Shown here: positions 1-64,000 of the stretch, one piece after another
Numbering within the stretch: position 1 is the first letter of the stretch
How the letters are laid out: each line of letters starts with the position of its first letter
Assembly (NCBI GenBank): GCA_018725565.1
Contig: QLUR01000006.1
Location: 7,902 to 71,901 of the forward strand
Length of the DNA stretch: 64,000 nucleotides
From: Bacillota bacterium
GTDB lineage: Bacteria; Bacillota; Dethiobacteria; Dethiobacterales; Dethiobacteraceae
Reading direction: 5' to 3'
Notes under the pieces: model-generated
What the model saw: only the letters and a program-made list of their open reading frames with translations
Database searches by the model: none
What the model was told of the DNA's origin: nothing
Program-made: the position numbers and the translations under genes

Positions 1-943
1 AGGCCATGACGGGAGCCTGCAGGTCCGTAGGAAAGCCCGGATAGGGAAGTGTCCGCAAGGTGTCGACGGCGCGCGGTCTTTCCGTGGCCTTGATGCGCAG
101 GCGTCCGTTTTCTTCCCTGATTTGTGCTCCTGTTTCCCGCAGCTTGGCCGTAACCGCCTCCAGGTGTGCCGGAACAACCCCTTCCAACAAGATATCTCCT
201 CCCGCAGCCACAGCCGCCATCATTAGCGTGCCGGTGACAATGCGGTCCGGGATAACTGCATGTTCCACGCTGTGCAACTGCTTTACGCCCTGGATTCGGA
301 TCTGGTCCGTACCCGCGCCGCGGATGCGGGCCCCCATGGCGTTCAGCATATTCTGAAGGTCGACAATTTCCGGCTCCTTGGCCGCATTATGAATCACTGT
401 CGCTCCGCTGGCATAGACGGCTGCCAGCATTATGTTTTCCGTAGCACCTACGCTTGGGTAGTCCAGGTGAATATCGGTCCCGGCCAACCGGCGGCAGGTG
501 GCATAGATAAAGCCGTGCTGCTCACGAATCTGTGCGCCGAGTGCAACAAGTCCCTTTAAATGCAAGTCTATGGGACGCGTGCCAATGGCACAGCCGCCGG
601 GATGAGAAATGCGCACCTGGCCGAGTCTGGCAAGCAGCGCTCCCATTAAAAAAACAGTGGAACGCATTTCCAGCATCAGCTGCTCAGGGATGGCGTAATT
701 AGATAGATCACGTGTATTAATTGTCAATTGACTGCCTTCCCAGCTAACCTTTGCCCCAAGACTGCGTAATATTTCTGCCATCAGCACCACGTCCCGGATT
801 CGCGGCACATTGCCAAGGACGCTCTCACCGCCGCTCTTATCAAGCAGAACGGCAGCCATGCCAGGTAAAATAGCATTTTTTGCCCCGTTGACCCGGACGG
901 TGCCGTCCAGGGAACGGCCTCCTTTGATAACCAGTTTTTCCAT
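1..943 (-). CDS. murA: UDP-N-acetylglucosamine 1-carboxyvinyltransferase, N-terminal ~314 codons (3' end beyond window)
   Basis: Hand translation of minus strand from ATG at 941-943 gives MEKLVIKGGRSLDGTVRVNGAKNAILPGMAAVLL... and the active-site loop PGGCAIGTRPIDLHLKG; GGAAGGTGGG SD just upstream; runs off the window so absent from ORF track as one ORF. Confidence 0.85.
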   Translation of the reverse strand, partial: MEKLVIKGGRSLDGTVRVNGAKNAILPGMAAVLLDKSGGESVLGNVPRIRDVVLMAEILRSLGAKVSWEGSQLTINTRDLSNYAIPEQLMLEMRSTVFLMGALLARLGQVRISHPGGCAIGTRPIDLHLKGLVALGAQIREQHGFIYATCRRLAGTDIHLDYPSVGATENIMLAAVYASGATVIHNAAKEPEIVDLQNMLNAMGARIRGAGTDQIRIQGVKQLHSVEHAVIPDRIVTGTLMMAAVAAGGDILLEGVVPAHLEAVTAKLRETGAQIREENGRLRIKATERPRAVDTLRTLPYPGFPTDLQAPVMA

Positions 944-957
944 GGTCCCACCTTCCA

Positions 958-1851
958 TTATTCACCAAGCAGTCTGATTTCCAGTTCCAGTTCAACGCCG
1001 TATTTTTCCCGTACAGCGCTGCGAGCTGTCTTGATCAGGGCAAGTATATCAGCCGAAGTAGCATTGCCACAGTTAACAATAAAGTTGGCGTGTATAGTCG
1101 AAATCATAGCGTTTCCCTCCCGCTGGCCCTTTAACCCGGCTTCTTCCAGCAGCCTGCCCGCCGCATGACCCGGCGGATTTCTAAAAACGCTGCCGGCACT
1201 CGCTTGGCGGGGCTGACGTTCCCTCCGAAGGCGAAAATTCTGCCGGCACTTTTCCCGGATCTCTTCTTTTTGACCATGCGACAGACCGAGCTTCACCCGG
1301 CAGACTATTGAACCGACGGGAAGGTCGCTCTGCCGGTAAGCAAAATGAAGCTGTTGGCGGCTTAGGACCTGCGGTAACAGGTATCGGTCAAGGACAAGCG
1401 CTTCCAGGACAATCCGGCCGATTTCCCGGCCGTGCGCCCCGGCATTCATAACCAGCGCACCGCCTAATGTTCCCGGAATACCAACAGCAAATTCCAAGTT
1501 GCAAAGTCCCCTCCTGCAAACGTCCACAGCCAAAGAGGAAAGCTGTACGCCTGCTCCGCAGTCAACCGTCGACCCGTGGTAAAAAAATGTGTTGAATTCG
1601 CCTGCAAGACGAAGAACAACGCCTGGAAAGCCTTTATCGGAGACCAGGAGATTTGTTCCGCCTCCCAGGATAACGCTGGGAACATCCTGCTCCCGGCAAA
1701 GAGAAAGTACCGCCCGTAATTCATCAATTGTCCGCGGCTCCGCAAACAGAGCGGCTGGTCCCCCTACTTTAAAAGACGTATGAGGGGCAAGCGGTTCACT
1801 CGTCCGGAAAGGGATATTCAGTGCTCTCAGCTGTCTGGCAAGCTGCTCCAT
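958..1851 (-). CDS. murB: UDP-N-acetylenolpyruvoylglucosamine reductase
   Basis: ORF 958..1887; MurB-like FAD domain (PLAPHTSFKVGGPA, GGGTNLL, C-terminal SAGSVFRNP); start moved to ATG 1849-1851 (MEQLARQL) which has a GGAGG SD. Confidence 0.9.
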   Translation of the reverse strand: MEQLARQLRALNIPFRTSEPLAPHTSFKVGGPAALFAEPRTIDELRAVLSLCREQDVPSVILGGGTNLLVSDKGFPGVVLRLAGEFNTFFYHGSTVDCGAGVQLSSLAVDVCRRGLCNLEFAVGIPGTLGGALVMNAGAHGREIGRIVLEALVLDRYLLPQVLSRQQLHFAYRQSDLPVGSIVCRVKLGLSHGQKEEIREKCRQNFRLRRERQPRQASAGSVFRNPPGHAAGRLLEEAGLKGQREGNAMISTIHANFIVNCGNATSADILALIKTARSAVREKYGVELELEIRLLGE

Positions 1852-1953
1852 AAGTACCTCCGCACCGTCCCCGTGACCGCATTTCATCTTATGCAGCTTC
1901 CGGGAGAGTGTGTTTGTATTCTGAAGAACCTTTGGCCGTCAATCCGGCTAGGA

Positions 1954-3051
1954 TCACACTACTTCATGGATAACGGCAGCGCATGCTGCTGCCGCTTCCG
2001 GGAAGCCCAGTCCCTTGCCGGCAACTGACATCCTGCGCAGTTTGTCACGGTCTCGCAGAAGTCCGGCAAGGCTCGCGGTCAGGCCGGCACTGTTCAGTTC
2101 CGCCTCGCGGATCAGCAGCGCCGCGCCATGCCCGGTCAGCACCAGCGCATTGTGTTCCTGGTGGTTGTTCGTCACGTTTGGCGAAGGAACAAGCACAGCC
2201 GGCACACCTAACGCTGTGATTTCCGCACACGTCGTAGCTCCCGCCCGGCTGACAATCAGGGCGGTCCGGGCTAACAGCTGCGGCAGCGCAGGGTGATACG
2301 GCAAAAGGTGCAGACGGTGCGGGAAACGGTTGCCTAAAGGCTCCAGCAGCTGTTTGATAGCGGCAAAATAGCGGCGGCCCGTGATGTAAACAACCTGCAC
2401 TTCACAGGCGGCAAGCAACGGTTCAAGGCATTGCGCAAATACCTCGTTTAAGCGGGCGGCGCCATGGGTGCCTCCGACCGCCAGCAGCACCGGCACTCCC
2501 GGCAGCAGCCCGGGGAGGGGAGTACCAGGTATTGCGGCGGCTTGCAGTGCTTCGCTGGCACGCGGGTTACCCGTCAGGATTGTGGAGGTGCGCGGCGGAA
2601 AGTGCCGCTCGCTGCCCGGGAAACTCAGGCAGACACGGCGGGCCATTCTTGAGAGGAGCACGTTGGTAAGGCCGGGGACGGCGTTTTGCTCGTGAATCAC
2701 AGCAGGCGTTCCGGCCAGAACAGCTGCCAGCACCACCGGCCCGGAGACATAGCCTCCCATTCCTACTACCACGTTGGGACGAAAACTCCTGACGATGCGC
2801 GCGGCCGACCATACTCCGGCTCCGGCCAGCAGCAAGGCTTTCCCTGCCTGCAGCGAGACGCGCCGTTCCAGACCGGCTGCCGGTATTTTTTCAAGCTCAA
2901 ACCCGGCAGCGGGGACAAGCTCTTTCTCCAGTCCGCGCTCCGTGCCGACAAAAAGCGTTTCCGCCCCTTCGGTCACGCAAAGGTGACGGGCCAGCGCCAA
3001 CGCCGGATAAATATGTCCGCCGGTACCCCCGGCCGCAAACAGCACCCGCAC
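1954..3051 (-). CDS. murG: undecaprenyl-PP-MurNAc-pentapeptide GlcNAc transferase
   Basis: ORF 365 aa, N-terminal MRVLFAAGGTGGHIYPALA signature, position between ftsW and murB. Confidence 0.9.
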   Translation of the reverse strand: MRVLFAAGGTGGHIYPALALARHLCVTEGAETLFVGTERGLEKELVPAAGFELEKIPAAGLERRVSLQAGKALLLAGAGVWSAARIVRSFRPNVVVGMGGYVSGPVVLAAVLAGTPAVIHEQNAVPGLTNVLLSRMARRVCLSFPGSERHFPPRTSTILTGNPRASEALQAAAIPGTPLPGLLPGVPVLLAVGGTHGAARLNEVFAQCLEPLLAACEVQVVYITGRRYFAAIKQLLEPLGNRFPHRLHLLPYHPALPQLLARTALIVSRAGATTCAEITALGVPAVLVPSPNVTNNHQEHNALVLTGHGAALLIREAELNSAGLTASLAGLLRDRDKLRRMSVAGKGLGFPEAAAACAAVIHEVV

Positions 3052-3082
3052 CTGTTCCCCTCCTTGTTGCAGTCCCTACAAA

Positions 3083-4192
3083 CTAGTCTGCCTTTATGTA
3101 CCTGGAAATATTGAGCACAACACCAATACCGCACATAGTGACAAAGAGTGAAGAGCCTCCGGCGCTGATAAGTGGCAGGTTAGTCCCGGTTACAGGAATC
3201 GAGCCTGTAACAACAGCAACATTGACCAGGGTCTGCAGGCCGATCATACTGATAAATCCTGCCGCGAGGAGCGAGCCGAACACATCCCGCGCCTGAAGCG
3301 CTACTTTGAATCCTCTCCACAGCAACAGCAAAAATAGGAAAAGAACAGCTGACGCACCGATAAAGCCCAGCTCTTCACCAATAATAGCGAAAATAAAATC
3401 GTTTTGCGGTTCAGGAATGTAAAATAATTTCTGCCGGCTGCGTCCAAGACCAGCGCCAAACAATCCGCCTGACCCAAGCGCGTAAAAGGACTGGATAACC
3501 TGGAAGCCGGTGTCGAGCGGGTCAGCCCACGGGTCACGGAAAGAAAGGAGCCGCTCCAGGCGGTAAGGAGCACTGATCATCAGGTACCCAAGCAACGGCA
3601 CACCGGCCAGCACCGCTACGGCCAGCTGTCGCAGGGGCATGCCTGCCACAAAGACAATTACGGAAGTAGTTCCGGCAATGGCTATGGCCGTTCCCAGGTT
3701 AGGCTGCCGCAGGATCAGCAGAAAAAAAACGCTTAATACGGCAAGGACCGGAAAAACTCCTTCCAGAAAATTCTGGATACGTACTTCCTTGCGGGACAGA
3801 TAGGCAGAAGCAAATAGGACCATTGCCACCTTGGTCAACTCTGCCGGTTGCATTGTCAGGCCGCCGATCCTGATCCAGCGCTGCGCCCCGCCGGCCTCAA
3901 AGCCCAGTCCCGGCACAAATACGGCCAGCAAAAGCAGCAGGTTAGCCAGCAGGAACAAGTTGGTCCAACGCCTTAGCTTCCAGTAATCGTACCGGCTGAA
4001 GAATAGCAGTCCCGCGAAGCCGATCACAGCCCAAAGCGCCTGCCGTCGCAGCTGAAAATAGATATCGCCCTGTCTTTGCCCTTCGATGATGGCACTGGCG
4101 CTGAACACCATTACCAGACCCACAAGCAGCAAGGTTACAGTGGTAAAGAGAATGACGAAGTCCGGTTCACGTTTTTTTAAATGTCCGGTCAC
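3083..4192 (-). CDS. ftsW: SEDS family peptidoglycan polymerase FtsW/SpoVE
   Basis: ORF 3083..4297, ~10 TM helices, FtsW/RodA/SpoVE motifs (GGAQRWI, NLGTA, LPLISAGGSS); start uncertain, GTG 4190-4192 preceded by GGTGGAG chosen; overlaps murD end. Confidence 0.85.
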   Translation of the reverse strand: MTGHLKKREPDFVILFTTVTLLLVGLVMVFSASAIIEGQRQGDIYFQLRRQALWAVIGFAGLLFFSRYDYWKLRRWTNLFLLANLLLLLAVFVPGLGFEAGGAQRWIRIGGLTMQPAELTKVAMVLFASAYLSRKEVRIQNFLEGVFPVLAVLSVFFLLILRQPNLGTAIAIAGTTSVIVFVAGMPLRQLAVAVLAGVPLLGYLMISAPYRLERLLSFRDPWADPLDTGFQVIQSFYALGSGGLFGAGLGRSRQKLFYIPEPQNDFIFAIIGEELGFIGASAVLFLFLLLLWRGFKVALQARDVFGSLLAAGFISMIGLQTLVNVAVVTGSIPVTGTNLPLISAGGSSLFVTMCGIGVVLNISRYIKAD

Positions 4193-5570
4193 TTTCTCCA
4201 CCTTCCAATATCTGAACTGCGTAGCGGAACTGTTCACCACGCTCCTCATAGTTGCTGAACATATCCCAGGAAGCACAGGCAGGAGAGAGCAAGACAACGT
4301 CGCCGGGTCTGGCCGCCTGGTAAGCTTTCTTTACTGCTTCCGTCATGCCGGAAGCAAAGTCGTAACAATGAAACCCGGCTGATCGCAGTGCTTCCGCCAA
4401 ACGGGCTGCAACCTGACCGATGATGACTACATAAGAAGCATATTTACTAACGGACTCTGCAAATTCCGTAAAAGAAGCACCCTTATCGTAGCCGCCGGCA
4501 ATCAGCACCTTTGGCCGCGGGAGTGCCTGGAGGGCTTTTATCGACGCATCCGGATTCGTGCCCTTGGAGTCGTTTACAAAGTCAACGCCATTAATGCTGC
4601 CTACAAACTCCAGTCGGTGCGGAACACCGCGGAAGTTACGGAGCGCTCTGCCAATCACGGCAGGTGACGTGCCGCCAAGCCAGGCAATCAGCGAAGCGGC
4701 AAGAGCATTTTCCAGGTTGTGCGGACCTGGGATGGCTATCTCCAGGATAGCGCAGACCACTGCTTCTCCCCGCTCATCCTTTAATACTACCTTTCCGTCA
4801 CGAACAAACGCGCCCTTTTCCACCTCCTGCCTGCGGCTGAAAAAATAAGTCACAGCGGGCGAGCGCCTGGCCAGCGCCAGTGTTTCCGCGTCATCGGCAT
4901 TCAGGACAACAGCATCGCTTCTTTCCTGGTTGGCAAAAATTTTTGCTTTGGCATCACGGTAGGCTGCAAACGTACCGTGACGGTCCAGGTGGTCCGGCGT
5001 GATATTCAGGATTGCCGACACCTTGGGACGGAAATGAATAACTCCCTCCAGCTGAAAACTGCTCAGTTCGGCGACCACAACGTCATCAGCGCAAACTTCA
5101 GCGGCAATTGCCGACAAAGGAAGCCCGATGTTTCCTGCAACAAATGTCCTGCGGCCGGAAAGCTTAAAACACTCACCGGTCAACGCCGTGGTTGTTGTCT
5201 TGCCGTTGGTACCGGTAATGGCAAAAATCGGCGCCTCAATATACCAGGAAGCCAGCTCCACTTCACAAATTACAGGCACGCCAAGCTCGGCTGCCCGCTG
5301 CAAAGGCGGCAGATCCGATGGAACGCCGGGATTTTTAACCACCAAATAAGTTTCAGGGGTCACGATTTCGGCTGGATGTTCTCCCAGTACGAATCTGACG
5401 CGCTCCCTGTTTTCCAGGAGGCGGAGTTCCGCCGATATCTCAGACTCCCCGCACCGGTCATTGATTATTACTTCCGCGCCGGCGGTCAGCAGCAGCCGCG
5501 CGGCCGCTGTACCGCTGCGCGCCAGTCCTATCACCACTGTCTTCTTTCCCGCCAGTTGATATTCTCGCAA
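4167..5570 (-). CDS. murD: UDP-N-acetylmuramoylalanine--D-glutamate ligase
   Basis: 467 aa, N-terminal Rossmann VIGLARSG, Mur ligase P-loop GTNGKTTTTAL, dcw position. Confidence 0.9.
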   Translation of the reverse strand: MREYQLAGKKTVVIGLARSGTAAARLLLTAGAEVIINDRCGESEISAELRLLENRERVRFVLGEHPAEIVTPETYLVVKNPGVPSDLPPLQRAAELGVPVICEVELASWYIEAPIFAITGTNGKTTTTALTGECFKLSGRRTFVAGNIGLPLSAIAAEVCADDVVVAELSSFQLEGVIHFRPKVSAILNITPDHLDRHGTFAAYRDAKAKIFANQERSDAVVLNADDAETLALARRSPAVTYFFSRRQEVEKGAFVRDGKVVLKDERGEAVVCAILEIAIPGPHNLENALAASLIAWLGGTSPAVIGRALRNFRGVPHRLEFVGSINGVDFVNDSKGTNPDASIKALQALPRPKVLIAGGYDKGASFTEFAESVSKYASYVVIIGQVAARLAEALRSAGFHCYDFASGMTEAVKKAYQAARPGDVVLLSPACASWDMFSNYEERGEQFRYAVQILEGGESDRTFKKT

Positions 5571-5582
5571 AATTAATCCTCC

Positions 5583-6536
5583 TTACAGAACACCCAGCTG
5601 CAACAGCCCAATCACGGCAAACAAAAAGCCCAACGCCCAAAAACCGGTAACGACCTGCCACTCATTCAGCCCTGACAACTCAAAATGATGGTGCAACGGA
5701 CTCATACGGAAAATCCTCTTCCCGGTTGCCCTGAAGATCAGGACTTGGATAATGACGGAAACAGTTTCCAGGACAAACACCCCTCCGATAATAACCAGGG
5801 ACAATTCCGTTTTAGTCAAAACGGCAAGTGAAGCCAATGCCGCACCAAGTGAAAATGAACCGACGTCACCCATAAAGACTCTGGCCGGGTGCAGGTTAAA
5901 AATCAGAAAAGCAAAAGTTGCCCCGAGCAAAGCCGCGCTGAACTGCACCAGTTCAACGGTCCCCTGCGCCATGGCGATCAGCAGGTAAGAAAGCAGCGCC
6001 AGAATAGCAGTCCCGGCAGCAAGACCATCAATCCCGTCAGTTAGATTTACGGCATTAGTGAAACCGAGTACAAAAAAAAGCAAGAAAGGCAGGTAAAGCA
6101 AGCCGGCCTCCACCTGGATCGCGGTAAAAGGGACCGCCAGTTCCGTGCTTTCCCCCAGACCGCGCCAGACAAAGAAAAAAACTGACGCCAGTACCGCCTG
6201 CCCCAGCAACTTACTGCGGGCTTTCAGACCAAGCGAACGCTTGCGCACTACCTTTAAGAAGTCATCGGCAAATCCGATTAAACCGCTGCCGGCTGTAAGC
6301 ATTAAGGCTAGGTAAAGTTCCGTTGTCCTGGGCGCCAGGAGCAGTGTTACAGGCAATACTGCCAGGAGGAAGATTACTCCGCCCATGGTCGGAGTTCCTG
6401 CTTTCTGCCGGTGCCGCTGCGGCCCGTCCTCCCGTATCTGTTGTCCGAAGTGAAGGCGCCGGAGCAGGCCGATTAACAGCGGAGACAGGACCAGGCTGAT
6501 GAAAAAAGCGGCAAAGGCAGTTAACAGCACCGTCAT
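5583..6536 (-). CDS. mraY: phospho-N-acetylmuramoyl-pentapeptide transferase
   Basis: 317 aa polytopic membrane protein with GTPTMGG, DDFLKV, NLTDGIDGLA motifs. Confidence 0.92.
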   Translation of the reverse strand: MTVLLTAFAAFFISLVLSPLLIGLLRRLHFGQQIREDGPQRHRQKAGTPTMGGVIFLLAVLPVTLLLAPRTTELYLALMLTAGSGLIGFADDFLKVVRKRSLGLKARSKLLGQAVLASVFFFVWRGLGESTELAVPFTAIQVEAGLLYLPFLLFFVLGFTNAVNLTDGIDGLAAGTAILALLSYLLIAMAQGTVELVQFSAALLGATFAFLIFNLHPARVFMGDVGSFSLGAALASLAVLTKTELSLVIIGGVFVLETVSVIIQVLIFRATGKRIFRMSPLHHHFELSGLNEWQVVTGFWALGFLFAVIGLLQLGVL

Positions 6537-7930
6537 GTGGCACGCTCTCCTTTTACCAGTTCCTCAAGAACCTGCTCCATGCGCATACCGCGGGAGCCCT
6601 TCAGGAGGATCCAGTCCCCTTCTCCAGCAAGGGAGCTTACCATCGCAGCCGCTTCCTGCGGTGTCCGGCAGGGAAAGATATGTGCCTCGGGCAATCCCGC
6701 CTCTTCAGCACCGGCTGCAAGTACCCTCCCCCGTTCGCCGACAACAATCAGTGCTTTCAGTCCGATTTGCGCCGCCGCCAGGCCGACACGCCTGTGACCG
6801 TCCTCCTCATAAGAACCAAGCTCCAGCATATCACCCAGCACCGCAATTTTGCCGGCCTTATCGGCCATTTCGCCAAAGGTGCGCAAAGCGGCGATCATGG
6901 AAGCCGGATTGGCATTGTAAGCATCGTTCAGCACTTTCCACCCCTGAGGCAGTTGAGTCACTTCCAGGCGCATCCCGCTCGGGCGGACATCAGACAGCCC
7001 GGAAACAATCTCCGCATCAGCAAGCCCCAGCTCACGGGCCGCCGCCACCGCTGCCATCACATTATAGACGTTATGCCTTCCGGGCAACGGTGAGGCAAAT
7101 TGCAGCCGTGCATATCCATCCTGTTCCAGGCGGATATAATATACCGCTCCCTGTCGCGTGAGTGCCGCGCAGCGGATGGTAGCCCGCGCTGAAAAGCCAA
7201 AAGTAAGGAGCCGGCAGTCCAGACGGCCGAAATATGGTACGAGCAGCGGCTCATCGCCATTTAAAATTGCTGCACCCTCAGCCGGCAGATATTTCAGCAC
7301 CTCGGCTTTAGCGCGGGCAATGTTTTCTCTGCTGCCCATACTTGCCAGGTGTGCTTCTCCTATATTAGTAACTATTGCTATGTCTGGACGGGAGAGCCTG
7401 GCCAACAGGTCTATTTCACCAAATCCCCGCATCCCCATCTCGAGTACTGCCGCCTTGTGGCTTTTCTCCAACCGGGAAAGCATCAGCGGCACTCCGAGAT
7501 GATTGTTCAGGTTGCCTTGGGTATGCAATACCGGTCCCCGCACAGATAAAGCCGCCGCGAGCAGGTCTTTCGTCGTAGTCTTGCCATTGGATCCGGTAAC
7601 AGCGATAACGGGCAGGGAAAACCTTTCACGGTGACCGGCGGCCACCTGCTGCATGGCTGTGAGCGTGTCCTCTACGCTAATGACTGTCATCCCCGGCGGC
7701 AGGGAGACTTGCGCCGCCGCAGCGACAAAACAGCCTATTGCTCCCCGGAGAGCGGCCTCTGCCAGAAAATTATGGCCGTCAGTACGAACACCTGGCAACG
7801 GGACGAAAAAGTCACCGTGAGAAACCTCCCGCGAGTCAATACAAAAGCGGACCGGCTTTTGCTCCAGGTTATCGGCCTGCATCAGCCTGCCGCCGGAAAT
7901 CTCCAGTATCTCCCTAAAGGTTAGTTCCAT
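6533..7930 (-). CDS. murF: UDP-MurNAc-tripeptide--D-Ala-D-Ala ligase
   Basis: ORF 6533..8020; Mur ligase P-loop GSNGKTTTKD; start moved to ATG 7928-7930 (MELTFREI) with GGAGGAG SD, giving ~465 aa. Confidence 0.88.
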   Translation of the reverse strand: MELTFREILEISGGRLMQADNLEQKPVRFCIDSREVSHGDFFVPLPGVRTDGHNFLAEAALRGAIGCFVAAAAQVSLPPGMTVISVEDTLTAMQQVAAGHRERFSLPVIAVTGSNGKTTTKDLLAAALSVRGPVLHTQGNLNNHLGVPLMLSRLEKSHKAAVLEMGMRGFGEIDLLARLSRPDIAIVTNIGEAHLASMGSRENIARAKAEVLKYLPAEGAAILNGDEPLLVPYFGRLDCRLLTFGFSARATIRCAALTRQGAVYYIRLEQDGYARLQFASPLPGRHNVYNVMAAVAAARELGLADAEIVSGLSDVRPSGMRLEVTQLPQGWKVLNDAYNANPASMIAALRTFGEMADKAGKIAVLGDMLELGSYEEDGHRRVGLAAAQIGLKALIVVGERGRVLAAGAEEAGLPEAHIFPCRTPQEAAAMVSSLAGEGDWILLKGSRGMRMEQVLEELVKGERAT

Positions 7931-9425
7931 CGCGGTTAAGTCTCCTCCGGATGACCTCCCTGGCAACCTCACGGTCATCAAACGGTACGCTGTAGCCGGC
8001 AAAAATCTGGCTTGTCTCATGACCTTTCCCGGCTATCAAAACCACATCACCGCGCCCGGCAAGTTCAACAGCCCGGGTTATCGCTGCCGTCCTGTCAGGC
8101 AGCACTTCAGGACCTGGCCTGAGCTTGCTGCGCGCAATTCCCGGCAGAATCTCCGCAATGATCCGCAAGGGGTCCTCACCACGCGGGTTGTCAGAAGTGA
8201 CCATACAATAATCGCTCCAATTGCCGGCCACCTCGCCCATCAGCGGTCGCTTGCCGCGGTCGCGTTCTCCGCCGCAGCCGAAGACGGTAATCACCCGGGC
8301 GGGGGCAAATTCATGTATAGCGCGCAGCACGTTTTCCAGACCGTCAGGTGTATGGGCATAATCAACTATCACAGTAAAGTCCTGGCCGGCGCTAATAAGC
8401 TCAAAACGGCCAGGAATCCCGGTCACTGCCTCCAGGGCTGCCTTGATTTCAAGAGGCTTAAGGCCGTGCAGCAGGCCGACGCAGGAGGCGGCCAGGGCAT
8501 TATAGACGGAAAACAGGCCGGTCATCCTGAGACTGACCGGCAATGTCTCAGCTGCAGTGCAGAGCAGGAACGAGACACCTTCCTGTGTTACCTGCACCTC
8601 CCGGGCACGGACATGACAGTGGTCAGAGAGACCGTACAGCAGCGGTTCCACGGGAGTTTGCTCCATAATCCTGCGCCAGTGCAGGTCATCACCATTCAGC
8701 ACTGCCCTGCGCAGCTGCTTTCCTTTGCGGGGCATGGAGCCAAGTGAAGTAAACAGCCTGGTTTTGGCTGACAGGTAATTTTCGAAAGTTCCGTGAAAGT
8801 CAAGATGGTCTTCTGTAACGTTGGTCAATACCACGGTATCAAAGTCACACCCTACTGTCCGCTGCAGTGCCAGGGCATGTGAAGAGACCTCCATAGTAAC
8901 ATGCGTTACGCCTGAGTCGAGCATCTTACGGAACAACTGCTGCAGGTCGCTGGCCTCGGGCGTAGTGGCCAGCGAAGCGGTTTCTTCTTCCCCTATCCGG
9001 TAACGGACCGTTCCTACCAGCCCGGTTACCTCCCCCGCAGCTTTAAACAGTGCGTCAATCAAATGAGTGGTGGTCGTCTTTCCGTTGGTGCCTGTCACCC
9101 CGACAAGCACCAAATCTTTCGACGGGTAATCATAAAACTCGGCCGCAAGCTTAGCCAGAGCCAGCCTCGTGTCAGGCACCCTGACAGTTGTCGCCCCGGG
9201 ATAAGATTCACTCCCGTCGGTCACAACAGCAGCGGCACCGGCCTCCACCGCAACCCCGGCATAGTTTGCCCCGTGGGAGCGTGTTCCGGGCAGGCAAACG
9301 AAAATACTGCCCGGCCGGACGCGCCCGGTATGATAGGCAATGCCGCTTATCGGCCGGTCAAGCGGGCCCTTTATTTCTTTGTGCAGTAAAACATCAACCA
9401 GTTCCGCAAGTATTTTCATCCGCAA
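7914..9425 (-). CDS. murE: UDP-MurNAc-L-Ala-D-Glu--2,6-diaminopimelate ligase
   Basis: 503 aa, GTNGKTTTTHL P-loop, DNPR motif (TSDNPRGEDP) typical of MurE. Confidence 0.9.
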   Translation of the reverse strand: MRMKILAELVDVLLHKEIKGPLDRPISGIAYHTGRVRPGSIFVCLPGTRSHGANYAGVAVEAGAAAVVTDGSESYPGATTVRVPDTRLALAKLAAEFYDYPSKDLVLVGVTGTNGKTTTTHLIDALFKAAGEVTGLVGTVRYRIGEEETASLATTPEASDLQQLFRKMLDSGVTHVTMEVSSHALALQRTVGCDFDTVVLTNVTEDHLDFHGTFENYLSAKTRLFTSLGSMPRKGKQLRRAVLNGDDLHWRRIMEQTPVEPLLYGLSDHCHVRAREVQVTQEGVSFLLCTAAETLPVSLRMTGLFSVYNALAASCVGLLHGLKPLEIKAALEAVTGIPGRFELISAGQDFTVIVDYAHTPDGLENVLRAIHEFAPARVITVFGCGGERDRGKRPLMGEVAGNWSDYCMVTSDNPRGEDPLRIIAEILPGIARSKLRPGPEVLPDRTAAITRAVELAGRGDVVLIAGKGHETSQIFAGYSVPFDDREVAREVIRRRLNRDGTNL

Positions 9426-9513
9426 AGTATGCCCCCGTTAACGGTTACTTATGCAGTCAGAGTAACTACCCTTACAGATATAACTATTCTTAAACCGCCA
9501 TCTGCGTTGTTGC

Positions 9514-11607
9514 TCAGGGGATACGGAACTCCACATCAACGACGCTGTCTTTCTCCACCAGTGTAAACGGTGCCGGCGACTGCCTGAAGGCCACTCCCGA
9601 GCCGCTGACATTCATTTGCAGGCCCAGCCATCCCAGAACCTCCCCCGCCTCGCGCATTGTTTTACCGGTCAAGTCCGGTACGGTAACCTGCTCTCCCGGA
9701 CTCCCCTCTCCCAAATAAACCAGAATCTGCGTATGCAGCGGCACCCTGGCTCCGGGCTTTGGCGTCTGGTTACGGATCACACCGCCGCTGCCGACCAGTC
9801 TCACCAACAGGCCGGCAGGCTCCAGGCGCTCGCTTGCCTCAGCCAGCGTCAGGTTCAGCAGGTCCGGCACCACAACCATATCAGGCGCTGCGCCGGCCTC
9901 TGCCCTGCTAGGCGCTACACCCAGGTACTTTAGTACATCGCCGATAATTTTGCGGAACATGGGAGCTGAAACCTGGGAACCCCACTGCGGACCCCGCTGC
10001 GGAGCGTCAACCGCTACATAGAGAAGAAACCTGGGCTCATCCAGCGGTGCAAAGCCTACAAAAGACAGAATGTATTCCCCTTCCACGTAACGCCCTCCGG
10101 GACCTACTTTTTGCGCGGTCCCTGTTTTACCGGCAATTGTGTACCCCTCCAGGTAGGCATTTCTGCCGCTGCCCTCGGTGATGACCAGCTCCATGATGCG
10201 CGCCACTTCCCGGGCTGTGCGGGTTGAAACAACCCGTCGCACCATTTCCGGTTCTTTCCTGGACAGCACCTTTCCTTCCCTGGTCCGGATTTCCCTGACC
10301 AGATACGGTCTCATCAGGTAGCCCCCGTTGGCAATGGCGGCAATCGCAGCCACCTGTTGGATCGGAGTTACCGAGACTCCCTGACCGAAGGTGGTAGTTG
10401 CCGCTTCCACCGGGCCAAACTGCTGCGGGGTAAACAGAAGGCCTCTCCCCTCACCAGGTGCGTCGATGCCGGTCCGTTCCCCAAAGCCGAAGCTGCGGAC
10501 ATACTGCAGCAGCCTTTCTGCGCCAATACGCTGCCCCAGCGTTACAAAACCGGGATTGCAGGAACCAAGCACCACCCCGGTAAAATCAATAGCACCGTGC
10601 CCGCCCCTGTACCGTGTCCAGCAACCCATGCGCCGCCCTGCCACAGTAATCGAACCTGAACAGTAAAAAGCCTCCTCAGCCCGAAATTTGCCTTCTTCAA
10701 GTGCCGCCGCCAGTGTAACCAGCTTAAATGTTGAACCCGGTTCAAAAGTATTGCTGATGGGAGAGATTTGCCAGGTTTCCTTTGGAAATTCAGCGAACCT
10801 GTTAGGGTCAAAATCCGGCCTGGCAGCCATGGCCAACACTTCACCCGAACGCGGGTCCAGAGCAACCGCCATAATGCTTTTTGGCTCCAGCTCCATCATC
10901 ACCCGGTCCATTTCCCGCTCAACAATAAACTGAATTGTCTGATCAATCGTTAAAAATAAATCACTGCCGTCCTCCGGAGGAATAAACCGTTGAATCCCCT
11001 GCGGTATTTGGCGCCCTCTGCCGTCCGCCTGGAACTCGATCCGGCCATCGCGGCCCCGCAATTCCTCATCGTAGGTTAGCTCTATCCCCCCCCATCCCTG
11101 TTCAATGCCAACAAAGCCCAGCAACTGAGAAGCCAGGCGCCCGTGCGGATAAAAACGTCTTGGCTCCTGGGAAAAGGTAATTCCATCGAGTTCCAGCCTG
11201 CGTACTGCCTGGGCCGTTTCCTCGTCAACCAGCCTTTTTAAGTAAACTGAAAAGTTACTCTTGTTAACAAGCCGGTAAATTTGCTCCTCCTCAATGCCCA
11301 GCACCGGCGCCAATAAGCGCGCTGTTTTTCCCTTGTCAGTAATTTGGGCTGGCAAAGCAACTACCGACTCAGCGCCGGCGCTGCCGGCCATCAGCCGGCC
11401 TTCCCGGTCAAATATCGCCCCCCGGGGTGCTCGTGCCGGAACACCACGGTTCCACTGCTCCCAGGCCTTGGCCTCCAACTCTCCGGCCAGTACCAGTTGA
11501 ATATAGCCCAATCTCAGGACCAATAGCAAAAGAAGTCCGGCCAGCACAACCAAAAGAACAGCCAACCTTCTTTTTACCGCGAGGTGCGTAACCTGGACTT
11601 TGCCCAA
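9514..11607 (-). CDS. class B penicillin-binding protein (PBP2B/SpoVD type) with two C-terminal PASTA domains
   Basis: 697 aa, N-terminal membrane anchor, transpeptidase motifs STFK, SCN, KTGTA; two ~60-aa PASTA-like repeats (VVVPDLLNLTL..., VTVPDLTGKTM...). Confidence 0.9.
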   Translation of the reverse strand: MGKVQVTHLAVKRRLAVLLVVLAGLLLLLVLRLGYIQLVLAGELEAKAWEQWNRGVPARAPRGAIFDREGRLMAGSAGAESVVALPAQITDKGKTARLLAPVLGIEEEQIYRLVNKSNFSVYLKRLVDEETAQAVRRLELDGITFSQEPRRFYPHGRLASQLLGFVGIEQGWGGIELTYDEELRGRDGRIEFQADGRGRQIPQGIQRFIPPEDGSDLFLTIDQTIQFIVEREMDRVMMELEPKSIMAVALDPRSGEVLAMAARPDFDPNRFAEFPKETWQISPISNTFEPGSTFKLVTLAAALEEGKFRAEEAFYCSGSITVAGRRMGCWTRYRGGHGAIDFTGVVLGSCNPGFVTLGQRIGAERLLQYVRSFGFGERTGIDAPGEGRGLLFTPQQFGPVEAATTTFGQGVSVTPIQQVAAIAAIANGGYLMRPYLVREIRTREGKVLSRKEPEMVRRVVSTRTAREVARIMELVITEGSGRNAYLEGYTIAGKTGTAQKVGPGGRYVEGEYILSFVGFAPLDEPRFLLYVAVDAPQRGPQWGSQVSAPMFRKIIGDVLKYLGVAPSRAEAGAAPDMVVVPDLLNLTLAEASERLEPAGLLVRLVGSGGVIRNQTPKPGARVPLHTQILVYLGEGSPGEQVTVPDLTGKTMREAGEVLGWLGLQMNVSGSGVAFRQSPAPFTLVEKDSVVDVEFRIP

Positions 11608-11625
11608 AAGCTCCCCCTCCCACTC

Positions 11626-12036
11626 TTAATTTCCGGCCCCCGTAATTCGTTCTGCAGTAAGGATTACCACTTGTGCCTGAGCAGGATACTGCAGCCCGAT
11701 CTCTTCGAGGGCGATTTTTTCCAGACGTTCCGGCGAGCGGAGAGACGCTGACTCTAATTTTAAATGCTGGCCGGCATCCTGTAAAGCACGCAATTCTCCG
11801 GTACGCGCCTCCAGCCGGTAGTTGAGCTGTACCACAGCAGCACTCAGGGAAACCAGGACAACGGCAAGGATTGCCACCAGCACAGCCATGCCAAGCATCC
11901 GCAATTTGCTTGCGGCCAGGCGTGCCTGATCTTGTTTTCTCGCAAATGCTTTTTTCCTGGTGCTCTGCAAATCATAGTAAGAATGTACTGGCAATGCTTT
12001 TGCGGTTACAGACAACTTATTCACCAGTCCTTTCAT
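11626..12036 (-). CDS. ftsL: cell division protein FtsL-like (single TM + coiled coil)
   Basis: 136 aa, one TM helix (MLGMAVLVAILAVVLVSL) then heptad-like region; conserved position between rsmH and PBP. Confidence 0.7.
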   Translation of the reverse strand: MKGLVNKLSVTAKALPVHSYYDLQSTRKKAFARKQDQARLAASKLRMLGMAVLVAILAVVLVSLSAAVVQLNYRLEARTGELRALQDAGQHLKLESASLRSPERLEKIALEEIGLQYPAQAQVVILTAERITGAGN

Positions 12037-12985
12037 CTAGAACTTTGACAGCGGCCCGGAGCCTGGCGCTGCGCGCACGCGGGTTGCGCGCCACCTCCTC
12101 CGCCGTCGGCCGGAGGGCCTTTCCTGTCAGGAGCAAGATTTGCGGTTTCCATCCGCAGCTGCATTGCGGGAGGCCCGGAGGACACTGGCAGCAGCCTGCG
12201 GCGCGCTGGAATTTCTTTTTCACCAAACGGTCCTCCAGGGAGTGAAAGGTAATGACCGCCAAGCGTCCGCCGGGCCTTAGAACCCGAAGAGCATCATCAA
12301 GCGCCTGCTCCAGAGCCGCCAGCTCATCGTTTACCGCGATGCGCAGCGCCTGAAAGGTGCGCCGGGCCGGATGATTACCGTGCCTGCGGGCTTTGGCCGG
12401 GATCGCAGCCTTAATGGTTTCAACAAGTTCCGTCGTAGTACGGATAGGTCCGCTGCGTTGCCTGCGGGTCACGATGAATTCAGCTATCCGCCTGGCCCAC
12501 AGTTCTTCGCCAAAATCCCTGATAATCCGGGTCAGTTCCTCCGTCGATGACTCGTTGACCAGCTGGGCAGCCGTAATTCCTCCGTTACGGTCCATACGCA
12601 TATCGAGCGCAGCATCGGCATGGTAGGAAAAACCGCGCTCTCCCTCATCAAGCTGGTAACTGGAAACCCCAGCATCTAACAGGACCCCGTCCACCTTCTC
12701 CAGGCCAAGCGAAGCAAGAATACTTTTCAGATAACGGAAATTATCCTGGACAAATACCACCGTTTCTCCCAAGTGCTGCAACCGCCTGGACGCCGCCGCC
12801 ACGGCCTCCCTGTCTCTGTCAATTGCCACCAGTTTCCCGTCAGGACTGATGCGGGAGGCAATCTCCAGGCTGTGGCCGCCGCCTCCCACCGTACAGTCTA
12901 CAAAGATACCCCCCGGCTGCGGTTGCAGGATTTCCAACACTTTCTCGAGAAGAACCGGTTCGTGAACAAATTGCATTTGTCTCAC
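12017..12985 (-). CDS. rsmH: 16S rRNA (cytosine1402-N4)-methyltransferase
   Basis: 322 aa, HEPVLL...DCTVGGGGHS...SFHSLEDR motifs; follows mraZ. Confidence 0.92.
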   Translation of the reverse strand: MRQMQFVHEPVLLEKVLEILQPQPGGIFVDCTVGGGGHSLEIASRISPDGKLVAIDRDREAVAAASRRLQHLGETVVFVQDNFRYLKSILASLGLEKVDGVLLDAGVSSYQLDEGERGFSYHADAALDMRMDRNGGITAAQLVNESSTEELTRIIRDFGEELWARRIAEFIVTRRQRSGPIRTTTELVETIKAAIPAKARRHGNHPARRTFQALRIAVNDELAALEQALDDALRVLRPGGRLAVITFHSLEDRLVKKKFQRAAGCCQCPPGLPQCSCGWKPQILLLTGKALRPTAEEVARNPRARSARLRAAVKVLDERTGE

Positions 12986-13021
12986 CTCTGCAAATACAGG
13001 TGCGACCCTGCATTCCCGCTT

Positions 13022-13453
13022 TTACAGTTCTATTTCCATGATATTTTCAGCGATTGCCGCTATATTTTCCCCAGTTTCCGACCTGTATTTCTGCCAGACA
13101 TCTGAACTCCAGACTTCTACCCGTATGGCAACGCCCGTGATAACAACATCTCTTTCCAGCCGGGCATACTCCCGCAAAGCAGCCGGCATCAGTATTCGTC
13201 CCTGCCTGTCAATCTCGCATTCCGCAGCGCCGGAAAAGAAGAAGCGCTGAATGGCGCGGGCATCCGCCCTGGTCGAAGGCAAAGATTTGAGTTTCTTCTG
13301 CAAAGCCTCCCATTCCGACAACGGATAAAAAAACACGCAATTGTCCAAGCCGCGGGTGGCAATAAACCGTTCTCCCAATCCCTCCCGCAGCTTGACAGGA
13401 ATAATCAGGCGGCCTTTTTCATCAAGGCTATGTTGATATTCACCAATAAACAA
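13022..13453 (-). CDS. mraZ: transcriptional regulator MraZ
   Basis: ORF 13022..13477; two SpoVT/AbrB-like halves ([18 protein letters not shown]); start set to TTG 13451-13453 (LFIGEY...) 6 nt after GGGAGGG. Confidence 0.9.
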
Positions 13454-13534
13454 GGGTATCCCTCCCTTGCACTCCACTCTACACCATTTTAAACCACTTG
13501 CACAACATGTTCTGCGTTAATTTTAATATTCCTT

Positions 13535-13575
13535 CTGATAAAAATAAAAAAGACAGGATTTTTTCCTGTCTTTTA
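13535..13575 (-). terminator. intrinsic terminator downstream of the small Zn-ribbon ORF
   Basis: AAAGACAGG-loop-CCTGTCTTT hairpin (13549-13574); on the minus strand it is followed by TTTTTTATTTTT. Confidence 0.75.
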
Positions 13576-13586
13576 CCAGAAACCGT

Positions 13587-13772
13587 TTAGATCGTAAGAG
13601 CTATTAACTTTTTTTCTCTCTCAAAACAAGGGGTCAGGACCCGGCCACCGCACCTCGGACAGAACACCTGGCACGTAATCAATTCCACGGCTTGAGAGTA
13701 TTTCGCACCCATGAGACCCTGTAACCCGCAACTAAGACACAGGAACTCAACGCTGTCGCCCTCTCTCTCCAT
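13587..13772 (-). CDS. small hypothetical protein with CxxC...CxxxCxxC (zinc-ribbon-like)
   Basis: 61 aa ORF with AAGGAGG SD 7 nt before the ATG and its own terminator; Cys pattern LSCGL...CQVFCPRCGG; no family recognised. Confidence 0.5.
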   Translation of the reverse strand: MEREGDSVEFLCLSCGLQGLMGAKYSQAVELITCQVFCPRCGGRVLTPCFEREKKLIALTI

Positions 13773-13950
13773 GAGCCGCCTCCTTAGAGGTTTGATCAGG
13801 CAATGTTAACAGAATGTTAACCTCCTGTTAGTGTTATATTCTTTCCCCCTTGATTTTTCCCTGCCGCGTAGAAAATTTTTAAAATTTTATTTAAATTATT
13901 TTGCCTGCGCTGCCCTGCTTTATACATCTTTTAACAACTTTCCAAAAATC

Positions 13951-14451
13951 TTAAAGCCATTCCTCCACCATTTGGCGCATTTCCTGTTCCCCTAGCGCCC
14001 CGACACGGATCTGGCGGATGACACCATCACTGTCAAGCAGGAATGTTTTAGGGATAAAGCGCACTTCATAAAGCCGGCCAACCAGGCCGTCATCTTTCAG
14101 CACCGGAAAAGTATAGCCGTTTTGCGCAACAAACTCCCTGGCCAAAGCAGGCAGGTCGTTTACATTGACGGCAAGTACAACAAACCCATCTTGCCGCAGG
14201 TCTTCATAGAGCCGCTGCATTACCGGCATTTTCTCCCTGCAGGGCGGACAGGCAGCCGACCAAAAATTAAGCAACACCACCCGGCCCCGCAGCTCCCGAA
14301 GGCTGACACCGCCGCCGCTGTTCAAATAGCCCAGCGTAAAGTCCGGGGCTTCCCGCCCCAAAGTTAAACCGCTGCCACGCAGCTGCGACAGCAAAGGAAC
14401 AGCCAGAACCACAACAAGTATAGCCAATATGGCAGGCAGTAATTTTTTCAT
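13951..14451 (-). CDS. membrane-anchored thiol-disulfide oxidoreductase, TlpA/ResA family
   Basis: 166 aa, N-terminal TM/signal anchor, thioredoxin fold with WSAACPPCR active site. Confidence 0.85.
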   Translation of the reverse strand: MKKLLPAILAILVVVLAVPLLSQLRGSGLTLGREAPDFTLGYLNSGGGVSLRELRGRVVLLNFWSAACPPCREKMPVMQRLYEDLRQDGFVVLAVNVNDLPALAREFVAQNGYTFPVLKDDGLVGRLYEVRFIPKTFLLDSDGVIRQIRVGALGEQEMRQMVEEWL

Positions 14452-14475
14452 CCTGTCCTCCGGCTTGAGATTTTC

Positions 14476-15162
14476 TTAATATGTTAAAGTAGCCAAATGT
14501 GTCAGCAAGCCAAAAAACACGGCTATCCCGACAGCAACCATAAACAGGCCGAAAATACGTTGTATGTGCGGCAACCACACATTAAAGCGCCCGACCCAGC
14601 GCCCCGTCTGCTCCACCAGCAGCGCCGCCAGCAGATAAGGCAATGCCAGTCCCAAAGCAAAGGCGGCAAGCAACAGCGGTCCGCCGCCTGTTGCCGCCGT
14701 CAGCAGCAAAATGCTGGCCAGCGCAGGACCGATACAGGGTGTCCAGCCGGCGGCAAAAGCCATACCCATCAGCAAAGAGGTGCCCGGCCCGGCAGTTTTC
14801 GGCAGATAACGGACGCGCCGCTCTCTGCCCAGCAGTGCCGGTCTGAAAACACCAGCGAGATAAAGACCGAAAAAAATAATCACACTGCCCGCCAGACGCT
14901 GCAGCACAAGGCCCCAGGCAGCGAAAAACGCGGCAAACCAACTGGCCAGCAACCCCAGCAACAGAAAAACGAGACTAAATCCGGTCACAAAGTTTATGCT
15001 GTTAAACAGCGCCCTGTTTTTGACCGGCCTGCCATCTTCACCAGCAGCAGAGCTGCAAAGGAAGCCCAGGTACAGCGGCAACAACGGCAACTGGCACGGT
15101 GAAAAAAAAGAAACTATCCCTGCGACAAACGACACAAGGACTATCAGACTTCCCTGCTCCAT
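14476..15162 (-). CDS. ccdA: cytochrome c biogenesis / thiol-reductant transporter CcdA (DsbD family)
   Basis: 228 aa, 6 TM, FSPCQLPLLPLY and WTPCIGP motifs; adjacent to ResA-like gene. Confidence 0.85.
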   Translation of the reverse strand: MEQGSLIVLVSFVAGIVSFFSPCQLPLLPLYLGFLCSSAAGEDGRPVKNRALFNSINFVTGFSLVFLLLGLLASWFAAFFAAWGLVLQRLAGSVIIFFGLYLAGVFRPALLGRERRVRYLPKTAGPGTSLLMGMAFAAGWTPCIGPALASILLLTAATGGGPLLLAAFALGLALPYLLAALLVEQTGRWVGRFNVWLPHIQRIFGLFMVAVGIAVFFGLLTHLATLTY

Positions 15163-15194
15163 AATACTCCCTCCGGGTATAGGTATCCGTCTCT

Positions 15195-15223
15195 ATTATC
15201 TGCCCGGCAAAGCTTTTTGTCAA
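15195..15223 (-). promoter_or_regulatory. sigma-A type promoter for ccdA-resA
   Basis: minus strand TTGACA (15218-15223) - 17 nt - GATAAT (15195-15200), ~30 nt upstream of ccdA start. Confidence 0.6.
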
Positions 15224-15287
15224 TTCTGTTTTCTAAGCAGTTAGCTTCACATGATGGCCTGTGCATTTACACTGTGTTTTTTAAGTG

Positions 15288-16637
15288 TCAGGTCAGGTAG
15301 CGCATAAATATCGAAGCAATCGAGAAATAAATCAGTAACCCGGTTGCATCCTTAATTGATGTGACAAGGGGTCCTGAGCCATATGCCGGATCAATGCCGG
15401 TCCGGTTGAAAAAAAGCGGAACCAGCGTTCCCACCACCGTACCAACCGTTACAGTAGCAAACATAGCTGCACCGACTACCAGGCCGAGGACCGGCAGCTG
15501 CTGCCACAACGCCGCGGCCAGGCCGACCGTCAGGCCGCAGACAGCACCCATTGTCAGACCTACGCGAGCCTCCCGGAAAAAATAACGGAGTTGTTCTTCC
15601 TTTTTTATCTCGCCTACCGCCACGCCGCGCACAAAAACAGTGGATGCCTGGGTGGCCGAGTTGCCCCCCATATCCATAATGACCGGGATAAACATGGCCA
15701 GAACGACCACGGTCTGGATGGCTTCAGCGAAAGCACCGACAATGCTGCCGGAAACCAGCCCGGCAAACAGGGTGATAATCAGCCATGGCAGGCGTTTGGC
15801 AATAATGCTGGCCACAGGGGCCTCCATCAGGTTCACATGCTCGATTTCCGTGGCCCCGATCCGGCGGTAAAGATCTTCCGTAGCCTCCTGTTCGACAACA
15901 TCAAGGATATCGTCAACCGTAATAATGCCAAGCAACCTTTGCCGGTTGTCAACAACCGGAACAGCCAGCAGGTCATATTTAGAGACTATCTTGGCCACTT
16001 CCTCCTGGTCCATTTCCGCCGGGACGCTGATAACATTCCTGCGCATGATTTCAGAGAGCTTTGTGCCGTCGGCGGCGGAAATCAGCTCGCGCAGGGATAG
16101 AACCCCGCTCAGCCTTGTTTCTTCATCTACGACGTAAACGTAATAAACTGTTTCCGCCTCGGTCGCAATCTCCCGCAGCCGGCGGATCGCCTCCTCCACC
16201 AGCATTGCCCCGGGGAAAGCAATAAACTCAGTGGTCATAATACCACCGGCCGATTCCTCCGGGTATTTCAGCAGCACGCGGATTTCCTCCGCATCTTCCT
16301 CGATCAGCGTAAGCAATTCCTTGGCGTCCTTCGCCGGCAACTCGCTGATCAGGTCGGCCGCGTCGTCAGTTGACATTTCCTTTAAAATGGCAGAAGCGCG
16401 CTGCTTGCTGAGCAACTGGAACAAAACGACCTGGTCGATTTCCTCCATCTCCTGGATGACCAGAGCCGCTTCCTCATCGCTCAGTAAGGCAAACAATTCC
16501 TTTTTTTCTTCGTCAGTCAGGTCGGCGACAATTTCGGCAAAATCGCTGGGATGCAAAGTAGCGAAAAATTCCTGCAGATTGGTGTCACGTTCCTTGATCA
16601 TCTGCAAAATCCGCTGCAGTGTTTTCTGTATAGACAA
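15288..16637 (-). CDS. mgtE: magnesium transporter MgtE
   Basis: 449 aa: N-domain, tandem CBS (VISVPAEMDQEE..., VVDNRQRLLGIITVDD), C-terminal 5-TM MgtE channel domain. Confidence 0.92.
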   Translation of the reverse strand: MSIQKTLQRILQMIKERDTNLQEFFATLHPSDFAEIVADLTDEEKKELFALLSDEEAALVIQEMEEIDQVVLFQLLSKQRASAILKEMSTDDAADLISELPAKDAKELLTLIEEDAEEIRVLLKYPEESAGGIMTTEFIAFPGAMLVEEAIRRLREIATEAETVYYVYVVDEETRLSGVLSLRELISAADGTKLSEIMRRNVISVPAEMDQEEVAKIVSKYDLLAVPVVDNRQRLLGIITVDDILDVVEQEATEDLYRRIGATEIEHVNLMEAPVASIIAKRLPWLIITLFAGLVSGSIVGAFAEAIQTVVVLAMFIPVIMDMGGNSATQASTVFVRGVAVGEIKKEEQLRYFFREARVGLTMGAVCGLTVGLAAALWQQLPVLGLVVGAAMFATVTVGTVVGTLVPLFFNRTGIDPAYGSGPLVTSIKDATGLLIYFSIASIFMRYLT

Positions 16638-16658
16638 CTAAAGCACCTCCACGACATT

Positions 16659-16952
16659 CTAACTGATGTATTTGCCGAGCAACCGCATGACTTCCTCGAC
16701 GAATTCTTCTCTTTCGCCTTCCGCGATCGTATTTTCCAGGCAACGGCGAAAATGGGTCTGAAAAACAATGACACCCGTTTTGTTTACAGCGGCTTTTACC
16801 GCGGCAATCTGCATCAAAACCTCGGCACAGGGTTGTTCATCGTCAATCATCTTGCGGATACCTCTGATTTGCCCCTCAATCCTGCGCAAACGGTTGATAA
16901 TCTGCCGTCGCTCCTGCATAACCGGCGCACCTGCCCCTTGCTGAATTCTCAT
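16659..16952 (-). CDS. CsoR/RcnR (DUF156) family metal- or persulfide-sensing repressor
   Basis: 97 aa, RLRRIEGQIRGIRKMI helix, Cys in PCAEVL plus H-x3-C in THFRRC (x-C-H-C fingerprint of Cu(I)-CsoR); GAGGAG SD. Confidence 0.85.
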   Translation of the reverse strand: MRIQQGAGAPVMQERRQIINRLRRIEGQIRGIRKMIDDEQPCAEVLMQIAAVKAAVNKTGVIVFQTHFRRCLENTIAEGEREEFVEEVMRLLGKYIS

Positions 16953-17185
16953 AAAATTATATCTCCTCTGTTAGCTTTTTACAACCTAAAAAAACAATAA
17001 AAAACCCCCCACTATGCCGTGGACCGTCAGTTTTGAACTGCTCTCCCCACAAGTGGGTGCCCTCCTGATTACTTTACAAGTCCTCCGCAGAGGCGTGTGC
17101 GCCGCAACCAGAGACAGGCTCCCCTAAACAAAGTGTTAGCTCAAAACTTTACGGGTAGTTCACAAACATAGCAGGGTGCTTTTGC
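16953..17185 (-). promoter_or_regulatory. ~230-nt structured 5' leader of csoR-like/mgtE operon (attenuator or riboswitch candidate)
   Basis: lies between a near-consensus promoter (17192-17220) and the csoR-like RBS; contains a long imperfect hairpin followed by U6AUUGU7 only ~36 nt before the start codon. Confidence 0.5.
16988..17075 (-). terminator. terminator-like hairpin + U-tract inside the csoR-like leader
   Basis: minus strand CACCCACUUGUGG...CCACGGCAUAGUGGGGGG followed by UUUUUUAUUGUUUUUUU (plus-strand A-run 16988-17004). Confidence 0.5.
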
Positions 17186-17191
17186 AGCTTC

Positions 17192-17220
17192 ATTATAGCA
17201 TATTTCTTCGACAATAACAA
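17192..17220 (-). promoter_or_regulatory. strong extended -10 sigma-A promoter
   Basis: minus strand TTGTTA (17215-17220) - 17 nt - TGCTATAAT (-10 at 17192-17197), immediately after aspS stop. Confidence 0.7.
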
Positions 17221-17241
17221 GTGGCACCGCGCCGCAGCCCG

Positions 17242-19008
17242 TTACGCTTTCCGGGTCAGCCTGATTTGCAGTTCCTCCAGTTGCTGGTCGCTGACGGGAG
17301 CCGGCGCGCCGGTCAGCAGGCAACTGCCGCTGGCCGTCTTGGGGAAAGCAAGGCAATCGCGGATGCTTTGCCGTCCGGCCAGCAGCATTACCAGGCGGTC
17401 AAGCCCAAAAGCGATCCCGCCGTGCGGCGGCGTTCCATATTCAAAAGCCTCCAGGAGAAAGCCGAATTGTTCCCTCGCTTCCTCCGGCGTAAACCCCAGC
17501 TGCTTAAACATTAACTCCTGGACTTCGCGGCGGTGGATGCGGATGCTGCCGCCGCCGACCTCCACACCGTTAAGCACAAGGTCATAGGCCAGTGCCAGTA
17601 CTGCCCCAGGGTCATTGGACAGTTTCCTCAAATCCTCTTCCCGCGGGGCGGTAAAGGGATGATGGTTAGCCATAAAGCGCTGCCTCTCCTGATCATATTC
17701 CAGCAGCGGAAAATCGATTACCCAGACAAAATGCCATTTCTTCCCTGCCATAAGGCCAAGTCTTGCGGCAAGGTGCTGGCGCAGCGCTCCCAAAGCAGCA
17801 TGCGCCGTTTCAGCCTTATCAGCGACAAACAGCAATAAATCACCCGGGCGGCCGCCAAGCCTGTCAACTATCCCCGCCAGTTGTGCGGCGGTAAAGAACT
17901 TAGCGATGGGGGAGCGGATACCTCCGTCATCAACAAAGAAATAAGCCAGTCCTCTGGCGCCGAACTGTGCAGCGTACGCCGTCAGCTCCTCAATTTCCTT
18001 CCTGCTGTAGCAGCCGCAACCTGCGGCGTTGATGCCTTTAACAACCCCGCCTGTGGAAAGAGCCTGCCGGAAAACGTTAAACCCGCTCTCCGCCACCGTT
18101 TGAGACACGTCTTTCAGTTCTATCCCGAACCGGGTGTCAGGTTTATCGCTGCCAAAGCGCTCCATGGCCTCCCGGTAGGAAAGGCGGGGAAACGGCACGG
18201 GGATTTCCTCCCCCAGCGCGCCGGAAAAAATGAAAGCCATCATTTTTTCCATCAAAGCTAAAATCATTTCACGGTCACAGAATGACAGTTCAATATCAAT
18301 CTGGGTAAACTCCGGCTGCCGGTCAGCACGCAGGTCCTCGTCACGGAAGCAGCGGGCAATCTGGAAATAACGCTCTGCTCCCGCCGCCATCAGAAGCTGC
18401 TTAAACAGCTGCGGCGACTGCGGCAGCGCGTAAAAAGCTCCCGGATTTAACCGGCTGGGCACCAGGTAATCACGGGCGCCTTCCGGCGTACTGCGGGTCA
18501 GCATGGGCGTTTCCACTTCCAGAAATCCTTCCTTGTCCAGAAAATCGCGGGTCAGCTTGCAGATGCGGTGACGCAACACCAGGCCAGCCAACATTTCCGG
18601 GCGCCGCAAATCAAGATAGCGATATTTAAGGCGCACATTTTCATCAACGTCTACGCCGTCCTCCAGGTAAAATGGTGGAGTCTTGGCCCTGTTCAAAATC
18701 TCAAGTTTCTCTGACAACACCTCTACCTCACCGGTGGCCAGCTTCGGGTTGACAGTCTCGGGGGCACGGGCTACCACCCGCCCCTGAACGGTTAAAACAT
18801 ATTCGCCGCGTACCTGCTCAGCCACCGCAAAGACTACAGGTGTCTGCGAATTGACCACTACCTGGACGATGCCGCTGCGGTCGCGCAAATCAATAAAAAT
18901 CAGCCCGCCGTGGTCGCGGCGCCGCTGCACCCAGCCGTTCAGCGTGACGATTTTACCTATATGGCCGCTTCTTAAATCACCGCAATAAATATCCCGGAAT
19001 TGCCCCAT
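17242..19008 (-). CDS. aspS: aspartate--tRNA ligase
   Basis: 588 aa, OB-fold N-domain, class II motifs (FRDEDLRADRQPEFTQID, GGGSIRIH), insertion domain. Confidence 0.95.
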   Translation of the reverse strand: MGQFRDIYCGDLRSGHIGKIVTLNGWVQRRRDHGGLIFIDLRDRSGIVQVVVNSQTPVVFAVAEQVRGEYVLTVQGRVVARAPETVNPKLATGEVEVLSEKLEILNRAKTPPFYLEDGVDVDENVRLKYRYLDLRRPEMLAGLVLRHRICKLTRDFLDKEGFLEVETPMLTRSTPEGARDYLVPSRLNPGAFYALPQSPQLFKQLLMAAGAERYFQIARCFRDEDLRADRQPEFTQIDIELSFCDREMILALMEKMMAFIFSGALGEEIPVPFPRLSYREAMERFGSDKPDTRFGIELKDVSQTVAESGFNVFRQALSTGGVVKGINAAGCGCYSRKEIEELTAYAAQFGARGLAYFFVDDGGIRSPIAKFFTAAQLAGIVDRLGGRPGDLLLFVADKAETAHAALGALRQHLAARLGLMAGKKWHFVWVIDFPLLEYDQERQRFMANHHPFTAPREEDLRKLSNDPGAVLALAYDLVLNGVEVGGGSIRIHRREVQELMFKQLGFTPEEAREQFGFLLEAFEYGTPPHGGIAFGLDRLVMLLAGRQSIRDCLAFPKTASGSCLLTGAPAPVSDQQLEELQIRLTRKA

Positions 19009-19012
19009 CGTT

Positions 19013-20278
19013 TCAATCCTCCCTCAGCAAGCAGGCCAGCCGCACCGGCAGGTCCAGCCTCGACACCGTTTCTTGAGTACCACTGTGCATATCCCGCACG
19101 ACAGCCTGCCCGCGGGCCAATTCCTCATCTCCCAGAATAACCAGCAGTTTCGCGCCTTTCCGGTCGGCGGATTTTAGCTGCGCCCGCAGGCCTCTTCCCA
19201 GATAATCCTTATCGGCTGCCATGCCGCATAAGCGCAACTCCGTTACTGTTTTCAACGCTTCCCATCCAGGTACGGACCCGGCTGTTGCCACGAACACCTC
19301 CAGCCTGCCGGCAGCAGACGGGTTAGTTCCCGCCGCCTCCATGGCCAGCAGCGTCCGCTCCATGCCGACGGCAAAACCTATCCCCGGCAGGTCCGGCCCG
19401 CCGATTGTTTTGAGCAGGTGGTCATAACGGCCGCCGCCACAGAGTGATTGCGGGCCTAAGGCAGGAGAAACAATTTCAAACGCTGTCCTGGTATAGTAAT
19501 CCAATCCCCGGACCAGCCTGCTGTCGACCACATATTGCTCGCCCAACACAGCCAGAGCCTCCCTCACTTCCCGGAAATGTTCAGCACAAGGAGAGCAAAG
19601 GTTGTCAAGCATGACGGGCGCGCCGTCTGTCAGCTCCCGGCACTTTTCCACCTTGCAATCCATGATGCGCAAGGGATTTTTGTCGTAACGCCCCACACAG
19701 TCCGGACAAAACTGCGCCAGGCTTGCTGCCAGATATGTTCGCAGTTTGAAACGTGTTGCCTCGCGGCATGCCGGGCAGCCCACACTGTTAATGTGCAGGG
19801 AAAAACGGGACAACCCCAGCCGCCGGAAAAAGGTGAGCGCCAGCACCATTACCTCAGCATCAACGGTTGGGTCGTTTGCCCCGAACACTTCCACGCCAAA
19901 CTGGTGAAACTGCCGGTAGCGTCCGGCTTGCGGCCGGTCGTAGCGGAACATCGGCCCCGTATAATACACTTTCAGCGGCTGCGCCTCCGCCGCCAGGCCG
20001 TGTTCCAGAAAGGCCCTGACAACCGGCGCCGTACCCTCAGGACGCAGTGTTACCGACCTGCCGCCCCGGTCTTTAAACGTGTACATCTCTTTGGCCACAA
20101 TGTCCGTTACTTCCCCCACGCCCCGCAAAAACAGTTCCGTATGCTCGAAAACCGGCGTGCGGATTTCCGCATACCCGAACAAACGGCAGACCTCAGCCGC
20201 CTGTTTCTCCACGAAACTCCAGCGTTCCGCTTCCGCCGGCAAAATATCCCTGGTCCCCCGGGGTGCTTTAGTCAGCAC
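19013..20278 (-). CDS. hisS: histidine--tRNA ligase
   Basis: 421 aa, GTRD, class II motifs, GGGRYD; GTG start after GGAGGAGG. Confidence 0.95.
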   Translation of the reverse strand: MLTKAPRGTRDILPAEAERWSFVEKQAAEVCRLFGYAEIRTPVFEHTELFLRGVGEVTDIVAKEMYTFKDRGGRSVTLRPEGTAPVVRAFLEHGLAAEAQPLKVYYTGPMFRYDRPQAGRYRQFHQFGVEVFGANDPTVDAEVMVLALTFFRRLGLSRFSLHINSVGCPACREATRFKLRTYLAASLAQFCPDCVGRYDKNPLRIMDCKVEKCRELTDGAPVMLDNLCSPCAEHFREVREALAVLGEQYVVDSRLVRGLDYYTRTAFEIVSPALGPQSLCGGGRYDHLLKTIGGPDLPGIGFAVGMERTLLAMEAAGTNPSAAGRLEVFVATAGSVPGWEALKTVTELRLCGMAADKDYLGRGLRAQLKSADRKGAKLLVILGDEELARGQAVVRDMHSGTQETVSRLDLPVRLACLLRED

Positions 20279-20339
20279 AGGCCTACCTCCTCCAAAGTCA
20301 AGAAAAACGCCTCCGCAGGAGGCTTAATTTGCCATCTTC

Positions 20340-20368
20340 ATTCTAGCCAATCCGGCCGGGCTTGTCAA
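20340..20368 (-). promoter_or_regulatory. sigma-A promoter of hisS-aspS
   Basis: minus strand TTGACA (20363-20368, overlapping the stop codon of the upstream gene) - 17 nt - TAGAAT (20340-20345). Confidence 0.7.
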
Positions 20369-21156
20369 CTTAATCGAGGATCGCTTGGAGCGGAGGAGCG
20401 ATTCCCGGCGGGACAGTTTTTCATACAGTTAAAGCAAAAATATTGAAAGCCGATGAAGCCGGCTTGGTAGAGTTTCCAAAAGTGTTCGTCGGCAATCATT
20501 TTCTTTTGCTCTTCGGGAGGGCTTTCGAGGAGTTGGCTCCAGAAACGGATATTGGCAGCGATGCCGTACGGCTGGCTGTTTTTGAGGCATCGCATTAAGT
20601 TGGTTTTGCCTTCAGCTTCTAAGGCATTACCCGGGCATTTTTCAACGCAGAGATTGCAGTTGGTACAGATTTCTTCGGCCTGGGGGTCAGACGTAAGTTC
20701 CAAATCTGTGATAAGGCCGGCAAAGACGGCGCGGCTGCCAAGTCGCGGGTGGAGGACGAGATTGTTTCGGCCGAACTGGCCCAGACCGGCTGCCACAGCG
20801 GCGTGGCGCAGGGAGACATCACCAACGCATCCTTTTGTTTTGAAGCTCATTTCTAAAGGGTAAGAAAGCGGGATGGTCATGGCCTTGGCGCCAAATTCCC
20901 TCTGTATAAAGCGGGCTATTTTATAATTGCTGGTGCGGCCGAATTCCATAATATCCATGCGTCCGCCAAAAGCAATCTGCATATTTCCGCTTTCACAATT
21001 GTCCAATTCCTGCAATGCCATGATGACCAGTGATTTAGCGCCCGGAAAAATACTTTCCAAAGGGGGGGAGTTAGGGCTGACGTAGTTAGAAGCAGCGGCA
21101 AAACCCACATCATCCAAGCCCAGTTCCAAAGCATACCTTCTAATTTGTTCTTTCAC
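20365..21156 (-). CDS. short QueG/reductive-dehalogenase-superfamily 2x[4Fe-4S] protein
   Basis: ORF 20365..21162; QueG-like N-terminus (IRRYALELGLDDVGFAAA), CTNCNLCVEKCP and CFNCMKNCP cluster motifs; only ~263 aa, shorter than canonical QueG; GTG 21154-21156 preferred (GGAGGG SD). Confidence 0.55.
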   Translation of the reverse strand: MKEQIRRYALELGLDDVGFAAASNYVSPNSPPLESIFPGAKSLVIMALQELDNCESGNMQIAFGGRMDIMEFGRTSNYKIARFIQREFGAKAMTIPLSYPLEMSFKTKGCVGDVSLRHAAVAAGLGQFGRNNLVLHPRLGSRAVFAGLITDLELTSDPQAEEICTNCNLCVEKCPGNALEAEGKTNLMRCLKNSQPYGIAANIRFWSQLLESPPEEQKKMIADEHFWKLYQAGFIGFQYFCFNCMKNCPAGNRSSAPSDPRLS

Positions 21157-21217
21157 GGTCAATCCCTCCTCAAATATTTTTGCCTATCAGAAATAGGAAT
21201 TTGCTTTTCCTGCAACA

Positions 21218-21247
21218 AGTATAGCAATATTCTGTCATGGGTGTCAA
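21218..21247 (-). promoter_or_regulatory. extended -10 promoter upstream of the QueG-like gene (copy A of a duplicated 30-nt motif)
   Basis: minus strand GGTTGACACCC-atgacag-AATATTGCTATACT: TTGACA (21242-21247) - 18 nt - TGCTATACT (-10 at 21218-21223). Confidence 0.65.
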
Positions 21248-21276
21248 CCACGCAATTATCCACAACCTACTTTAAC

Positions 21277-21715
21277 TTACACAATATGGAATTGATTTAG
21301 GATCAGGCATCCATCGGAAAAAACCGCGGTGCGGCGCAGGTTCAGCCGCTCCTTGAGATTACCGAAAGCCTTTTCAATTAAATCCTTGCTGCGATAGATC
21401 TGCAGCGCTCTCATAGTATCTTTGATATCATTGGAAAGTAACGCAAAGTAACCATAGTTTTTTACGCTGCATCGATTGCCTCTTGATATGACTGTGCTGT
21501 TTGCACCTGCCGTACTTGCGCAGGTCATCGGCCTCATCGATTTCGAAATAGAAGCTGGTGACATCATATGTCATCTTGCGGGCGACTTCTTTGAAATGGG
21601 CGATGGGGTCGTCGTATTTCTTTTCCAGTTCATCCAGATAGCCCAGGGACTTGACGGTGCGGTCAGTAGAAATATTTTGTCTTTGGATTTCTGTATTTCT
21701 GGGCAATCACAATAA
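21277..21715 (-). mobile_element. degraded IS1634/IS4-like DDE transposase remnant (two out-of-frame fragments, both ends truncated)
   Basis: ORF 21428..21706 carries YDVTSFYFEIDEADDLRKYG (N-terminal IS1634-type block); ORF 21277..21567 carries GYFALLSN...ALQIYRSKDLIEKAFGNLKERLNLRRTAV (C-terminal block); ~440 bp instead of ~1.7 kb. Confidence 0.6.
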
Positions 21716-22035
21716 TGCCACATCTTTTGATCAGAAATTAAAAAATTATTCCCCTGAAGCCTTATGCCGCAAGGGATTTTTGCTTTCTGTATTTAGCTAA
21801 GCTGTCAAACTAACGAGTAAAACTTGGCAATAGCAGATACAAAAACGTCAATTTCCGGCCTCGCGGAACCCTTAAATATTTTCGCGCGTCAGCTCTGTGG
21901 CTTGACTTTATCATAGGTCAGGGAAAGAAATATATGTTATAATTATATAATATATTTTTAGTTTTTGATATAAAAACAGCAAAGAGAATTGCCTGAAATA
22001 TATTCAATTTTTTAAATGTAAAGGAGTGACACCTC

Positions 22036-24306
22036 TTGTTTCTACCTCTTGCAAGTCCAAGGGAAGTAAAAAAACGGTTGTGGATTGCCTTAGTGGGCAG
22101 TCATCTGCCCCGTAAATGTGGGATTGCCACCTTTGCAGCCAGTTTAAGCCGAGCACTAGAAGGTATAATGGGTCGTGATTCCACCTGGTTTGTTGCTTTA
22201 AACAATAATGAACACTATGATTACCCCTCTAAGGTTATTTATCAGCTCGAGCAAGACCGTCTGGAAGATTATCAAAACGCTGCTGAGATTATCAATTCCT
22301 CTGCGATAGATATAGTGTCGCTGCAACACGAGTTTGGACTTTTCGGAGGGCCTGATGGCATCCACATTGTGGAGTTTTTAAACCATTTACAAAAACCGGT
22401 GGTAACAACCTTTCATACCGTCTTGGAAAAGCCATCCTCAAGCCAGAAAAAGGCGTTCATCGAAGTAGCCGCCTTTTCTCAGGCACTGGTAGTAATGAAT
22501 GAACGGGCCATTGCCATTATGACAGACATATACAATATTTCCCATTCCAAGATCCACCTAATCCAGCACGGCGTTCCCGACGCATTTTATATCGACCCCT
22601 CTTACTATAAGCATCAGCTACAGCTGGCGGGGCGTTTTGTTATCCTGACCTTCGGCTTCCTTAGCCCCAACAAGGGGATCGAGATTATGCTGAAAGCCAT
22701 GCCATCTGTGGTTAAAAAGCATCCCGCAGTGCTGTATATCGTCTTAGGTGTCACCCACCCCACGGTGAAGAAGCGCAACGGTGAAGAATACCGGGAAAGC
22801 CTGGAAAACCTTGTAAATAACTTTGATATCGCTGAAAATGTGCTTTTTGTCGACGAGTTTGTGGACGACGACACTTTGGGCTACTACCTAGGGGCGGCAG
22901 ACCTGGTGGTCTGCCCATATCACTCTGAGGGCCAGATTACAAGCGGTGTCCTCAGTAACTCACTGGGCAAAGGGAAAGCCATTATTTCCACTCCATACCT
23001 GCATGCCCAAGTGGCGCTGGCCGGAGGGAAGGGCCGGCTGGTCAACTTTAATGATCCGGTGGGGATGTCTGAAGCAGTTCTGCAGCTGATTGAAAATCCC
23101 GAGGAGAGGCGTTCCCTGGCAGGACAGGCCTATATCGCAGGCCTGCAAATGAGCTGGAGCCGTGTTTCCAGGCAGTACTTGGCTGTATTTGAAGAGCTGA
23201 CGTCTCAGGCCATAGAAACAAATAAGCTAGATCGCGTGCATACTCTGCCAGTCATCAACATGAATTACCTTAAGACACACACAGATGATACGAGCATCGT
23301 CCAACATACTCTCTTTGGCATTTCTGACTATGCCCATAATTATTCCGCAGATGATGCGGCCCGCGCCATCGTAGTCTGTGCCCATTATTTTAACATGTTC
23401 AGGGATGAGTCAGTGCTCTTCCTAGTAGATAAGTACATGGCGTTTCTTTCCCATGCCAGGCAGGAAAGCGGCTGGTTTTACAACTATCTAAATTACCAGA
23501 AAGGATTTCCTGCGCAGGAGCTGAGCCAGGATACGTTTGGACGGTGTCTGTGGGGACTAGGTGCCGCGGCCAGTCTAGTACAGAACCGGGATCAGGGCAT
23601 GCTGGCCAGGGAACTATTAGAGGATAGCATACCACAGCTGGACAAGCTAACATACACTCGCGCCCAGGCATACAGCGCTTGCGGTCTGGGCAATTATCTG
23701 TTTCACTTTCCCGAGGCTGAAACTGCAGAGGATGGGCTCCGCTTAATCGTCGATTCTCTCCTGCAGCGTTACCGGGAAAATGCCTCAGGTTCTTGGCGCT
23801 GGTTTGAAAACTTCTTAACTTATGATAACGCCCGCCTTCCTTATGCTCTCTTACTCGGCTATAGGCATTTTTCCGAGCCCGCCTACTTAGAAACGGCTCT
23901 GGAAGCTTTGGATTTCCTCATCGACATCCAGTACCAGGAAGGCTATTTTGACCTAATCGGCAACCATGGTTGGTACGTAAAAGGAGGGGAAAAGGCCTTA
24001 TTCTGCCAGCAACCCCTCGATGCCGGTGCCTTAACGGAAGTCTGCCTCTTGGCATCTGCCTTGAGCGGTCTGCAGAAGTACCTGGATTTGGCCTATGCCG
24101 CTTTTCAATGGTACCTTGGTCGCAACCGATTAGGCAAGGCGCTCTACCATCCCTCCACGGGTTCCTGTTCAGATGGCCTGGCGGAGAACGGTTCCAGTAA
24201 AAATAAGGGAGCCGAGTCCACCATCTCTTTTCTGCTTGGACTGCTTGCCCTTTACTCTTGGGAACTTTTTGAGCGATTCCATTATGAAAAAGAGACTGCT
24301 ATTTAG
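22036..24306 (+). CDS. GT4-family glycosyltransferase fused to a ~360-aa C-terminal domain of unrecognised family
   Basis: 756 aa; residues ~15-390 GT4/GT-B like (IALVGSHLPRKCGIATFA, ...SEGQITSGVL...); remainder helix-rich (WGLGAAASL, TYDNARLPYALLLGY, QPLDAGALTEV) reminiscent of an (alpha/alpha)6 toroid; TTG start 9 nt after AAGGAG. Confidence 0.7.
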   Translation: MFLPLASPREVKKRLWIALVGSHLPRKCGIATFAASLSRALEGIMGRDSTWFVALNNNEHYDYPSKVIYQLEQDRLEDYQNAAEIINSSAIDIVSLQHEFGLFGGPDGIHIVEFLNHLQKPVVTTFHTVLEKPSSSQKKAFIEVAAFSQALVVMNERAIAIMTDIYNISHSKIHLIQHGVPDAFYIDPSYYKHQLQLAGRFVILTFGFLSPNKGIEIMLKAMPSVVKKHPAVLYIVLGVTHPTVKKRNGEEYRESLENLVNNFDIAENVLFVDEFVDDDTLGYYLGAADLVVCPYHSEGQITSGVLSNSLGKGKAIISTPYLHAQVALAGGKGRLVNFNDPVGMSEAVLQLIENPEERRSLAGQAYIAGLQMSWSRVSRQYLAVFEELTSQAIETNKLDRVHTLPVINMNYLKTHTDDTSIVQHTLFGISDYAHNYSADDAARAIVVCAHYFNMFRDESVLFLVDKYMAFLSHARQESGWFYNYLNYQKGFPAQELSQDTFGRCLWGLGAAASLVQNRDQGMLARELLEDSIPQLDKLTYTRAQAYSACGLGNYLFHFPEAETAEDGLRLIVDSLLQRYRENASGSWRWFENFLTYDNARLPYALLLGYRHFSEPAYLETALEALDFLIDIQYQEGYFDLIGNHGWYVKGGEKALFCQQPLDAGALTEVCLLASALSGLQKYLDLAYAAFQWYLGRNRLGKALYHPSTGSCSDGLAENGSSKNKGAESTISFLLGLLALYSWELFERFHYEKETAI

Positions 24307-24372
24307 GATGTGCGCTTCAATACAAACGACGAAAAGATTAAGTGAAAAATTTAGTGAGTGAGGGATGTTTAG

Positions 24373-24735
24373 ATGCCTTTAGGAAAAGACCTTCTGGAGT
24401 CGGCAGAGCCCCCTTGGGGAAAATGGGAAGTGCTGTTAAGTGAACCCGGTTACAAGGTAAAGCGCATCACCGTAAACCCTGGGCATAAGCTTAGCTACCA
24501 GCGCCACGCCAACCGGCAGGAGCACTGGGTCGCCGTGGCGGGAAATGGGATTATCATTCTAAACGATAAAGAAATAGCACTCCAGCCCGGAGAAGCGGTG
24601 GATATACCAGCAGAAGCTGCTCACCGCGCCATCAATCCCGGCGATGAACCTTTTATCTTTATTGAGGTGCAGCGCGGCAGCTACTTAGGTGAGGATGATA
24701 TCGTCCGCTTAGAAGACAGCTACGGAAGAACGTAA
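24373..24735 (+). CDS. cupin-type mannose-6-phosphate isomerase (type II PMI domain alone)
   Basis: 120 aa, WGKWEVL...YKVKRITVNPGHKLSYQRHANRQEHWVAVAG...HRAINPG, i.e. the C-terminal PMI cupin of bifunctional ManC/CpsB as a separate gene. Confidence 0.8.
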   Translation: MPLGKDLLESAEPPWGKWEVLLSEPGYKVKRITVNPGHKLSYQRHANRQEHWVAVAGNGIIILNDKEIALQPGEAVDIPAEAAHRAINPGDEPFIFIEVQRGSYLGEDDIVRLEDSYGRT

Positions 24736-24760
24736 AAAATGCTTCTTTTAGGAAGGATGA

Positions 24761-25840
24761 ATGAACATGACACGGTATGCCGTAATTATGGCTGGAGGGA
24801 GTGGAGAGCGCTTCTGGCCTTGGAGCCGAAGCCATCACCCCAAACAGTTCTTGAATCTGTTAGGGGAAAGTTCTCTTCTCCAACAAGCTTATGAGCGCAT
24901 TATAAATCTTTTTGACACACAGAACAGCTTGGTGGTGACAGGAAAAGAGCACGCTGCTCTAGCGAGGGAACAGCTCCCCAGCCTGCCGCAAGGAAACCTA
25001 ATTATAGAACCTCAAGGTAGAAATACCGCACCCTGTATCGGTCTGGCCGCCATGCATATTCGCAAGAGGGAACCGGATGCTACTATGCTGGTCTTCCCGG
25101 CAGACCACTTGGTGCAGGGGCAGGCAGAATTTCTCCGCTGCCTGGAAAAAGGACTACAACTAGCTTCTACTGCCGAGGTGCTAGTAACAATTGGCATCGT
25201 CCCAACCCGACCGGAGACGGGTTATGGCTATATTGAGCGGGAAAAAGACGCTCTTCCCGGCACCCCTTTAACGTTTAAAGTGCGACAGTTCGTGGAAAAG
25301 CCCACTACCAATATCGCCCTAGAATATTTGCGTGCGGGCAGATATTTTTGGAACAGCGGTATTTTTGCGTGGCAGACAGACTTGATTCTAAAGAAAATAG
25401 AACAGCAGCTGCCAGAGTTGTACCGAGGATTAACAGCAATTGCTGGGCAGATCGGTTCCGATGGAGAACAGGAAGCTGTAGAGAGTATTTTCCCTTCCCT
25501 CCCCAGCATTTCCATCGATTATGGAATAATGGAGAAATCTCAGGAGATTCTGGTTGTTCAGGGCGATTTCGGTTGGGACGACCTAGGAAGCTGGGCTGCC
25601 CTAGCGGCCTGTTTCCCCAAGGATCAGAACAAGAATGTGGTCAAAGGTGAATACGTGGGGATTGATACCACCGATTGCCTGATGTATGGTCAGGGTCTCC
25701 TCATTGCCACCTTAGGTGTGCAGGACTTAGTAATTGTGCAGGCGGGAAATGCTGTGTTGGTCTGCGCTAAGGAGCGTTCTCAGGATATTAAAAAGCTGGT
25801 ACAGTCACTCAAGGATCAGGGACTAGACGGATACCTGTAG
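24761..25840 (+). CDS. manC: mannose-1-phosphate guanylyltransferase
   Basis: 359 aa, AVIMAGGSGERFWPWSR nucleotidyltransferase loop, ...FPADH..., ...YFWNSGIF..., SIDYGIMEK. Confidence 0.85.
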   Translation: MNMTRYAVIMAGGSGERFWPWSRSHHPKQFLNLLGESSLLQQAYERIINLFDTQNSLVVTGKEHAALAREQLPSLPQGNLIIEPQGRNTAPCIGLAAMHIRKREPDATMLVFPADHLVQGQAEFLRCLEKGLQLASTAEVLVTIGIVPTRPETGYGYIEREKDALPGTPLTFKVRQFVEKPTTNIALEYLRAGRYFWNSGIFAWQTDLILKKIEQQLPELYRGLTAIAGQIGSDGEQEAVESIFPSLPSISIDYGIMEKSQEILVVQGDFGWDDLGSWAALAACFPKDQNKNVVKGEYVGIDTTDCLMYGQGLLIATLGVQDLVIVQAGNAVLVCAKERSQDIKKLVQSLKDQGLDGYL

Positions 25841-25865
25841 CCGAAAAAGGGAGGAGCGTTGGGCG

Positions 25866-27611
25866 GTGGAATACCGAAAAAAATATCAACAATGGCTCGA
25901 ATTTTCCGGAATGGATGAGGAACTGGGCCGGGAACTGACCAAGATTTCCCTTGACGAAAACGAAATAGCCAACCGCTTTTCCAAAGAGATAGCCTTTGGC
26001 ACCGGAGGAATCCGGGGTCGGATGGGTGTCGGAACAGCATTGATCAATATTTATGTAGTCCGCAAGGTTACGCTAGGTCTGGCGCGCTATCTTCTTAACG
26101 CTTGTCCGAAAGAGGGAAAACAACCTTCCGTGGTTATTGCCTGCGATACTAGGCGCAACTCGGAGCTGTTTGTTCGAGCAACGGCGGAAGTTTTAACCAA
26201 CCATGGAATTAAAGCCTGGGTTTTCCCAGAGCCTACTCCGACACCTCTCTTATCCTTTGCGGTCAGGGAACTGCAAGCTTCAGCCGGAGTAGTGATTACA
26301 GCCAGTCATAACCCCCCTGCTGACAACGGCTACAAAGTGTACGGACCAGACGGCGGGCAGATCACTGATTACCTGGCACACGCCATCACAGAGCATATTC
26401 TTCAGGTGGAAGATGCACTAACAATACCGGGTGGTGATCTGGAAGAGGCAGAAAAAAACGGGCTGTTTGAGCGAGTCGGTGCCGAGATAGATAACCGCTA
26501 TTATAAATTATTACAGGGTATATCTCTCAGCTCAACCTGGTGGGGCAAAGGCCCGCTGCCGGTAAGGGTTGTCTACACCCCCCTTCACGGCACAGGGGGC
26601 AAAGCAATTCCACGGGCGCTGAAAAATACCGGCGTTACTGAGCTCTTCCTCGTGTCAAAACAGTTAGAGATGGATCCCAACTGTTCCACAGTTCAATATC
26701 CAAATCCCGAAGATTGGGAAGTGTATAACATGGCCATAACCTTGGGGGAAAAAGAACAGGCAGACCTGTTATTGGCTACCGACTTAGACGCTGATCGTCT
26801 AGGTGCCGCTGTTCGTAACACCTCAGGGCGCTATGTCCCTCTAACCGGCAATCAGATTGGCTGCTTGCTGCTGGACTATATCCTTTCTCAAAGAAAAAAG
26901 CAGGAGAAGCTTCCCACTAACGGCATAGTACTCCAGACTGTGGTGACCTCGGAAATGGGGAAGGCCATCGCCGCAGACTACGGAGTGGAGATAATAGAAA
27001 CACTGACGGGGTTTAAATATATTGGCGAACAAATTAAAGAACGTGTCGATACAGGCCAAAATGTTTTTCTCTTTGGCTTTGAAGAGAGCTATGGCTACCT
27101 CGCAGGTGACTTCGTCCGAGATAAAGACGGTATTCAAGCCAGCCAGCTGGTAGCCGAGATGACCGCTTATTATAAATACAGAAAGATGACTCTCTTAGAT
27201 GCTCTAGAGCAACTGTTCTTGGCTCACGGCTATTTTCAAGAAGAACTGGTTAACCTTAAACTGGCTGAAGGTGAGCTTTATCGGGTAGAGCAGGTCATGA
27301 ACCAATTGCGCGGTGCCCATTTATCAGAACTGAACGGGCTAAAAATCATCCGCGCAGAAGATTACCTCAAACAGATAAGCACTGACGTACAGGGAAACCA
27401 AACACCGATTGGGCTGCCTGCCAGCAACGCGCTGAAATATATTTTGGATGATCTTTCCTGGTTCTGCATTCGCCCGTCAGGCACCGAACCAAAGATAAAG
27501 ATTTATCTAGGGGTAAAGGGAGATAGCGCCGATGTAGCTGCAGCTAAGCTTTCTACGCTCAGGGAAAATGTGTTGGCTCTGGTGGCCGGCCTAGAAACAC
27601 GCTCCCCGTGA
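25866..27611 (+). CDS. alpha-D-phosphohexomutase (phosphomannomutase/phosphoglucomutase, PgcA-like)
   Basis: 581 aa, catalytic loop TASHNPPADNGYK, metal loop DLDADR, sugar loop GFEESYG, phosphate loop RPSGTEPK; GTG start after GGGAGGAG. Confidence 0.85.
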   Translation: MEYRKKYQQWLEFSGMDEELGRELTKISLDENEIANRFSKEIAFGTGGIRGRMGVGTALINIYVVRKVTLGLARYLLNACPKEGKQPSVVIACDTRRNSELFVRATAEVLTNHGIKAWVFPEPTPTPLLSFAVRELQASAGVVITASHNPPADNGYKVYGPDGGQITDYLAHAITEHILQVEDALTIPGGDLEEAEKNGLFERVGAEIDNRYYKLLQGISLSSTWWGKGPLPVRVVYTPLHGTGGKAIPRALKNTGVTELFLVSKQLEMDPNCSTVQYPNPEDWEVYNMAITLGEKEQADLLLATDLDADRLGAAVRNTSGRYVPLTGNQIGCLLLDYILSQRKKQEKLPTNGIVLQTVVTSEMGKAIAADYGVEIIETLTGFKYIGEQIKERVDTGQNVFLFGFEESYGYLAGDFVRDKDGIQASQLVAEMTAYYKYRKMTLLDALEQLFLAHGYFQEELVNLKLAEGELYRVEQVMNQLRGAHLSELNGLKIIRAEDYLKQISTDVQGNQTPIGLPASNALKYILDDLSWFCIRPSGTEPKIKIYLGVKGDSADVAAAKLSTLRENVLALVAGLETRSP

Positions 27612-27994
27612 TGATTTTTATAATTCACCCCTGATAATATGATTTCCGGTATCCTCATCATTAGCTTCAGCAGCCCTTGCCAGCATCTGCACAGTATAGG
27701 CAAACGCATTCTCCGCATCTTTGATTTGCGCTGATAAAGCCCAAGAAAAAGTATCTGCATCACCAGATTTTCTAAAACAGAAAGATCGTAACGGGTGATC
27801 TCCCTGCCATAATTAAGAGCCAGAAGGCAAAGAGTATTGTCGATGTGAAAAACCATATTTTCCAGCCAAGGGCATCCAGCGAATCCTTGAGTTTCAGCTG
27901 AAATTCAGAATAGTTAAATTCCCCCTCTAAAAGAATTTAAAACGTTTTCGGCTACTTGTAGGAAACTCTCCTTGATTTGACGAATTAATTCCAT
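27612..27994 (-). pseudogene. decayed minus-strand gene remnant between the two halves of the glyco island
   Basis: ATG 27992-27994 with GGAGGTG SD opens MELIRQIKESFLQVAENVLNSFRGGI then two in-frame stops; further readable pieces in other frames (e.g. ...FRKSGDADTFSWALSAQIKDAENAFAYTVQMLARAAEANDEDTGNHIIRGEL*); family not recognised. Confidence 0.35.
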
Positions 27995-28202
27995 GAGAAA
28001 CTTCACCTCCGAGTGGCTACTTTCGTAGTTACTCATCCTGGATGGCGGATGGTGAGGTCTCTCTTCTTTGTGATGCAGGGGCTTTCTTGCAAAACATCCT
28101 ACAGTAAGTTTACTCTAACCTGGCGTATATTTCTTTCTTTGTTGACACTATCTGCACAAGAGCTACGCTGGGAGGAAGAAATGAGCGAGAAGCTAAAAAT
28201 AA

Positions 28203-31200
28203 ATGTTTGAGGTGAAGACAGTGACAGAATTGGAAAGCTTGTATCATCAATCATTATCCCGCGCTTTGGAAAAAGCTGCCGGAATGGAAAAGGTGGATTT
28301 AGTGGTGGGCATCCCCTTTCTAAATGGAGGCGAGGACGCGCAAATTGTTTTGTCCATTCTAGAAGCAGGGCTTGACACCTTTTACCCCGACCTGAAAGCT
28401 TTAATAGTCTGCGCCGCCTGCCCTTCTCTTTCTAGTCTGGAGAACTACGAATCTGAGCGCATATTGCTAACTCGCCTAGACAAAGCCTTGTCGGGTAGAG
28501 GATGGGTGGTGCGCAGCTTAATGGACGTGGCGAACAGATTGACGGCAGACTTAGTGATTGTGGAACCCAGCCTTTTGGCTGCAAAGAGCAATGGTTCACC
28601 GGAAGGCCTGACATCGGACTGGATTAAACTTATGTATCAGCCCGTTCGCGACGGAAGTGCTCAATTTGTGCTGCCCCGCTTTAAATTATCCCATATTAGC
28701 AATAGCATCGGCGACCACCTAGTCTTCCCCCTGCTGGCATCTCTCTACAATCTGGAACTTAAAGGGTGCCTAGACGCCGGGATGACCATTTCTCGCCAAC
28801 TATTGCCCAATCTTCTTGAAGAAGTGCCTATTTGGTCTGGTGAGGTCTATGAATATGGCATAAACTACTGGCTCACAATGCGTGCGTTAGAGCTAACAGC
28901 TGATATCACCGAAGTGTTGCTGGGCACCAAGCCAAAAGCCGCTCTGCCAGTGGGGCTGAATTATATGTTTAGCCAGGCAGTCCATGCGGTTTTTCAGGCT
29001 ATCGGCAAAGGCCAGGATGTCTGGAAACATAATCCCCAGGCTGTGCGCTCAGTGCTAACAATTGGTCCGAGGCATGATCTGTTTCTCCAGGAGGTGACGC
29101 TTGAGCCACGGCCGCACCTAAATCAGCTCCGCAGGGGCTTTAGCCGCTATTACGAGGCGGTCTGGTCGCGTATTTTTTCCGAAGAGCTATGCATCCAGCT
29201 CAAAGAGGCGGCTACAGCTAGCGAAGAAGACTTCTCTTTCCCATCTGCCCTTTGGGCTCAGTTGGTCTACGAATCGCTCATCGCCTATCACTTTATTTCT
29301 ATGCTGGCAAAAGAAGATCTGGCCAATAGCCTGACACCTCTTTTTGAAGGAAGGTTGGCTGGCTTTTTGAAGGAGATTTCCACCCATACCCACTGCGACC
29401 TAAGCGAAGCTAGCTCTGAGCTTACAGTCTGCCCGTTTAACGCTAGGAACATCCTGGAAACGCAAAACGATGCCTTTATTAGCCGCAAACAAGTCTTTCT
29501 GGAAAAATGGCTCCACCACAAAGTGGCGCTGCTGCCCTTTTTACCGGAAATCGCCTATTGGGAATACATTCCCGGCATCCCCATTATCCTGCCCCACCTA
29601 GTCCGGTCAGCATCGGGGAAAAGTGCTCACGTGGCAGGAATTTACGAACGGCTTTTACAGGAATATAAGGAAGAATTCGAAACTTTTGCCCAACAGACAC
29701 TAAATCTCTCCGCTGAGGATGGCTCTGAAAAGCTGGGAACTGCCATACGTAGCTTGGTGGAACAAGTAGAAAAAGATCTGGATCAAATCCTGCTTCCGGG
29801 GGATCTTCACACCTTAGAGGGAATGCAAAAGGTGGCAGATCGTATTTTTGCACTCTACCCTGCCCCTAAAAGCTTCTCTCTTAAAGCAGAGGTGGCCGCC
29901 CGGTTACTGCGGGAACACCCTCCCCGTAACCTTATCACTCTCTGGGGCTACCACAATACGGATGAACTCCTTAAACACCATAACCCACTAGATGTTCTGG
30001 CACTTGCTTCCTGGTCCGAAGTCTCTAAATATTCCACATGGAACAGTGAGTGGCTCAAAGAACAATTGAGGCCTGAACATTTGGAAATATCTCCCATCCG
30101 ACCCCTAGTGGTAAATTACAGTGACTTTCCAGCCCTATCAGGAATGGGGGAAGCAGCCTCGCTGAGCTACCTTACCAGCCGTGTTGTAATTAGCAACCGG
30201 AGGAAAGGGAGCGGCGGCAGTTTCCCCAAAACCCGCATTCTAACCATTATTTTAAAGAGCATCATCGAGTCTGAGCAGTTCGGCAGCATCTGGGAATCAT
30301 TTAAAAAGCAGTCTGGTAAAGATTTTGGCCCAAAGGTTGTTAACTCCATCGAAGGACACTGGGGAGTCAGTCTATTTTCTGGCCACAGTATTTTTGAAAA
30401 TATACAGCAAGAAATTCTGAAGAGCAAACTGTTGGAAATTTCCCGACAAGACTGGGGCAACACAAACGACACGGTGGAAGAAGCTCGTAATCACTTAGCC
30501 CAGATGGCAGCAGTCTACCACCTGGGGCTAACTTTGCCAGACGGCTATTTTATCACCTGCTCGCTCTGGAGTTGGGCCAGCTACAGCTTTAAAGGAGGGA
30601 AGGGCATTCCGACTCCCCTTTCTCTCATGGTCGAGCGGCGCTGGTTCAGCAGCGAATTGTTTTCCCGTTGTTATGAACACGTGATAAGCAGTCGCAATGA
30701 AGTTTTACCAAAAATAGCAGCACTAATGGGGCAGGGAAGGGAGAGCGAGAATCTAGCAGCCCTTTTCCTGGGAGCACCGCCTGACGGTATGGAAATCATC
30801 ATCGATCAGAAAATTGAAAAAGACCTCCCGCAGGCAGGCAAGCTGATTCGCTCTCCCTTCAACCCAATGTTAACCCTAATAGCAGAGCACAACTGGGAGT
30901 CGAAGTACGTTTTAAACTGCGGGGCCATCCGCGTCAAGGGGAATGTTTACATTTTTTATCGGGCTGTGGGTGAAGACGGTATCTCACGCATCGGGCTGGC
31001 CATTAGTAAAAACGGACTACAGGTAGATGAGCGTTTGCCTGAGCCGGTCTTTGGCCCTGCCCACGAGAGTGAAAAAATGGGGTGTGAAGATCCCCGGCTT
31101 ATCGCCATCGAAGGTCGCGTTTACATGCTTTATACTGCCTACGACGGCATTACTCCTCAGATTGCCCTGGCATCTATCGCCGAGGATGATCTTGTCCAAC

Positions 31201-31787
31201 AGCGCTGGCAACACTGGCAGCGCCACGGACTGGTCTTTCCGGGTTTCATCAATAAGAACGCAGTATTGTTCCCAGAACGGTTTAACGGCAAACTGGCCAT
31301 GTACCACCGCATCGCTCCCAGCATCTGGGTAACCTTTGCCAGCAACTTTGACACCCCCTGGCCCCGGGAAGGGCATAGGCTTATCATGGGCAGCCGCTCT
31401 GGGATGATGTGGGACGCTGTTAAAATCGGATCAGGTGCACCTCCCCTGAAAACCCGTTTTGGTTGGCTATTAATCTATCACGGAGTGGACTACGGCTTCC
31501 GCTATCGGCTTGGTGTTTTCCTCACTGCCCTAGACGATCCGGCGAAGCTCATCTACCGCTCCCCAAACCCCATCCTAGAGCCGGAAAAGTCTTATGAAAT
31601 TGGTGTTTCAGGCCAGAGTTGGGTGCCAAACGTGGTCTTTACCTGCGGAGCAGTCTCAGCTATTGACAAAGATATCTTAGATGAAGCTGATGAAATCCTT
31701 GTTTATTACGGCGGGGCGGACACCGTCATCGGTGTCGCTTCTGCCCGGGTAGCCGACCTTATCCCGGCGCGATTTCGTCAAGGATGA
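28203..31787 (+). CDS. 1194-aa fusion protein: ~870-aa N-terminal region of unknown family + C-terminal GH130 (beta-mannoside phosphorylase-type) domain
   Basis: C-terminal ~310 aa align by eye with the 322-aa GH130 two genes downstream (GCEDPRL / IEDPRI, NAVLFPERFNGK / NVVLFPEKFDGR, KIGSGAPP / KIGPGATP, WLLIYHGV / WLQIYHGV, NVVFTCG, YYGGADTV / YWGGADKV); start ambiguous (ATG 28203 or GTG 28221 after GAGGTG). Confidence 0.75.
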   Translation: MFEVKTVTELESLYHQSLSRALEKAAGMEKVDLVVGIPFLNGGEDAQIVLSILEAGLDTFYPDLKALIVCAACPSLSSLENYESERILLTRLDKALSGRGWVVRSLMDVANRLTADLVIVEPSLLAAKSNGSPEGLTSDWIKLMYQPVRDGSAQFVLPRFKLSHISNSIGDHLVFPLLASLYNLELKGCLDAGMTISRQLLPNLLEEVPIWSGEVYEYGINYWLTMRALELTADITEVLLGTKPKAALPVGLNYMFSQAVHAVFQAIGKGQDVWKHNPQAVRSVLTIGPRHDLFLQEVTLEPRPHLNQLRRGFSRYYEAVWSRIFSEELCIQLKEAATASEEDFSFPSALWAQLVYESLIAYHFISMLAKEDLANSLTPLFEGRLAGFLKEISTHTHCDLSEASSELTVCPFNARNILETQNDAFISRKQVFLEKWLHHKVALLPFLPEIAYWEYIPGIPIILPHLVRSASGKSAHVAGIYERLLQEYKEEFETFAQQTLNLSAEDGSEKLGTAIRSLVEQVEKDLDQILLPGDLHTLEGMQKVADRIFALYPAPKSFSLKAEVAARLLREHPPRNLITLWGYHNTDELLKHHNPLDVLALASWSEVSKYSTWNSEWLKEQLRPEHLEISPIRPLVVNYSDFPALSGMGEAASLSYLTSRVVISNRRKGSGGSFPKTRILTIILKSIIESEQFGSIWESFKKQSGKDFGPKVVNSIEGHWGVSLFSGHSIFENIQQEILKSKLLEISRQDWGNTNDTVEEARNHLAQMAAVYHLGLTLPDGYFITCSLWSWASYSFKGGKGIPTPLSLMVERRWFSSELFSRCYEHVISSRNEVLPKIAALMGQGRESENLAALFLGAPPDGMEIIIDQKIEKDLPQAGKLIRSPFNPMLTLIAEHNWESKYVLNCGAIRVKGNVYIFYRAVGEDGISRIGLAISKNGLQVDERLPEPVFGPAHESEKMGCEDPRLIAIEGRVYMLYTAYDGITPQIALASIAEDDLVQQRWQHWQRHGLVFPGFINKNAVLFPERFNGKLAMYHRIAPSIWVTFASNFDTPWPREGHRLIMGSRSGMMWDAVKIGSGAPPLKTRFGWLLIYHGVDYGFRYRLGVFLTALDDPAKLIYRSPNPILEPEKSYEIGVSGQSWVPNVVFTCGAVSAIDKDILDEADEILVYYGGADTVIGVASARVADLIPARFRQG

Positions 31788-31840
31788 CGTGATTCTAAAA
31801 CTCCTCCGGATTAACCTGTTGGGAAGGGGATTTTTTGAAA

Positions 31841-32857
31841 ATGAGAATTGCCCTGCTTTCTCCTATCGCCTGGAGGACTCCACCCCGCAACTATGGACCT
31901 TGGGAACGTGTAGTTTCACTAATTACAGAAGGCCTGCAAAAAAAGGGGATAGATGTTACCCTGTTTGCCACGGCTGACTCACTAACAGAGGGAAAGCTCC
32001 ATGCTGTAGTGCCACGCCCTTACGAAGAAGACAAATTGCTTGATCCAAAGGTATGGGAGTGTCTTCATATCTCCGAGATGTTTGAAAGAGCTAAAGGTTT
32101 TGATCTAATCCATAACCATTTCGACTTTTTGCCACTCACCTACTCCAGGTTGACCAGAACGCCCGTCCTCACTACTATCCACGGCTTTTCTAGTCCGAAG
32201 ATACTGCCTGTATACAAAAAATATAACGACACAACTTTTTATGTGTCCATCAGTAACGCTGATCGCTCACCGGAACTGGATTATATCGCTACCGTTTATC
32301 ATGGTATCGATATTGAAAACTTCGCATTTCAGGAAACACCTGAAGATTACCTGCTCTTTTTAGGGCGCATCCATCACGACAAAGGTGTCAGTGAAGCGAT
32401 TCAGATTGCCCGTAAAGTCGGCATGAAACTGATCCTTGCCGGGATTATTCAGGATGAAGCTTATTTTAAAGAACGAGTTGAACCTTTCCTTGATGGTTCC
32501 CAAATCAACTATGTAGGTACTGTAACTCCTGAGTTGAGAAATGAGTTGCTTGGGAAAGCCTTTGCTTTTATCCATTCAATCAATTTCAATGAGCCTTTTG
32601 GCTTATCTGTGGTGGAAGCTGGCGCCTGTGGAACACCAGTTGTGGCTTTTAACAAGGGCTCTATGCCGGAGATAATTGTGGATGGCGAAAACGGGTTTCT
32701 CGTTGATGATGTTTCTTCCGCAGTGGAGGCGATAGGTCAGCTAAAAACCATATCACGTTATAAGTGCCGGGCAATAGTGGCAGAAAAGTTTTCACAAGAG
32801 CAAATGGTGGAAAATTATCTGGCAGTGTACCGGCAGATAATAGAAAAAAACAATTAA
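31841..32857 (+). CDS. GT4-family glycosyltransferase (small, ~338 aa)
   Basis: ORF 31835..32857; MRIALLSPIAWRTPPRNYGPWERV N-terminus, C-terminal EPFGLSVVEAGACGTPVVAFNKGSMPEII (E-x7-E region) typical of GT4; ATG 31841 preferred. Confidence 0.8.
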   Translation: MRIALLSPIAWRTPPRNYGPWERVVSLITEGLQKKGIDVTLFATADSLTEGKLHAVVPRPYEEDKLLDPKVWECLHISEMFERAKGFDLIHNHFDFLPLTYSRLTRTPVLTTIHGFSSPKILPVYKKYNDTTFYVSISNADRSPELDYIATVYHGIDIENFAFQETPEDYLLFLGRIHHDKGVSEAIQIARKVGMKLILAGIIQDEAYFKERVEPFLDGSQINYVGTVTPELRNELLGKAFAFIHSINFNEPFGLSVVEAGACGTPVVAFNKGSMPEIIVDGENGFLVDDVSSAVEAIGQLKTISRYKCRAIVAEKFSQEQMVENYLAVYRQIIEKNN

Positions 32858-32896
32858 CGGTGGCGCTAATTGGTAACCCCGGAGGAGGATCTAATT

Positions 32897-33838
32897 GTGC
32901 TGAAACGGGAATCCGTAGTAAAAAGATATGAAAAAAATCCTATCCTTACCAAGAATGATGTGCCTTATCCGGTAGTTACAGTTCATAACGCCGGAGTAGT
33001 CAAAGCAGACGGCCGCTATTGGATGATTTTTCGGTCACATCTTTATAACGGACGCTCCATTTTGGGCTTGGCAGAGAGTTCCGACGGCTACCTGTTCACT
33101 GTCAGATCAGAGCCATTTATGACACCTGCACAAGAAGGCATTTTTGCCGAATATGAGGAATATGGAATAGAAGATCCACGAATCTGCAAAATCGACCAGG
33201 ATTTTGTCATTACTTACAGTGCCTATTCAAGGCACGGTGTAAGGGTCGCATTGGCTAAGACCCGGGATTTTAAGGCCGTGGAAAGAATAGCGCTGATTAC
33301 TCAGGCAGACCAGCGCAACGTTGTTCTTTTTCCGGAAAAGTTCGATGGCCGTTTTGTCCGCCTAGATCGCCCACACACAGAAATCAACCCTTGGTCAATT
33401 TGGATTTCATACTCGCCTGATTTAATTCACTGGGGCAACTCAAAGGTAATCGTCAAGCCGGAAGTCTACCATTGGGATGAAATGAAAATCGGCCCCGGAG
33501 CTACCCCCTTTAAGACCGACAAAGGCTGGCTGCAGATCTATCATGGCGTCTTTCGCACAATGGACGGCGCAGTGTACAGACTCGGCGCAATTCTGCATGA
33601 TCTGAATGATCCTTCCCTGGTTCTCGGGGTGGCTGACGAATGGATTCTTGAGCCTGAAGACCCTTGGGAGGTAACCGGGTATGTGCATAATGTGGTTTTT
33701 ACCTGTGGCGCGACTCCTGAAGAAGATGGAACGGTAAAAATCTATTGGGGAGGGGCGGACAAGGTAATGTGCGTGGGAACAGCAAACGTTAGCGACTTGG
33801 TTGCTTTGTGCTTGGAAAAACCAAGAAATCCCGTTTGA
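32897..33838 (+). CDS. GH130 family glycoside phosphorylase/hydrolase (PH1107-related 'glycosidase')
   Basis: ORF 32870..33838; KNPILT..., GIEDPRI, FPEKFDGRFVRLDRP, KIGPGATP, WLQIYHGV, YRLGAILHDLNDP, NVVFTCG; GTG 32897 sits 8 nt after GGAGGAGG. Confidence 0.8.
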   Translation: MLKRESVVKRYEKNPILTKNDVPYPVVTVHNAGVVKADGRYWMIFRSHLYNGRSILGLAESSDGYLFTVRSEPFMTPAQEGIFAEYEEYGIEDPRICKIDQDFVITYSAYSRHGVRVALAKTRDFKAVERIALITQADQRNVVLFPEKFDGRFVRLDRPHTEINPWSIWISYSPDLIHWGNSKVIVKPEVYHWDEMKIGPGATPFKTDKGWLQIYHGVFRTMDGAVYRLGAILHDLNDPSLVLGVADEWILEPEDPWEVTGYVHNVVFTCGATPEEDGTVKIYWGGADKVMCVGTANVSDLVALCLEKPRNPV

Positions 33839-33984
33839 GTTGTTTATTTAAATGTTAAGCAGCCCCTGATTTAAACTGTTTCAGCCCGCGCTGTATTCAG
33901 CATTTCACGGGCGTGCTCCGCGCGGCCTGCTGTTTTGCCTCGCCGCCTAGACTTTGCAAGTCTTTATGCACTAAACTAGACGTA

Positions 33985-34020
33985 AGGAGCCCCCAGCCGG
34001 GGGCTCCTGCTTATTTTTTC
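33985..34020 (+). terminator. intrinsic terminator closing the plus-strand glyco operon
   Basis: AGGAGCCCCC-agcc-GGGGGCTCCT (33985-34008) followed by GCTTATTTTTT; overlaps the stop of the convergent ferritin-like gene. Confidence 0.8.
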
Positions 34021-34316
34021 AGCTTGGCGATGAGTTCTTCCACTTCTTCTTCGCCCTCGGCGTAAAACTTCTCCTCGTCGGGCGCAAGCTCCTTTAACAG
34101 GCGCAAGAATTCGCCGGCGTGGACAATTTCTTCATCGGCGATTTCCTTTAACACGGCGACCGCCAAGGGGTTATCTACAGACTCGGCCAACTGCATATAC
34201 AGCTGTACAGCTTCGTACTCCGCCGCCACCATAAAACGGATGGCCCGGACCAATTCGGCGTGGGAAAGTTTCCTATCAGCCTTTAACCCGGAAAATGGAT
34301 GGCCAAACTCCGGCAT
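34011..34316 (-). CDS. EncFtn/Flp-type ferritin-like protein (four-helix-bundle half-ferritin)
   Basis: ORF 34011..34337; LSHAELVRAIRFMVAAEYEAVQLYMQLAE...ADEEIVHAGEF matches the E-x-x-H di-iron pattern of encapsulin-associated ferritin-like proteins; ATG 34314-34316 after GAGGAGG. Confidence 0.65.
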   Translation of the reverse strand: MPEFGHPFSGLKADRKLSHAELVRAIRFMVAAEYEAVQLYMQLAESVDNPLAVAVLKEIADEEIVHAGEFLRLLKELAPDEEKFYAEGEEEVEELIAKLKK

Positions 34317-34372
34317 GCCAGTTCCTCCTCTTAGCATTATTTACCTATAATTTATTCCACACGTATGTTCAA

Positions 34373-34846
34373 TTATCCTGCCGCTGCCGCTTCCTTCATT
34401 TTTTCGAGGATCTTTCGCAGCTCCACTTTATTTAGGTTTCCGTGATATTCGCCGTCAATCTCTGCGAGCGGGCCCAGTGCGCATGCGCCAAGGCAGTTTA
34501 CCGTTTCCAGGGTGTACTCGCCGTCTGCGGAAGTTTTTCCACGCTCCACGCACAAGCAGCGGGAAACCTCCTCCACAATTTCCTCGCTGCCGCGGACATG
34601 GCAGGCAGTTCCGGTGCAGACTGTCACTTTGTGGCGCCCGCGCGGTTCCAGGGAGAAAACCTTGTAAAACGTGACGATTCTATAAAGCTCCATCAGCGGT
34701 TTATTAAGCAGGACAGCCAGTTCGCGCAACACGGCTTCCGGCAAATAGTTGAAATGACTTTGAATGGCATACAACAGCTGGATTAGAGAACGATCATGTT
34801 CTTTCACCATGGCCGACAGATCCATTGGTTTACTAACTTTTCCCAT
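34373..34846 (-). CDS. NuoE/HydC-like thioredoxin-fold [2Fe-2S] subunit
   Basis: 157 aa, CTGTACHVRGS ... CLGACALGP cluster ligands. Confidence 0.85.
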   Translation of the reverse strand: MGKVSKPMDLSAMVKEHDRSLIQLLYAIQSHFNYLPEAVLRELAVLLNKPLMELYRIVTFYKVFSLEPRGRHKVTVCTGTACHVRGSEEIVEEVSRCLCVERGKTSADGEYTLETVNCLGACALGPLAEIDGEYHGNLNKVELRKILEKMKEAAAAG

Positions 34847-34867
34847 CGTATCACCTTTTCCCCACGT

Positions 34868-36457
34868 TTAGAGTCGTATGTCTAAAACGTCTTTTGCTTC
34901 CGCCCTGTCCAGCTCCATGATATAGGGGATGCCACTGATTTCGCTTGCTTCCCTGGTAATGGCGGCAATATCGTTGCGTGTCAGGTAGCCAAGAGCAAAC
35001 TTACGGCTTCCGCACATCAGCTGCCGCATGCCCTGAGCCAGGCGCTCATAGTAAGTAAAGAGGCCTAAAGCACCGGCAGGTATCTGCGCAAAGCGCTCCG
35101 CGCCGAAGTGAGCTTTCAATTCAGCGGCGGTGACAAACACTTCTTCCACACTGTTGCCGAAGCGCTCGACATAAACAGGCAGTTTCTTTTCATTAATTTT
35201 ATTTCCGATGGTTTTGCCGACCATGACCGCAGCTATGGGAGCCCGTGCCATACCGATGGCTTTGACGAAAGGCGCGCCTAAGGACAGCCCTTTGAAAATT
35301 TGATCCTCCATGGTAATGCCGCCGGCAAAAATAACATCCGGGACATACTCGCCCTTATCGGCCAAATATTTGCAGTATTCGTAGGTAAGCGAGTGCAGCT
35401 CAACAACCGGCACGCCCCATTCATTCATCATGCGCCACGGGCTCATGCCAGTGCCGCCGCCGGCTCCGTCAACGGTTAAATAATCAATTTTTGCCAGCGA
35501 GGCAAACCGGACCGCACGCGCTAAATCAACGGGACGATAAGCGCCGGTTTTCAATGTTATATATTTGGCGCCTGCAGCGCGCAGTTCTTCCACCCGGGCC
35601 AAAAACGATTCCAATTCAACCATACCAACACGGGAATGGCGCTCAAATTCTTTGAATGTTCCTCTTTTGAACGACTCAATGACCAGCGGATTTTCCGGAT
35701 CGGGCAAGACGACATACCCGCGTTTTTTCAGCAACTGCGCCTTGGCTAGGTCGTTAATTTTCACTTCACCGCCGATGTCCTTGGCGCCCTGCCCCCATTT
35801 AAGCTCCACGATTTCGACGCCCAATTCTCTGATGGCATATTCCTGCACGCCCAGACGGGTATCTTCAACATTGGCCTGGACAACTATGGCGCCGTAGCCG
35901 TCCTCCTGCCACTCCTGAAACAAGGAAACTCTCTTTTTTAAATCAACTGTCTCTATTACCCGGCCATTTCTTATGATTGCCTGCGGGTCCATGCCGACAA
36001 CATTTTCACCGATGGTTAAGCCGCAGCCGGAGATGGCGGAGCCGATGGCCAGTCCTTCCCAGTTTTGCTTAGCGACATTGGTAGACCCGATGCCGGGAAT
36101 CATAAAGGGCAGGCGCAACTTAATCCCTTTGTCGGCGCCTAATCTTGTTTCCAGATTAACAGCGGGGAAGATGGCTTTGTCGCTGTCAGCCTCAATGCCC
36201 ACAGCGCCAACGGCCGTCCCCATGATATTAAAGTGGGAATAATCTACAGGATAGTCTTTTTCCGAAGCCGTGGTAATAATGCCAAAGGGCTGCGGATAAA
36301 TGGTTTCATGGCCGCGATAGGCCGATTTGCCAATTTCACACATCCCTACGCAGCCGTCTATACAGGTGACACACATGCCGCTAAAGGGGCTGACTGATCC
36401 TTCCGTACGGTTTTTGGTTAATGTTGCGGCTGAAACATTTGGTCTTGAAATCGTCAT
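34868..36457 (-). CDS. stand-alone glutamate-synthase FMN-domain family protein (GltB domain-2 like)
   Basis: 529 aa, Cys-rich N-terminus CVTCIDGCVGMCEIG, TIM-barrel FMN region with DGAGGGTGMSPW and FAGGI motifs; no amidotransferase or GXGXG domain in the ORF. Confidence 0.75.
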   Translation of the reverse strand: MTISRPNVSAATLTKNRTEGSVSPFSGMCVTCIDGCVGMCEIGKSAYRGHETIYPQPFGIITTASEKDYPVDYSHFNIMGTAVGAVGIEADSDKAIFPAVNLETRLGADKGIKLRLPFMIPGIGSTNVAKQNWEGLAIGSAISGCGLTIGENVVGMDPQAIIRNGRVIETVDLKKRVSLFQEWQEDGYGAIVVQANVEDTRLGVQEYAIRELGVEIVELKWGQGAKDIGGEVKINDLAKAQLLKKRGYVVLPDPENPLVIESFKRGTFKEFERHSRVGMVELESFLARVEELRAAGAKYITLKTGAYRPVDLARAVRFASLAKIDYLTVDGAGGGTGMSPWRMMNEWGVPVVELHSLTYEYCKYLADKGEYVPDVIFAGGITMEDQIFKGLSLGAPFVKAIGMARAPIAAVMVGKTIGNKINEKKLPVYVERFGNSVEEVFVTAAELKAHFGAERFAQIPAGALGLFTYYERLAQGMRQLMCGSRKFALGYLTRNDIAAITREASEISGIPYIMELDRAEAKDVLDIRL

Positions 36458-36490
36458 CTGTTTCCCTCCCCCAAAAATATAGTATAATCT

Positions 36491-37159
36491 TTATTTTTGT
36501 TCACAGGCGACACAAGGGTCCATATAACACATTACATCGCTGAACTTATCATTGCATGGCGGGGCCGAATTAAGGCAGGCATTGCAAAGCGTTGTTTCCG
36601 CCTGCGGGCCTTGGCAGCGCGCCATGCAAACGGGACAAATGTACATGCAGCCGCCGCAAAGGCGACAGTCATCACTCTTTTTAGCGAATGCGGTGGTAAT
36701 TTTCCGCTGTTCTCCGCGGCTGACAAAATCAATGGCTTTGCCCTGCATTTGCTCCGAGCACATACGGACGCACAGCCCGCACAGGATACAGGTGTCATTT
36801 CTGGGGCGCATCCGCACCTGTGTAACATGGTGCTTGGAGGCCAGACACTGGATTGTTTTTGAACCGGGAGCTGTCGCCACATACATTTCCAGAAGAGTTT
36901 TTCTTACTTTCATGACCCTGTTTGAATGCGTCCGCACCACAAGCCCTTCTGTTGCCTTAAAATCACAGGAGGCCACCAGCTTGGCTTTAGGGGCGGCGCC
37001 GACTTCTACCACGCACAATCTGCACGCGCTGCCCGGACTTAACGCCTCATCGTTACAGAGCGTGGGGATTTCGATACCGTACGTACGGGCAGTCTCCAGC
37101 AGCGTGGTTCCTTCTTCCACCGCAACCTCCAGACCATTGAGAGTGAACGTAATCATCAT
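36491..37159 (-). CDS. NuoG/HydA-N-terminal-type ferredoxin subunit ([2Fe-2S] + [4Fe-4S] clusters)
   Basis: 222 aa, TFTLNG...CNDEALSPGSACRLCVVEV (plant-type 2Fe-2S), CILCGLCVRMC and CRLCGGCMYICPVC; no H-cluster or molybdopterin domain. Confidence 0.8.
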   Translation of the reverse strand: MMITFTLNGLEVAVEEGTTLLETARTYGIEIPTLCNDEALSPGSACRLCVVEVGAAPKAKLVASCDFKATEGLVVRTHSNRVMKVRKTLLEMYVATAPGSKTIQCLASKHHVTQVRMRPRNDTCILCGLCVRMCSEQMQGKAIDFVSRGEQRKITTAFAKKSDDCRLCGGCMYICPVCMARCQGPQAETTLCNACLNSAPPCNDKFSDVMCYMDPCVACEQK

Positions 37160-37166
37160 CTCACCC

Positions 37167-39047
37167 CTAACTTAAAAGCACTGCAGAAAACTTGCAGCTC
37201 TCAAGACAGATTCCGCACTTTTGGCACGCGTTGGTGTCAATTACATACAACTGCCCTTTTTCCCCGCTAATGGCAGATACAGGACAATTTTTGGCGCAAA
37301 CGCCGCAACCTTTGCAGTGCTCTTCAAGGATAGAATAGAAAATCAGGTCTTTGCAGACCCCTGCGGCACATTTTTTCTCCTCGATATGCTCTTTATACTC
37401 ATGGGCAAAGTAACGGATGGTTGACAGGACCGGGTTGGCCGCGGTTTGGCCCAGACCGCACATGGATGCGTCCGCCACCACTTCCGCCAAATCCAGCAAC
37501 AGCTCCATGCTTTGGGAATTACCTTGACCGGCCGTTATATCGTTTACCACATCCAGCATCCGCACTATCCCTTCACGGCAGGAAAAGCATTTACCGCAGG
37601 ACTCGTCTTTTAAAAAGCGCAAAAAGTACTTGGCGAGGTCCACGGCGCACGTTTTTTCGTCCAGCACAATCATCCCGCCGGACCCCATCATAGAACCGGC
37701 TTCCTTTAATTCCTCAAAGTCTGTCGGCATGTGAAGCTGTCCTGCGTCTAAACATCCGCCTGAGGGGCCGCCGGTCTGCACAGCTTTAAAGGCCCGGCCA
37801 CCCTGTATCCCTCCGCCGATACCAAAAATAATATCTTCCAGGGGTATGCCGATGGGAACTTCCACCAGACCTGTATTATTAACTTTGCCAGTTAAGCAGA
37901 ATATTTTCGTTCCTCCGGATTTGCCGGAGCCCAAGGCCGCATACTTCTCCGCGCCTAATTGAAAAATCAGCGGCACATTTGCCAATGTTTCCACATTATT
38001 AAGGACGGTAGGTTTTCCCAAATAACCGCTTTCCACTAAATGAGGCGGTTTCTGTCGCGGTTCACCCACTTTAGCTTCCAGTGAAGCGATCAGGGCCGTA
38101 GATTCCCCGCAGATAAACACCCCGCCACCCATGAAAATGGAAATGTTAAACGAATGGCCGCTCCCGAGAATGTCATGACCTAACAGCCCCTGCTCCAGCG
38201 CCTGAGCAATAGCTTTTTGCAGTCTTTTCATGGCCAGCGGATATTCCGCCCGGACATAGACCAGCCCTTCCGTGGCCCCGGTGGCATACCCTGCTATGAT
38301 CATGCCTTCTAACACAGCATGTGGGTCGCTTTCGAGGAGCGAGCGGTCCATGAATGCGCCGGGGTCTCCCTCATCAGCGTTGCAGACGATATACTTCACA
38401 TCGCTTTGCCGGTGCAAAGCCTCCTGCCATTTTACGCCAGTTGAAAAGCCGGCGCCGCCGCGGCCGCGCAGCTTAGCCGACGACACCTGCTGCACGACGG
38501 CTGCCGGTGTCATCTGCAGAACTTTGGCCAGTGACTGGTAGCCGCCGCTTGCCAGGTAGTCGGCGATCTCCTCAGGATCTATCCTGCCGGCATTTTGCAG
38601 GACAAGCCTGGTTTGCTGCCTGTAAAACGGGACCTCGTCCTGCGTCGCATAACGCGTTCCCTCAGGCGATGTGTAGAGCAAACGCTCTACCAGTTCACCC
38701 CGTCGCAAGGTCTTCTCAATAATTTGCCGGACATCGTCCGGCCTTACATGGATATAAAAAATGCCAGCCGGCTCAATGATAACAAGCGGCCCCTGCTGGC
38801 AAAAGCCGTGGCAGCCGCTGCAGATAATGCCCGTTTCATGTCTTTCGCTAAAAACTACGTCGGCGCCGCTTTGACCAAGCAATTTCTGAAACTGCTCAAA
38901 TACTTTCAGTGAACCGTTGATCACACAGCCGGTTCCCGCACAAACTATGACCCTGTTTTGCACCAGCCCCCGTTTATTGAGATAATATTCTCTTAGTTGC
39001 TGAAGATGTTCCGCGTTTTTAATACGCACGTTTATCCCCGTACTCAT
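37167..39047 (-). CDS. NuoF/HydB-like NADH-binding flavoprotein with extra N-terminal [2Fe-2S] and C-terminal 2x[4Fe-4S] domains
   Basis: 626 aa, CAGTGC...CSGCHGFC, GRGGAGFSTGVKW, SCGKCFSCREG, CKGCGVCAKNCP, CQKCGICLESC. Confidence 0.88.
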   Translation of the reverse strand: MSTGINVRIKNAEHLQQLREYYLNKRGLVQNRVIVCAGTGCVINGSLKVFEQFQKLLGQSGADVVFSERHETGIICSGCHGFCQQGPLVIIEPAGIFYIHVRPDDVRQIIEKTLRRGELVERLLYTSPEGTRYATQDEVPFYRQQTRLVLQNAGRIDPEEIADYLASGGYQSLAKVLQMTPAAVVQQVSSAKLRGRGGAGFSTGVKWQEALHRQSDVKYIVCNADEGDPGAFMDRSLLESDPHAVLEGMIIAGYATGATEGLVYVRAEYPLAMKRLQKAIAQALEQGLLGHDILGSGHSFNISIFMGGGVFICGESTALIASLEAKVGEPRQKPPHLVESGYLGKPTVLNNVETLANVPLIFQLGAEKYAALGSGKSGGTKIFCLTGKVNNTGLVEVPIGIPLEDIIFGIGGGIQGGRAFKAVQTGGPSGGCLDAGQLHMPTDFEELKEAGSMMGSGGMIVLDEKTCAVDLAKYFLRFLKDESCGKCFSCREGIVRMLDVVNDITAGQGNSQSMELLLDLAEVVADASMCGLGQTAANPVLSTIRYFAHEYKEHIEEKKCAAGVCKDLIFYSILEEHCKGCGVCAKNCPVSAISGEKGQLYVIDTNACQKCGICLESCKFSAVLLS

Positions 39048-39192
39048 GCACTCACTCCTTTGTGCGATTTTTCTACAGGCAATTTAAAATACCTGTTTCA
39101 TGATGCGAAAATATTTCTTCCTTGCCAAATCATTAACTTCTGACACTGCCCGCCTGGCCTAATTTTCTGGAATGCAAATTTTAGCCCAGCTC

Positions 39193-39221
39193 TTGACTTT
39201 CGGAAAAGGAAGAATTATGAT
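39193..39221 (+). promoter_or_regulatory. sigma-A promoter of the CoADR-fusion gene
   Basis: TTGACT (39193-39198) - 17 nt - TATGAT (39216-39221). Confidence 0.65.
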
Positions 39222-39227
39222 TAAATC

Positions 39228-39248
39228 AGATACCCTGCCAGGGTATCT
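39228..39248. promoter_or_regulatory. perfect 21-bp palindromic operator candidate (CsoR/CstR-type ATACCC...GGGTAT)
   Basis: AGATACCCTG-C-CAGGGTATCT, 10+1+10 perfect inverted repeat starting 7 nt after the -10 hexamer. Confidence 0.7.
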
Positions 39249-39302
39249 GCGATGGATTGTTAGGAATCCGGTATGAAGAAATGTTTTTAAGGAGTGAAAG
39301 AA

Positions 39303-41795
39303 ATGTCAGGAAGAGTGCTTATTGTCGGTGGTGTAGCTGGGGGGGCCAGCGCCGCGGCCAGACTCAGGCGGCTGGATGAGGATGCGGAAATAATCATTTT
39401 CGAAAAAGGGGGGTATATTTCTTTTGCTAACTGCGGCCTTCCCTATTATATCGGAGAAACAATCAGGGAAAAGTCGGCACTGATTGTCCAGACGCCCGAA
39501 AGAATGAGATCCATGTTCAACATTGAAGTCAGGCTGTACCACGAAGTTACCGGCGTTAATCCTGCACAAAAGACAATCGCGGTTAAAGACCTGAGTAACG
39601 GAACCGCATATGAAATGACTTATGACCGGCTGATCCTTTCCCCGGGCGCAAAGCCCCTGCGCCCGCCGATTCCCGGTATCGACAGCCCCGGCATTTTTAC
39701 CCTGCGCACCATCCCCGATACCGATGCTATCAAGGGATATCTGAGCAAGCAAGCAGTTAAGAGTGCGGTTATTGTTGGCGGCGGCTATATCGGACTGGAA
39801 ATGGCGGAAAATCTTCATGCTTTGGGGCTGAAGGTCTCGGTAGTGGAAAAAATGGGACAGCTAATAGGCACAATGGACTACGATATGGCCGCATTGGTTC
39901 AGGGGCACCTGCTGGCTCAGGGAGTACACCTTTATTTAAGTGACGGCGTCACAGAGTTCCGGCAAAACAATAGCGGCCTGGAAGTCATCTTGGAAAGCGG
40001 TAAAACAATTGACTGCCAAATGGTCTTACTATCCATCGGTGTCAGGCCTGACACAGCCTTTCTGGCCGGAAGCGGCCTGGCGCTGGGAGAGCGTGGCGGA
40101 ATTAAGGTAAATATGCGTCTGCAGACTTCCGACCCCCATATCTACGCCATTGGGGACGCCGCAGAAACAACCGATTTTGTCAGCGGCGAGCAGGCACTCA
40201 TCCCTTTGGCCGGCCCTGCGAACAAGCAAGGCCGTATCGTTGCCAATAATATCGCCGGCCGCGCCTCTGTTTATAACGGCACCCAAGGCACAGCAATCGC
40301 CAAGATTTTTGACCTGGCGGTGGCCACAACAGGTCAAAACGAAAAAACATTACAACTAAGAGATGTAAAGTTTTACACCACGGTGACCCACGCCAAATCC
40401 AATGCCGATTACTACCCCGGCGCCTTGCCGATGACCGTCAAGCTGCACTACACACCTGACGGCCTGCTGCTGGGAGCGCAAATTGTCGGTTACAGCGGTG
40501 TCGATAAGGCTATGGACACCTTGGCCTCGGCGTTGCGCTTTAAACGGACAGTCTATGACCTGCAGGAACTGGAGCTTGCCTATGCACCGCCTTTTTCCAC
40601 CGCTAAAACACCGGTCAACGTGGCCGGTCTGGTGGCCGGCAACAGGCTCGATGGCACTATGGACGTGGCCTTGTGGTCTGAAATTGACGCCCTGAACGCC
40701 TCTGCCACTATTCTGGATGTAGGAGAAAAGGGAGAAAGGGAGCTGGGATCTATCGCCGGCTCCGTTCACATCCCGCTTGGGCAGTTGCGTGCCAGGATAA
40801 ACGAATTGGACAAAGGCAAGGAAGTCGTTGTTTACTGCCAGATAGGCCTAAGGGCATACCTGGCAGCGCGGTTGCTGAGTCAAAAAGGTTTCAGGGCCAG
40901 AGTGCTTTCCGGCGGCTTCAGACACTATAAAGCGGTTAAACAGTCGGAAGACGACCTGCAAAAACAAAATTACCGTTTTGGAGATGAAGAAATGTCTTTT
41001 CAGGACCTAACTAAAGAAGATATTTACAGCAGCGAAAGCAGCTCGGCTGTCCCCAGGCAGGCCGGCGATACAGTCCTTCTTAATGCCTGCGGCCTTTCCT
41101 GCCCCGGTCCGATTGTGGAAGTAAATAAAAAAATGTCACAGCTAAAAAGTGGCGACGTCCTGGAAGTGCTCGCTTCCGATCCCGGCTTTGCCAATGATAT
41201 TAAAGCCTGGTGCGCAAAAACCGGGCATACTCTGTTAAGTACCGGCAAAGAAGGCTTGTTCTTTAAGGCTAGAATAGCCAAGGGGCTTCCCAGTCAGGTC
41301 GCCTCAGGGACTGCGGTACCGCTTCCGCAAAACAAAACTATCATTGTTTTCAGCGGTGACCTTGATAAGGCCATTGCCTCCTTTATAATCGCCAACGGCG
41401 CTGCCGCCATGGGCAGAAAAGTTACCATGTTCTTTACCTTTTGGGGACTCAATATCCTGCGCAAGCCGGCAGGCAAAGCCCCGCAAAAAGACCTTCTGGC
41501 CAGGATGTTCGGCATGATGATGCCCAGAGGCAGCAGGAAGCTAGGGTTATCGCGCATGAATATGCTGGGTATGGGGCCGAAAATGATACGCATGGTCATG
41601 GGCATGAAAAACGTCGACTCACTGGAAAACTTGATTCAGATGGCCAAAGATAACGGTGTCGTGCTGATGGCTTGCCAGATGTCAATGGATGTCATGGGCA
41701 TCAAGCACGAAGAACTGATTGAAGGCGTGGAAATAGGCGGTGTAGCCACCTACCTCGGAGAAGCTGAAGACTCCAATATTAATCTGTTTATTTAA
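39303..41795 (+). CDS. four-domain fusion: CoA-disulfide/persulfide reductase (pyridine nucleotide-disulfide oxidoreductase) + rhodanese + TusA + DsrE/DsrF-like
   Basis: ORF 39294..41795; VLIVGGVAGGASAA, redox Cys SFANCGLPYYIG; rhodanese loop VVVYCQIGLRA; TusA CGLSCPGPIVEV; C-terminal KTIIVFSGDLDKAIASFIIANGAAAMG...MACQMSMDVMG; ATG 39303 8 nt after AGGAG. Confidence 0.85.
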   Translation: MSGRVLIVGGVAGGASAAARLRRLDEDAEIIIFEKGGYISFANCGLPYYIGETIREKSALIVQTPERMRSMFNIEVRLYHEVTGVNPAQKTIAVKDLSNGTAYEMTYDRLILSPGAKPLRPPIPGIDSPGIFTLRTIPDTDAIKGYLSKQAVKSAVIVGGGYIGLEMAENLHALGLKVSVVEKMGQLIGTMDYDMAALVQGHLLAQGVHLYLSDGVTEFRQNNSGLEVILESGKTIDCQMVLLSIGVRPDTAFLAGSGLALGERGGIKVNMRLQTSDPHIYAIGDAAETTDFVSGEQALIPLAGPANKQGRIVANNIAGRASVYNGTQGTAIAKIFDLAVATTGQNEKTLQLRDVKFYTTVTHAKSNADYYPGALPMTVKLHYTPDGLLLGAQIVGYSGVDKAMDTLASALRFKRTVYDLQELELAYAPPFSTAKTPVNVAGLVAGNRLDGTMDVALWSEIDALNASATILDVGEKGERELGSIAGSVHIPLGQLRARINELDKGKEVVVYCQIGLRAYLAARLLSQKGFRARVLSGGFRHYKAVKQSEDDLQKQNYRFGDEEMSFQDLTKEDIYSSESSSAVPRQAGDTVLLNACGLSCPGPIVEVNKKMSQLKSGDVLEVLASDPGFANDIKAWCAKTGHTLLSTGKEGLFFKARIAKGLPSQVASGTAVPLPQNKTIIVFSGDLDKAIASFIIANGAAAMGRKVTMFFTFWGLNILRKPAGKAPQKDLLARMFGMMMPRGSRKLGLSRMNMLGMGPKMIRMVMGMKNVDSLENLIQMAKDNGVVLMACQMSMDVMGIKHEELIEGVEIGGVATYLGEAEDSNINLFI

Positions 41796-41815
41796 CTTTC
41801 CGCACGGTGCCGCTT

Positions 41816-42739
41816 CTACAATAACCCCACTACCAGCGGGATACTAAGTACTGCCAGGAGTGTAGACAGAAACACTATCTGCGAGGCAAGTGCCGCATTG
41901 CCGTCGTATTGCTCGGCCAAAACAGCGGAATTGACGGCTGCCGGCATGGCCGCGATGACGGTAGGAATCCCGACAAGCATTTCCGGCAGCCTGAGGCTTT
42001 CCAAGACAACCCAGACTACCAAAGGAAAGAGCAGCAGCCGCAACAGACTGACAACGTATGCCCGCCAGTTTACAAAAACACTCTTTACCGGCATGGTAGC
42101 CAGCAATGACCCGACGAGCAGCATTGATAGCGGCGTGGTGAGCAAGCCAAGCTGATTAACGGCCAAAGCAAGCGGTCCCGGCAAGACAATTGAAAACAGA
42201 AATAGAATAAACCCAAAAAATACGGCACCTACGGCCGGATTAGCAAACATCCTCCAGTTAACGGCTGGGGCACCTTTTTTTTGGGTGCTGATAATTGCCA
42301 CACCCAGCGTAAGAACGAGCAAATTAAACGGTAAATTATAGACAGCGGCATAAAAAACGCCGGCTTCTCCAAACACTGTGTAAACTACCGGATAGCCCAT
42401 AAACCCCACATTGGAAAAAATGAGTACAAAGCTGAATACCCCACGTTCTTCAGGGGTAGCGGCCAACAATCCGGAAAATAAAAAGGCCAGAATTATGGTG
42501 CAAGCGTAAACCGCCAGGGAGATGAGCAGGATCACGCCGCTTTCCCTGAGCAGCGAAGCAGAAAAAGGCTTCTGCATAGAGTCAATAATCAGGGCAGGTA
42601 AAGCAACTTTAAGCAACAGGCCGGACAACCCTTTTGTCAATAAGCCGTCCAGCAGTCCCGCCTTCCTGGAGCCGTAACCGACCAGCAAAAGCAAAAACAA
42701 GGCCAGAATTTGTTCAAAAACAGCATAAAACTGTACTAT
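41816..42739 (-). CDS. AEC (auxin efflux carrier / Mem_trans) family transporter; start probably non-canonical
   Basis: ORF track starts at TTG 42700 but the in-frame upstream codons IVQFYAVFEQILA complete the first TM helix; AAGGGAGG SD sits 8 nt before ATA at 42737-42739. Confidence 0.7.
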   Translation of the reverse strand: MVQFYAVFEQILALFLLLLVGYGSRKAGLLDGLLTKGLSGLLLKVALPALIIDSMQKPFSASLLRESGVILLISLAVYACTIILAFLFSGLLAATPEERGVFSFVLIFSNVGFMGYPVVYTVFGEAGVFYAAVYNLPFNLLVLTLGVAIISTQKKGAPAVNWRMFANPAVGAVFFGFILFLFSIVLPGPLALAVNQLGLLTTPLSMLLVGSLLATMPVKSVFVNWRAYVVSLLRLLLFPLVVWVVLESLRLPEMLVGIPTVIAAMPAAVNSAVLAEQYDGNAALASQIVFLSTLLAVLSIPLVVGLL

Positions 42740-42811
42740 GGACTTTGCCTCCCTTAGTAAGCAGATGGCGGTTTAAAAGCAGTTGTATCTATAGGTGGGT
42801 AGTTGACCATA

Positions 42812-44453
42812 TTAAGCATTCAGCCGGCAGCCGTACACACACCCCGTATAAAGCCGCCTGGAAAAATAGTAGGCAAGAATTGCAAACAGCAGCAGGGATG
42901 CAGCAATAAACCAAACTCCCAACTGCCAGAACGCTGCCAGCAGCAACGAGGCCCCCCAAACCAGCGCGGCCATGCGCAAAGTAAACCCGACCACACTGCA
43001 GCAAATGCTTTTCTCCATGGCCAGATCGCCGGGAGGAATTTGCGCGATTCCGGCCGTTATCCGGCCGTTTAACAGGCGATACATGGCCAGGATAAGTGCC
43101 ACTCCCAATACAAAAAACAGGAAGGCCAGAGGCAACTCCCTATTCAGGAAGGCTGCGACCAGCAGGCCCACATAAGCCAGCAGCAGGGCCGTAAAGATGC
43201 TGACCGGCTCCTGTTCCTCCTTATCCGACAAGATGACCGGCCTCATCACACCGGAAACGGTTTTTGCGGCAAACTTCCAGGTAGTAGGAACGGTACGGGA
43301 AAAGGCCCGCTGGATGACGGCCGAATTGCGCATGAACAACGGAGCAAGCAGTGTCATCACCAAAACGTATAAACCGGTAAAATTATAGAGCAGCGGAGAG
43401 ATCACCCCGGCCGCGAGGCCCAGCGTGGCATAAATCATGGCGTACTCCCCGCGGGCGACCATCCCCGCTCCTATGGCCACCGCCTTGCGGGGGGACAGCC
43501 CGCTGATAAAGGAAGCCGCGGAAGTCACCACAACTTCCGCCATTATGGATAGGGGAGCAAACAACGCCACATACAATGCCACCTGCGGAAAAACCAGCGG
43601 GTTTAAGTGCATCCCAAAAGAAAGAAAAAAAACGACCAAAAAGGCGTCTCTGAAAGGCGCGAGAGTCTGATGCAACCTCTCCACCAACTCTTTCTGGTCA
43701 ATAATCATCCCCAGCACAAAGGCGCCGGCCGCGGCAACTATCCCTAACTGCAGGCTTCCGGCAGCCACCAGCAGCAACATGCCAAACAGGGCGGCAATAA
43801 ACAGCTCCTCGCTGTCAATTTGCGCCAGCCTCTTGGAAATTTTCCCTAGCAGCCGTGCGCCCAGGGTTAAAAACAGGCCGTAAAACAACACCGCCTTCAC
43901 AACCGCGAGCAGCACCGTATCCAGTGTTACCGCCTGGGCCGCCACAATGCCCGATAACACGCCCAAGTAAATCACGGCGATAAAATCCTCATAAACCATG
44001 ATCCCCATCAGAATTTCCGCCTCGCGGGAGGCGGTGCGCTTCATTTCAAACAGCAGCTTGGCTACCACGCCGGAGGAACTCATCGCCATGATGCCAGCCA
44101 GAAAAAGCCGGTCTGTCTGGGGCCAGCCCACCAGATACCCGGCCAAAAACCCTACCGCCAAGTTGGCCAGCAGTTCCGTGGAACCAATAAACAACACCGA
44201 GCGCCTAACCCCGTTGCAGGCGTTTAAGTGAAAACTCCAGCCCCAGAAAAAACATTAAAAGTACAACGCCAACCTCACCCAGCATTGTGATCACGTTCGG
44301 GTTGCGGATCAGGTCAAAGGCATACGGACCAAGCACCATCCCCAATATCACATAACCGACAATCACCGACTGGCCAAGCCGCCGGGAGAGCATTGCGCCC
44401 ACAAAGCCGGCGGCAAGAACTATCCCTAAGTCCAGGAGCAATACGTTACCCAT
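42812..44453 (-). pseudogene. CPA2 (Kef/KhtU-type) monovalent cation:proton antiporter, split by a +1 frameshift at a 4-nt homopolymer
   Basis: ORF 44205..44453 (TM1-2, ...LGLEFSLKRLQRG*) and ORF 42812..44197 (rest of Na_H_Exchanger domain plus ~4 extra TM) are consecutive parts of one protein; removing one C from CCCC at 44209-44212 restores ...LKRLQRVRRSVLFIGSTELL... Confidence 0.75.
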
Positions 44454-44455
44454 GG

Positions 44456-44695
44456 CTACTCCCGCTGGCTTTCAGCCGCCGGCTTGTAATAGGCTCCGCC
44501 CAGAATGGCGCCAAGCTGCCTGGCCTCCTCATCCTGTAAAACCACGCTGGCCAGAGGCTCATCCTCTTGATCCAGCACATAAAGCTCCCTTTTGCCCTCA
44601 TGATGAATAATTACAACCAGCCGCTGCTTGCTGTAAGTGTTCAGCACAAACTTCTTGCCTACCCCCGGCAGGTCACACTCCCGCAGACCAGACAT
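44456..44695 (-). CDS. KhtT/YhaT-like antiporter regulatory subunit, N-domain only
   Basis: ORF 44456..44752; from ATG 44693-44695: MSGLRECDLPGVGKKFVLNTYSKQRLVVIIHHEGKRELYVL...VVLQDEEARQLGAILGG; no TrkA_C/RCK_C domain follows. Confidence 0.6.
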   Translation of the reverse strand: MSGLRECDLPGVGKKFVLNTYSKQRLVVIIHHEGKRELYVLDQEDEPLASVVLQDEEARQLGAILGGAYYKPAAESQRE

Positions 44696-44871
44696 CTCCA
44701 GCCACCCTCTCTTCCATTTGGTTACTGCCGCGTTTCTGCAAATACCCCACATCCAACCTCACGATAATTTTAGCACAGGCCGCGCCGGCTGGCAAACACT
44801 ACCTGGTCCACAGACTTGCTTCGGCTGGGCGCCCCTTGGAGGGCATTTTGTTACGCCTTGTTACTACAGGC

Positions 44872-44899
44872 AAAAGTGCCCGATCACTGGGCACTTTTT
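44872..44899. terminator. bidirectional intrinsic terminator
   Basis: AAAAGTGCCC-gatcact-GGGCACTTTTT, A/T runs on both sides, in the 320-nt gap between thiF stop and khtT-like start. Confidence 0.75.
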
Positions 44900-45073
44900 C
44901 TTACAACTTGTTGCTGCTATATGGGTTGCTCCTGGTGAGCCTTGTTGAAATTGGGATAGGGGCCAGCGATTAAGCGCTGACCCTCTCACGCCATCGAACA
45001 GGCCGGTCGGCATACAGCACCAACTACCATGCCCGGCTTGGTTTGAAAACAATTATGCAAATTGAGACGCATT

Positions 45074-45874
45074 TTATTCGCAGGAAGGCTGTTCATAGTT
45101 TTCCGGCAGCAGTTCAGTAATGGCAGGATGTTCTCCGCAAACGGCGCAAGACGGACGGCGGCCGATTCTGACCTCTGTAAATTCCATGGCGGACGCGTCA
45201 AAAACAAGCAGGCGCCCAAGTAAAGGCTCACCGGCGCCAAGCAGCCACTTGAGCGCCTCCGCCGCCTGAATGAGGCCGATTATGCCAGGCACCACATTAA
45301 ACACTCCCGCCTCCTGACAGGTTGGCACAGCACCGGGAAGGGGGGCGGCTGGAAACACACACCGGTAGCAGGGTGCCCGCGGCGGATAAAAAACGGAGGC
45401 GTGGCCGTCAAAGCGCAGGACACTTCCGTAAAAGTAGGGCTTGTTGTATAGCACCGCCGCGTCGCTGACCAGGTAGCGGGTGATAAAGTTGTCACAGCCG
45501 TCAATAACCAGGTCATATTGGGGCAGGATTTGACTGATTGACCCGGCTGTGGCTGTATATTGATAGGGAATGACAGTCACACCCGGGTTGAGCAGCGCTA
45601 TTTTATTTTTGGCCGATTCCACCTTGAGCAGTCCGACATCCGCCGTGGAGTGGATAAGCTGGCGCTGCAGGTTGGAGAGGTCCACCCGGTCAGGATCCAT
45701 GATGCCAAGCGTTCCCACGCCGGCGGCGGACAGGTATTGGGCCGCCACCGAGCCAAGCCCTCCGGCGCCGATCAGCAGCACTTTGGCGGCCAGCAGTTTT
45801 TCCTGGCCGCGGCCGCCTATTTCCGGGAGCAGAAGGTGTCGGCTGTAACGGAAAATTTGCTCGTCAGTCAGCAT
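45074..45874 (-). CDS. thiF: ThiF/MoeB-family adenylyltransferase
   Basis: ORF 45074..46081 trimmed to ATG 45872-45874 (MLTDEQIFRYSRHLLLPEIG...LLIGAGGLGS); two CxxC pairs (CYRC, CAVCG). Confidence 0.85.
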   Translation of the reverse strand: MLTDEQIFRYSRHLLLPEIGGRGQEKLLAAKVLLIGAGGLGSVAAQYLSAAGVGTLGIMDPDRVDLSNLQRQLIHSTADVGLLKVESAKNKIALLNPGVTVIPYQYTATAGSISQILPQYDLVIDGCDNFITRYLVSDAAVLYNKPYFYGSVLRFDGHASVFYPPRAPCYRCVFPAAPLPGAVPTCQEAGVFNVVPGIIGLIQAAEALKWLLGAGEPLLGRLLVFDASAMEFTEVRIGRRPSCAVCGEHPAITELLPENYEQPSCE

Positions 45875-45875
45875 T

Positions 45876-46115
45876 TTATTCACCACCGCATTTTTCAACA
45901 TATAACAAGTATGTATCCTCATCCAGCCGATCAAGCGAAAGAATTTTGTGGCCGCCGCAGGCCAGGCTGCGCGGCACGTTTTTGGCCGCCTCGCCGGCGG
46001 CAAGATGTACCTCCAAAATGTCGCCGCCCGCCAATTCTTCAAGCGCCAGCAAAGCCCTGACCAGTGTGACGGGGCAGGCATCGGCGGTTACATCAAGCCT
46101 CTTCTTCGGCTGCAC
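45876..46115 (-). CDS. TusA/SirA-like sulfur-carrier protein
   Basis: ORF 45876..46169 trimmed to GTG 46113-46115 (6 nt after AAGGAGGG); LDVTADACPVTLVRALLALEELAGGDILEV, i.e. TusA fold with CPVT in place of the usual CPxP. Confidence 0.65.
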   Translation of the reverse strand: MQPKKRLDVTADACPVTLVRALLALEELAGGDILEVHLAAGEAAKNVPRSLACGGHKILSLDRLDEDTYLLYVEKCGGE

Positions 46116-46342
46116 GCACTTCCCTCCTTGCGCCAGTAAGCGGCGCAATCTTATTTTATCATTAAACAAAAATAATTACAGTGACTTTTTATTGAAAACG
46201 CAGAGTGAACCTGCGCTTTCCCAATGACGCCCGGCAGCGCACGCTGGCAATAATTTCCCATAGCCAGGTTTGACGAATTATGTTAAAATCAAGGTGTGTT
46301 GCTGCCAATTTTCACTAATTTTCGACCAAAGAGGTGACTTGC

Positions 46343-48043
46343 TTGCGGAAACGTCTGCCTGTTCTCCTTTCCCTGCTCCTTTTTATTGTTGTTTTAAGTG
46401 CGGGATTTACAGTTTTTGCCGCTGCCAGGCGCACGGCCACGGTTAATGTCGACACACTGAACGTCCGTTCCGGCCCCGGCCTGCAACACAGCCGTATCAG
46501 CCAGGTTGTGCGGGGAAATACAGTGCCCGTATTGACAGAACGGACCGGTTGGCTCGAGGTTCGCCTGCCCGATGGACGCAGCGGATGGGTGGCCGCACAG
46601 CACGTCTCAGTCAGGGAAAACCCTGCCGTGAGCAGTACCGGCGGAGCGAGAGCAGTTGTCAATGTCGGAGTGCTCAACGTCCGCTCAGGTCCCGCCGCAA
46701 CTTTCAGCCGCCTGACCACCGCTATGCGCGGCAGCCTGCTCCCGATACTCTCCCGGCAGGGGGACTGGCTGCAGGTACGCCTGCCTGACGGGCGGAACGG
46801 ATGGGTGGCCGCACAACATACTGCCATCCGGAATGCAACACAGCCGGTTCCTGCACCCGCGCCTGCCGTCCAGGTACCGGTCCCGTCAGTGCCGGCTTCC
46901 CAACCGCCCGTTTCAGGCGTTCCCGCTCCTTCAGGCGCAACCGGTACCGTTACGGTAAATGTGCCTGTTTTAAATGTGCGCAGCGGACCGGATGCTTCAT
47001 TCGCGCGTCTTGGCACCGTTTCGCGCGGGACAAGGCTTTCTGTTCAGGGCAGTCAGGGGGACTGGCTGCAGGTGCGCCTGCCCGAAGGTCTTAGCGGTTG
47101 GGTTTTTGCTACATATACCGGAGCCGGTGCGCCTCAGCCGGCGCCGGTAGCTTCGCCGGCTGAACAATCGCCGCAGTTACCGGAAACGGTGCCGCCCGAC
47201 CCGTCCGCCACCCCTGCAGGACGACTGGTTTCCGTTGCAGTGGACGGTTCGACAGTCTGGTCAGGTCCGGGCTTTGAAACAAGGCAAATTTCCACTCTTC
47301 CGCAGGGGACAAGCCTGACGGTGGTGAATGAACAGGGTGACTGGCTGCAGGTACGCTTAAGCGGCGGAGAACTGGGCTGGATAGCTTCCTGGCTTACTAC
47401 GGCAGGTACAACGACTGCTCCTCAGACCCCTCCGACTGAACCCCAGCCGGCTCTGCAACAGCCGGCACAGCCTTCACCGCTGTCCGGCAGGACCATCGTC
47501 CTTGACCCAGGGCACGGTATCAACCCCGCGCACGGCAACTTCTCCGGTGCGGTAGGTGTCACCGGCCTGGTGGAAGATGTAGTGGTGCTGGACGTTTCCC
47601 TCCAGGCGGCGGAACTGCTGCGTCAGGCGGGGGCTGATGTGGTGCTGACACGTTCTGATACCACGCTTGCACTCAGGCAACGGGTAGCCATTGCTGAACA
47701 GGCGCGAGCTCACGTTTTTGTCAGCGTTCATGCCAACGCCCACCTTAACAGAGCCGTTTCCGGCACGGAAACGTTTTACTTCCAGGGCAAGCCAAACGAT
47801 ACTGAAAACTACTGGCTGGCCGCCCATCTGCAAAATGAGCTGGTGCGGGCGCTGGGCTTGCCGGACCTCGGCGTCAAGCACGGTAATTTTCATGTCATCC
47901 GTGAAACCACCATGCCATCCGCTCTGGTAGAGCTTGGCTTCCTTTCTAACGCCGGCGACGAAGCATTGCTGCGGACCGCACAGTCCAGGGCCGCTGCCGC
48001 CCGCGCCATTTTCCTGGCTTTGCAACGCTTTTTTCAGACATAA
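46343..48043 (+). CDS. secreted N-acetylmuramoyl-L-alanine amidase (Amidase_3) with four N-terminal SH3b repeats
   Basis: ORF 46334..48043; signal peptide RKRLPVLLSLLLFIVVLSAGFTVFAA; 4x (LNVRSGP...GDWLQVRLP.G..GWV); C-terminal IVLDPGHG...SVHANA...ETTMPSALVELGFLSN. Confidence 0.88.
   Translation: MRKRLPVLLSLLLFIVVLSAGFTVFAAARRTATVNVDTLNVRSGPGLQHSRISQVVRGNTVPVLTERTGWLEVRLPDGRSGWVAAQHVSVRENPAVSSTGGARAVVNVGVLNVRSGPAATFSRLTTAMRGSLLPILSRQGDWLQVRLPDGRNGWVAAQHTAIRNATQPVPAPAPAVQVPVPSVPASQPPVSGVPAPSGATGTVTVNVPVLNVRSGPDASFARLGTVSRGTRLSVQGSQGDWLQVRLPEGLSGWVFATYTGAGAPQPAPVASPAEQSPQLPETVPPDPSATPAGRLVSVAVDGSTVWSGPGFETRQISTLPQGTSLTVVNEQGDWLQVRLSGGELGWIASWLTTAGTTTAPQTPPTEPQPALQQPAQPSPLSGRTIVLDPGHGINPAHGNFSGAVGVTGLVEDVVVLDVSLQAAELLRQAGADVVLTRSDTTLALRQRVAIAEQARAHVFVSVHANAHLNRAVSGTETFYFQGKPNDTENYWLAAHLQNELVRALGLPDLGVKHGNFHVIRETTMPSALVELGFLSNAGDEALLRTAQSRAAAARAIFLALQRFFQT
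46436..47395 (+). repeat. four tandem SH3b-domain coding repeats (~58 codons each, P/A/Q-rich linkers)
   Basis: approx. 46436-46609, 46652-46825, 46943-47119, 47225-47395; DNA-level identity visible, e.g. GGATGGGTGGCCGCACA (twice) and GGGGACTGGCTGCAGGT (repeats 2 and 3; GGTGACTGGCTGCAGGT in repeat 4). Confidence 0.85.
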
Positions 48044-48089
48044 ATAACCTGCTTCACGGGTATAACAGTAACGCGCCCGTTGTCTTTTA

Positions 48090-48302
48090 TTAGTATCTGC
48101 TCTTTAAGCGCCGCTTTAAACGAACAAGGTAATAAACAACCGATGCTGCTGCCGCTCCGCCAAGCACTGAGATAAAGAACACAATAGCCAGGGAGGCCTC
48201 AAAGCTCCAGAACAGAAAAACAATAGCCACCGGAGCTGCATTTTGTACAGAGAAGACTGCCGCCAGTGTCACTATCAGCAAGAGAAAGATAATCAGCGTC
48301 AT
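48090..48302 (-). CDS. small LapA-domain (DUF1049) membrane protein
   Basis: ORF 48090..48404 trimmed to ATG 48300-48302 (GAGGAGGTG SD); two TM helices then basic tail LVRLKRRLKSRY. Confidence 0.6.
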   Translation of the reverse strand: MTLIIFLLLIVTLAAVFSVQNAAPVAIVFLFWSFEASLAIVFFISVLGGAAAASVVYYLVRLKRRLKSRY

Positions 48303-48386
48303 TTCGTACACCTCCTCTCTCTGAACAGGTTCAATGGGTACGTTAAAATTGTCTTTACACCAGGAAGAAATAAAATTATAATTAAA

Positions 48387-48526
48387 GTGTACGCAACATC
48401 GCAAGAATTTGCGTACACGGGTGACAGAACGTCACCCCGACGATCGTGAGATCGTCGGGAGGTCAACGGAAAACCACTCTTTTCCGTTGACCGAAACGTC
48501 GAAAATGCAGGACGGATTATCGACGT
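48387..48526. other. array of five consecutive perfect inverted repeats (stems 10, 7, 8-9, 13 and 7 bp)
   Basis: GTGTACGCAA/TTGCGTACAC (48387-48418); GGGTGAC/GTCACCC (48419-48437); CGACGATC-GTGA-GATCGTCG (48438-48457); GGTCAACGGAAAA/TTTTCCGTTGACC (48461-48492); ACGTCGA/TCGACGT (48496-48526). Confidence 0.8.
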
Positions 48527-48540
48527 CATATAATAAAACA

Positions 48541-48684
48541 CACGTTGCTAGGGGCGCCGGCAGGCTGAGAAAGGGATTTCCCTTTACCCTTGGAACCTGA
48601 TGTGGGTAATTCCACCGTAGGGAAGCAACCGACCTGCATCTTTCCATGATGCAATAAAGCTGACCTGCAGGTCGGCTTTTGAAT
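48541..48684 (+). promoter_or_regulatory. TPP (THI-box) riboswitch with terminator expression platform
   Basis: P1 GTTGCT(48544-49)/AGCAAC(48624-29); core GGGGCGCCGGCAGGCTGAGAAAGGG...ACCCTTGGAACCTGATGTGGGTAATTCCACCGTAGGGAAGC; terminator AAAGCTGACC-TGCA-GGTCGGCTTTT (48656-48680); TATAAT at 48529-48534 upstream; thiS follows. Confidence 0.9.
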
Positions 48685-48698
48685 TTGGAGGCAAAAAG

Positions 48699-48899
48699 AT
48701 GAGAATTGTATTAAACGGCAAAGAAACATGCTGGCCGGAAGAAACAGAGATGCTTACTTTTATCCGTAATTGCGGTTTTAACCAAGAGAGAGTGGTTGTC
48801 CAGCACAATGGCAGAATCCTGACCAGGGAAGAGTGGACCGGCGTGTCCGTGCAGGAGGATGACCGGATTGACGTTTTGCAGTTTGTGGGTGGTGGCTGA
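48699..48899 (+). CDS. thiS: sulfur carrier protein ThiS
   Basis: 66 aa ending in GG (…LQFVGGG), first gene after the TPP riboswitch. Confidence 0.9.
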
Positions 48900-48901
48900 T
48901 T

Positions 48902-49666
48902 ATGGATAACCTTGTTATCGGCGGACGGCAGATAGTCAACCGGCTTTTCCTCGGTACAGGGAAGTTTTCTTCCTATGATTTAATCCCCGACGTTATCGGC
49001 AGCTCAGGCGCACAGGTCGTTACCGTGGCGCTGCGCCGGGTAGACCCGGGCACAGCATCAGAAAACATGCTGGCGTATGTACCTGATAACTGCATCGTCA
49101 TGCCCAACACTTCCGGGGCGCGCACCGCTGATGAGGCTATACAGATTGCCCGGCTGGCACGGGCCATGGGCTGCGGGAACTGGATAAAGATTGAAGTAAT
49201 TAGCGACAATAAATATCTCCTGCCTGACAACGAAGAGACAATTTGTGCCACACGGACGCTGGCCGCTGAGGGCTTTGTCGTTCTCCCTTACATGAATCCT
49301 GACTTGACCGCAGCCAGGAAAATGCTGGATTGCGGTGCCGCCGCCGTCATGCCGTTAGGTTCCCCCATAGGATCAAACCGCGGCCTGAAGACCAGGGAGC
49401 TGGTGCAGATTATGATTGACGAACTTGCCGCGCCGGTCATCGTCGATGCCGGTCTTGGCAAACCTTCTGATGCAGCCGAGGCAATGGAGATGGGAGCGGC
49501 GGCTGTGCTGGTCAATACCGCTATTGCCACGGCAGAAGACCCGGTCCTGATGGCCGGAGCTTTTTCGCTGGCTGTTAAAGCTGGCCGAATGGCTTATCTC
49601 GCCGGGCTTGGGGGGGAGTCCGCCTTGGCCAGGGCCTCCTCGCCGCTTACCGGGTTTCTGTTTTAG
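48902..49666 (+). CDS. thiG: thiazole synthase
   Basis: 254 aa, [26 protein letters not shown] motifs. Confidence 0.92.
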
Positions 49667-49745
49667 CCTGTTGTACCGATGACCGGCCAAGTATGAGAAA
49701 ACTTTCTATAATTAAGTATGGTGTCCCTTAAATGGAGGTAAGCGA

Positions 49746-50882
49746 ATGGGGTTTTATGCGCTGCTTGAACAAAGCAAAACAAAAGACCTGGCTCAACTTC
49801 TGGACTCAGTGACAGAGCGGGATGTTGCCTGTTCTCTAGCTAAAAGCAGGCTATCAACCCGCGATTTTTTGTCTTTGCTGGCACCGGCGGCCAAAGGGTG
49901 CCTGGAGCAGATGGCTGTTAAAGCGCGTTCCCTTACCCGGCAACATTTCGGACAGGTGATCTTTTTGTACGCGCCCCTCTATGCGGCCGACTTTTGCGAA
50001 AACAACTGCCTTTACTGCAGTTTCAGCACCGCTCATGATTACAGGCGCAAAAAGCTGACTATGCAAGAGCTGGAAGACCAGGCGAAGGCCCTGGCTAAAA
50101 TGGGCCTTAAAGCTGTTTTGCTCCTGACCGGTGAATCTCGGTCGTTTACTCCAGCAGCTTATCTTAAAGACTGCATCCGGTTACTGCAAAAGTTTTTTAC
50201 TTCTGTTTCTGTTGAGGTGTACCCTCTGACAGAGGCAGAATACAGGGAACTGGCTGAAGCGGGCCTGGACGGTGTCACCGTTTACCAGGAGGTATACAAC
50301 GAAACTGTCTATCGCCGGATGCACCCGCAGGGGCCAAAGGCCGACTTTCGCTATCGCCTGGAAACTGCGGAACGGGCTTGTCGCGCCGGGGTAAGGACAG
50401 TAAGTATCGGGGCGTTGCTTGGCCTTGATGACTGGCGCCGGGAAGCGTTTTTTACCGGCCTGCACGCTCAATACCTGCAAGACACCTACCCGGCCGTGGA
50501 GCTTGGCGTGTCTGTGCCAAGGATACAGCCGCACCTGGGCAGTTTTGCCGCGCCCGCTCCTTTGGCAGACAGCGAACTGGTCCAGATTATCCTCGCGCTG
50601 CGCCTGTTTTTGCCGCGCGTCGGGATTGCTCTGTCAACCCGGGAACGGCCGGCTTTGCGGGACGCCCTAGTCGGGCTTGGCATAACCCGAATGTCCGCCT
50701 GCTCCAGCACAGTGGTAGGAGGCTATACGGCAAAAGGCAAGCAGGTAGCCCAGTTCGCTGTCTCAGACAGCCGCAGCGTGGAAGAAATCAGGCAAATGCT
50801 GAAAGCATCCGGCTACCAGCCGGTAGCCCAGGACTGGCATACATTACCGCAGGGCAAGGAGGTGCACCATGTCAGGCAGTAA
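49746..50882 (+). CDS. thiH: 2-iminoacetate synthase (radical SAM tyrosine lyase)
   Basis: 378 aa, radical-SAM CENNCLYCSF, ThiH length and thi operon context. Confidence 0.88.
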   Translation: MGFYALLEQSKTKDLAQLLDSVTERDVACSLAKSRLSTRDFLSLLAPAAKGCLEQMAVKARSLTRQHFGQVIFLYAPLYAADFCENNCLYCSFSTAHDYRRKKLTMQELEDQAKALAKMGLKAVLLLTGESRSFTPAAYLKDCIRLLQKFFTSVSVEVYPLTEAEYRELAEAGLDGVTVYQEVYNETVYRRMHPQGPKADFRYRLETAERACRAGVRTVSIGALLGLDDWRREAFFTGLHAQYLQDTYPAVELGVSVPRIQPHLGSFAAPAPLADSELVQIILALRLFLPRVGIALSTRERPALRDALVGLGITRMSACSSTVVGGYTAKGKQVAQFAVSDSRSVEEIRQMLKASGYQPVAQDWHTLPQGKEVHHVRQ

Positions 50883-51510
50883 GGGCTTTCCCGAGACCGA
50901 CCTGTACGGCATTACCGCGGCTCTTCTTTCCCGTGGCCGCAGCAACGTGGAAGTGGTGCGCGAGATGATTAAGGCCGGTATCAGCATCATTCAGTACCGG
51001 GAAAAAGAACGCAACATGCGGGAAAAGTACATGGAGTGCCTGGAGATCAGAAAACTGACCAGGGAGGCCGGGGTAATGCTGATTGTGAATGACCACCTGG
51101 ATTTGGCTCTTGCTGTGGAGGCGGACGGCCTGCACCTTGGGCAAGACGACCTCCCTTTGCCGCAAGCGAGAAAACTAGCCACTCCTCGCCTGCTGCTCGG
51201 CATCTCCACTCACTCCCCTGACCAGGCCAAAGCTGCGGCAGCTGGAGGGGCTGACTACCTTGGCGTGGGCCCGATTTTTGCCACTCAGACCAAGAAGGAT
51301 GTCTGTGCACCTGTCGGCTTGGAATACCTGGAGTATGTAGCCCGTAACATTAGTTTGCCTTTTGTGGCAATCGGCGGCATTAAAGAGCATAATATAGCCC
51401 TGGTTCGAGGCAGGGGTGCCACTTGCTGCGCGCTGGTCAGTGATATTGTGGGCGCACCGGACATTATCAGCAAAGTGCGAGGCTTGCGGGAGAAGTGCCG
51501 CTCCGCATAG
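50869..51510 (+). CDS. thiE: thiamine-phosphate synthase
   Basis: 213 aa, LYGIT..., IQYREK, NDHLDLALAVEADGLHLGQDD, GVGPIFAT, AIGGI. Confidence 0.9.
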   Translation: MSGSKGFPETDLYGITAALLSRGRSNVEVVREMIKAGISIIQYREKERNMREKYMECLEIRKLTREAGVMLIVNDHLDLALAVEADGLHLGQDDLPLPQARKLATPRLLLGISTHSPDQAKAAAAGGADYLGVGPIFATQTKKDVCAPVGLEYLEYVARNISLPFVAIGGIKEHNIALVRGRGATCCALVSDIVGAPDIISKVRGLREKCRSA

Positions 51511-51511
51511 G

Positions 51512-53662
51512 TCAGCCGCCAAGACGGTAAGTGTGGAAGACGTCCCGCACAGCGCTGACGTGCTTGAGAATATTATCCAGATGTTCTTTGTCGCGCACCA
51601 TAACTGTCATCTGGATAACTGACATCTTATCTTTGGTACTTTTGCCGTTGACAGCCGTAATATTGACCTTGCACTCCGAAACAGCGTTAACCACGTCCAT
51701 CAGGATGTGCGGCCTGTCCATGGCCGAAACCTCTATTTCCACCGGGTAGGATCCGTTACTCTCTTCCCAGGCCGCTTCCAAAACGCGCCCGGGCTGTACT
51801 TTGCTCTGCACGTTGGAGCAGTCCTGGCGGTGGATGGAGATGCCGCGTCCGCGCGTCACCAGCCCCAAGATTTCATCCCCCGGAACCGGGGCACAGCACT
51901 TGGCAAAGCGCACCAGCAGGTTATCCATGCCTGCAATCCTTACTCCTTTGCCCGCTTTACCCGGTTTTTGCGGTTTAAACTCGGCCGGCTTCTCCGGTTC
52001 AGGCCCGCCGTGCTTTTTGCGGTACTCTTCCTTAAGACGCATCACAGTCTGTTGCGGCGTAATACCACCCAGCCCCACCGTGATATAGACGTCTTCCTCT
52101 GAGAAGATATTAAACTTCTTTCCAGCTTCCTGGATAAGGGACGGTTTCAGGAAAACTTGAGGATCCAGTTCCTGCTTGCGCAGCTCTTTTTCCAGCAATT
52201 CTTTCCCTTTGCCCAGGTTCTCCTCCCTCCGCAGCCGCTTGAACCAGCCGCGGATTTTTGCTTTGGCGCCGGAGCTTTTAACTACGTTAAGCCAGTCTCG
52301 GCTGGGCGTCCCTTGTTTGGAGGTCATAATCTCCACGATTTCCCCGGTCTGCAGGGCGTAGTCCAGCGGAACCAGGCGGCCGTTTATACGTGCACCGATG
52401 CAGCGGTGGCCGATGTCAGTGTGAATTTTGTAGGCAAAGTCCAACGGGACTGAGCCAGCCGGCAGCTCTACGACGTCGCCCTTGGGCGTAAAGACGAAAA
52501 CTTCGTCGGCAAAAAGGTCCAGTTTAACGTTCTCCATGAACTCACTGGCATCTTTAGCTTCCTGCTGCATCTCCAGAATCTGGCGCAGCCAGGATAGCTT
52601 ATCGTCAAAGCTGATATTCTGTTTGCTGCCTTTCTCTTTATAGCGCCAGTGGGCGGCGATGCCGTACTCTGCCGTGCGGTGCATTTCCCAGGTGCGGATC
52701 TGCGCCTCCAGCAGTTCGTTTTTCCCCACCATTACCGTGGTATGCAGCGATTGGTACATATTAGATTTAGGCATGGCGATATAGTCCTTAAAGCGTCCCG
52801 GGATCGGCTTCCATAGTGTATGCACAATACCAAGCGCCCCGTAACAGTCTTTGAGGGAATCGACAATTATCCGAATAGCTGTCAGGTCATAGATTTCATG
52901 AAGTTCTTTTTCCTGCGTCTTCATTTTTTGGTCAATGCTGTACAGATGCTTGGGCCTTCCTGAAATCTGGGCCGTGATTCCGACTTCCGCGAGCTTTGGC
53001 TGCAGATTATTGACGATTTGCCCGATAAAAGCCTCCCGCTCCCGGCGTTTTTTAGCCAGTTTGTCCACCAGCTGGTAATAACGGTCCCGCTCCAGATAAC
53101 GAAAAGCCTGGTCTTCCAGCTCCCACTTAATTTTGTAAATGCCAAGACGATGCGCTAAGGGTGCGTAAATTTCCAGTGTCTCGCGAGAAATCTGCTGTTG
53201 CCTGATGGAAGTCAGAAATTTAAGCGTGCGCATGTTGTGCGTTCTGTCGGCCAGCTTAATCAACAGCACACGGATGTCTTTAGCCATGGCCAGCAACATC
53301 TTGCGCAGATTTTCCGCCTGGTGCTCTTCCCGGGATTTGTATTCCAGTTTGGATAATTTGGTAACACCGTCCACCAGCATAGCAATTTCAGAACCAAACT
53401 CCCGCCTGATATCTTCCAAGGTGGCTTCCGTATCCTCAACCACGTCATGCAGCAGGCCGGCCACGATTGTGTCAGTATCCATCTCCAGTTCCGCCAATAT
53501 CCTGCCCACCCCTAACGGATGAGTAATATACAGCTCACCGGAAAAACGCTTTTGCTCATGATGAGCATCAAACGCAAACCGGTAAGCCTTTTCCAGTACA
53601 TCCCAGTCAGGCTCAGTCGGATAGTATGCTTTAACTTGCGCCTTTAGATCTTCGAGCTTCAC
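51512..53662 (-). CDS. relA: bifunctional (p)ppGpp synthetase/hydrolase Rel
   Basis: ORF 51512..53875 trimmed to GTG 53660-53662 after GGAGGGAG; HD domain (HPLGV..., LHDVVEDT), synthetase (YQSLHTTV), TGS and C-terminal ACT. Confidence 0.92.
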   Translation of the reverse strand: MKLEDLKAQVKAYYPTEPDWDVLEKAYRFAFDAHHEQKRFSGELYITHPLGVGRILAELEMDTDTIVAGLLHDVVEDTEATLEDIRREFGSEIAMLVDGVTKLSKLEYKSREEHQAENLRKMLLAMAKDIRVLLIKLADRTHNMRTLKFLTSIRQQQISRETLEIYAPLAHRLGIYKIKWELEDQAFRYLERDRYYQLVDKLAKKRREREAFIGQIVNNLQPKLAEVGITAQISGRPKHLYSIDQKMKTQEKELHEIYDLTAIRIIVDSLKDCYGALGIVHTLWKPIPGRFKDYIAMPKSNMYQSLHTTVMVGKNELLEAQIRTWEMHRTAEYGIAAHWRYKEKGSKQNISFDDKLSWLRQILEMQQEAKDASEFMENVKLDLFADEVFVFTPKGDVVELPAGSVPLDFAYKIHTDIGHRCIGARINGRLVPLDYALQTGEIVEIMTSKQGTPSRDWLNVVKSSGAKAKIRGWFKRLRREENLGKGKELLEKELRKQELDPQVFLKPSLIQEAGKKFNIFSEEDVYITVGLGGITPQQTVMRLKEEYRKKHGGPEPEKPAEFKPQKPGKAGKGVRIAGMDNLLVRFAKCCAPVPGDEILGLVTRGRGISIHRQDCSNVQSKVQPGRVLEAAWEESNGSYPVEIEVSAMDRPHILMDVVNAVSECKVNITAVNGKSTKDKMSVIQMTVMVRDKEHLDNILKHVSAVRDVFHTYRLGG

Positions 53663-56039
53663 AAAATTCTCCCTCCGGTAAGGGGAATTTTTCGGGTTCT
53701 TGCAGGTAAACCGCCAACTCCCGCAAATCGCCCTGCCACCAAAAGTGTTGGTAGTGTTGAAATCTGTACACCGTCTGCAAACCGGACATAAAAGTTTCCG
53801 ATTGGCACAGCAACCTGGCAAAGTCCCCGGCTTCAATTCCGCTTGCTCCAATTTCCTCCAGTACCAGCAAAGCACGCTCCAGCAGGCGGCCGTTCAGGCG
53901 CTGGAAATGCGGGCTCCTTTCTTCAGGCGGTACAGAAGCCAGCTGGTAAAGCATATCGGCGCAAGGCTGGCAGGAGGCAAATATTTTTTCATTTAACTCT
54001 AAATCCTCAGGCCCATAAAGCAGGTAAACACGCGGGGTGTTGCGAAAACGCAGGCGGGCCAAAAATGACTCAACAGCCTCGCGGTCATACGGCAAGTGAT
54101 AAAAAACAGCAGCATCACAAACTATTTCTGTAAGTGTTTCCCCCCGCCGAATTACGCATGTCCTCCCCGGCGCGACTGCAGCCTGCAGGTTTTTTTGTGC
54201 CGCCTGGGTGTTAACAAAGACGGCCAGCTTTTCCCCTGCAGCCAGCTGCCGGAAAAAGCGCTCTTTTTCCGGCCGGTTACGCCGGTCAACCACCTGATAG
54301 GACAGGGGCTGAGTACAGGAATCCCCTGTTCCTGCACTTTGTACCTTATGCAAATCAATAACGTGCAGGGCAAGGCGAGATTGTCCCTGCCAGCTGTCTT
54401 CGCGCAGCCTGACGACCAAATCAGCAGCGTCTCCGCCTGCCGGCAGAAATTTTCTGCCGGCTGCTCCAAAACAGATGGCGCGGGCCTGCCGGCTGCCTTC
54501 ACGAACAGACAGCGCCAGATGCTTCCCGCCGTTGCCAACGAAATTGGCCGCCGCAATATTCATCCCGGCCAGCAGAAAAAGAGGCTCCGGGTTGCCTTCG
54601 CCAAAGGGCTGCAGGCGCTGCAGCTCCCTGGAGAGCTCCAGGGTAAGCTCATTTAATTCCGCTTCCGCCACCACGGGCTGTTGCGGCGCTGCCGGCCCAG
54701 AAAAACGAGCTGCGCTGCGGCAAAACGCCTCCCTGAACAATTCCAGCTTTGAGGTGTCCAGGGAAAGGCCCGCCGCTTCCGGGTGCCCGCCGAAGCCCAG
54801 CAGCAAATCAGCACAATCTGACAGCCTTTCCACCAGGTTGTAACCGGGCACACTGCGTGCCGAGCCGTGCGCTGAGGCACCCGCCGCGGCCAGCAGCACC
54901 ACGGGGCGCTGATACTGCTCGGCAAGCTTCCCGGCCACAATCCCAACCACCCCCGGATGCCAGCTTTCGTCCCACAGGACAAGGGCAGGGAGATCCGCCT
55001 GCTGCTTGGCCAATTCTACTGCCGCTGACAGGATTTCATTCTCCACCTTCTGGCGGCGACGGTTGCAGTTGTCAAGCTCAGCAGCAAGCGCCTCTGCTTC
55101 CTCCGTTGTCGCCAGCAGCAGCCTGACGGCTGGATCAGCGTCTCCAAGCCTCCCCGGGGCATTGAGCCGCGGCGCCAGGGCGTAGGCGACCTGTATCGCA
55201 CTGGTACTTTCGCCGGTCAGCCGGGCACGCCGCATCAGGGCAGCCAGACCCGGTGAAGGTTCACGGTGCAACCTGTCCAGCCCGTGGCAAACCACAAGCC
55301 TGTTTTCCCCTCGCAGGCTTGCCACATCAGCAATAGTGCCAAGCGCCACCAAGGGCAGATAGCGGAAGGTTTCCTCATCCCCTACGCCACAGCGCCTGTG
55401 CAATGCCCGCACCATAGTCCAGGCTACGCCGACCCCGGTCAGATTTTTTTCCGGGTAGGCGCAGCCGTGCAGCAACGGGTTAAGCACAGCCAATGCAGGA
55501 CGCTCACCGGCAAACGGCTGGTGGTGGTCAGTTATAATCAGGTCAAGGCCCAGTTCCCTGGCCAGGGCCATTTCAGCAAAAGAATTGATGCCGCAGTCTA
55601 CCGTAATTGCCAGCCGGCCTCCGCGTTCCGCCCAGTCTGCGAGCGGCGCGCTATGTAACCCATATCCTTCCTCCAGCCTTCCCGGAATATAATATTCAGC
55701 CGGCAGACCCAGCCGCCTGAAACAGTCAGTCAGCATGGCCACAGCAGTTACTCCGTCTACATCGTAGTCTCCGCAGACCAGTACAGGCTCCTGGCGCTCC
55801 ACAGCAGCCAACAGTCTCTCCACCGCCAGGTCCATGCCGGACATCAGCCAGGGATCGGCAAGCTCTTGCAAGTTACTGCTTAAAAAATTGCCCGCACTCT
55901 GCGGGCAGGTAAAACCTAGACGCACCAGGCAGGCAGCCGTCAGGCGATGAAGACCGAGCTCCCTTTGCAACAGGCGCACCGCCTCCAGTTCAAGAGGCGG
56001 TACATGCCACTTCCAGGAAGCAACACACTCTTTGCTCAT
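53631..56039 (-). CDS. recJ: single-stranded-DNA-specific exonuclease RecJ
   Basis: ORF 53631..56093; DHH motifs VCGDYDVDGVT, ITVDCG, ITDHHQ, DHHA1 GGH; ATG 56037-56039 overlaps secF stop as ATGA. Confidence 0.9.
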   Translation of the reverse strand: MSKECVASWKWHVPPLELEAVRLLQRELGLHRLTAACLVRLGFTCPQSAGNFLSSNLQELADPWLMSGMDLAVERLLAAVERQEPVLVCGDYDVDGVTAVAMLTDCFRRLGLPAEYYIPGRLEEGYGLHSAPLADWAERGGRLAITVDCGINSFAEMALARELGLDLIITDHHQPFAGERPALAVLNPLLHGCAYPEKNLTGVGVAWTMVRALHRRCGVGDEETFRYLPLVALGTIADVASLRGENRLVVCHGLDRLHREPSPGLAALMRRARLTGESTSAIQVAYALAPRLNAPGRLGDADPAVRLLLATTEEAEALAAELDNCNRRRQKVENEILSAAVELAKQQADLPALVLWDESWHPGVVGIVAGKLAEQYQRPVVLLAAAGASAHGSARSVPGYNLVERLSDCADLLLGFGGHPEAAGLSLDTSKLELFREAFCRSAARFSGPAAPQQPVVAEAELNELTLELSRELQRLQPFGEGNPEPLFLLAGMNIAAANFVGNGGKHLALSVREGSRQARAICFGAAGRKFLPAGGDAADLVVRLREDSWQGQSRLALHVIDLHKVQSAGTGDSCTQPLSYQVVDRRNRPEKERFFRQLAAGEKLAVFVNTQAAQKNLQAAVAPGRTCVIRRGETLTEIVCDAAVFYHLPYDREAVESFLARLRFRNTPRVYLLYGPEDLELNEKIFASCQPCADMLYQLASVPPEERSPHFQRLNGRLLERALLVLEEIGASGIEAGDFARLLCQSETFMSGLQTVYRFQHYQHFWWQGDLRELAVYLQEPEKFPLPEGEFCEARRSKGAS

Positions 56040-56944
56040 GCTGTCCTGGCTTTTGTTTTGCGGCCTGTTTCCGCCTCTTTCCAGATGAGCCACAGCGGTC
56101 CGGCCAAAAACACCGACGAAAAAGTTCCCAGGACAACGCCGGCGATCATTGCAGCCATAAAAGGTTGCAGCGTTACCCCGCCGAAAATGTACAGCACGAG
56201 CAGAACAAGCAGGGTCGTCACCACGGAATTGACACAGCGCACCAGCGACTGCCTGACGCTGGTTTCCACCAGGACTGACAGCGCCTCTTTGCGGCGGCCT
56301 TTCAGGTTTTCGCGAATGCGGTCAAAAATAATGATGGTGGCATTTACCGAATAACCGAGCGTGGTTAGTACTGCGGCCACAAACGGGCTGTTTACTTCCA
56401 GGCGGAACAGGTAAAAGAAGGTGACAATGGCCAGCGCGTCGTGGAGCAAGGCAATAATGGCGACAATAGCAAAACGGAACTCAAAGCGGATGGTGAGATA
56501 AATTACCATCAACAGGCTGGCTAGGAGCAGCGCCCACAGCGCTTGGCGCTGCAGTTCACCCCCTATTATCGGCCCAACGGTTTCTGCCCGCAGCAGAGCG
56601 TCTTCCTGCAGGGCAAAGCGCTCGCGGAAAGCGGTAAAAACCTCTGCCTGACGTTCCGCTTCCAGAGAAGGGGTCCTTATTAATAATTCCTGCTGTTCGC
56701 CAACGGCAGCGCCGAGCTCTCCGACTTTTTGCAGCGAACTGCCTTCCAGGCCGAAAGGCTTAAGCGTCTGCCGGACCTCCTCCAGGGTAAATTCACGGCC
56801 GATATTGAGGTGCAACAATGTCCCGCCGGTAAAATCAATGCCCAGATTCAGCCCGCCGGTCACCAGGGCCAGCAATCCGACCAGCATGACCAGCGCAGAA
56901 AAGGCAAAGGCATAATTCCTGACAGCCACAACACTGAACTTCAT
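56036..56944 (-). CDS. secF: protein translocase subunit SecF
   Basis: 302 aa, 6 TM, GIDFTGG motif, follows secD with 4-nt overlap. Confidence 0.9.
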   Translation of the reverse strand: MKFSVVAVRNYAFAFSALVMLVGLLALVTGGLNLGIDFTGGTLLHLNIGREFTLEEVRQTLKPFGLEGSSLQKVGELGAAVGEQQELLIRTPSLEAERQAEVFTAFRERFALQEDALLRAETVGPIIGGELQRQALWALLLASLLMVIYLTIRFEFRFAIVAIIALLHDALAIVTFFYLFRLEVNSPFVAAVLTTLGYSVNATIIIFDRIRENLKGRRKEALSVLVETSVRQSLVRCVNSVVTTLLVLLVLYIFGGVTLQPFMAAMIAGVVLGTFSSVFLAGPLWLIWKEAETGRKTKARTA

Positions 56945-58152
56945 TTCCTTTTTCCCCCTTCAGCGACAGCGCCGGCCAGCATGCCGGTCCTGACGCTCTG
57001 GCGCAACAGGAAACGCGTCAGATAAACAGCAGTAAACATGCTGGCCAGGACCCCAATGCTTAAAGTAGTGGCAAAGCCGCGTATCGGCCCGGTACCAAGG
57101 CCGAAAAGGACAGCAGCGGCAAACAGCGTCGTGACATTGGAGTCCAGAACGGCACGGAAAGCGCGCTGAAAACCGGCCTCGACAGCGTTGCGGGCCGCCC
57201 GCCCCTGGCGCAATTCTTCTTTGATGCGTTCAAAAATAACCACGTTGGCGTCTACTGCTATGCCGATGGAAAGGATTATGCCGGCGATGCCCGGCAGGGT
57301 CAAGACGGCGTTCAGCGCTGCCAGCGCCGCCATAACAATGGCCACATAACCAAGCAGGGCCACATTGGCCACGAGTCCAAAATAGCGGTAGTAGCCAAGC
57401 ATAAAAAGCAGCACCAGCACCAGCCCGGCTACACCGGCCCGCAGGCTGCGCTCGAGCGAGTCGGCGCCCAGCATTGGCCCGACAGCACGGGTTTCCAGCT
57501 CGGTCAGAGTTAGCGGCAACGCCCCGGAACGCAGCATCAGGGCGATGTTCCGTGTTTCCTCGGTAGTCATGTTCCCCTGAATAATGGCCCGTCCCTCGGT
57601 AATAACCGACTGCACAACAGGCGCCGAAACAAGTTCTTCATCAAGATGGATGGAAATGACCTGGCCGATAAACCTTTCTGTGGCCGCGGCAAATTTAGCA
57701 GTTCCCTCGGCGGTAAACTCCAGCCCCACCGCCGGCTGGTTCATCTCGTCAAAAGTAGAGTAGGCGTCCCTTAAATCACCGCCGGTCAGCAGCACCTCCC
57801 CGTCCGGTCCGGCAAACCTGAGCATTGCCGTGCGGCCGATAACCTCCCGCGCCGCCTGCTGGTCGGCAATCCCTGCCAGCTCGATGCGGATCCGGTCGGC
57901 TCCTTCGCGTTGAATGATCGGCTCGGTCAGTCCCAGAGCATCTATGCGATTACGGATCACGGTTATAGCGCGGTCAATGGCATCTCCGCCGCCCGCCCCC
58001 GCTGGGTCTTCCGCTTTCAACATCACATACACGCCTCCGCGCAGGTCCAGCCCTAGGTTAATGTATCTCACAGCCTGCCAAAACACCGCAGCGCTAATGA
58101 CCAGCAGCAAAAAGAACAGAAGAAAGAGAGGGAAACGGTTATTAGTCTTCAT
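56941..58152 (-). CDS. secD: protein translocase subunit SecD
   Basis: ORF 56941..58182 trimmed to ATG 58150-58152 (MKTNNRFPLF, GGAGG SD); LGLDLRGG, periplasmic P1 domain, 6 TM. Confidence 0.9.
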   Translation of the reverse strand: MKTNNRFPLFLLFFLLLVISAAVFWQAVRYINLGLDLRGGVYVMLKAEDPAGAGGGDAIDRAITVIRNRIDALGLTEPIIQREGADRIRIELAGIADQQAAREVIGRTAMLRFAGPDGEVLLTGGDLRDAYSTFDEMNQPAVGLEFTAEGTAKFAAATERFIGQVISIHLDEELVSAPVVQSVITEGRAIIQGNMTTEETRNIALMLRSGALPLTLTELETRAVGPMLGADSLERSLRAGVAGLVLVLLFMLGYYRYFGLVANVALLGYVAIVMAALAALNAVLTLPGIAGIILSIGIAVDANVVIFERIKEELRQGRAARNAVEAGFQRAFRAVLDSNVTTLFAAAVLFGLGTGPIRGFATTLSIGVLASMFTAVYLTRFLLRQSVRTGMLAGAVAEGGKRK

Positions 58153-58447
58153 GCCGCAAACCTCCTTCTGCGCATATTCCAAAAGACGCCTCCCCGGAGC
58201 AGGCGGGAAGGCTGTCCGCGTTAATTATAAACTTGTTGCCTGAGGATGTCAATTTGTGTTTTTTGTCACCTGTTCAAACAACCAACGATTCAGGCGCTTA
58301 CTTGAAGGTATTTCCGGCAGGATACCCCGGCATTGTTCTATCGAGTAAAATATAGCATGCATAATTTGTATGTTGCCCCCTTTCAGCAGGCATTGATTTT
58401 GCTGATACCGTATGATATTATAAATTCTGGGAGGTGGGAAAAACTGT

Positions 58448-58681
58448 ATGCGCCCGGAAACCCCTCCAAGAACACATGACTTGATCATTCTGATGAAGAA
58501 AGGAAAGCCTCCTTTGTCAGAACAGCAGCAGGAGATCGTGGGTAGCTTTGCCATCATGGGAGTAGCCACCAGGTACCCGGTAAGCTTGTCGCCTGCATTA
58601 AAGCAGTACTCGAAAGATATTGCAAAAGAGTACTTAGACCGCGCTCAGGAGGTAATCGAATGTCTGCGAAGAGGACTATAG
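58448..58681 (+). CDS. HEPN-domain protein, apparently N-terminally truncated
   Basis: 77 aa: ...PPRTHDLIILMKK...GVATRYP... = C-terminal two-thirds of a HEPN (PF05168-type) domain; overlaps the downstream MNT gene by 22 nt; upstream DNA shows only out-of-frame HEPN-like scraps. Confidence 0.5.
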   Translation: MRPETPPRTHDLIILMKKGKPPLSEQQQEIVGSFAIMGVATRYPVSLSPALKQYSKDIAKEYLDRAQEVIECLRRGL

Positions 58682-58998
58682 ATGAAATAGTACGCGCATA
58701 CCTGTCTGAACTGGGAAAATACGGCCTAAAAGTGGAACGTGCCTATCTTTTCGGTTCTCAAGCCAGAGGAGATGCTTATCCGGATAGCGATATAGACCTG
58801 TTGCTGGTTTCATCAGCGTTTGCTGAAATGCCTATCTCTGAGCAGTGGAAAATCCTTGGGAAGGCCGTTCTTGCCCTGATGGAGCCGATTGAACCTCTGG
58901 CCTATACCCCTGAAGAGGTGCAGGCTTGCCTGGAACGCGAGGGAAATTTTATCAGACATATCCTTCGCCAGCCAGAAACGGTCGAGTATCAGCAATAG
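58660..58998 (+). CDS. minimal nucleotidyltransferase (MNT) antitoxin-type protein
   Basis: 112 aa, YLFGSQARGDAYPDSDIDLLLV signature (GS-x9-12-DxD). Confidence 0.8.
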   Translation: MSAKRTIDEIVRAYLSELGKYGLKVERAYLFGSQARGDAYPDSDIDLLLVSSAFAEMPISEQWKILGKAVLALMEPIEPLAYTPEEVQACLEREGNFIRHILRQPETVEYQQ

Positions 58999-59028
58999 CA
59001 GGAAGCTGTTTTTTCCAGGAATCTTGCA

Positions 59029-59511
59029 TTACGCTCCAAACTTCCAAAGGCGAACGGTGAAGCGGTCCTCTTCTTCGATAAGGTCCGGGTCAGTTCCGTT
59101 GTGCTCACGCATACCGCGGACGATCTTTCGAGGCACACCCAGTCCGGTTGCTTCAACGTAACGATAATCGCGAAGGACCTCCTTGATCAGCTCGTTACGC
59201 GATGCGCGGTAGCCGGATCGCATCTTCTCCACCGTCACTGTGTTCGGAAGCCGCCCCGGCGAGATGACCTCCAGGCGGTTGGAGTAAATCGAGAGTTCAA
59301 TGTCACTGACGGTAATCGTATAATCGCGGTGCGCAATCGCGTTGACCACGGCTTCACGAACCGCATCCAGCGGGTAGTCCCAGCGCTCCTGCCGTCGTCC
59401 GCCATTGTCGATCCAGGCCTTCACCTCGATGTTTCTGCGTACGAAATCGAGTGCCTGCTCGATCACGCCGGCGTAGACCGTGTCAGGGTTCCCGGAGAAC
59501 GTGCGGGACAT
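59029..59511 (-). pseudogene. C-terminal fragment of an AlbA_2/HATPase_c_4-type putative regulator (Schlafen-like ATP-binding protein)
   Basis: 160 aa containing DAVREAVVNAIAHRDY and a C-terminal wHTH-like tail; full-length relatives are ~400-480 aa; upstream part replaced by the MNT gene ending at 59530. Confidence 0.55.
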
Positions 59512-59529
59512 AAGCTGAATCTCCGGCCG

Positions 59530-59859
59530 CTATAACTGCTTCGCCGTTTTCAAAAGTTCAGCTGCAAAGCGGCTGTTTTTGATTTCCTCTAAAGTATATA
59601 CAAAGAGGTCCATTGATACAGGAAACTGACCCGGCAGATAATCAGGTACTCTGTCATGAGGCAATCTACTATCAGCTTCAAGCACGATGAGAAGATCGAC
59701 ATCGCTGTACGGGGTATAATTTCCCTTGGCCCATGAGCCGCAAAGATAGACAGCCAATACCTCCGGCCTTTCTTTAAGCCGGTCCGCGTATAGTTTTATG
59801 GCGTTTCTGACAACAGTCTCGTCAACCGCGATAATTCTTACAGAAGTCAATAATCTCAC
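59530..59859 (-). CDS. minimal nucleotidyltransferase (MNT), second copy
   Basis: ORF 59530..59925; AVYLCGSWAKGNYTPYSDVDLLIV; start uncertain (GTG 59857-59859 or TTG 59848-59850), overlaps HEPN gene end. Confidence 0.75.
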   Translation of the reverse strand: MRLLTSVRIIAVDETVVRNAIKLYADRLKERPEVLAVYLCGSWAKGNYTPYSDVDLLIVLEADSRLPHDRVPDYLPGQFPVSMDLFVYTLEEIKNSRFAAELLKTAKQL

Positions 59860-60154
59860 CTGCAATTCTAATGGCCAGATCCGCTTCTTCTGCGGTATAA
59901 AAATCGGTAGGAGCACCGACCTCAAAACCGTTGGGGTAACGCGCCGGTATATAATGCTTGTCTAAAATTTTAGCTCCGGTAAGCAAATTTGCAGGAATGG
60001 TCTCTTTTGCAGGAAAGTTTGACAGCAGAATAGATACCGTATGGCCCCAAGCATCCAGGTGATGCCTCTGGAACAGGGCTTTTACTGCCTGGCGCTGCCG
60101 CTCGTCCAGCTTGAGGTAAGCCCTCTTGAAGCGCTCGGCCCGTTCGAACCTCAC
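59822..60154 (-). CDS. HEPN-domain protein
   Basis: 110 aa, ...QAVKALFQRHHLDAWGHTVSILL...LDKHYIPARYPN...YTAEEADLAIRIAGEII; GTG start overlaps the upstream stop as GTGA. Confidence 0.7.
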   Translation of the reverse strand: MRFERAERFKRAYLKLDERQRQAVKALFQRHHLDAWGHTVSILLSNFPAKETIPANLLTGAKILDKHYIPARYPNGFEVGAPTDFYTAEEADLAIRIAGEIIDFCKNYRG

Positions 60155-60357
60155 GAGTCCAGCTCCTCCAGCAGTTCATCAACACTCTGGAAAGCCTTTG
60201 CTCTTCCGGCTTTGATGTCCGCCTGCGCCTGTCTCTCTGCTTCCTGCCATTCTGCAGTCCAGAACCAGGCCTGTTCCGCAGGAACCAGTTTCATTGGCAC
60301 CAGCACGATTTTGCCGTCTTCAATCATTATATACCCTATTTTATTCGGAAGTGACAA
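60151..60357 (-). CDS. small AbrB/SpoVT-tail-like antitoxin-type protein
   Basis: 68 aa, EDGKIVLVP then AEQAWFWTAEWQEAERQAQADIKAGRAKAFQSVDELLEEL, a C-terminal pattern I associate with AbrB-type antitoxins; N-terminal half of the swapped-hairpin domain seems missing. Confidence 0.45.
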   Translation of the reverse strand: MSLPNKIGYIMIEDGKIVLVPMKLVPAEQAWFWTAEWQEAERQAQADIKAGRAKAFQSVDELLEELDS

Positions 60358-60399
60358 TATTCGGATGCTGAAAAGATGATGCGCCTCCCCGAGTTATGG

Positions 60400-60429
60400 T
60401 TGACACCCTGGGCAAAATATTGCTATATT
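60400..60429 (+). promoter_or_regulatory. promoter-like element (copy B of the duplicated 30-nt motif), pointing antisense into aroB
   Basis: GGTTGACACCC-tgggcaa-AATATTGCTATATT: TTGACA (60400-60405) - 18 nt - TGCTATATT (-10 at 60424-60429). Confidence 0.45.
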
Positions 60430-60465
60430 TGCTCCTTTGTCATCTGTTTTAACATCCAAACCTTA

Positions 60466-61587
60466 TCACTCAGCTTTGGTATAGCAGACGGGCTTACCTT
60501 CTTGGGAGAGGTACTCCCGTACAACTTGGCGGACCAGCTCTAAGCTGACATCCCTGAACAGCTCAACCTCTCCGCAGCGGCGCGGCAAAACAAAGACCAG
60601 CCGCTCGCCCTGCCGCTTCTTGTCCTGCCGCAGCGCGGCAAACAGCTTTTCTTCGTCGAGCCCTGGTGGGGCGGCCAGGACACCCAGGCGCCGGTAAAGC
60701 GACAATTGCCGCTGCGCTTCCGTCGGCGGCAGCACGCCTGACGCTTCCGCAATTTTTGTGGCCATCAGCATCCCGGCCAGCACCGCCTCCCCGTGCAGGT
60801 AGAAGTTAAAATCAGTCGCCGCCTCCAGGGCATGTCCCAGGGTGTGCCCGAAGTTCAAAATGGCGCGCACGCCTTCCTCCCGCTCATCGGCTGATACTAT
60901 GCGGCTCTTTAAGGCGCAGCACGTGGCTATCACCTCGGTCAGCACCTCCGGCTCTCTGTCCAGGAAGAGCTGCCAGTTATCCTCCAGAAAAGTGCAAAAC
61001 TGCTCACTTAAAATAATGCCGTATTTAATTACCTCGGCGGCGCCGGCCAGGTATTCGCGGGCCGGCAGTGTCTCCAGCACAGCCAGGTCAATCCAGACCA
61101 GCCGCGGCTGGTAGAAAGAGCCGATCAGATTCTTGCCAAGAGGATGATTGACCGCCACTTTGCCGCCCACGCTGCTGTCCACCTGTGCCAAAAGCGTTGT
61201 CGGGACCTGGACGAACGGCACACCGCGCAGGTAAGTGGCCGCCACAAAGCCGGCCAGGTCACCGACCACTCCGCCGCCAAGCGCTACGACCGCGCTGTGG
61301 CGGTCCAGGCCGGCCCGGATGGCCGAAGTGTAGAGCTGTTCGGCATATTGCAGCGTCTTGCCGGTCTCCCCGGACGGCAGCAGCTCGCGGACAACCTGGC
61401 AGCCTGCTTCTTTAAGAGTCAGCAACAGTTTTTCTCCGTGCAGCGGAAAAACCTGCTCGTCGCTCACCAGCAGCAGGCGGCCGGGAGGCAGGTTTTCCCG
61501 CCAGGCTTTTCCCAGTTCAGGAGACAGGTTGCTTCCGATATAGATCGGGTAACTTCGATTCCCCAAGGGCACCCACAGTACGCGCAT
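60466..61587 (-). CDS. aroB: 3-dehydroquinate synthase
   Basis: 373 aa, GGGVVGDLAGF, metal ligands in GHTLGHALE region. Confidence 0.9.
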   Translation of the reverse strand: MRVLWVPLGNRSYPIYIGSNLSPELGKAWRENLPPGRLLLVSDEQVFPLHGEKLLLTLKEAGCQVVRELLPSGETGKTLQYAEQLYTSAIRAGLDRHSAVVALGGGVVGDLAGFVAATYLRGVPFVQVPTTLLAQVDSSVGGKVAVNHPLGKNLIGSFYQPRLVWIDLAVLETLPAREYLAGAAEVIKYGIILSEQFCTFLEDNWQLFLDREPEVLTEVIATCCALKSRIVSADEREEGVRAILNFGHTLGHALEAATDFNFYLHGEAVLAGMLMATKIAEASGVLPPTEAQRQLSLYRRLGVLAAPPGLDEEKLFAALRQDKKRQGERLVFVLPRRCGEVELFRDVSLELVRQVVREYLSQEGKPVCYTKAE

Positions 61588-61607
61588 CTTTTCACCTCTC
61601 TATCAGG

Positions 61608-62768
61608 TCAGCGTTCTGTCAGCATACTATTATAAGCCGTCCAGTGCTCGCGCATCTCTTCCAACGAGTCTCCGCCCAGCTTTTCCCGCAGCGCGCAGGC
61701 TACTTCCCAAGCCACCACCGCCTCGCCCACAATGCTGGCGGCCGGCACGGCACAGACGTCGGAACGCTCCACGGCCGCCCGGCCGGGCCGATGAGTGTCT
61801 ATCTCTACGCTAGGCAGCGGTACCGTCAATGTGGGAATCGGCTTCATCGCCGCCCGCAGCACCAGCGGCTCCCCGTTCGTCACGCCGCCTTCTATTCCGC
61901 CCGCCCTGTTGCTGCGGCGAAAATAGCCGCGTCCGTCCTCGTACGCTATCTCGTCATGCACACGGGAGCCCGGCAGGCGCGCACACGCAAAGCCGCCGCC
62001 TACTTCAACTCCTTTTATCGCCTGCACACTCATCAGCGCCGCCGCCAGCCTCCCGTCCAGCTTACGGTCCCAGTGGACGTGGCTGCCCAAGCCTGCCGGA
62101 ACGCCTGTGACTACCACTTCAAAAACACCGCCCAGCGAGTCTCCGGCAGCCCGCTTTTCTTCAATCAGCGCCTGCATCGCTGCGGCCGCCTGGATATCCG
62201 GGCAACGCACCGGAGAACTGTCCACTTCGGGAGTAAGTGTTACCAGGTCTGCCGGGTCGGCGCCAACACTTGCCACTTCACCGATAGCCAGCACTTGCGA
62301 GGCCACCCGGATATTAAAAGCGGCCAGCAGCTGTCTGGCCACGGCTCCCACTGCCACCCGCGCCGCCGTTTCCCGGGCGCTGGCCCGCTCCAGCACATCG
62401 CGAATATCTTTCAGATTATACTTCAGCGCCGCGGCAAGGTCGGCGTGACCCGGACGGGGCAGCGTCACTCTGGCAAGTTCCTCCGGCTGCGTACCGACCG
62501 TCGCCATTTGGGCCAGCCAGTTATCATGGTCCCTGTTGGCAATCTGGATGGCCAGCGGGCTGCCGAGCGTCCGGCCGAAACGCAGCCCGGAAAGAAAGAC
62601 AGCCCGATCGCGTTCGATTTTCATCCTGCCGCCGCGGCCGAAGCCTCCCTGGCGGCGCTCCAGCTCCCGGTCCACGGCTGCCGTATCCAGCTGCAGGTTG
62701 GCGGGCAGGCCTTCCACAATGGTCAGCAGCGCCGGTCCGTGCGATTCCCCGGCTGTCAGATAACGCAT
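61608..62768 (-). CDS. aroC: chorismate synthase
   Basis: 386 aa, [30 protein letters not shown] motifs. Confidence 0.92.
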
Positions 62769-62852
62769 GATGTTCTCCTCCTGTCAGGCCTGTCCCGGCA
62801 TTGTTTTTCCGCTCTAACAGCGGCTGGCGGCTTGTCCGCGTCACCCATGTGG

Positions 62853-63329
62853 TTAAACATTCGCCGCCTGTTCCAGCGCCAGCAGCTTCCTTTTCCACTC
62901 CAGTCCCCCGCTGTAGCCCACCAAGGCTCCGCCGGCCCCTACGACGCGATGACAAGGGATGACAAGCGGCGTCCGGTTGGCGGCCAGGGCCTGTCCGGCG
63001 GCCCGGGCCGCGCGCGGCGAACCGGCGGCGGCGGCAAGGTCACGGTAGGTCCGGCGTTCTCCGTAAGGAATAGCGGCAGCGCAAGCGAGGACGCGGGCAA
63101 AAAAGGGCGGGTAGCCGGTTTTTTCCACGGGGCAGGAAAAAGCAACCCGATTACCGGCAAAGTAGCTTGTCAGTTCGTCCTTCAGCCGCTGCAGCCAAGC
63201 CGGGTCTTGTTCCGTTATCAGGGGGTGACGGCCCGTATTTCCCGAGGGCAGGGACAGGCCGGACAAACCGGCTGGTGAAAAAACAAGCTCTACCATTCCC
63301 GTAAGTGTCGGCACAGAACGTCGTTCCAT
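62853..63329 (-). CDS. ogt: methylated-DNA--protein-cysteine methyltransferase
   Basis: 158 aa, IPYGERRTYRDLA and active site PCHRVV; true start may be the internal MVELVF. Confidence 0.88.
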   Translation of the reverse strand: MERRSVPTLTGMVELVFSPAGLSGLSLPSGNTGRHPLITEQDPAWLQRLKDELTSYFAGNRVAFSCPVEKTGYPPFFARVLACAAAIPYGERRTYRDLAAAAGSPRAARAAGQALAANRTPLVIPCHRVVGAGGALVGYSGGLEWKRKLLALEQAANV

Positions 63330-63344
63330 TTTAACGCCTCCCGC

Positions 63345-63794
63345 TCAGATGTGGTACATAAATCCTTCTCCCCGCATTTTACGCTGTTCCTCGCAAATAT
63401 CGGCCAGAGTCACGTCATCAAGTACGGCGTTAATCTGTTCCTTCACGCGGCACCAGACGAGGCGCATCACACATTCAGGGGCTCTGATGCAATCTTCGCT
63501 TCCAGTTCCTTCCAAAACGCATTCGGTCGGTGAGATGGGGCCTTCCAGAACGCGGATGATATCACCCAAGGTGATTTCTTCAGGTGAGCGGCCAAGCCGG
63601 TAGCCCCCCTGCGCACCCCGTACGCTGTGCACCAGGCCGGCTTTTTTCAGGCTGGCAAACAGGTGCTCCAGGTACTTTTCTGAAATGTGCTCACGCTGGG
63701 CCACGCTTTTCAAAGTGACCGCCCCCTCCTGGCTGTGCATGGCCAGGTCGAACATGGCGCGCACACCGTACCTTCCTTTAGTTGATAGCCTCAT
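63345..63794 (-). CDS. Rrf2-family transcriptional regulator with three-Cys cluster motif
   Basis: 149 aa, MRLSTKGRYGVRAM wHTH, C-x9-C-x5-C (TECVLEGTGSEDCIRAPEC). Confidence 0.85.
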   Translation of the reverse strand: MRLSTKGRYGVRAMFDLAMHSQEGAVTLKSVAQREHISEKYLEHLFASLKKAGLVHSVRGAQGGYRLGRSPEEITLGDIIRVLEGPISPTECVLEGTGSEDCIRAPECVMRLVWCRVKEQINAVLDDVTLADICEEQRKMRGEGFMYHI

Positions 63795-63819
63795 TTTTCG
63801 ACCTCGCCTTCAATTCAGA

Positions 63820-64000
63820 CTACAGCGGCAGCACGAACCGTTTTCTGCCGGCAAAGGTGGTTACACCGGAGAAACCGAGTTCCTTTAACAAAGATACAGC
63901 TTGTGAAAGCCCTGCTCCCACATCTTGCGGGCAGTGGGCGTCAGACCCCAAGGTTACCGGAATGCCAAGCCTTAAACACTCCCGCAGAAATGCTTCGCTC
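63820..64000 (-). CDS. PHP-family (histidinol-phosphatase-like) protein, C-terminal 59 codons only
   Basis: hand translation: ...SEAFLRECLRLGIPVTLGSDAHCPQDVGAGLSQAVSLLKELGFSGVTTFAGRKRFVLPL*, stop at 63820-63822; GSDAH is the last PHP metal motif; 5' part beyond window. Confidence 0.55.
   Translation of the reverse strand, partial: SEAFLRECLRLGIPVTLGSDAHCPQDVGAGLSQAVSLLKELGFSGVTTFAGRKRFVLPL

Follow-up and report, generated by a model that had tools for sequence, protein, structure and literature searches.

A characterised gene cluster related to the locus analysed here is known from Thermoanaerobacter sp. X-514. It contains two GH130s, a mannose-1-phosphate (Man-1-P) guanylyltransferase and a GT4 together with a GH5 and an ABC importer, and has been read as a salvage system (PMC4264767). 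All GH130 phosphorylases with known activity are cytoplasmic enzymes with soluble sugars as substrates (PMC7660257, PMC4599007). Those of the beta-1,2 type make oligomannan from Man-1-P (PMC4264767, PMC12814180), are reported to have weak GDP-mannose (GDP-Man) transferase activity and have as their linkage determinant a Glu-Asp pair where beta-1,4 enzymes carry Tyr-Asp (PMC12814180). In this study we describe a seven-gene island (g1 to g7) in a 64,000-nucleotide stretch of bacterial DNA (the window). We consider it about an even bet (roughly 0.5) that this cytoplasmic module builds and phosphorolytically dismantles a soluble intracellular mannoside.

Extent and origin of the island

The features that define the island and its edges are:

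20374..33985, no strand: genomic island, inserted in comparison with close relatives, ~13.6 kb, from empty sites and deviating GC, GC3 and tetranucleotides
20365..21162, minus strand: Fe-S ORF, 265 aa, cargo of the insertion outside the mannoside module
21277..21706, minus strand: two IS1634-family transposase fragments, an internally deleted remnant (NCBIfam NF033559)
33985..34008, no strand: GC-rich palindromic hairpin, terminator of a rubrerythrin-like gene (terminator scan: 10-bp stem, 8/10 pairs GC, T-run)

The island DNA is foreign in composition and was horizontally acquired. Its GC content is 0.4825, compared to 0.553 and 0.547 outside, which makes it the lowest-GC 12.7-kb interval of the whole 64 kb. 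Its GC3 is 0.509 as opposed to 0.616 outside (Mann-Whitney p = 6e-7), and in tetranucleotide usage it correlates with the remaining window at 0.57, compared to 0.91-0.94 elsewhere. The lower-GC island of the first-pass annotation was thus borne out by GC and tetranucleotide profiles as well as by synteny, since the segment is missing from two close relatives, L085 (AspRS 90% identical) and L086. Across the junction, L085 8233-8630 corresponds to window 34382-33986 and L085 8635-11797 to window 20373-17192. With two close relatives showing an empty site, the true insertion runs from about 20374 to 33985; the native terminator of the rubrerythrin gene lies on one side of it and the promoter of HisRS on the other. 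A copy of the cluster with 89-90% nucleotide identity was found in a host with flanks of 31-44% GC.

The first-pass annotation had also called the island IS-flanked, with an IS1634-like wreck as its left and a strong terminator as its right boundary. Both elements exist, but the island is not IS-flanked. The two transposase fragments match NF033559 weakly (E 2.1e-8, profile 356-404, and E 1.1e-7, profile 123-166, of 483 positions) and have no Pfam match; they represent a single IS remnant inside the insertion, the left end of which lies at ~20374. The hairpin is native flank outside the island: it has been preserved where L085 has its empty site, and it belongs to the rubrerythrin-like gene (34011-34337, minus strand), as a terminator that is probably bidirectional. 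The Fe-S ORF, missing from the empty sites of L085 and L086, has no Pfam match at E <= 1e-5, and its 69 metagenome homologues lie in unrelated contexts. The seven intact plus-strand genes (22036-33838) were confirmed; they form the longest plus-strand block, but not the sole one, since 39294-41795 and 48902-51510 are plus strand too.

Domain architecture of the seven genes

22036..23220, plus strand: g1 N-terminal GT4 (GT-B) domain, PimA-like (PF00534, 59 bits; Foldseek 2gej)
23233..24306, plus strand: g1 C-terminal (alpha/alpha)6 six-hairpin domain (AF2 pLDDT 85; Foldseek 7tem)
24373..24735, plus strand: g2, type-II PMI cupin, 120 aa (PF01050, 114 bits; TIGR01479 positions 362-467)
24761..25840, plus strand: g3, mannose-1-phosphate guanylyltransferase (PF00483 and PF22640; TIGR01479, 343 bits, positions 3-349)
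25866..27611, plus strand: g4, four-domain alpha-D-phosphohexomutase, PMM/PGM type (PF02878, PF02879, PF02880, PF00408)
28203..29582, plus strand: g5 residues 1-460, mannosylglycerate-synthase (MGS)-like GT-A and helical subdomain (Foldseek 2y4j, 2bo4, 2bo7)
29583..30782, plus strand: g5 residues 461-860, GH130-associated helical middle domain (AF2 secondary structure)
30840..31787, plus strand: g5 C-terminal GH130 domain (end-to-end phmmer matches, 9fj8 1e-56 and 7fip 1e-53; Foldseek 9fj8 3e-19)
31835..32857, plus strand: g6, canonical GT4, 340 aa, intact EX7E (PF00534, 87 bits; EPFGLSVVE in the translation)
32870..33838, plus strand: g7, stand-alone GH130, 322 aa (PF04041, 193 bits; 1vkd 7e-56; 9fj8 1e-47)

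Pfam and NCBIfam matches support the annotated cupin PMI, GDP-mannose pyrophosphorylase and phosphohexomutase (g2, g3, g4); the NCBIfam matches of g4 are all sub-threshold and its substrate assignment is putative. The two GT4s (g1, g6) and two GH130 domains (g5, g7) likewise stand, whereas in both g1 and g5 fused domains had been overlooked. In g1 the GT4 domain, structurally closest to PimA with GDP-Man (2gej; Foldseek E 2e-14, TMt 0.76), has an invariant Leu306 in place of the second Glu of EX7E in the conserved alignment columns. It is followed by a six-hairpin domain resembling YPO2471 (7tem; Foldseek E 2.6e-13, TMt 0.70; profile against PDB 1e-19), with weaker profile matches to AGE epimerase and GH76 alpha-1,6-mannanases; its homologues bear PF06662, PF07944 or PF07470.

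In g5 the GH130 domain is preceded by two further domains. The N-terminal residues 1-460 have no Pfam match but group by Foldseek with the mannosylglycerate synthase of Rhodothermus (2y4j, 2bo4, 2bo7; E 5e-9 to 1e-7, TMt 0.70-0.73). Motif alignment shows both metal ligands replaced, the DxD by E121-P-S and the His by Lys. P158-R159 is kept, and its Arg aligns with a position that we take to be glycerate-binding in MGS. Among 665 relatives of this domain (HMMER), stand-alone proteins of ~420 aa reach PF21969 MGS_GT and, weakly, GpgS, and others are fused to HAD phosphatase, TreT or DUF4147/MOFRL glycerate-kinase-family domains. The helical middle domain has no Pfam or PDB sequence match; its arrangement with GH130 is also present in P0198, P0207, P0212 and P0204.

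The GH130 domain of g5 aligns end-to-end with Teth514_1788 and Teth514_1789 (1e-56 and 1e-53; 39% identity to Teth514_1788) and is 35% identical to g7. Both keep the catalytic Asp within a Glu-Asp pair (E962-D963 in g5, E101-D102 in g7), the +1-site Arg (R920 and R55) and a set of basic phosphate-site residues; a signal peptide is missing from both. Invariant in the g5 alignment are also K1018, R1036, K1074 and H1093; in g7 alignment gives R149, R167, K206 and H225. At the site reportedly tied to beta-1,2 specificity by Cuskin et al., g7 has Arg rather than Lys, and the PDB entry it matches best is TM1225, a Tyr-Asp protein.

Conservation, cellular location and inversion

The combination of g1 with g5 and/or g6 and g7 recurs, usually alongside GDP-Man genes, in Bacillota, Sumerlaeota, Acidobacteriota (Blastocatellia) and Planctomycetota (Scalindua), at L002, L003, L005, L006, L008, L009, L010, L011, L012, L082 and L083. 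The Blastocatellia and Scalindua modules are without g5, orthologues of g6 in other phyla reach 63-69% identity, and in L011 and L083 a g2-type cupin is fused to a g6-type GT4. HSP20 genes adjoin the module in L010 and L083, and several carriers (Dethiobacter, Anoxynatronum) are of alkaline or saline origin. With dN/dS values of 0.06-0.25 for all seven genes, the module is under purifying selection.

All seven proteins look cytoplasmic from their sequences: as annotated before, there is no transmembrane segment or signal peptide, and the Kyte-Doolittle scan gave no 19-residue stretch at 1.6 in any of them. The island also has no exporter, flippase or polyprenyl-phosphate transferase, in agreement with the export-free cluster proposed earlier. 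Export genes are likewise missing from nine further contexts in several phyla, and no wzx/wzy, ABC glycan exporter or polyprenyl-phosphate transferase adjoins the module at any of the 11 loci named above. Neither the island nor the 11 related loci show a solute-binding protein, permease, PTS or secreted glycosidase beside the module.

The first-pass annotation missed that g1-g4 are inverted compared to every relative. The intergenic stretches involved are:

21923..22035, plus strand: half next to g1 of the intergenic region from which g1 and g5 ancestrally diverged (blastn alignments with L005 and L009 stop at 21923-21925)
28121..28202, plus strand: g5-proximal half of the same region (blastn: L005 6058-6136; L009 from 9882 onward)
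27585..28120, no strand: decayed spacer moved along by the inversion, no supported intact ORF

The gap 27612-28202 holds 536 nt of decayed sequence; the spacer has no match in L005 or L009, no Pfam match and broken translations.

A possible intracellular mannoside cycle

A cytoplasmic cycle is a plausible reading of the island. The PMI-type cupin g2, g4 and g3 would convert fructose-6-P via Man-6-P and Man-1-P to GDP-Man. From this, retaining-fold transferases (the GT4s of g6 and g1, possibly the MGS-like domain of g5 without its metal site) might add alpha-mannose or another alpha-hexose to a small acceptor and so supply a primer. Enzymes with GT4 or MGS-type GT-A folds retain the anomeric configuration and make alpha-mannosides from GDP-Man, whereas GH130 substrates are beta-mannosides. 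Hence the beta-links must come from the GH130 domains themselves, by either reverse phosphorolysis with Man-1-P or a weak GDP-Man transferase activity. For this reason the earlier division into GT4s that build and GH130s that recycle does not fit as it stood; horizontal acquisition, cytoplasmic proteins and missing exporters are supported. The g5 GH130 domain and g7 would act as beta-1,2-type mannoside phosphorylases that lengthen the primer from Man-1-P (weakly GDP-Man) and, under high phosphate or carbon demand, strip mannoses as Man-1-P, which would rejoin the pool via g4 and g3. As putative accessory modules, the g1 six-hairpin domain and the helical middle part of g5 would serve in binding or trimming. 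Candidate products include a reserve oligomer and a solute.

Several points speak against such a cycle. Given the motif losses in g5 (both metal ligands) and g1 (the second EX7E Glu), two out of three domains of transferase type may have no catalytic activity or may depend on a different donor. The Arg-for-Lys exchange of g7 and its top match to a Tyr-Asp protein fit poorly with beta-1,2 activity, phosphate levels in vivo normally favour phosphorolysis, and the inversion has moved g1-g4 away from the ancestral divergent promoter, so that expression in this host is only presumed. Moreover, PMI and phosphohexomutase reactions are reversible and the same genes could serve catabolism. Transporters could sit elsewhere in the genome. 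In a salvage module, imported beta-mannosides would be turned into Man-1-P by the GH130s and used as GDP-Man for unrelated GT4 alpha-mannosylation, or in glycolysis via phosphohexomutase and PMI. We regard this salvage as rather unlikely, even though the identity of g5 to Teth514_1788 and the Thermoanaerobacter cluster, with its two GH130 paralogues, Man-1-P guanylyltransferase and GT4 (PMC4264767), point to it. A complete de novo GDP-Man route is present, uptake genes and secreted glycosidases are missing at all loci compared, and the tight linkage or fusion of GH130s and transferases across phyla (g5; g6 and g7; GT4-cupin fusions) would be unexpected for simple catabolism.

GT4 enzymes often use lipid or polyprenyl-linked acceptors, and PimA, to which the g1 GT4 is structurally most similar, transfers mannose from GDP-Man to a lipid as a peripheral-membrane protein that has no transmembrane helices; the weak best NCBIfam matches of g6 include Agl16 and EPS transferases. 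The module could hence assemble or edit an envelope glycoconjugate (mannosylated glycolipid, lipoglycan, S-layer or secondary cell-wall glycan) at the cytoplasmic face, with GH130s that trim or proof-read and with flipping or export genes elsewhere. This seems quite improbable to us, as none of the contexts examined links the module to a priming phosphotransferase, flippase, polymerase or ABC exporter, the characterised GH130 phosphorylases use soluble cytoplasmic sugars (PMC7660257, PMC4599007), and the descent of the g5 N-terminus from MGS/GpgS enzymes, with its HAD phosphatase, glycerate-kinase-family and TreT partners, points to small soluble acceptors. The same ancestry and partners, the MGS fold and the retained P158-R159 would suit a special case of the intracellular cycle without oligomer: a mannosylglycerate-like compatible solute, perhaps with one beta-mannose, that would accumulate in response to salt, high pH or heat and be degraded on relief by the GH130s and the six-hairpin domain. 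The alkaline or saline settings and the HSP20 neighbours would fit, although both links are anecdotal. We hold this version to be equally improbable, since the metal ligands that are the hallmark of active MGS/GpgS enzymes are missing from the g5 subfamily, the cluster has no glycerate-forming or phosphatase gene, and Blastocatellia and Scalindua do without g5.

Comparison with the known system

In conclusion, we identified two unusual fusion proteins (g1 and g5) in a self-contained, export-free mannose module of an anaerobic Firmicute. The Thermoanaerobacter sp. X-514 cluster differs by its ABC importer and GH5, whereas the island has no importer or secreted glycosidase. However, both have a pair of GH130 paralogues along with a GT4 and a Man-1-P guanylyltransferase, and the earlier claim of a composition without any characterised bacterial counterpart was too strong in view of that cluster (PMC4264767).

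A transferred genomic island at a recognisable empty site

A genomic island, with sharper boundaries than the first-pass annotation could set, lies among housekeeping genes: those for AspRS, HisRS and MgtE flank it on its left side, a rubrerythrin-like gene with a NuoE/NuoF/glutamate-synthase-like set on its right. GC content is 0.4825 in the island compared with 0.553 and 0.547 in the flanks, the lowest value of any 12.7-kb window within the 64 kb. Mean GC3 of its seven module genes (g1-g7) is 0.509 versus 0.616 in 36 other ORFs (Mann-Whitney p = 6e-7), and the tetranucleotide correlation of 4-kb windows to the rest of the window is 0.57-0.69 inside the region versus 0.85-0.95 elsewhere. All three profiles deviate and a flat profile was not seen, so the lower-GC island proposed from the sequence stands.

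The empty site was located via AspRS homologues. The AspRS of the window has an identical counterpart (100%) in a MAG labelled Syntrophomonadaceae bacterium and shares 72-73% identity with the Dethiobacter alkaliphilus enzyme. In the close relative L085 (AspRS 90% identical) the glutamate-synthase-like, rubrerythrin, HisRS and AspRS genes are directly adjacent, and blastn aligns its positions 8233-8630 with window 34382-33986 and 8635-11797 with window 20373-17192. A three-way junction alignment places an insertion of ~13.6 kb (20374-33985) precisely where the terminator hairpin of the rubrerythrin gene gives way to the HisRS promoter (TTGACA...TAGAAT). The segment is likewise missing from a second close relative, L086 (AspRS 81%), so that synteny leaves the island absent from both.

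Features within the insertion (window coordinates, strand, description; g1-g7 assigned with Pfam and NCBIfam)
20365-21162, -, Fe-S ORF, 265 aa with two Cys-rich Fe-S motifs
21277-21706, -, IS1634 remnant, two short ORFs with weak matches to non-adjacent parts of the transposase profile
22036-24306, +, g1, 756 aa, GT4 plus ~360 unassigned C-terminal residues
24373-24735, +, g2, 120 aa, cupin of the phosphomannose isomerase (PMI) type
24761-25840, +, g3, 359 aa, mannose-1-phosphate guanylyltransferase
25866-27611, +, g4, 581 aa, four-domain phosphohexomutase
28203-31787, +, g5, 1194 aa, GH130 confined to the last ~310 residues
31835-32857, +, g6, 340 aa, GT4
32870-33838, +, g7, 322 aa, GH130

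Because the junction lies at 20374-33985, the hairpin at 33985-34008 (GC-rich, 10-bp stem, T-run on the + strand) is native, the Fe-S ORF is included and the IS remnant is internal. Two boundary claims of the first-pass annotation have to be withdrawn: the hairpin, taken there for the island's own terminator, is native flank by the L085 junction alignment, and the island is not IS-flanked, as the remnant, on its profile matches a putative internally deleted IS1634 transposase, sits inside the insertion and away from its edge. A rubrerythrin-like gene on the - strand ends right beside the hairpin, which could stop both this gene and the incoming g7 transcript.

No target duplication is present in the junction alignment, and a repeat search for IS ends and target duplications around the island and its inverted block gave short chance pairs only. 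No tRNA genes were found in the window, and no integrase or intact mobility genes, only the wrecked IS1634. Rfam (20500-34600, E <= 1) returned no match and PADLOC no defence families. The Fe-S ORF has no counterpart at the L085 and L086 empty sites. Its 69 metagenome homologues (54-89% identical) lie in unrelated contexts where the mannoside module is not linked to them, and in an empty-site scan 0/69 of these loci share either window flank; at the best locus, L013 (88% nucleotide identity), similarity ends at 21181 and 20403.

Two further differences concern the flanks. A NuoE-like 2Fe-2S gene (34373-34846, - strand) separates the glutamate-synthase-like gene from the rubrerythrin-like one; it is missing in L085, where those two are neighbours, and is a second indel near the island. 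In L086 the HisRS-AspRS pair is inverted (5560-8679 versus window 17262-20371), with the flanks on either side unchanged in orientation; L085 is oriented as the window.

The same cluster was found on a metagenome contig, L009, at 89-90% nucleotide identity, where the cluster has ~50% GC and its flanks 31-44%. A third copy, L005, shares 90-93% nucleotide identity and has a GC content of 0.484. A cassette of ~48-50% GC thus resides in hosts of ~38% and ~55% GC, which is direct evidence of its horizontal transfer.

REARRANGEMENT

Inversion inside the island and selection on its genes

Among seven full-length g5 relatives with the g1 side recovered, g1 is divergent from g5 in six (the divergent loci are named as L002-L006, L008, L009 and L010), and g2-g4, where present, come after g1. 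In the seventh, L082, the order is different: g1-g2-g3-g5, all co-directional. Relative to L005 and L009, window 21923-27584 is inverted, and what was the ancestral g1/g5 intergenic region now lies in two parts, 21923-22035 and 28121-28202. A stretch of 536 nt (27585-28120) separates g4 from the g5-proximal part and is missing from L005 and L009, which are collinear in other respects; every reading frame in it is broken, Pfam gives no match, and it probably derives from the original flank and was moved along by the inversion. An HD-GYP-like pseudogene had been considered at this place and was dropped since Pfam gave no support. Since the IS1634 remnant lies next to the second breakpoint, it is a reasonable inference that the inversion was IS-associated.

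The genes g1-g7 are intact ORFs arranged head-to-tail on the + strand over 22036-33838. This is the longest plus-strand run in the window, though not the sole one. With all seven ORFs at full length and dN/dS values of 0.06-0.25 across them (versus L005 and L009), a decaying island could be ruled out. A hydropathy scan (Kyte-Doolittle >= 1.6 over 19 residues) of all seven proteins found no such stretch and no hydrophobic N-terminus, which bears out the earlier impression that they have neither transmembrane segments nor signal peptides.

Conservation of the module across genomes

Related loci and their module content
L008 (Anoxynatronum buryatiense): type-I PMI, g6, g3, g1, g5
L010: g4-g3-g2-g1, divergent from g5
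L082: g1-g2-g3-g5
L002, L003 (MAGs labelled Sumerlaeota): g1-g5
L011 (Blastocatellia): g1 homologue (42-44% identity) adjoining a ~322-aa GH130 and a g6-type GT4
L012 (Scalindua): content as L011
L083: content as L011

Judged by these contents, what recurs is g1 with one or two [transferase + GH130] pairs and the GDP-mannose enzymes. Beside the module in the listed loci we found neither a flippase, polymerase, ABC glycan exporter or priming phosphotransferase nor a sugar importer or secreted glycosidase. The absence of export genes pointed out for the window therefore extends to related contexts: the orthologous clusters in these loci do not adjoin wzx, wzy or ABC exporters.

In L011 (13726-15126) and L083 (13107-14459) the g6-type GT4 is fused to a PMI-type cupin, the GT4 being 63-69% identical to g6 and the cupin 54-58% identical to g2. 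These fusions suggest that the cupin may work with the transferase instead of, or besides, having a free isomerase role. The g7 orthologue of L083 is 72% identical to g7, whereas the L011 GH130 reaches only 41%. Some carriers have odd labels: clusters of 61-88% protein identity (L001, L002, L003 and the protein P0002) occur in MAGs that bear the names Thermoplasmata archaeon, Candidatus Sumerlaeota and Dehalococcoidia; either the cassette has been transferred widely or, being mobile, it was mis-binned. The L009 copy is without g3 and g4 and retains a 108-nt remnant of the g3 5'-end (6937-7043), which abuts a Phd/YoeB toxin-antitoxin pair (6425-6944). HSP20 genes lie near the module on the unrelated contigs L010 (17234-17734) and L083 (15645-16614), and one is also near the L085 empty site (2409-2849); this proximity may be coincidence.

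The transferases g1 and g6

Both transferases have GT4 domains: g6 matches PF00534 with 87 bits and keeps an intact EX7E motif (EPFGLSVVE), and the N-terminal domain of g1 matches it with 59 bits. In a model of g1 (pLDDT 85), residues 1-395 adopt a GT-B fold, for which Foldseek ranks PimA with GDP-Man highest (E 2e-14). The EX7E motif is not intact in g1 (E298-GQITSGV-L306), an invariant Leu replacing the second Glu in 30 homologues; this Glu contacts the nucleotide ribose. Residues ~400-750 form an (alpha/alpha)6 barrel, best matched in Foldseek by the uncharacterised YPO2471 (7tem, E 2.6e-13). Pfam found nothing for the g1 C-terminus at E <= 10; profile searches otherwise gave weak matches to N-acylglucosamine 2-epimerase and GH76 alpha-1,6-mannanases, and homologues of this part are labelled C5-epimerase, GH127 or GH88 in Pfam.

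The GH130 domains of g5 and g7

The GH130 domain of g5 (PF04041, 173 bits) aligns end-to-end with both Teth514_1788 (9fj8; phmmer 1e-56, residues 4-295 of 303) and Teth514_1789 (1e-53). In the predicted structure it belongs with the GH130 family and has the five-bladed beta-propeller fold, with Teth514_1788 at the top of the Foldseek matches (E 3e-19, 39% identity, TMt 0.73). Its residues R920, E962-D963, K1018, R1036, K1074 and H1093 are invariant in 28 homologues, and D963, K1018, R1036, K1074 and H1093 align with their equivalents in Teth514_1788 and Teth514_1789. The g7 protein (PF04041, 193 bits; best PDB match TM1225, 7e-56) is 35% identical to the g5 domain and, when aligned with Uhgb_MS, Teth514_1788 and TM1225, shows D102, R149, R167, K206 and H225. 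GH130 hydrolases have lost the basic phosphate-binding residues, with Glu in their place (PMC4599007). As the catalytic Asp and the basic phosphate-site residues are kept, both domains look like phosphorylases, and the phosphate site questioned in the first-pass annotation is retained in proteins without a signal peptide.

In beta-1,2-specific GH130s a Glu precedes the catalytic Asp and an Arg occupies the +1 site, and Tyr marks beta-1,4 enzymes (PMC12814180); a Lys is a further beta-1,2 determinant (PMC4599007). All of these determinants (E962, R920, K1018) are present in g5, and we confidently predict a beta-1,2 type. In g7, E101-D102, where TM1225 has Tyr-Asp, and R55 at the +1 site fit the same linkage; g7 is probably of the beta-1,2 type too, although Arg149 in place of Lys and the best PDB match being the Tyr-Asp protein TM1225 leave room for doubt.

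The N-terminal and middle domains of g5

Pfam assigned no family to g5 residues 1-300, 301-600 or 601-880 at E <= 10, and PDB sequence and profile searches with residues 1-880 gave no match. We modelled g5 with 28 homologues (pLDDT 75) and compared it with the PDB using Foldseek. The N-terminal ~430 residues match mannosylglycerate synthase (MGS) of Rhodothermus marinus (2y4j, 2bo4 and 2bo7; E 5e-9 to 1e-7, TMt 0.70-0.73, ~430 aligned columns), and the predicted structure contains a GT-A fold that is followed, on its C-terminal side, by a helical subdomain. When residues 1-880 were searched exhaustively with HMMER, 665 relatives were returned, among them many stand-alone proteins (~400-440 aa) that align with region ~20-400. 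These stand-alone homologues reach PF21969 MGS_GT with 32-37 bits (cutoff 27), which g5 itself does not, and weakly match the glucosyl-3-phosphoglycerate synthase model (NF010496). They also keep DxD and K-(I/V)-H, positions that align with the two metal ligands of MGS; g5 has E121-P-S and K-P-K there, and the 28-member g5 family (E/D)-P/x-x without the second Asp and K-P-K/R replacing the His motif. The motifs G-R-G-W, D-W-(I/V)-K and L-P-R-F are kept. Given the lost metal motifs and the missing Pfam match, we describe the domain as derived from MGS/GpgS-type enzymes and outside the family proper. It may work without a metal, with a different donor, or purely as a binding domain.

Elsewhere the MGS-like module has other fusion partners, namely a TreT-type GT4, a HAD phosphatase or DUF4147+MOFRL (glycerate-kinase family), and some giant proteins (3100-4250 aa) contain it as well (fusion and giant proteins P0180, P0222, P0242, P0193, P0257 and P0289). 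An ancestry in small-molecule glycoside synthesis would fit the TreT, HAD and DUF4147+MOFRL fusions. The middle domain of g5 (~445-860) is helical, and sequence searches of Pfam and the PDB gave no match for it. It recurs in [middle + GH130] proteins without GT-A, which marks it as an accessory domain of GH130. We considered a relationship to the six-hairpin domain of g1 and found no similarity.

Proposed function

The gene content is consistent with a cytoplasmic pathway that produces GDP-Man and Man-1-P for use on a soluble acceptor. A cytoplasmic cycle, as the first-pass annotation proposed, is reasonable; the part of that idea in which the transferases make the link that the GH130s cleave is forbidden by stereochemistry. 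GT4 enzymes and GT-A folds of the MGS type are retaining, GH130s are inverting and act on beta-mannosides, so the bond that GH130s cleave cannot come from the transferase domains. We propose instead, as the most economical scheme, that the transferases would supply an alpha-linked primer or cap, that the GH130 domains would attach and detach beta-1,2-mannose in a reversible reaction with Man-1-P and Pi, and that Man-1-P set free by them would be recycled via g4 and g3. We put the probability of this scheme at about one half. Characterised beta-1,2 GH130s do add and remove mannose reversibly in vitro and have weak GDP-Man transferase activity (PMC4264767, PMC12814180).

Other roles can be imagined for the same genes. 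Salvage or catabolism in the style of Thermoanaerobacter seems unlikely to us, given that importers are consistently missing, and assembly of an envelope glycoconjugate at the inner face of the membrane is more doubtful still, with no lipid-carrier or export gene across eleven contexts. A compatible solute would be a narrower form of the main scheme. The MGS ancestry of the g5 N-terminus speaks for it, as do alkaline or saline habitats and the HSP20 genes, which are anecdotal links; with the g5 metal site lost, we hold this version to be rather improbable. Within the broader scheme of an alpha-linked primer and reversible beta-1,2-mannosylation, we also offer a tentative wider picture, which is possible but on the doubtful side: diverse anaerobes might have an undescribed bacterial counterpart of Leishmania mannogen, in which MGS-like GT-A+helical+GH130 fusions with a GT4-six-hairpin protein would prime a small glycerate-type or sugar acceptor and reversibly build a cytosolic beta-1,2-mannoside from Man-1-P/GDP-Man, as an energy-conserving carbon reserve or stress solute, with the cassette moving between phyla.

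If the scheme is true, bacteria hold an intracellular beta-mannoside store or solute that is made and recovered without ATP per sugar; to our knowledge, a store of that kind has so far been known only from Leishmania. Likewise g5, a GH130 with an MGS-like domain devoid of its metal site, and g1, a GT4 with a six-hairpin domain, would represent enzymes of a new architecture; since chemical synthesis of beta-mannosidic bonds is difficult, both are of practical interest. At least four phyla contain this compact, mobile module, and its carriers include cultured Anoxynatronum species (A. buryatiense and A. sibiricum; L008 and P0091).

Comparison with known systems

The closest characterised gene cluster is Teth514_1785-1796 of Thermoanaerobacter sp. 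X-514 (Chiku et al. 2014), read as salvage of external beta-1,2-mannan (PMC4264767). Both clusters combine two paralogous GH130s, a Man-1-P guanylyltransferase and a GT4; the Thermoanaerobacter GH130s are beta-1,2-mannoside phosphorylases, one of which, Teth514_1788, is the 39% identical match of the g5 GH130 domain. The Thermoanaerobacter cluster has, however, a five-gene ABC importer and a GH5, whereas the window cluster has no transporter or GH5, and none was found in the island or in eleven related loci. Unlike Thermoanaerobacter, the window cluster has an extra PMI and phosphohexomutase, an MGS-like GT-A and helical domain on the g5 GH130, and a six-hairpin domain on the g1 GT4. The dual phosphorylase/transferases Uhgb_MS and Teth514_1788 (PMC12814180) share the Arg/Glu-Asp +1/-1 signature and the phosphate-site basic residues with both domains, but are stand-alone proteins of ~300-350 aa, while g5 has 880 extra N-terminal residues.

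The closest functional analogy is the mannogen cycle of Leishmania (Sernee et al. 2019, cited in PMC12814180 and PMC10913872), which, as these papers summarise it, couples cytosolic, GDP-Man-fed beta-1,2-mannoside synthesis with phosphorolysis. According to the same summaries, five-bladed propellers related to GH130 act there too, without export; in contrast to the GH130 enzymes of the island they belong to GT108, are single-domain and require no GT4 or GT-A partner, and their product has been demonstrated, whereas the window cluster is known here from its genes. The g5 N-terminus resembles MGS (GT78) and GpgS (GT81) in its GT-A and helical subdomain and in the motifs G-(K/R)-G, DW(I/V) and P-R, which line up; its subfamily differs by the change of DxD to E-P-S and of the metal-binding His to Lys/Arg, and by the fused GH130. 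CAZy is cited as listing a few uncharacterised 'GH130-GT81' modular proteins with no function reported in that account (PMC7660257). By description these combine GH130 and a GpgS-type GT-A in one polypeptide as g5 does, and they may be the g5 family. Our literature search found no description of the module, of the g5 and g1 architectures, or of a bacterial intracellular beta-mannoside cycle. Clusters of GH130 and GDP-mannose genes were already known; new here are the two uncharacterised fusion architectures and their wide, mobile distribution.

Follow-up and report, generated by a model that had tools for sequence, protein, structure and literature searches.

The window, the whole 64,000-nt stretch of DNA analyzed here, encodes a protein in which a GH130 domain follows about 870 amino acids that an earlier note could not assign to any family. 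The locus raises the question of whether such a protein is real, what its parts are, and what it would do in the cell. The open reading frame and its start region contain the following features.

28221..31787, + strand, coding sequence of the fusion protein, from the probable true start GTG 28221 (1188 aa)
28203..31787, + strand, mechanical open reading frame of the fusion from ATG 28203, open for 1194 codons
28209..28214, + strand, Shine-Dalgarno sequence GAGGTG, 6 nt upstream of GTG 28221, read from the sequence
28181..28210, + strand, 9-codon mini-ORF MSEKLKINV behind GGGAGG (28170-28175), lineage-restricted

Residues of the fusion are numbered from ATG 28203. The homologues begin with M/V-(T/S)-E-L-E, matching GTG 28221, and the length of 1188 aa is also that of homologues P0001, P0002, and P0004; ATG 28203 is not conserved, being a non-start codon in loci L001 and L012. 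GTG 28221 is therefore the likelier start, as had been proposed from the GAGGTG sequence in front of it, which is kept in L001 and L012. The GGGAGG sequence and the mini-ORF are present as described previously. Counterparts of the mini-ORF were found in only the two closest relatives (MREKLRINS in L001; disrupted or extended by an insertion in L012), and none was found in the 26 more distant loci, which leaves the suggested coupling of translation to a leader peptide unsupported as a family feature. From these comparisons, the significance of the mini-ORF appears doubtful.

The order of the fusion is a GT-A-like module (module A), a second module (module B), and the C-terminal GH130 domain. 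An identical domain order was found in 56 homologues of ~1180-1240 aa, and the fusion is present at 28 loci of GTDB genomes from several lineages. With a continuous frame, conserved module junctions, and over 44 homologues found at full length in independent assemblies, the reading of the long ORF as an assembly or annotation artefact merging two or three genes is practically untenable and was rejected; the protein is a true GH130 fusion of unusual size, as the earlier note had it. In the databases, its homologues are labelled hypothetical or named after the GH130 part alone. The fusion has no transmembrane segment (highest 19-residue Kyte-Doolittle mean, 1.14), which bears out what had been noted for the N-terminal region, and it is best read as a soluble cytoplasmic three-module enzyme.

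We then analyzed the GH130 domain, together with a second GH130 protein encoded downstream.

30843..31772, + strand, GH130 domain (aa ~881-1190), nearest to the GH130_6 beta-1,2-mannoside phosphorylases Teth514_1788 and Teth514_1789
32870..33838, + strand, free-standing GH130 paralogue of 322 aa, found only in the closest relatives

Pfam PF04041 (GH130) covers aa 903-1186 (E 8e-51; 173 bits, cut-off 26), and NCBIfam and PDB sequence searches widened the domain to aa ~881-1186, with E values of 8e-57 against 9fj8 and 1e-53 against 7fip. The C-terminal 314 aa of the fusion are 35% identical to the free GH130 protein two genes downstream (E 1e-43), confirming the two as paralogues. The motif E962-D963-P964-R965 is invariant in 44 homologues and aligned with LEDPR, VEDPR, and IEDCR of 9fj8, 7fip, and 9eqq; we take the Asp of the E/Y-D-P-R motif to be the GH130 catalytic residue. 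R920, E962-D963, and N1017-K1018 do not vary within the fusion family. Three of these residues, R920, E962, and K1018, correspond in the alignment to Uhgb_MS residues R47, E136, and K184, which are the beta-1,2 determinants of the +1 subsite (PMC12814180). As predicted from the E-D-P-R motif and the three beta-1,2 residues, the most likely reaction of the GH130 domain is a reversible transfer of mannose between alpha-mannose-1-phosphate and a chain of beta-1,2-mannoside. All tested beta-1,2 GH130 enzymes combine phosphorylase with weak GDP-Man transferase activity (PMC12814180), and by analogy the domain may have weak GDP-mannose transfer activity too. The curated beta-1,2-mannobiose phosphorylase model NF052550 scored 242 bits, short of its 450-bit cut-off and thus of the equivalog level; the domain is therefore a relative, not an equivalog, of that enzyme.

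Teth514_1788 and Teth514_1789 of Thermoanaerobacter sp. align with the C-terminal domain of the fusion over its full length (E 8e-57 and 1e-53), and the motifs EDPR, NKDA-LFPE, HR, IYHG, YRLG, PNVVF-CG, and YYGGADT are common to them and the fusion GH130. However, they are single-domain proteins of ~300 aa, whereas the fusion carries ~870 aa in two modules ahead of the domain. Pfam and NCBIfam searches with aa 1-880 returned zero families even at E <= 10, and a PDB sequence search with the same residues gave no match. The first of the two modules has the following features.

28224..29537, + strand, module A (aa ~8-445), with a GT-A domain (aa ~30-290) and a helical domain (aa ~303-442)
28563..28571, + strand, E121-P122-S123 at the DxD position; the second Asp, which binds the metal in GpgS and MGS, is missing
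28929..28937, + strand, K243-P244-K245 in place of K-x-H, with the metal-binding His exchanged
28410..28427, + strand, C70-A-A-C-P-S75 at the position of the 'SDGGS' nucleotide motif of active relatives, from alignment
29523..29582, + strand, linker joining module A to module B (aa ~441-460), with pLDDT < 50 at aa 441-455 and 457-460

The AF2 model of module A has a pLDDT of mostly 80-95. In a Foldseek search with the AF2 model of aa 1-880, the best matches were MGS (2bo7/2y4j, E 1e-9), and the matches to MGS chains had E values from 1.6e-9 to 4e-8 and TM(target) of 0.68-0.74 over ~430 columns. A mixed profile (A5), bridged via standalone relatives of module A and dominated by them, found GpgS at 3.6e-14 and MGS at 1.8e-12, and the standalone relatives pass Pfam MGS_GT PF21969. 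A profile of the fusion family only (A3) found no GT in the PDB, and module A matched nothing in Pfam at E <= 10, MGS_GT and every GT model included. Judged by the structural model and the bridged profile, module A is a mannosylglycerate synthase/GpgS-type (GT78/GT81-like) GT-A plus helical fold. Thus, of the ~870 aa regarded as unassignable, the first ~440 can be placed, and the statement stands for the second ~410 aa, module B. MGS of Rhodothermus marinus (GT78) and GpgS (GT81) share the GT-A plus helical domain architecture with module A (TM 0.71-0.74) but are only 13-15% identical to it, and module A differs further in being fused to other modules.

The earlier note had described a GT-A-like beginning without an obvious DxD, in agreement with the MGS-like model. 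The triplet E121-P122-S123 lies at the end of predicted strand 116-119 and aligned to D-A-D of the standalone relatives and D-S-D of GpgS. Across 44 fusion homologues, the triplet is E/D (44/44), P (37/44), and then N, A, S, or T, and the second Asp is never present. Position 245 is basic in 28 of the 44, and its six commonest residues (K, R, E, A, N, and Q) do not include His. Since the metal and nucleotide ligands of MGS and GpgS (second DxD Asp, metal His, and DGGS motif) are replaced in all 44 window-clade homologues, module A is probably not a canonical transferase and may be inactive, and the second catalytic activity that had been considered is doubtful for the GT-A part in this clade. 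Many members of the wider A-B-GH130 family (P0058, P0060, P0065, and P0098) still have E-A-D and K-x-H, which indicates that the ligand loss in the window clade is derived. Other relatives of module A are fused to HAD phosphatases (P0106 and P0111) or to a glycerate-kinase-type DUF4147/MOFRL protein (P0096). These fusions and the GpgS/MGS profile matches point to an ancestry in glycerate-linked solute synthesis, and descent from glycosyl-(phospho)glycerate-synthase-type GT-A enzymes is the best reading of module A.

It is conceivable that module A has remained an active non-canonical GT-A enzyme, in which E/D121 and basic residues replace the DxD, the His, and the metal. The fusion would then be a bifunctional synthase-phosphorylase, comparable to cyclic beta-1,2-glucan synthase but soluble, whose module A makes a glycoside that the GH130 domain trims or extends. 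The E-A-D and K-x-H retained in the wider family suggest that the ancestral fusion was probably an active transferase joined to GH130. Module A is also clearly constrained (43-84% identity across loci), with R/K99 in 42/44 homologues, R104 and D139-W140 conserved, and an invariant acidic residue 121 that, with the frequent basic residue 245, leaves a non-canonical or metal-independent transfer imaginable. Nevertheless, we consider this reading unlikely, given the uniform replacement of the ligands, the variable N-E of the P-x-x-N-E nucleotide loop, the lack of a match to any Pfam GT model at E <= 10, and two GT4 transferases in the operon that can cover the transferase steps. Module A is also better conserved than a pure scaffold would obviously need. 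In the preferred reading, its sugar transfer is probably lost, and it may serve as a ligand-binding, acceptor-binding, or oligomerisation module. The idea of a GT-A/GH130 fusion is already catalogued, though uncharacterised: CAZy lists rare 'GH130-GT81' modular proteins, which together with GH130-GH130 proteins account for 6 multimodular entries among 1592 sequences (Li et al. 2020, PMC7660257). Compared by description only, these entries resemble the fusion in joining a GpgS-type GT-A and a GH130 in one polypeptide, and they are described without function, middle domain, or context (PMC7660257).

29568..30806, + strand, module B (aa ~456-868), mixed alpha/beta and mostly helical, conserved, without known family

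Module B gave an AF2 model with a pLDDT of 85.3 and a pTM of 0.87. Foldseek searches with it found nothing better than E 0.25 and TM <= 0.15 in the PDB or E 0.05 in BFVD, no Pfam family matched at E <= 10, and it is unrelated to module A. The module is more conserved across loci than module A, and its most conserved block is aa 772-822 (YHLGLTLPDG..SLWSWASYSFKGGKGIPTPLSLMVERRWF). It is found in several architectures: B-GH130 in P0082 (a complete gene); GH130-GH130-B in P0085, adjoining a PMI and another GH130; an A-B gene followed after 20 nt by a separate GH130 gene in P0074; and fused to TreT-like GT4 enzymes in P0061 and P0077. By its sequence and predicted structure, module B is a new conserved domain family that travels with GH130. 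W697, S726, E732, Y772, D780, W791, G798, P803, and E811 are kept across 24 distant members only 23-46% identical, and two Gly-rich loops, GSGGxFPK and FKGGKG, are conserved. The invariant carboxylates and aromatics suggest that module B binds or acts on a sugar chain, a role that is based on conservation and co-occurrence. Module B could even be a second catalytic center, a new carbohydrate-active enzyme domain acting on the mannoside as a transglycosylase, hydrolase, epimerase, or chain-releasing enzyme. Such a function would fit the retention of E732, D780, E811, Y772, W697, W791, and S726, the Gly-rich loops, the conservation exceeding that of module A, and the joining to TreT-like enzymes, but the Pfam, PDB, and BFVD searches showed no enzyme homology and conservation cannot separate binding from catalysis, and we regard it as improbable.

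The neighbors of the fusion gene bear on the source of its substrate.

22036..24306, + strand, GT4-long, 756 aa, a PimA-like GT4 (aa ~29-394) plus a ~360-aa (alpha/alpha)6-like domain
24373..24735, + strand, cupin-type mannose-6-phosphate isomerase, 120 aa; the L001 orthologue has PF01050/PF07883; conserved across loci
24761..25840, + strand, ManC, mannose-1-phosphate guanylyltransferase (TIGR01479, E 3e-102), conserved in the loci
25866..27611, + strand, phosphomannomutase/phosphoglucomutase-family enzyme (PMM), from Pfam and NCBIfam searches, conserved in the loci
31835..32857, + strand, GT4-short, 340 aa, a close homologue of TeGSS (7fg9/8x3q, E 7e-80)

GT4-long, which matched PimA at 1e-11, co-occurs with the fusion in 24/29 relatives' loci. 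Relatives of its C-terminal domain have weak matches to C5-epim_C, GH88, GH127, and GH76. The protein is split into a GT4 and a 362-365-aa protein in L036 and L037, and a pair of a GT4 and a ~360-aa protein also adjoins distant family members. GT4-short is found in part of the fusion loci; TeGSS is a glucosylsucrose synthase, an alpha-1,2-glucosyltransferase acting on a soluble sugar (PMC9909042). GT4-long, the cupin isomerase, ManC, and PMM are neighbors of the fusion gene in MAGs with the labels Dethiobacter, Halanaerobiales, Sumerlaeota, Peptococcaceae, and Desulfovibrionaceae; of these genes, GT4-long and ManC were seen in the Anoxynatronum loci.

Like the fusion, cyclic beta-1,2-glucan synthase (Cgs; GT84, cyclase, and GH94) unites in one polypeptide a GT-A fold and a beta-1,2-glycan phosphorylase with a domain in the middle, and the partner protein GT4-long adds an (alpha/alpha)6-like domain to the likeness. 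However, Cgs is a ~2800-aa membrane protein that handles glucose with GT84 and GH94, whereas the fusion is soluble, carries GH130, and has a GT-A module that looks inactive. A Cgs-like membrane synthase was rejected for the fusion, which lacks a transmembrane segment, has GH130 instead of GH94, and is only marginally similar to Cgs by Foldseek (8rf0, E 0.03, prob 0.2).

ManC and GT4 genes also lie near Teth514_1788 and Teth514_1789, in a cluster that differs in having an ABC transporter and a GH5, neither of which is in the fusion's conserved cluster. The Thermoanaerobacter cluster of GH130, ManC, and GT4 with an ABC transporter was read as a route for salvaging beta-1,2-mannan after import (PMC4264767), which counts against an internal cycle. 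A purely catabolic fusion would likewise phosphorolyse imported beta-1,2-mannooligosaccharides to Man-1-P for GDP-mannose synthesis or glycolysis, with modules A and B as substrate-binding appendages. The similar set of two GH130, ManC, and GT4 genes in Thermoanaerobacter (PMC4264767) and the ability of PMM and the isomerase to run catabolically agree with this. Against it, the conserved core of the 28 loci contains no transporter, binding protein, or secreted glycosidase, and two to three glycosyltransferase genes are co-conserved with ManC, which points to synthesis. An external beta-1,2-mannan also seems not obvious for hosts that are subsurface, alkaline, or saline anaerobes, and we give import little credence. 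An internal substrate is favored by the missing transporter and secreted glycosidase and by the absence of a transmembrane segment in the fusion.

Taking the domain and gene content together, we tentatively propose, at somewhat less than an even chance, that the fusion belongs to a cytoplasmic cycle in which a beta-1,2-mannoside is built and phosphorolysed, with a non-canonical module A and the new module B. The co-conserved neighbors would convert Fru-6-P via Man-6-P and Man-1-P to GDP-Man, and the GT4 enzymes would use nucleotide sugar to form a primer glycoside. The fusion would lengthen this primer using Man-1-P or, with phosphate, break it down to Man-1-P again. The proposed logic is that of the mannosyltransferase/phosphorylases (MTPs, GT108) of Leishmania, where an intracellular beta-1,2-mannan is formed from GDP-Man or Man-1-P and phosphorolysed by GH130-like enzymes (PMC12814180 and PMC10913872). 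The MTPs are single-domain eukaryotic GT108 proteins, whereas the fusion adds extra modules and GT4 partners, and a mannogen-like pool is not known from bacteria. Such a scheme would amount to an internal reserve of mannoside or a cycle of an osmolyte that conserves energy, with the mannogen cycling of Leishmania as a parallel.

The fusion gene is an uninterrupted open reading frame on the plus strand (28203 to 31787) of 1,194 codons. As the earlier note had read from the sequence, its product ends in a GH130 domain (Pfam PF04041 at residues 903 to 1186, E = 8e-51) and has no hydrophobic stretch near transmembrane values. Using residues 1 to 880 alone as the query, we found 57 proteins that were 48 to 92% identical, nearly all of them 1,180 to 1,240 residues long with a C-terminal GH130 domain, and the same protein is encoded at 28 GTDB genome loci. 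These homologues refuted the possibility, raised in the same note, that an assembly artefact had joined separate genes. The closest fusion relative among GTDB representatives is in a Bacillota MAG (86% identity), and the 90% cluster of the protein includes a Dethiobacter sp. MAG.

The N-termini of the homologues read M/V/L-(T/S)-E-L-E-x-x-Y-Q, and several of the proteins are exactly 1,188 residues long. The counterpart of this start in the window is GTG 28221, 6 nt past GAGGTG, while the two closest loci have no start codon at the position of ATG 28203 (TLEVKTV in L001 and TFEVKTV in L012). Since the homologue N-termini match GTG 28221 and the ATG is no start in these loci, we accepted the alternative GTG as the probable true start; residue numbers are still counted from the ATG. 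The 9-codon mini-ORF described behind GGGAGG is present in the window. It was kept in L001 as MREKLRINS, and in L012 it is run through by a ~110-nt insertion with a hairpin-like repeat. Because no comparable mini-ORF was seen in 26 more distant loci, its conservation being limited to relatives of at least 84% identity, the proposed translational coupling to a leader peptide is unsupported beyond this narrow lineage. Compared with the window and L001, the leader region of L012 has this insertion at ~6150 to 6265; it carries an inverted repeat (CTCCCACCT...AGGTGGGAG then TTTT) and duplicates AAACT(T/C)TTGAGGTGAAGACAGTGA.

Upstream of the fusion gene, Rfam detected neither a riboswitch nor a leader RNA, and the promoter and terminator scan of 27500 to 28300 called nothing. 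An upstream block at 28130 to 28180 was kept in L001 and L012 (CTTTCTTTGTTGACACTATCTGCAC...GCTACGCT) and contains TTGACA (28142 to 28147) and TACGCT (28164 to 28169) at a spacing of 16 nt. This block may be a promoter that the consensus scan missed because the -10 hexamer is weak. At ~0.5 kb, the non-coding gap from the phosphomannomutase gene to the fusion gene (27612 to 28140) is unusually long, and Rfam matched nothing in it. Close relatives have the GDP-mannose genes divergent instead; the gene order in the window has therefore been rearranged. Elsewhere in the window, we found a 6S RNA at 17002 to 17180 on the minus strand (RF00013, 93.9 bits) and a TPP riboswitch at 48540 to 48640 on the plus strand (RF00059, 78.1 bits), upstream of the ORFs starting at 48902.

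For the GH130 domain, the best NCBIfam model was beta-1,2-mannobiose phosphorylase (residues 881 to 1185), with 242 bits against an equivalog cut-off of 450. The PDB sequence search returned 1,2-beta-oligomannan phosphorylase (9fj8, E = 1e-55) and beta-1,2-mannobiose phosphorylase (7fip), and the domain aligned along its whole length with Teth514_1788 and Teth514_1789 (GH130_6), with all conserved motifs in common. The beta-1,2 specificity determinants R47, E136 and K184 of Uhgb_MS (PMC12814180) align with R920, E962 and K1018, and these three residues do not vary within the fusion family. By its sequence, the fused domain is a GH130 member that resembles GH130_6 below the equivalog level. Fusion homologues are named in databases as hypothetical, "glycosidase", "GH43/DUF377" or "1,4-beta-mannosyl-GlcNAc phosphorylase", the last of which is probably wrong, since the beta-1,2 determinants are present. 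The domain is a paralogue of the free-standing GH130 encoded two genes downstream at 32870 to 33838 (35% identity, E = 1e-43), as had been noted. At the two specificity positions the free enzyme has E (EDPR) and R (DQRNVVLFPE), compared with E and K in the fused domain. Since an E/R pair is reported for the beta-1,3-specific enzyme U7 (PMC12814180), the free and fused paralogues may be specific for different linkages.

The ~870 residues before the GH130 domain had been regarded as a single region assignable to no family. Direct family searches with residues 1 to 880 (Pfam, NCBIfam and PDB sequence) found nothing, and the fusion-family profile A3 gave only chance matches in the PDB (NRC2 and ferritin). 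An AlphaFold2 model of residues 1 to 880, built on 44 homologues (mean pLDDT 82.9), showed a disordered linker (residues 441 to 460) between two bodies, module A and module B. The fold placed module A with mannosylglycerate synthase (MGS) and glucosyl-3-phosphoglycerate synthase (GpgS), while module B remained without any family.

In the Foldseek search against the PDB, the top match of module A was Rhodothermus MGS (GT78; E = 1.6e-9 to 4e-8, ~430 aligned columns, target-normalised TM 0.68 to 0.74, 13 to 15% identity), followed by the GT-A enzymes hyaluronan synthase, GtrB and mannosyl-3-phosphoglycerate synthase. The HMMER profile of residues 1 to 875, searched against 1.84 billion representative proteins, gave 1,141 relatives, and positions ~5 to 400 are found on their own in hundreds of proteins of ~390 to 440 residues, two of which passed the Pfam MGS_GT model. 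A profile of the window module A and 53 standalone relatives matched GpgS (GT81, 3.6e-14) and MGS (1.8e-12) in the PDB. Some module A relatives carry a fused HAD phosphatase (P0106 and P0111) or glycerate-kinase-type DUF4147/MOFRL module (P0096), and a phosphomannomutase fragment is also among the fusion partners of the standalone-type relatives P0095, P0096, P0106 and P0111. The HAD phosphatase and glycerate-kinase-type partners fit a descent of module A from enzymes that make glycosyl-(phospho)glycerate solutes, and together the fusion partners suggest that this GT-A family originally served glycerate-linked compatible-solute synthesis.

The metal ligands of GpgS and MGS are the second Asp of the DxD motif and the His of the K-x-H motif. 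The GT-A-like beginning without an obvious DxD that the earlier note had suspected was borne out by the match to MGS and by the residues at the motif positions:

Module A and the positions of its GT-A motifs
Residues ~8 to 445: module A, an alpha/beta GT-A domain (~30 to 290) and then a helical domain (~303 to 442), from AlphaFold2
E121-P122-S123: DxD (D-A-D or D-S-D in standalone relatives and GpgS); in 44 homologues E/D, then P (37 of 44), then N/A/S/T, never D
K243-P244-K245: K-x-H, with the metal-binding His; in 44 homologues, the six commonest residues listed at 245 are K, R, E, A, N and Q
C70-A-A-C-P-S: SDGGS nucleotide motif; the same degenerate pattern in 44 fusion homologues

Many members of the wider A-B(-GH130) superfamily keep E-A-D and K-x-H (e.g., P0058, P0060, P0065 and P0098), so the ligand loss is a derived state of the window clade. 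Since three defining sequence features fail, we describe module A as structurally an MGS/GpgS-type GT-A domain and do not file it under GT78 or GT81. The window clade retains E/D121 and R/K99, which speaks for a bifunctional synthase-phosphorylase with an active, non-canonical module A; with the metal ligands gone, we consider this reading unlikely.

Module B modelled alone (residues ~456 to 868) gave a pLDDT of 85.3 and a pTM of 0.87. Foldseek found no credible structural neighbour in the PDB (best E = 0.25, TM at most 0.15) or BFVD (best E = 0.05), and no Pfam match was obtained at E of 10 or below. An internal duplication was rejected by comparing modules A and B (hhalign probability 0.5%), and neither module occurs in other ORFs of the window. 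Module B defines a new domain family of ~410 residues, with a confident modelled fold and no relative in Pfam, the PDB or BFVD. It is better conserved than module A (52 to 88% identity across the loci, compared with 43 to 84%), and the block at residues 772 to 822 is nearly invariant. Polar and aromatic residues (W697, S726, E732, Y772, D780, W791 and E811) are conserved among 24 members only 23 to 46% identical. That module B is a new catalytic centre is improbable in our estimate, and this reading overlaps with the others.

The modules also occur in other arrangements:

Arrangements of modules A, B and GH130
A-B-GH130, dominant: P0059, P0060 and others
B-GH130: P0082 (complete gene) and P0090
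GH130-GH130-B: P0085, adjoining a mannose-6-phosphate isomerase and another GH130
A-B, then a separate GH130 gene 20 nt later: P0074, a true split
A-B fused to a TreT-like GT4: P0061 and P0077

P0058 was rejected as a split form with A-B only, as the protein is cut by the contig end. Among the 150 matches listed, no complete module B protein lacked both A and GH130. Such a Rosetta-stone pattern of architectures links module B in function to GH130.

The genes around the fusion gene in the window are as follows:

Genes flanking the fusion gene
22036 to 24306, plus strand: GT4-long, a 756-residue glycosyltransferase
24373 to 24735, plus strand: cupin mannose-6-phosphate isomerase
24761 to 25840, plus strand: ManC
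25866 to 27611, plus strand: phosphomannomutase-family enzyme, followed by the fusion gene
31835 to 32857, plus strand: GT4-short, 340 residues, directly after the fusion gene
32870 to 33838, plus strand: free GH130, 322 residues

GT4-long adjoins the fusion gene in 24 of the 29 relatives' loci, often divergently transcribed, and the isomerase, ManC and phosphomannomutase genes lie beside the fusion gene in most of those loci with enough flanking sequence. A complete route from fructose-6-phosphate to GDP-mannose and the GT4 enzymes are co-conserved with the fusion. GT4-short is common, and the free GH130 is confined to the closest relatives. This context was found in MAGs labelled Dethiobacter, Halanaerobiales, Sumerlaeota, Peptococcaceae, Syntrophomonadaceae and Desulfovibrionaceae, and cultured Anoxynatronum genomes have the fusion with GT4-long and ManC. 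Loci L010 and L011 come from the cultured Anoxynatronum buryatiense and A. sibiricum. Neither a transporter nor a secreted glycosidase is part of the conserved core; import and salvage of beta-mannan, the role suggested for Thermoanaerobacter, is accordingly hard to credit.

The first half of GT4-long is PimA-like. Its C-terminal ~360 residues (~400 to 756) have no Pfam match of their own, and their relatives, mostly standalone proteins of ~340 to 360 residues, weakly match the (alpha/alpha)6-barrel families C5-epim_C, GH88, GH127 and GH76 and PDB 7tem_A; a literature search on 7TEM/YPO2471 found nothing informative. In the distant loci L036 and L037, the GT4 and the ~360-residue domain are two separate adjacent genes beside the fusion gene. 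In L037, a His_Phos_1 (histidine-phosphatase family) gene at 3004 to 3630 immediately precedes the A-B-GH130 gene, a hint that some forms of the pathway pass through a phosphorylated intermediate. GT4-short is a close homologue (E = 7e-80) of the glucosylsucrose synthase TeGSS (PDB 7fg9), which extends a soluble sugar as an alpha-1,2-glucosyltransferase, and this similarity suggests that the cluster builds soluble oligosaccharides.

We are highly confident of the domain-level description of the fusion. The mechanism that we favor as a whole is tentative, if quite possible. The operon would make mannose-1-phosphate and GDP-mannose, and the GT4 enzymes would build a primer glycoside. The GH130 domain would reversibly add and remove beta-1,2-mannose via mannose-1-phosphate and phosphate, with modules A and B binding, presenting or processing the acceptor. 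The outcome would be a cycle that keeps a mannoside inside the cell, as a reserve or osmolyte, and saves the energy of the glycosidic bond, by analogy with the logic of mannogen cycling in Leishmania. Weak GDP-mannose transferase activity was reported for all tested beta-1,2-specific GH130 phosphorylases, and the in vivo importance of GH130 transferase activity could not be told (PMC12814180).

A bolder reading, which we hold to be a long shot, joins a new intracellular beta-1,2-mannoside pathway with a catalytic module B in a soluble system that may be a functional analogue of cyclic beta-1,2-glucan synthase. The decayed glycosylglycerate-synthase domain may hold the primer, and the GH130 domain may add or remove mannose with mannose-1-phosphate and phosphate. 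Module B, working between them, may be a new carbohydrate-active catalytic domain, e.g., a chain-transferring or chain-releasing enzyme, and the product may be a "bacterial mannogen" or a mannosylated compatible solute. The fusion hosts include anaerobes that bear the labels Dethiobacter, Anoxynatronum, Halanaerobiales and Sumerlaeota, and taxon and sample names suggest that they live in alkaline, saline or subsurface settings.

More than 99% of GH130 enzymes are described as single-module, and CAZy has a handful of "GH130-GT81" modular proteins (PMC7660257). Our literature search found no paper describing the function, middle domain or operon of A-B-GH130 fusions. The fusion is a known kind of enzyme (GH130) with one new domain family, module B; it is no categorical surprise, and it is worthwhile for carbohydrate enzymology and for the question of the physiological substrate of beta-1,2-mannoside phosphorylases in bacteria. 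The three-module family is conserved, with a constant set of partner genes, in MAGs assigned to several phyla, and it is a clear case in which a glycosyltransferase domain, once fused, lost its catalytic ligands. Earlier work did not find a source of beta-1,2-mannan (PMC4264767). The operon suggests that poorly studied anaerobes run an internal mannoside cycle, and for the substrate question it is a candidate system that can be tested directly.

Follow-up and report, generated by a model that had tools for sequence, protein, structure and literature searches.

Structurally solved bifurcating enzymes of the Bfu type include the HydABC [FeFe]-hydrogenases of T. kivui (8a6t) and T. maritima (7p5h), NiFe-HydABCSL (7t2r), the Sporomusa-type transhydrogenase NfnABC/StnABC (9n5u, 8oh5-like) and WorABCSL, a tungsten aldehyde oxidoreductase-Bfu of Acetomicrobium mobile that belongs to the Type-2 Bfu enzymes (PDB 9mqx; PMC12318220). 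In all characterised Bfu enzymes the third substrate is a low- or mid-potential donor; a high-potential organic acceptor figures only in bioinformatic proposals for other Bfu clades. The B2 histidine is near-universal in Bfu proteins and missing from non-bifurcating homologues (Schut et al. 2022), and the non-bifurcating NuoF homologues, as characterised, lack the Bfu-specific sites (B2 His/Cys, B3/B4, B5). Glutamate synthases such as the NADPH-dependent GltBD (E. coli, Azospirillum brasilense) and Fd-GltS contain a PF01645 FMN (β/α)8 barrel, and PF01645 homologues with other chemistry are known, e.g. the N-methylglutamate synthase MgsC (PMC6237917). F420-dependent glutamate synthase (FGltS), which pairs or fuses a protein of the GltS-FMN type with a different electron-input module, has so far been proposed only on bioinformatic grounds, with dependence on glutamine assumed.

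This work describes a four-gene set at 34373-39047, on the minus strand of a 64-kb window (the whole stretch of DNA that was analysed). A literature search found no publication on this set, consistent with the first-pass annotation, according to which the complex had not been characterised biochemically. The genes are co-directional and tightly packed, lie exactly at the coordinates given there and are separated by gaps of 7, 33 and 21 nt; each ORF begins with ATG and is preceded by a Shine-Dalgarno-like sequence. The features of the locus are:

39048-39293, minus strand: divergent intergenic region of 246 nt upstream of bfuB
37167-39047, minus strand: bfuB, 626 aa, HydB/BfuB-type NADH- and FMN-binding NuoF homologue
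36491-37159, minus strand: bfuA, 222 aa, short Fe-S connector of the NuoG/HydA-N-terminal type
34868-36457, minus strand: GltS-like gene, 529 aa, GltS-FMN-domain-like (β/α)8 barrel, presumed to be the catalytic subunit that acts on the third substrate
34373-34846, minus strand: bfuC, 157 aa, NuoE/HydC-type [2Fe-2S] subunit
34011-34316, minus strand: ferritin-fold gene, 101 aa, rubrerythrin/EncFtn-like, possible fifth gene of the transcript
33985-34008, no strand assigned: GC-rich hairpin with a 10-bp stem, directly 3' of the ferritin-like gene (terminator scan and sequence)

The ferritin-fold gene follows bfuC after 56 nt and has its own Shine-Dalgarno sequence; its product matches PF02915 and scores 87 bits against NF058679, under the cut-off of 90. 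The gene also lies 3' of bfuC in a 97%-identical relative, was found neither in an 82% relative nor in 80 related loci, and is outside the conserved four-gene module. The hairpin, the only strong one in the terminator scan, likely terminates the transcription unit, perhaps in both directions. Upstream of bfuB, the sigma-70-like sequences at 39128-39100 and 39241-39214 are weak and consensus matches only, and a motif scan of the 246 nt found no sigma-54 motif. The window operon has no sigma-54 promoter, regulator or glutamate dehydrogenase (GDH) gene nearby.

The cluster ligands of BfuB were mapped against Schut et al. (2022), and site conservation was scored in 18 short and 43 long homologues. 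Pfam and NCBIfam recognize 2Fe-2S_thioredx (residues 30-112), Complex1_51K, SLBB and NADH_4Fe-4S domains, and a 2x[4Fe-4S] Fer4 domain forms the C-terminus (573-622), so that both extra Fe-S domains predicted for this NuoF/HydB-like subunit are present. All five B2 ligand positions are kept (C467, T505, H554, C560 and C565, with H554 as the B2 histidine), as are the cysteines of the NuoF-core [4Fe-4S] site B1 (C484, C487, C490, C530), the B3/B4 ferredoxin domain (C578-C618) and the N-terminal [2Fe-2S] site B5 (C36, C41, C79, C83). BfuB aligns over its full length to T. kivui 8a6t_B (E 8e-214), A. mobile 7t2r_B (E 2e-210) and, as third-best PDB match, 9mqx_B, its greatest similarity being to the solved bifurcating HydB/NiFe-BfuB/NfnB subunits. 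BfuC has a full-length 2Fe-2S_thioredx (NuoE/HoxE-like) match (E 7e-45) with the [2Fe-2S] ligands C77, C82, C118 and C122; its leading PDB matches are WorC 9mqx_C (the best), NiFe-BfuC 7t2r_C and HydC 7p5h_C. It is a canonical NuoE/HydC-type subunit. The Bfu signature is intact in BfuB and BfuC, bearing out the claim of a Bfu-type core.

BfuA comprises Fer2_4 and a Fer4 dicluster, with a [2Fe-2S] site (C35, C46, C49, C65) and an eight-cysteine 2x[4Fe-4S] ferredoxin motif (C124-C134, C165-C175). The Pfam/NCBIfam scan gave no H-cluster or molybdopterin domain, in agreement with the annotation as a NuoG/HydA-N-terminal ferredoxin. Among PDB entries it is closest to HydA1 8a6t_A and the short WorA 9mqx_A. 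As in Type-2 BfuA/WorA, a His-ligated cluster motif and a catalytic domain are both missing, which leads one to expect catalysis on a separate subunit. A family-specific C-terminal tail adds eight conserved cysteines (178, 182, 192, 195, 202, 211, 216, 219), seven of them invariant among 59 homologues and C216 present in 55.

HydABC and NiFe-HydABCSL thus share with the window operon a B subunit that aligns from end to end and keeps identical cofactor ligands, as well as homologous C subunits and a homologous N-terminal portion of A. The window operon has neither H-cluster nor NiFe module, its BfuA is cut short past the ferredoxin-like domain, and its third substrate would not be H2. WorABCSL resembles it further in the conserved BfuBC core, in the short BfuA without His-ligated A3 cluster or catalytic domain, and in a specialised C-terminal region of BfuA through which electrons are exchanged (here, putatively) with a separate catalytic subunit. 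The two differ in the catalytic partner (WorSL, with tungstopterin and a polyferredoxin nanowire, versus an FMN TIM barrel), in the BfuA tail (a 4-Cys zinc finger with adaptor helix versus eight conserved cysteines) and in the third substrate (a very low-potential aldehyde donor versus a presumed high-potential acceptor).

The 529-aa GltS-like protein was annotated as consisting of GltB domain 2 only. Its kinship to PF01645 (Glu_synthase) holds: this is the sole Pfam match (49.9 bits, cut-off 20.4), with no match to FMN_dh or to any NCBIfam model. The degree of similarity was overstated. The match is partial (residues 280-399 to profile positions 186-302 of 369), although the relatives P0122 and P0241 extend it to positions ~57-309; hhalign against E. 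coli GltB gave only 56% probability, and a profile search against PDB GltS gave E 0.19. No PDB match was obtained by sequence. The motifs K220-x2-QGAK226 and E272-R-H-S-R276 and the FMN-phosphate motif G333-GGTGMSP340 are present, and QGAK and GGTG(A/M)SP align to E. coli GltB (hhalign and BLASTP bridging). The QGAK lysine and the downstream arginine may bind substrate, as in Fd-GltS structures. Alignments show no [3Fe-4S] cysteine motif of GltS; a different motif, C29-x2-C32-x3-C36-x3-C40, is invariant in the A1 alignment and at least 90% conserved in A2. It follows residues 1-28, which are highly conserved yet predicted to be disordered, as a peptide at an interface would be. Together with the Cys-rich BfuA tail, this peptide suggests a dedicated interface, in which cysteines of both proteins could form a bridge. 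In Foldseek, the AF2 model (pLDDT 86.5) matched FMN-dependent TIM-barrel oxidoreductases; the top PDB matches were type-2 IDI (IDI-2) and α-hydroxy-acid oxidases (lactate monooxygenase, glycolate oxidase, flavocytochrome b2), and GltS was not among the best 50. The family stands apart from canonical GltS, numbering no more than 1064 representative clusters at E<1e-3, and the protein is a deeply diverged, isolated branch.

All larger window ORFs were scanned with Pfam, and tblastn was run with the amidotransferase, central and GXGXG domains of E. coli GltB and with GltD. The 64-kb window holds no amidotransferase, GXGXG or GltD gene and gave no tblastn match, nor was any amidotransferase, central or GXGXG homologue found within ±7 kb of 83 related loci. 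The claim that these parts are missing nearby stands for the window. It is refined by 57 related loci in which BfuB is fused to a genuine GltD domain (~34% identity with that of E. coli, E down to 7e-69). In most phyla it replaces the ferredoxin domain of BfuB, and the B2 ligands are still kept. The barrel with its QGAK and GGTG(A/M)SP motifs, and a true GltD domain in the electron donor of related loci, are shared with GltBD and Fd-GltS; the absent domains, the extremely divergent sequence, the N-terminal cysteine motif and the HydBC-type electron input are not. NfnABC/StnABC likewise combines a BfuBC core with glutamate-synthase-derived parts, but there the GltD-like NADPH module is fused to BfuA and itself provides the site for the third substrate, whereas here GltD, if present, is on BfuB and the GltB-like FMN barrel is an extra subunit.

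Genome neighbourhoods, which the first-pass annotation had proposed to compare, have BfuA, B and C as invariable partners of the GltS-like protein. Among 80 related loci from more than ten phyla, C-B-A-GltS-like synteny occurs in every locus with enough flank, which places the set beyond chance, and bfuA adjoins the GltS-like gene in all 80 with upstream flank, supporting the proposed role of the latter as catalytic partner. The phyla include Bacillota, Planctomycetota, Zixibacteria, Bacteroidota/Ignavibacteria, Acidobacteriota, Latescibacterota, Verrucomicrobiota and Desulfobacterota. The window clade carries the GltS-like gene inserted between bfuA and bfuC with the A-GltS-like order unchanged, and the B-A-GltS-C order recurs in the 82% relative in an unrelated neighbourhood. 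The GltS-like protein is encoded in at least 594 species genomes (71-84% identity) and is the most conserved of the four subunits (40-67% for the others). GDH genes abut the operon in ten loci from several phyla, about one in eight; clustering gave nine of them, and a tenth belongs to the ELFV cluster. In 34-36 loci an NtrC-family sigma-54 activator is encoded upstream, and -24/-12 motifs are enriched; such regulators are not specific to nitrogen control, and no flank of the related loci contains GS, PII or Amt genes. In Bacillota relatives, IclR-type regulators, typical of organic-acid catabolism, flank the operon, and a 59% paralogue adjoins it. More distant paralogues of the GltS-like protein (38-54% identity) are monocistronic in unrelated contexts, with no Bfu genes nearby.

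Judging by synteny, all four proteins probably belong to one Bfu-type complex, in which the GltS-like protein would provide the third-substrate site. Our preferred reading, held with moderate confidence, is a soluble four-subunit Type-2 Bfu (HydABC-like) enzyme in which the FMN-barrel protein replaces the hydrogenase, FDH or WOR module; that it bifurcates or confurcates is somewhat better than an even guess. Most likely, the oxidation of NADH would drive the reduction of ferredoxin and, at the GltS-like FMN, that of a 2-oxo/2-imino acid. NADH would pass a hydride to the BfuB FMN. The uphill path would reach the C-terminal 2x[4Fe-4S] domain, and then ferredoxin, by way of the BfuC/BfuB clusters, and the downhill path would lead from B1 over the [2Fe-2S] and two [4Fe-4S] clusters of BfuA and the Cys-rich sites of its tail and the GltS-like N-terminus to the GltS-like FMN, which would reduce C=N or C=O by hydride transfer. 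The leading reaction would be 2 NADH + 2 Fd(ox) + 2-oxoglutarate + NH4+ -> 2 NAD+ + 2 Fd(red) + glutamate; confurcating glutamate oxidation, its reverse, is also possible. Textbook potentials (2-oxoglutarate + NH4+/glutamate ~-0.14 V, NAD+/NADH -0.32 V, ferredoxin ~-0.42 to -0.5 V) make NADH-driven bifurcation feasible.

The 2-oxoglutarate/NH3-glutamate couple is a tentative assignment, short of an even chance. In relatives, the fusion to GltD, the adjoining GDH genes and the regulators of the NtrC type point to glutamate/nitrogen metabolism, and the F420 (FrhB)-fused relative P0241, 38% identical to the window protein, matches the idea of a putative F420-dependent glutamate synthase, with F420H2 there instead of NADH/ferredoxin as electron input. 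Counting against the preferred reading are the weak similarity to GltS, the Foldseek ranking, the missing [3Fe-4S] site, the flanks free of GS, PII and Amt genes, the low share of loci with GDH, the broad use of NtrC-family regulators, the lack of a sigma-54 promoter, regulator or GDH gene near the window operon, and the low- or mid-potential donors of characterised Bfu enzymes. That the same complex acts on another substrate is less probable: an α-hydroxy acid of the lactate/glycolate type, another 2-oxo/imino acid, an enoate/isoprenoid-type compound, or, after the example of N-methylglutamate synthase, an N-alkyl amino acid, with Bfu supplying or accepting electrons. The Foldseek matches, the isolation from canonical GltS, the IclR-type regulators with the adjoining 59% paralogue, and the stand-alone paralogues favour this; PF01645 as sole significant Pfam family without FMN_dh, the QGAK-type motifs aligning with GltB, and the nitrogen-related neighbours speak against it.

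We consider unlikely a non-bifurcating enzyme, in which the HydBC-like module would serve for electron input only and NADH or reduced ferredoxin, alternatively or additively, would reduce the substrate with no energetic coupling. In its favour, NADH alone would thermodynamically suffice for a high-potential acceptor, and a GltD NAD(P)H module replaces the ferredoxin domain in most phyla, so that the chemistry of the family does not depend on ferredoxin; against it, all Bfu-specific sites are kept in the window BfuB, and the B2 ligands even in GltD-fused forms. A split glutamate synthase is very improbable: separate domain proteins exist in archaea and some Bacillota, and the genome view is 64 kb, but the missing domains did not appear within ±7 kb of 83 related loci either, the protein is far from canonical/archaeal PF01645 members, its cysteine motif differs, and its constant partners are BfuA, B and C. 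Slighter still is the chance that the operon encodes two independent enzymes, of which one would be an NADH:ferredoxin oxidoreductase of the BfuABC type and the other a ferredoxin-dependent GltS-like enzyme. Monocistronic paralogues without Bfu genes imply that the barrel can apparently use a diffusible donor, yet BfuABC without a site for a third substrate could catalyse nothing that makes thermodynamic sense, and the invariant gene order and suggested interface argue for one complex.

The gene set is common to hundreds of genomes of anaerobic bacteria. If the leading reaction of the four-subunit Bfu complex is true, it would constitute an ammonia-dependent, glutamine-independent and energy-conserving 'glutamate synthase'.

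The first-pass annotation had placed four co-directional genes at 34373-39047; four minus-strand open reading frames (ORFs) were found at exactly those coordinates, and its domain assignments agree with the Pfam and NCBIfam results. The genes encode three subunits of the Bfu type, the HydABC-like flavin/Fe-S electron-bifurcating family (BfuB resembling HydB/NuoF, BfuC resembling HydC/NuoE and BfuA resembling the N-terminus of NuoG/HydA), and a glutamate synthase (GltS)-like protein that is presumed to be the catalytic subunit. The operon and its immediate surroundings comprise:

37167-39047, minus strand: bfuB, 626 aa (assigned by Pfam/NCBIfam)
36491-37159, minus strand: bfuA, 222 aa (Pfam/NCBIfam)
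34868-36457, minus strand: GltS-like gene, 529 aa (Pfam)
34373-34846, minus strand: bfuC, 157 aa (Pfam/NCBIfam)
34011-34316, minus strand: rubrerythrin/EncFtn-like ferritin-fold gene, 101 aa, 56 nt past bfuC (NF058679)
33985-34008: hairpin, the only strong one of the region, directly after the ferritin-like gene
39294-41795, plus strand: gene for an 833-aa Pyr_redox_2-rhodanese-TusA-DsrE_2 fusion, divergent from the operon

The intergenic gaps within the four-gene operon measure 7, 33 and 21 nt, and a Shine-Dalgarno-like sequence precedes each ORF. The 101-aa ferritin-like protein scores 87 bits against NF058679, just under the cut-off. A 97%-identical relative (L087/L088) has its gene after bfuC as well, and an 82% relative and the 80 genome loci lack it; because it is kept only in the closest relative, we regard it as specific to the lineage, carried along on the transcript and outside the module. 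A role as EncFtn/encapsulin cargo within the system was considered and rejected, since past the closest relative the gene is not conserved, and the window shows no gene for an encapsulin shell. The region between the operon and the divergent upstream gene is 246 nt long and contains weak sigma-70-like matches only; a search upstream of the operon for a sigma-54 promoter motif found none. The Pyr_redox_2 part of the divergent fusion is CoA-disulfide/persulfide-reductase-like. Overall, the window resembles a Bacillota chromosome (dcw cluster, tRNA synthetases, relA, recJ, secDF). It also holds a Na+/H+ exchanger (PF00999) split over two adjacent minus-strand ORFs (42812-44197 and 44205-44453), which may reflect a frameshift, a pseudogene or a sequencing error, and a plus-strand carbohydrate cluster (22036-33838) with GT4 glycosyltransferases, a mannose-1-phosphate guanylyltransferase, a phosphoglucomutase and two GH130 proteins, one GH130 being the C-terminal domain of a 1194-aa protein and the second being mannoside phosphorylase-like.

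The Bfu family is defined by an invariant BfuBC core that carries the Fe-S clusters B1-B5 and C1; among the B2 ligands, which are singled out as distinctive, one His in particular occurs in almost every Bfu enzyme and is missing when homologues do not bifurcate (Schut et al. 2022). According to Pfam, the window BfuB is composed of an N-terminal thioredoxin-like [2Fe-2S] domain (2Fe-2S_thioredx, 30-112), a NuoF core of the FMN/NADH-binding type (Complex1_51K, SLBB and NADH_4Fe-4S) and a C-terminal 2x[4Fe-4S] domain with 8 Cys (Fer4 families, 573-622). The ligands of the [4Fe-4S] cluster B1 are conserved (C484, C487, C490 and C530), those of B5 are C36, C41, C79 and C83, and the B3/B4 cysteines are complete. 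For B2, alignment places C438, C476, H525, C531 and C536 of Acetomicrobium mobile at C467, T505, H554, C560 and C565 of the window protein; the Thr at the second position is shared with [FeFe]-type enzymes and occurs in roughly two of every three BfuB sequences. Full-length alignments of the window BfuB were obtained with T. kivui HydB (8a6t_B, E 8e-214) and A. mobile NiFe-BfuB (7t2r_B, E 2e-210), as well as with A. mobile WorB (9mqx_B), NfnB (9n5u_B) and T. maritima HydB (7p5h_B); the NuoF subunits of non-bifurcating FDH and of complex I align with its core only, from ~132-160 to ~551-560. BfuC is a full-length NuoE/HoxE-type [2Fe-2S] protein (PF01257, E 7e-45) with canonical C1 ligands (C77, C82, C118 and C122), and its best PDB matches are WorC, NiFe-BfuC and HydC. 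Judged by sequence, the Bfu core of the operon is real. We rejected the interpretation that the operon is a fragment of a hydrogenase or of complex I, as it has no H-cluster, no NiFe and no membrane subunit.

BfuA comprises Fer2_4 and a 4Fe-4S dicluster, without a catalytic domain (Pfam). Its [2Fe-2S] cysteines are Cys 35, 46, 49 and 65, the 8-Cys dicluster motif consists of Cys 124-134 and 165-175, and the tail carries eight additional Cys (178-219). All 20 recur in a set of 59 homologues, where 19 are invariant and C216 is present in 55. A His-ligated cluster motif (H-x3-C-x2-C) is not present in BfuA. Among solved structures, BfuA resembles HydA1 N-termini and, over nearly its full length, WorA (9mqx_A, 247 aa) of the A. 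mobile WorABCSL complex, which likewise lacks cluster A3 and whose specialised C-terminus docks a separate catalytic module (PMC12318220). In Type 2 of Schut et al. (2022), BfuA is devoid of A3 and A5 and the catalytic site resides on an extra subunit. The BfuA studied here has neither an A3-type motif nor a catalytic domain, and the extra subunit is always adjacent; BfuA thereby has the appearance of a Type-2-like connector, and the predicted anatomy of the whole fits a Type-2 Bfu enzyme.

The sole Pfam match of the GltS-like protein is PF01645 (Glu_synthase; 49.9 bits, cut-off 20.4), which covers residues 280-399 and, of the 369 profile positions, 186-302 (one third); none of the NCBIfam models matched. 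In its relatives P0122 and P0241, PF01645 is matched over profile positions ~57-309. The motif GGGTGMSP (G333-P340) aligns with GGTGASP of GltB. BLASTP of P0241 against E. coli GltB aligned K-x2-QGAKPG-GG and GGTG(A/M)SP, which correspond to K220-x2-Q223GAK226 and G333-P340 of the window protein. Via this bridging homologue, Q223-G-A-K226 aligns with Q934-G-A-K937 of GltB, and the equivalent of the downstream GltB Arg is R246 or R273, depending on gap placement. The QGAK Lys and this Arg are what we take to be the 2-oxoglutarate-binding residues of GltS. Whereas GltS has a [3Fe-4S] Cys motif past the FMN-binding strands, none was found in the GltS-like protein, which has zero Cys in residues 363-481. 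It carries an N-terminal four-Cys motif instead (C29-x2-C32-x3-C36-x3-C40), invariant in one alignment of homologues (A1) and conserved to ≥90% in another (A2). Residues 1-28 are highly conserved yet predicted to be disordered, which suggests that they form an interface.

The AF2 model (pLDDT 86.5) displays an FMN-type (beta/alpha)8 barrel, and its best Foldseek matches are not GltS but IDI-2 and alpha-hydroxy-acid oxidases. The likeness to alpha-hydroxy-acid oxidases concerns the general fold (TM 0.42-0.47 by query); PF01070 (FMN-dependent alpha-hydroxy-acid oxidase/dehydrogenase) left the window protein unmatched and gave weak local matches in two distant relatives only. A PDB search with the single sequence returned no match, only noise and designed TIM barrels, while a profile search with the family found GltS at E 0.19; when the family profile was compared with E. 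coli GltB by hhalign, the FMN-phosphate region alone aligned, at 56% probability. Kinship with GltS is still the best-supported family assignment, given the PF01645 matches of P0122 and P0241 and the motifs aligned with GltB. At least 8000 homologues are significant (8000 of 8000 scored candidates), and the best 120 of the 8000 share 73-97% identity across phyla. The protein is encoded in at least 594 species-representative genomes, the closest species-level relative being Dethiobacter alkaliphilus (78%). Clustered at 50% identity, the family yields only 1064 clusters at E<1e-3 and 180 at E<1e-30; it is very widespread yet isolated. D. alkaliphilus encodes a second GltS-like paralogue (L001, 1129-2712; 59% identical), located between two IclR-type regulators and immediately upstream of the C-B-A-GltS-like operon. 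The distant paralogues P0121, P0122 and P0133 are monocistronic and stand-alone, and their contexts give no substrate hint.

The order bfuC-bfuB-bfuA-gltS-like was found in 80 related loci wherever the flank suffices, and the operon is also present in complete genomes such as CP070813, CP070677 and CP070718. The module occurs in Bacillota, Planctomycetota including Scalindua, Zixibacteria, Latescibacterota and Bacteroidota/Ignavibacteria, and additionally in Acidobacteriota/Aminicenantes, Verrucomicrobiota and Smithella. In the window and in its close relatives, which differ in their neighbourhoods, the genes are permuted to B-A-GltS-C. Across the 80 loci, the GltS-like subunit is the best conserved component (71-84% identity), with 49-67% for BfuA, 46-59% for BfuB and 40-63% for BfuC. 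A BfuA outlier at 27% is a member of a second, unrelated Bfu-like set in the Cytophagia locus L070, where a more distant BfuC/BfuB-long/BfuA-like set (9438-14749) lies directly downstream of the GltS-like gene.

BfuB occurs in a ferredoxin-domain form of ~616-630 aa (the window and 18-20 loci) and a long form of ~1040-1290 aa (>40 loci), in which Fer4_20 and Pyr_redox_2 take the place of the C-terminal ferredoxin domain; the B1 and B2 ligands are kept in both. GltD is fused to the BfuB C-terminus in 57 related loci, with 33-35% identity to E. coli GltD over ~420 residues (E down to 7e-69), and this module is a true GltD homologue. The fused BfuB of most non-Bacillota loci is ~1058 aa long (e.g. 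L007, 3123-6299), its GltD module consisting of Fer4_20 and an FAD/NAD(P)H part, and BfuC in these loci has a ~130-aa C-terminal extension without a Pfam match. P0241 is itself an 800-aa fusion of 2x[4Fe-4S], FrhB (F420-binding) and a GltS-like barrel. This FrhB fusion echoes the still putative F420-dependent glutamate synthase and suggests that the barrel teams up with interchangeable electron-input modules (F420, Bfu and GltD).

NtrC-family sigma-54 response regulators neighbour the operon in 34-36 loci, and 9 of 51 loci have -24/-12-type motifs upstream of bfuC (background 0.016 per kb). Glutamate dehydrogenase (GDH) genes directly adjoin the operon in 10 loci, nine by clustering plus one further member of the ELFV cluster, and a PPDK_N protein is a neighbour in 8-9. 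In 22 loci, the gene for a Cys-rich protein of ~117 aa (~100-150 aa) separates the sigma-54 regulator from bfuC. The protein contains two repeats of the form C-x2-C-x5-C...W(H/F)CE(E/Q)(Y/F), frequently with WHCEEY as the final residues; Pfam gives no match for it, and the window does not encode it. Examples are:

L003, 2714-3070: Cys-rich protein
L004, 1823-2176: Cys-rich protein
L007, 1727-2182: Cys-rich protein

The four proteins very probably form one Bfu-type complex, and we consider it rather probable that this complex truly bifurcates. NADH would bind at the BfuB FMN; a low-potential branch would lead through the C-terminal BfuB clusters to ferredoxin, and a second branch from B1 through the BfuA clusters and the Cys-rich BfuA tail/GltS-like N-terminal site to the GltS-like FMN. 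As the reaction, the foremost candidate is the reductive amination of 2-oxoglutarate (2-OG) with free ammonia, or its reverse. It leads because the barrel seems to be GltS-derived, with the QGAK and Arg motifs, because the family is repeatedly found alongside GltD, GDH and NtrC-type regulators, and because an amidotransferase is never nearby. The 2-OG+NH4+/Glu couple lies at about -0.14 V, so NADH-driven bifurcation to ferredoxin would be feasible. Glutamate chemistry is possible in our estimate, falling somewhat short of probable, and the complete reading as a widespread, hitherto unrecognised electron-bifurcating, ammonia-dependent glutamate synthase/dehydrogenase is doubtful.

The main rival retains the same complex and assigns it another 2-oxo, hydroxy or imino substrate; the Foldseek neighbours of the model, the IclR regulators in Bacillota loci and the isolation of the family speak for it, set against the motifs and neighbours that favour glutamate. 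An ordinary split GOGAT is a lesser rival. Glutamine-dependent GOGAT, whether fused or split archaeal, has amidotransferase, central and GXGXG domains, whereas the window operon is without these. The first-pass claim that amidotransferase, GXGXG and GltD are absent nearby holds within the 64 kb, based on Pfam of the larger ORFs and tblastn. There was no GATase_2 match among the larger window ORFs, E. coli GltB 1-430 detected no amidotransferase in the window or 83 related loci, GltB 431-780 and 1201-1486 (central and GXGXG domains) gave no matches there either, and E. coli GltD found no GltD in the window. Searches with GlnA, GlnK and AmtB were equally empty in the window and the 83 loci, so there is no GS, PII or Amt context. 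Also of lesser standing are an NADH/Fd-dependent reductase without bifurcation, against which the B2 His (H554) counts, and two unrelated enzymes in one operon, against which the gene order kept across phyla speaks. The bifurcating complex acting on glutamate remains the leading candidate among these.

Glutamate-synthase-like partners are never mentioned by Schut et al. (2022), in whose survey 18 of 57 Bfu clades are uncharacterised, nor in later structural papers on Bfu enzymes (including PMC12318220), and our literature search for a Bfu complex with a GltS-like subunit found no description. Since all of these are silent, we class the complex, as predicted from its genes, as a Bfu-family enzyme with a new catalytic partner. 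It probably has a new thermodynamic layout, and the acceptor at the GltS-like FMN is probably a high-potential organic compound. To our knowledge, the third substrates of all characterised Bfu members are H2, formate, NADPH or aldehydes. Energy conservation in anaerobes depends centrally on Bfu enzymes, and the mechanism of bifurcation is unresolved; a BfuBC core joined to a flavin TIM-barrel with a high-potential acceptor, and with NADH as the bifurcated donor, would be a mechanistically informative new class.

Automatic annotation names the pieces of the operon 'NADH-quinone oxidoreductase subunits' and 'FMN-binding glutamate synthase family protein', leaving them open to misreading as hydrogenase or complex I fragments in metabolic reconstructions. 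The family is found in at least 594 species-level genomes, from many phyla of sediments and anaerobic digesters, and its sequences are unusually well conserved; the cultivated genus Dethiobacter has the module, making it directly testable; being broad, conserved and testable, the complex is of considerable interest. If the glutamate reaction is true, this would be the first Bfu enzyme with NADH as bifurcated donor and an organic C=N as high-potential acceptor. Anaerobes could then gain low-potential reduced ferredoxin while assimilating ammonium, or NADPH instead of reduced ferredoxin with the GltD-fused variant, and with the reaction reversed, glutamate oxidation would be pulled by ferredoxin when amino acids are fermented. 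The complex could link nitrogen/amino-acid metabolism to the ferredoxin pool.
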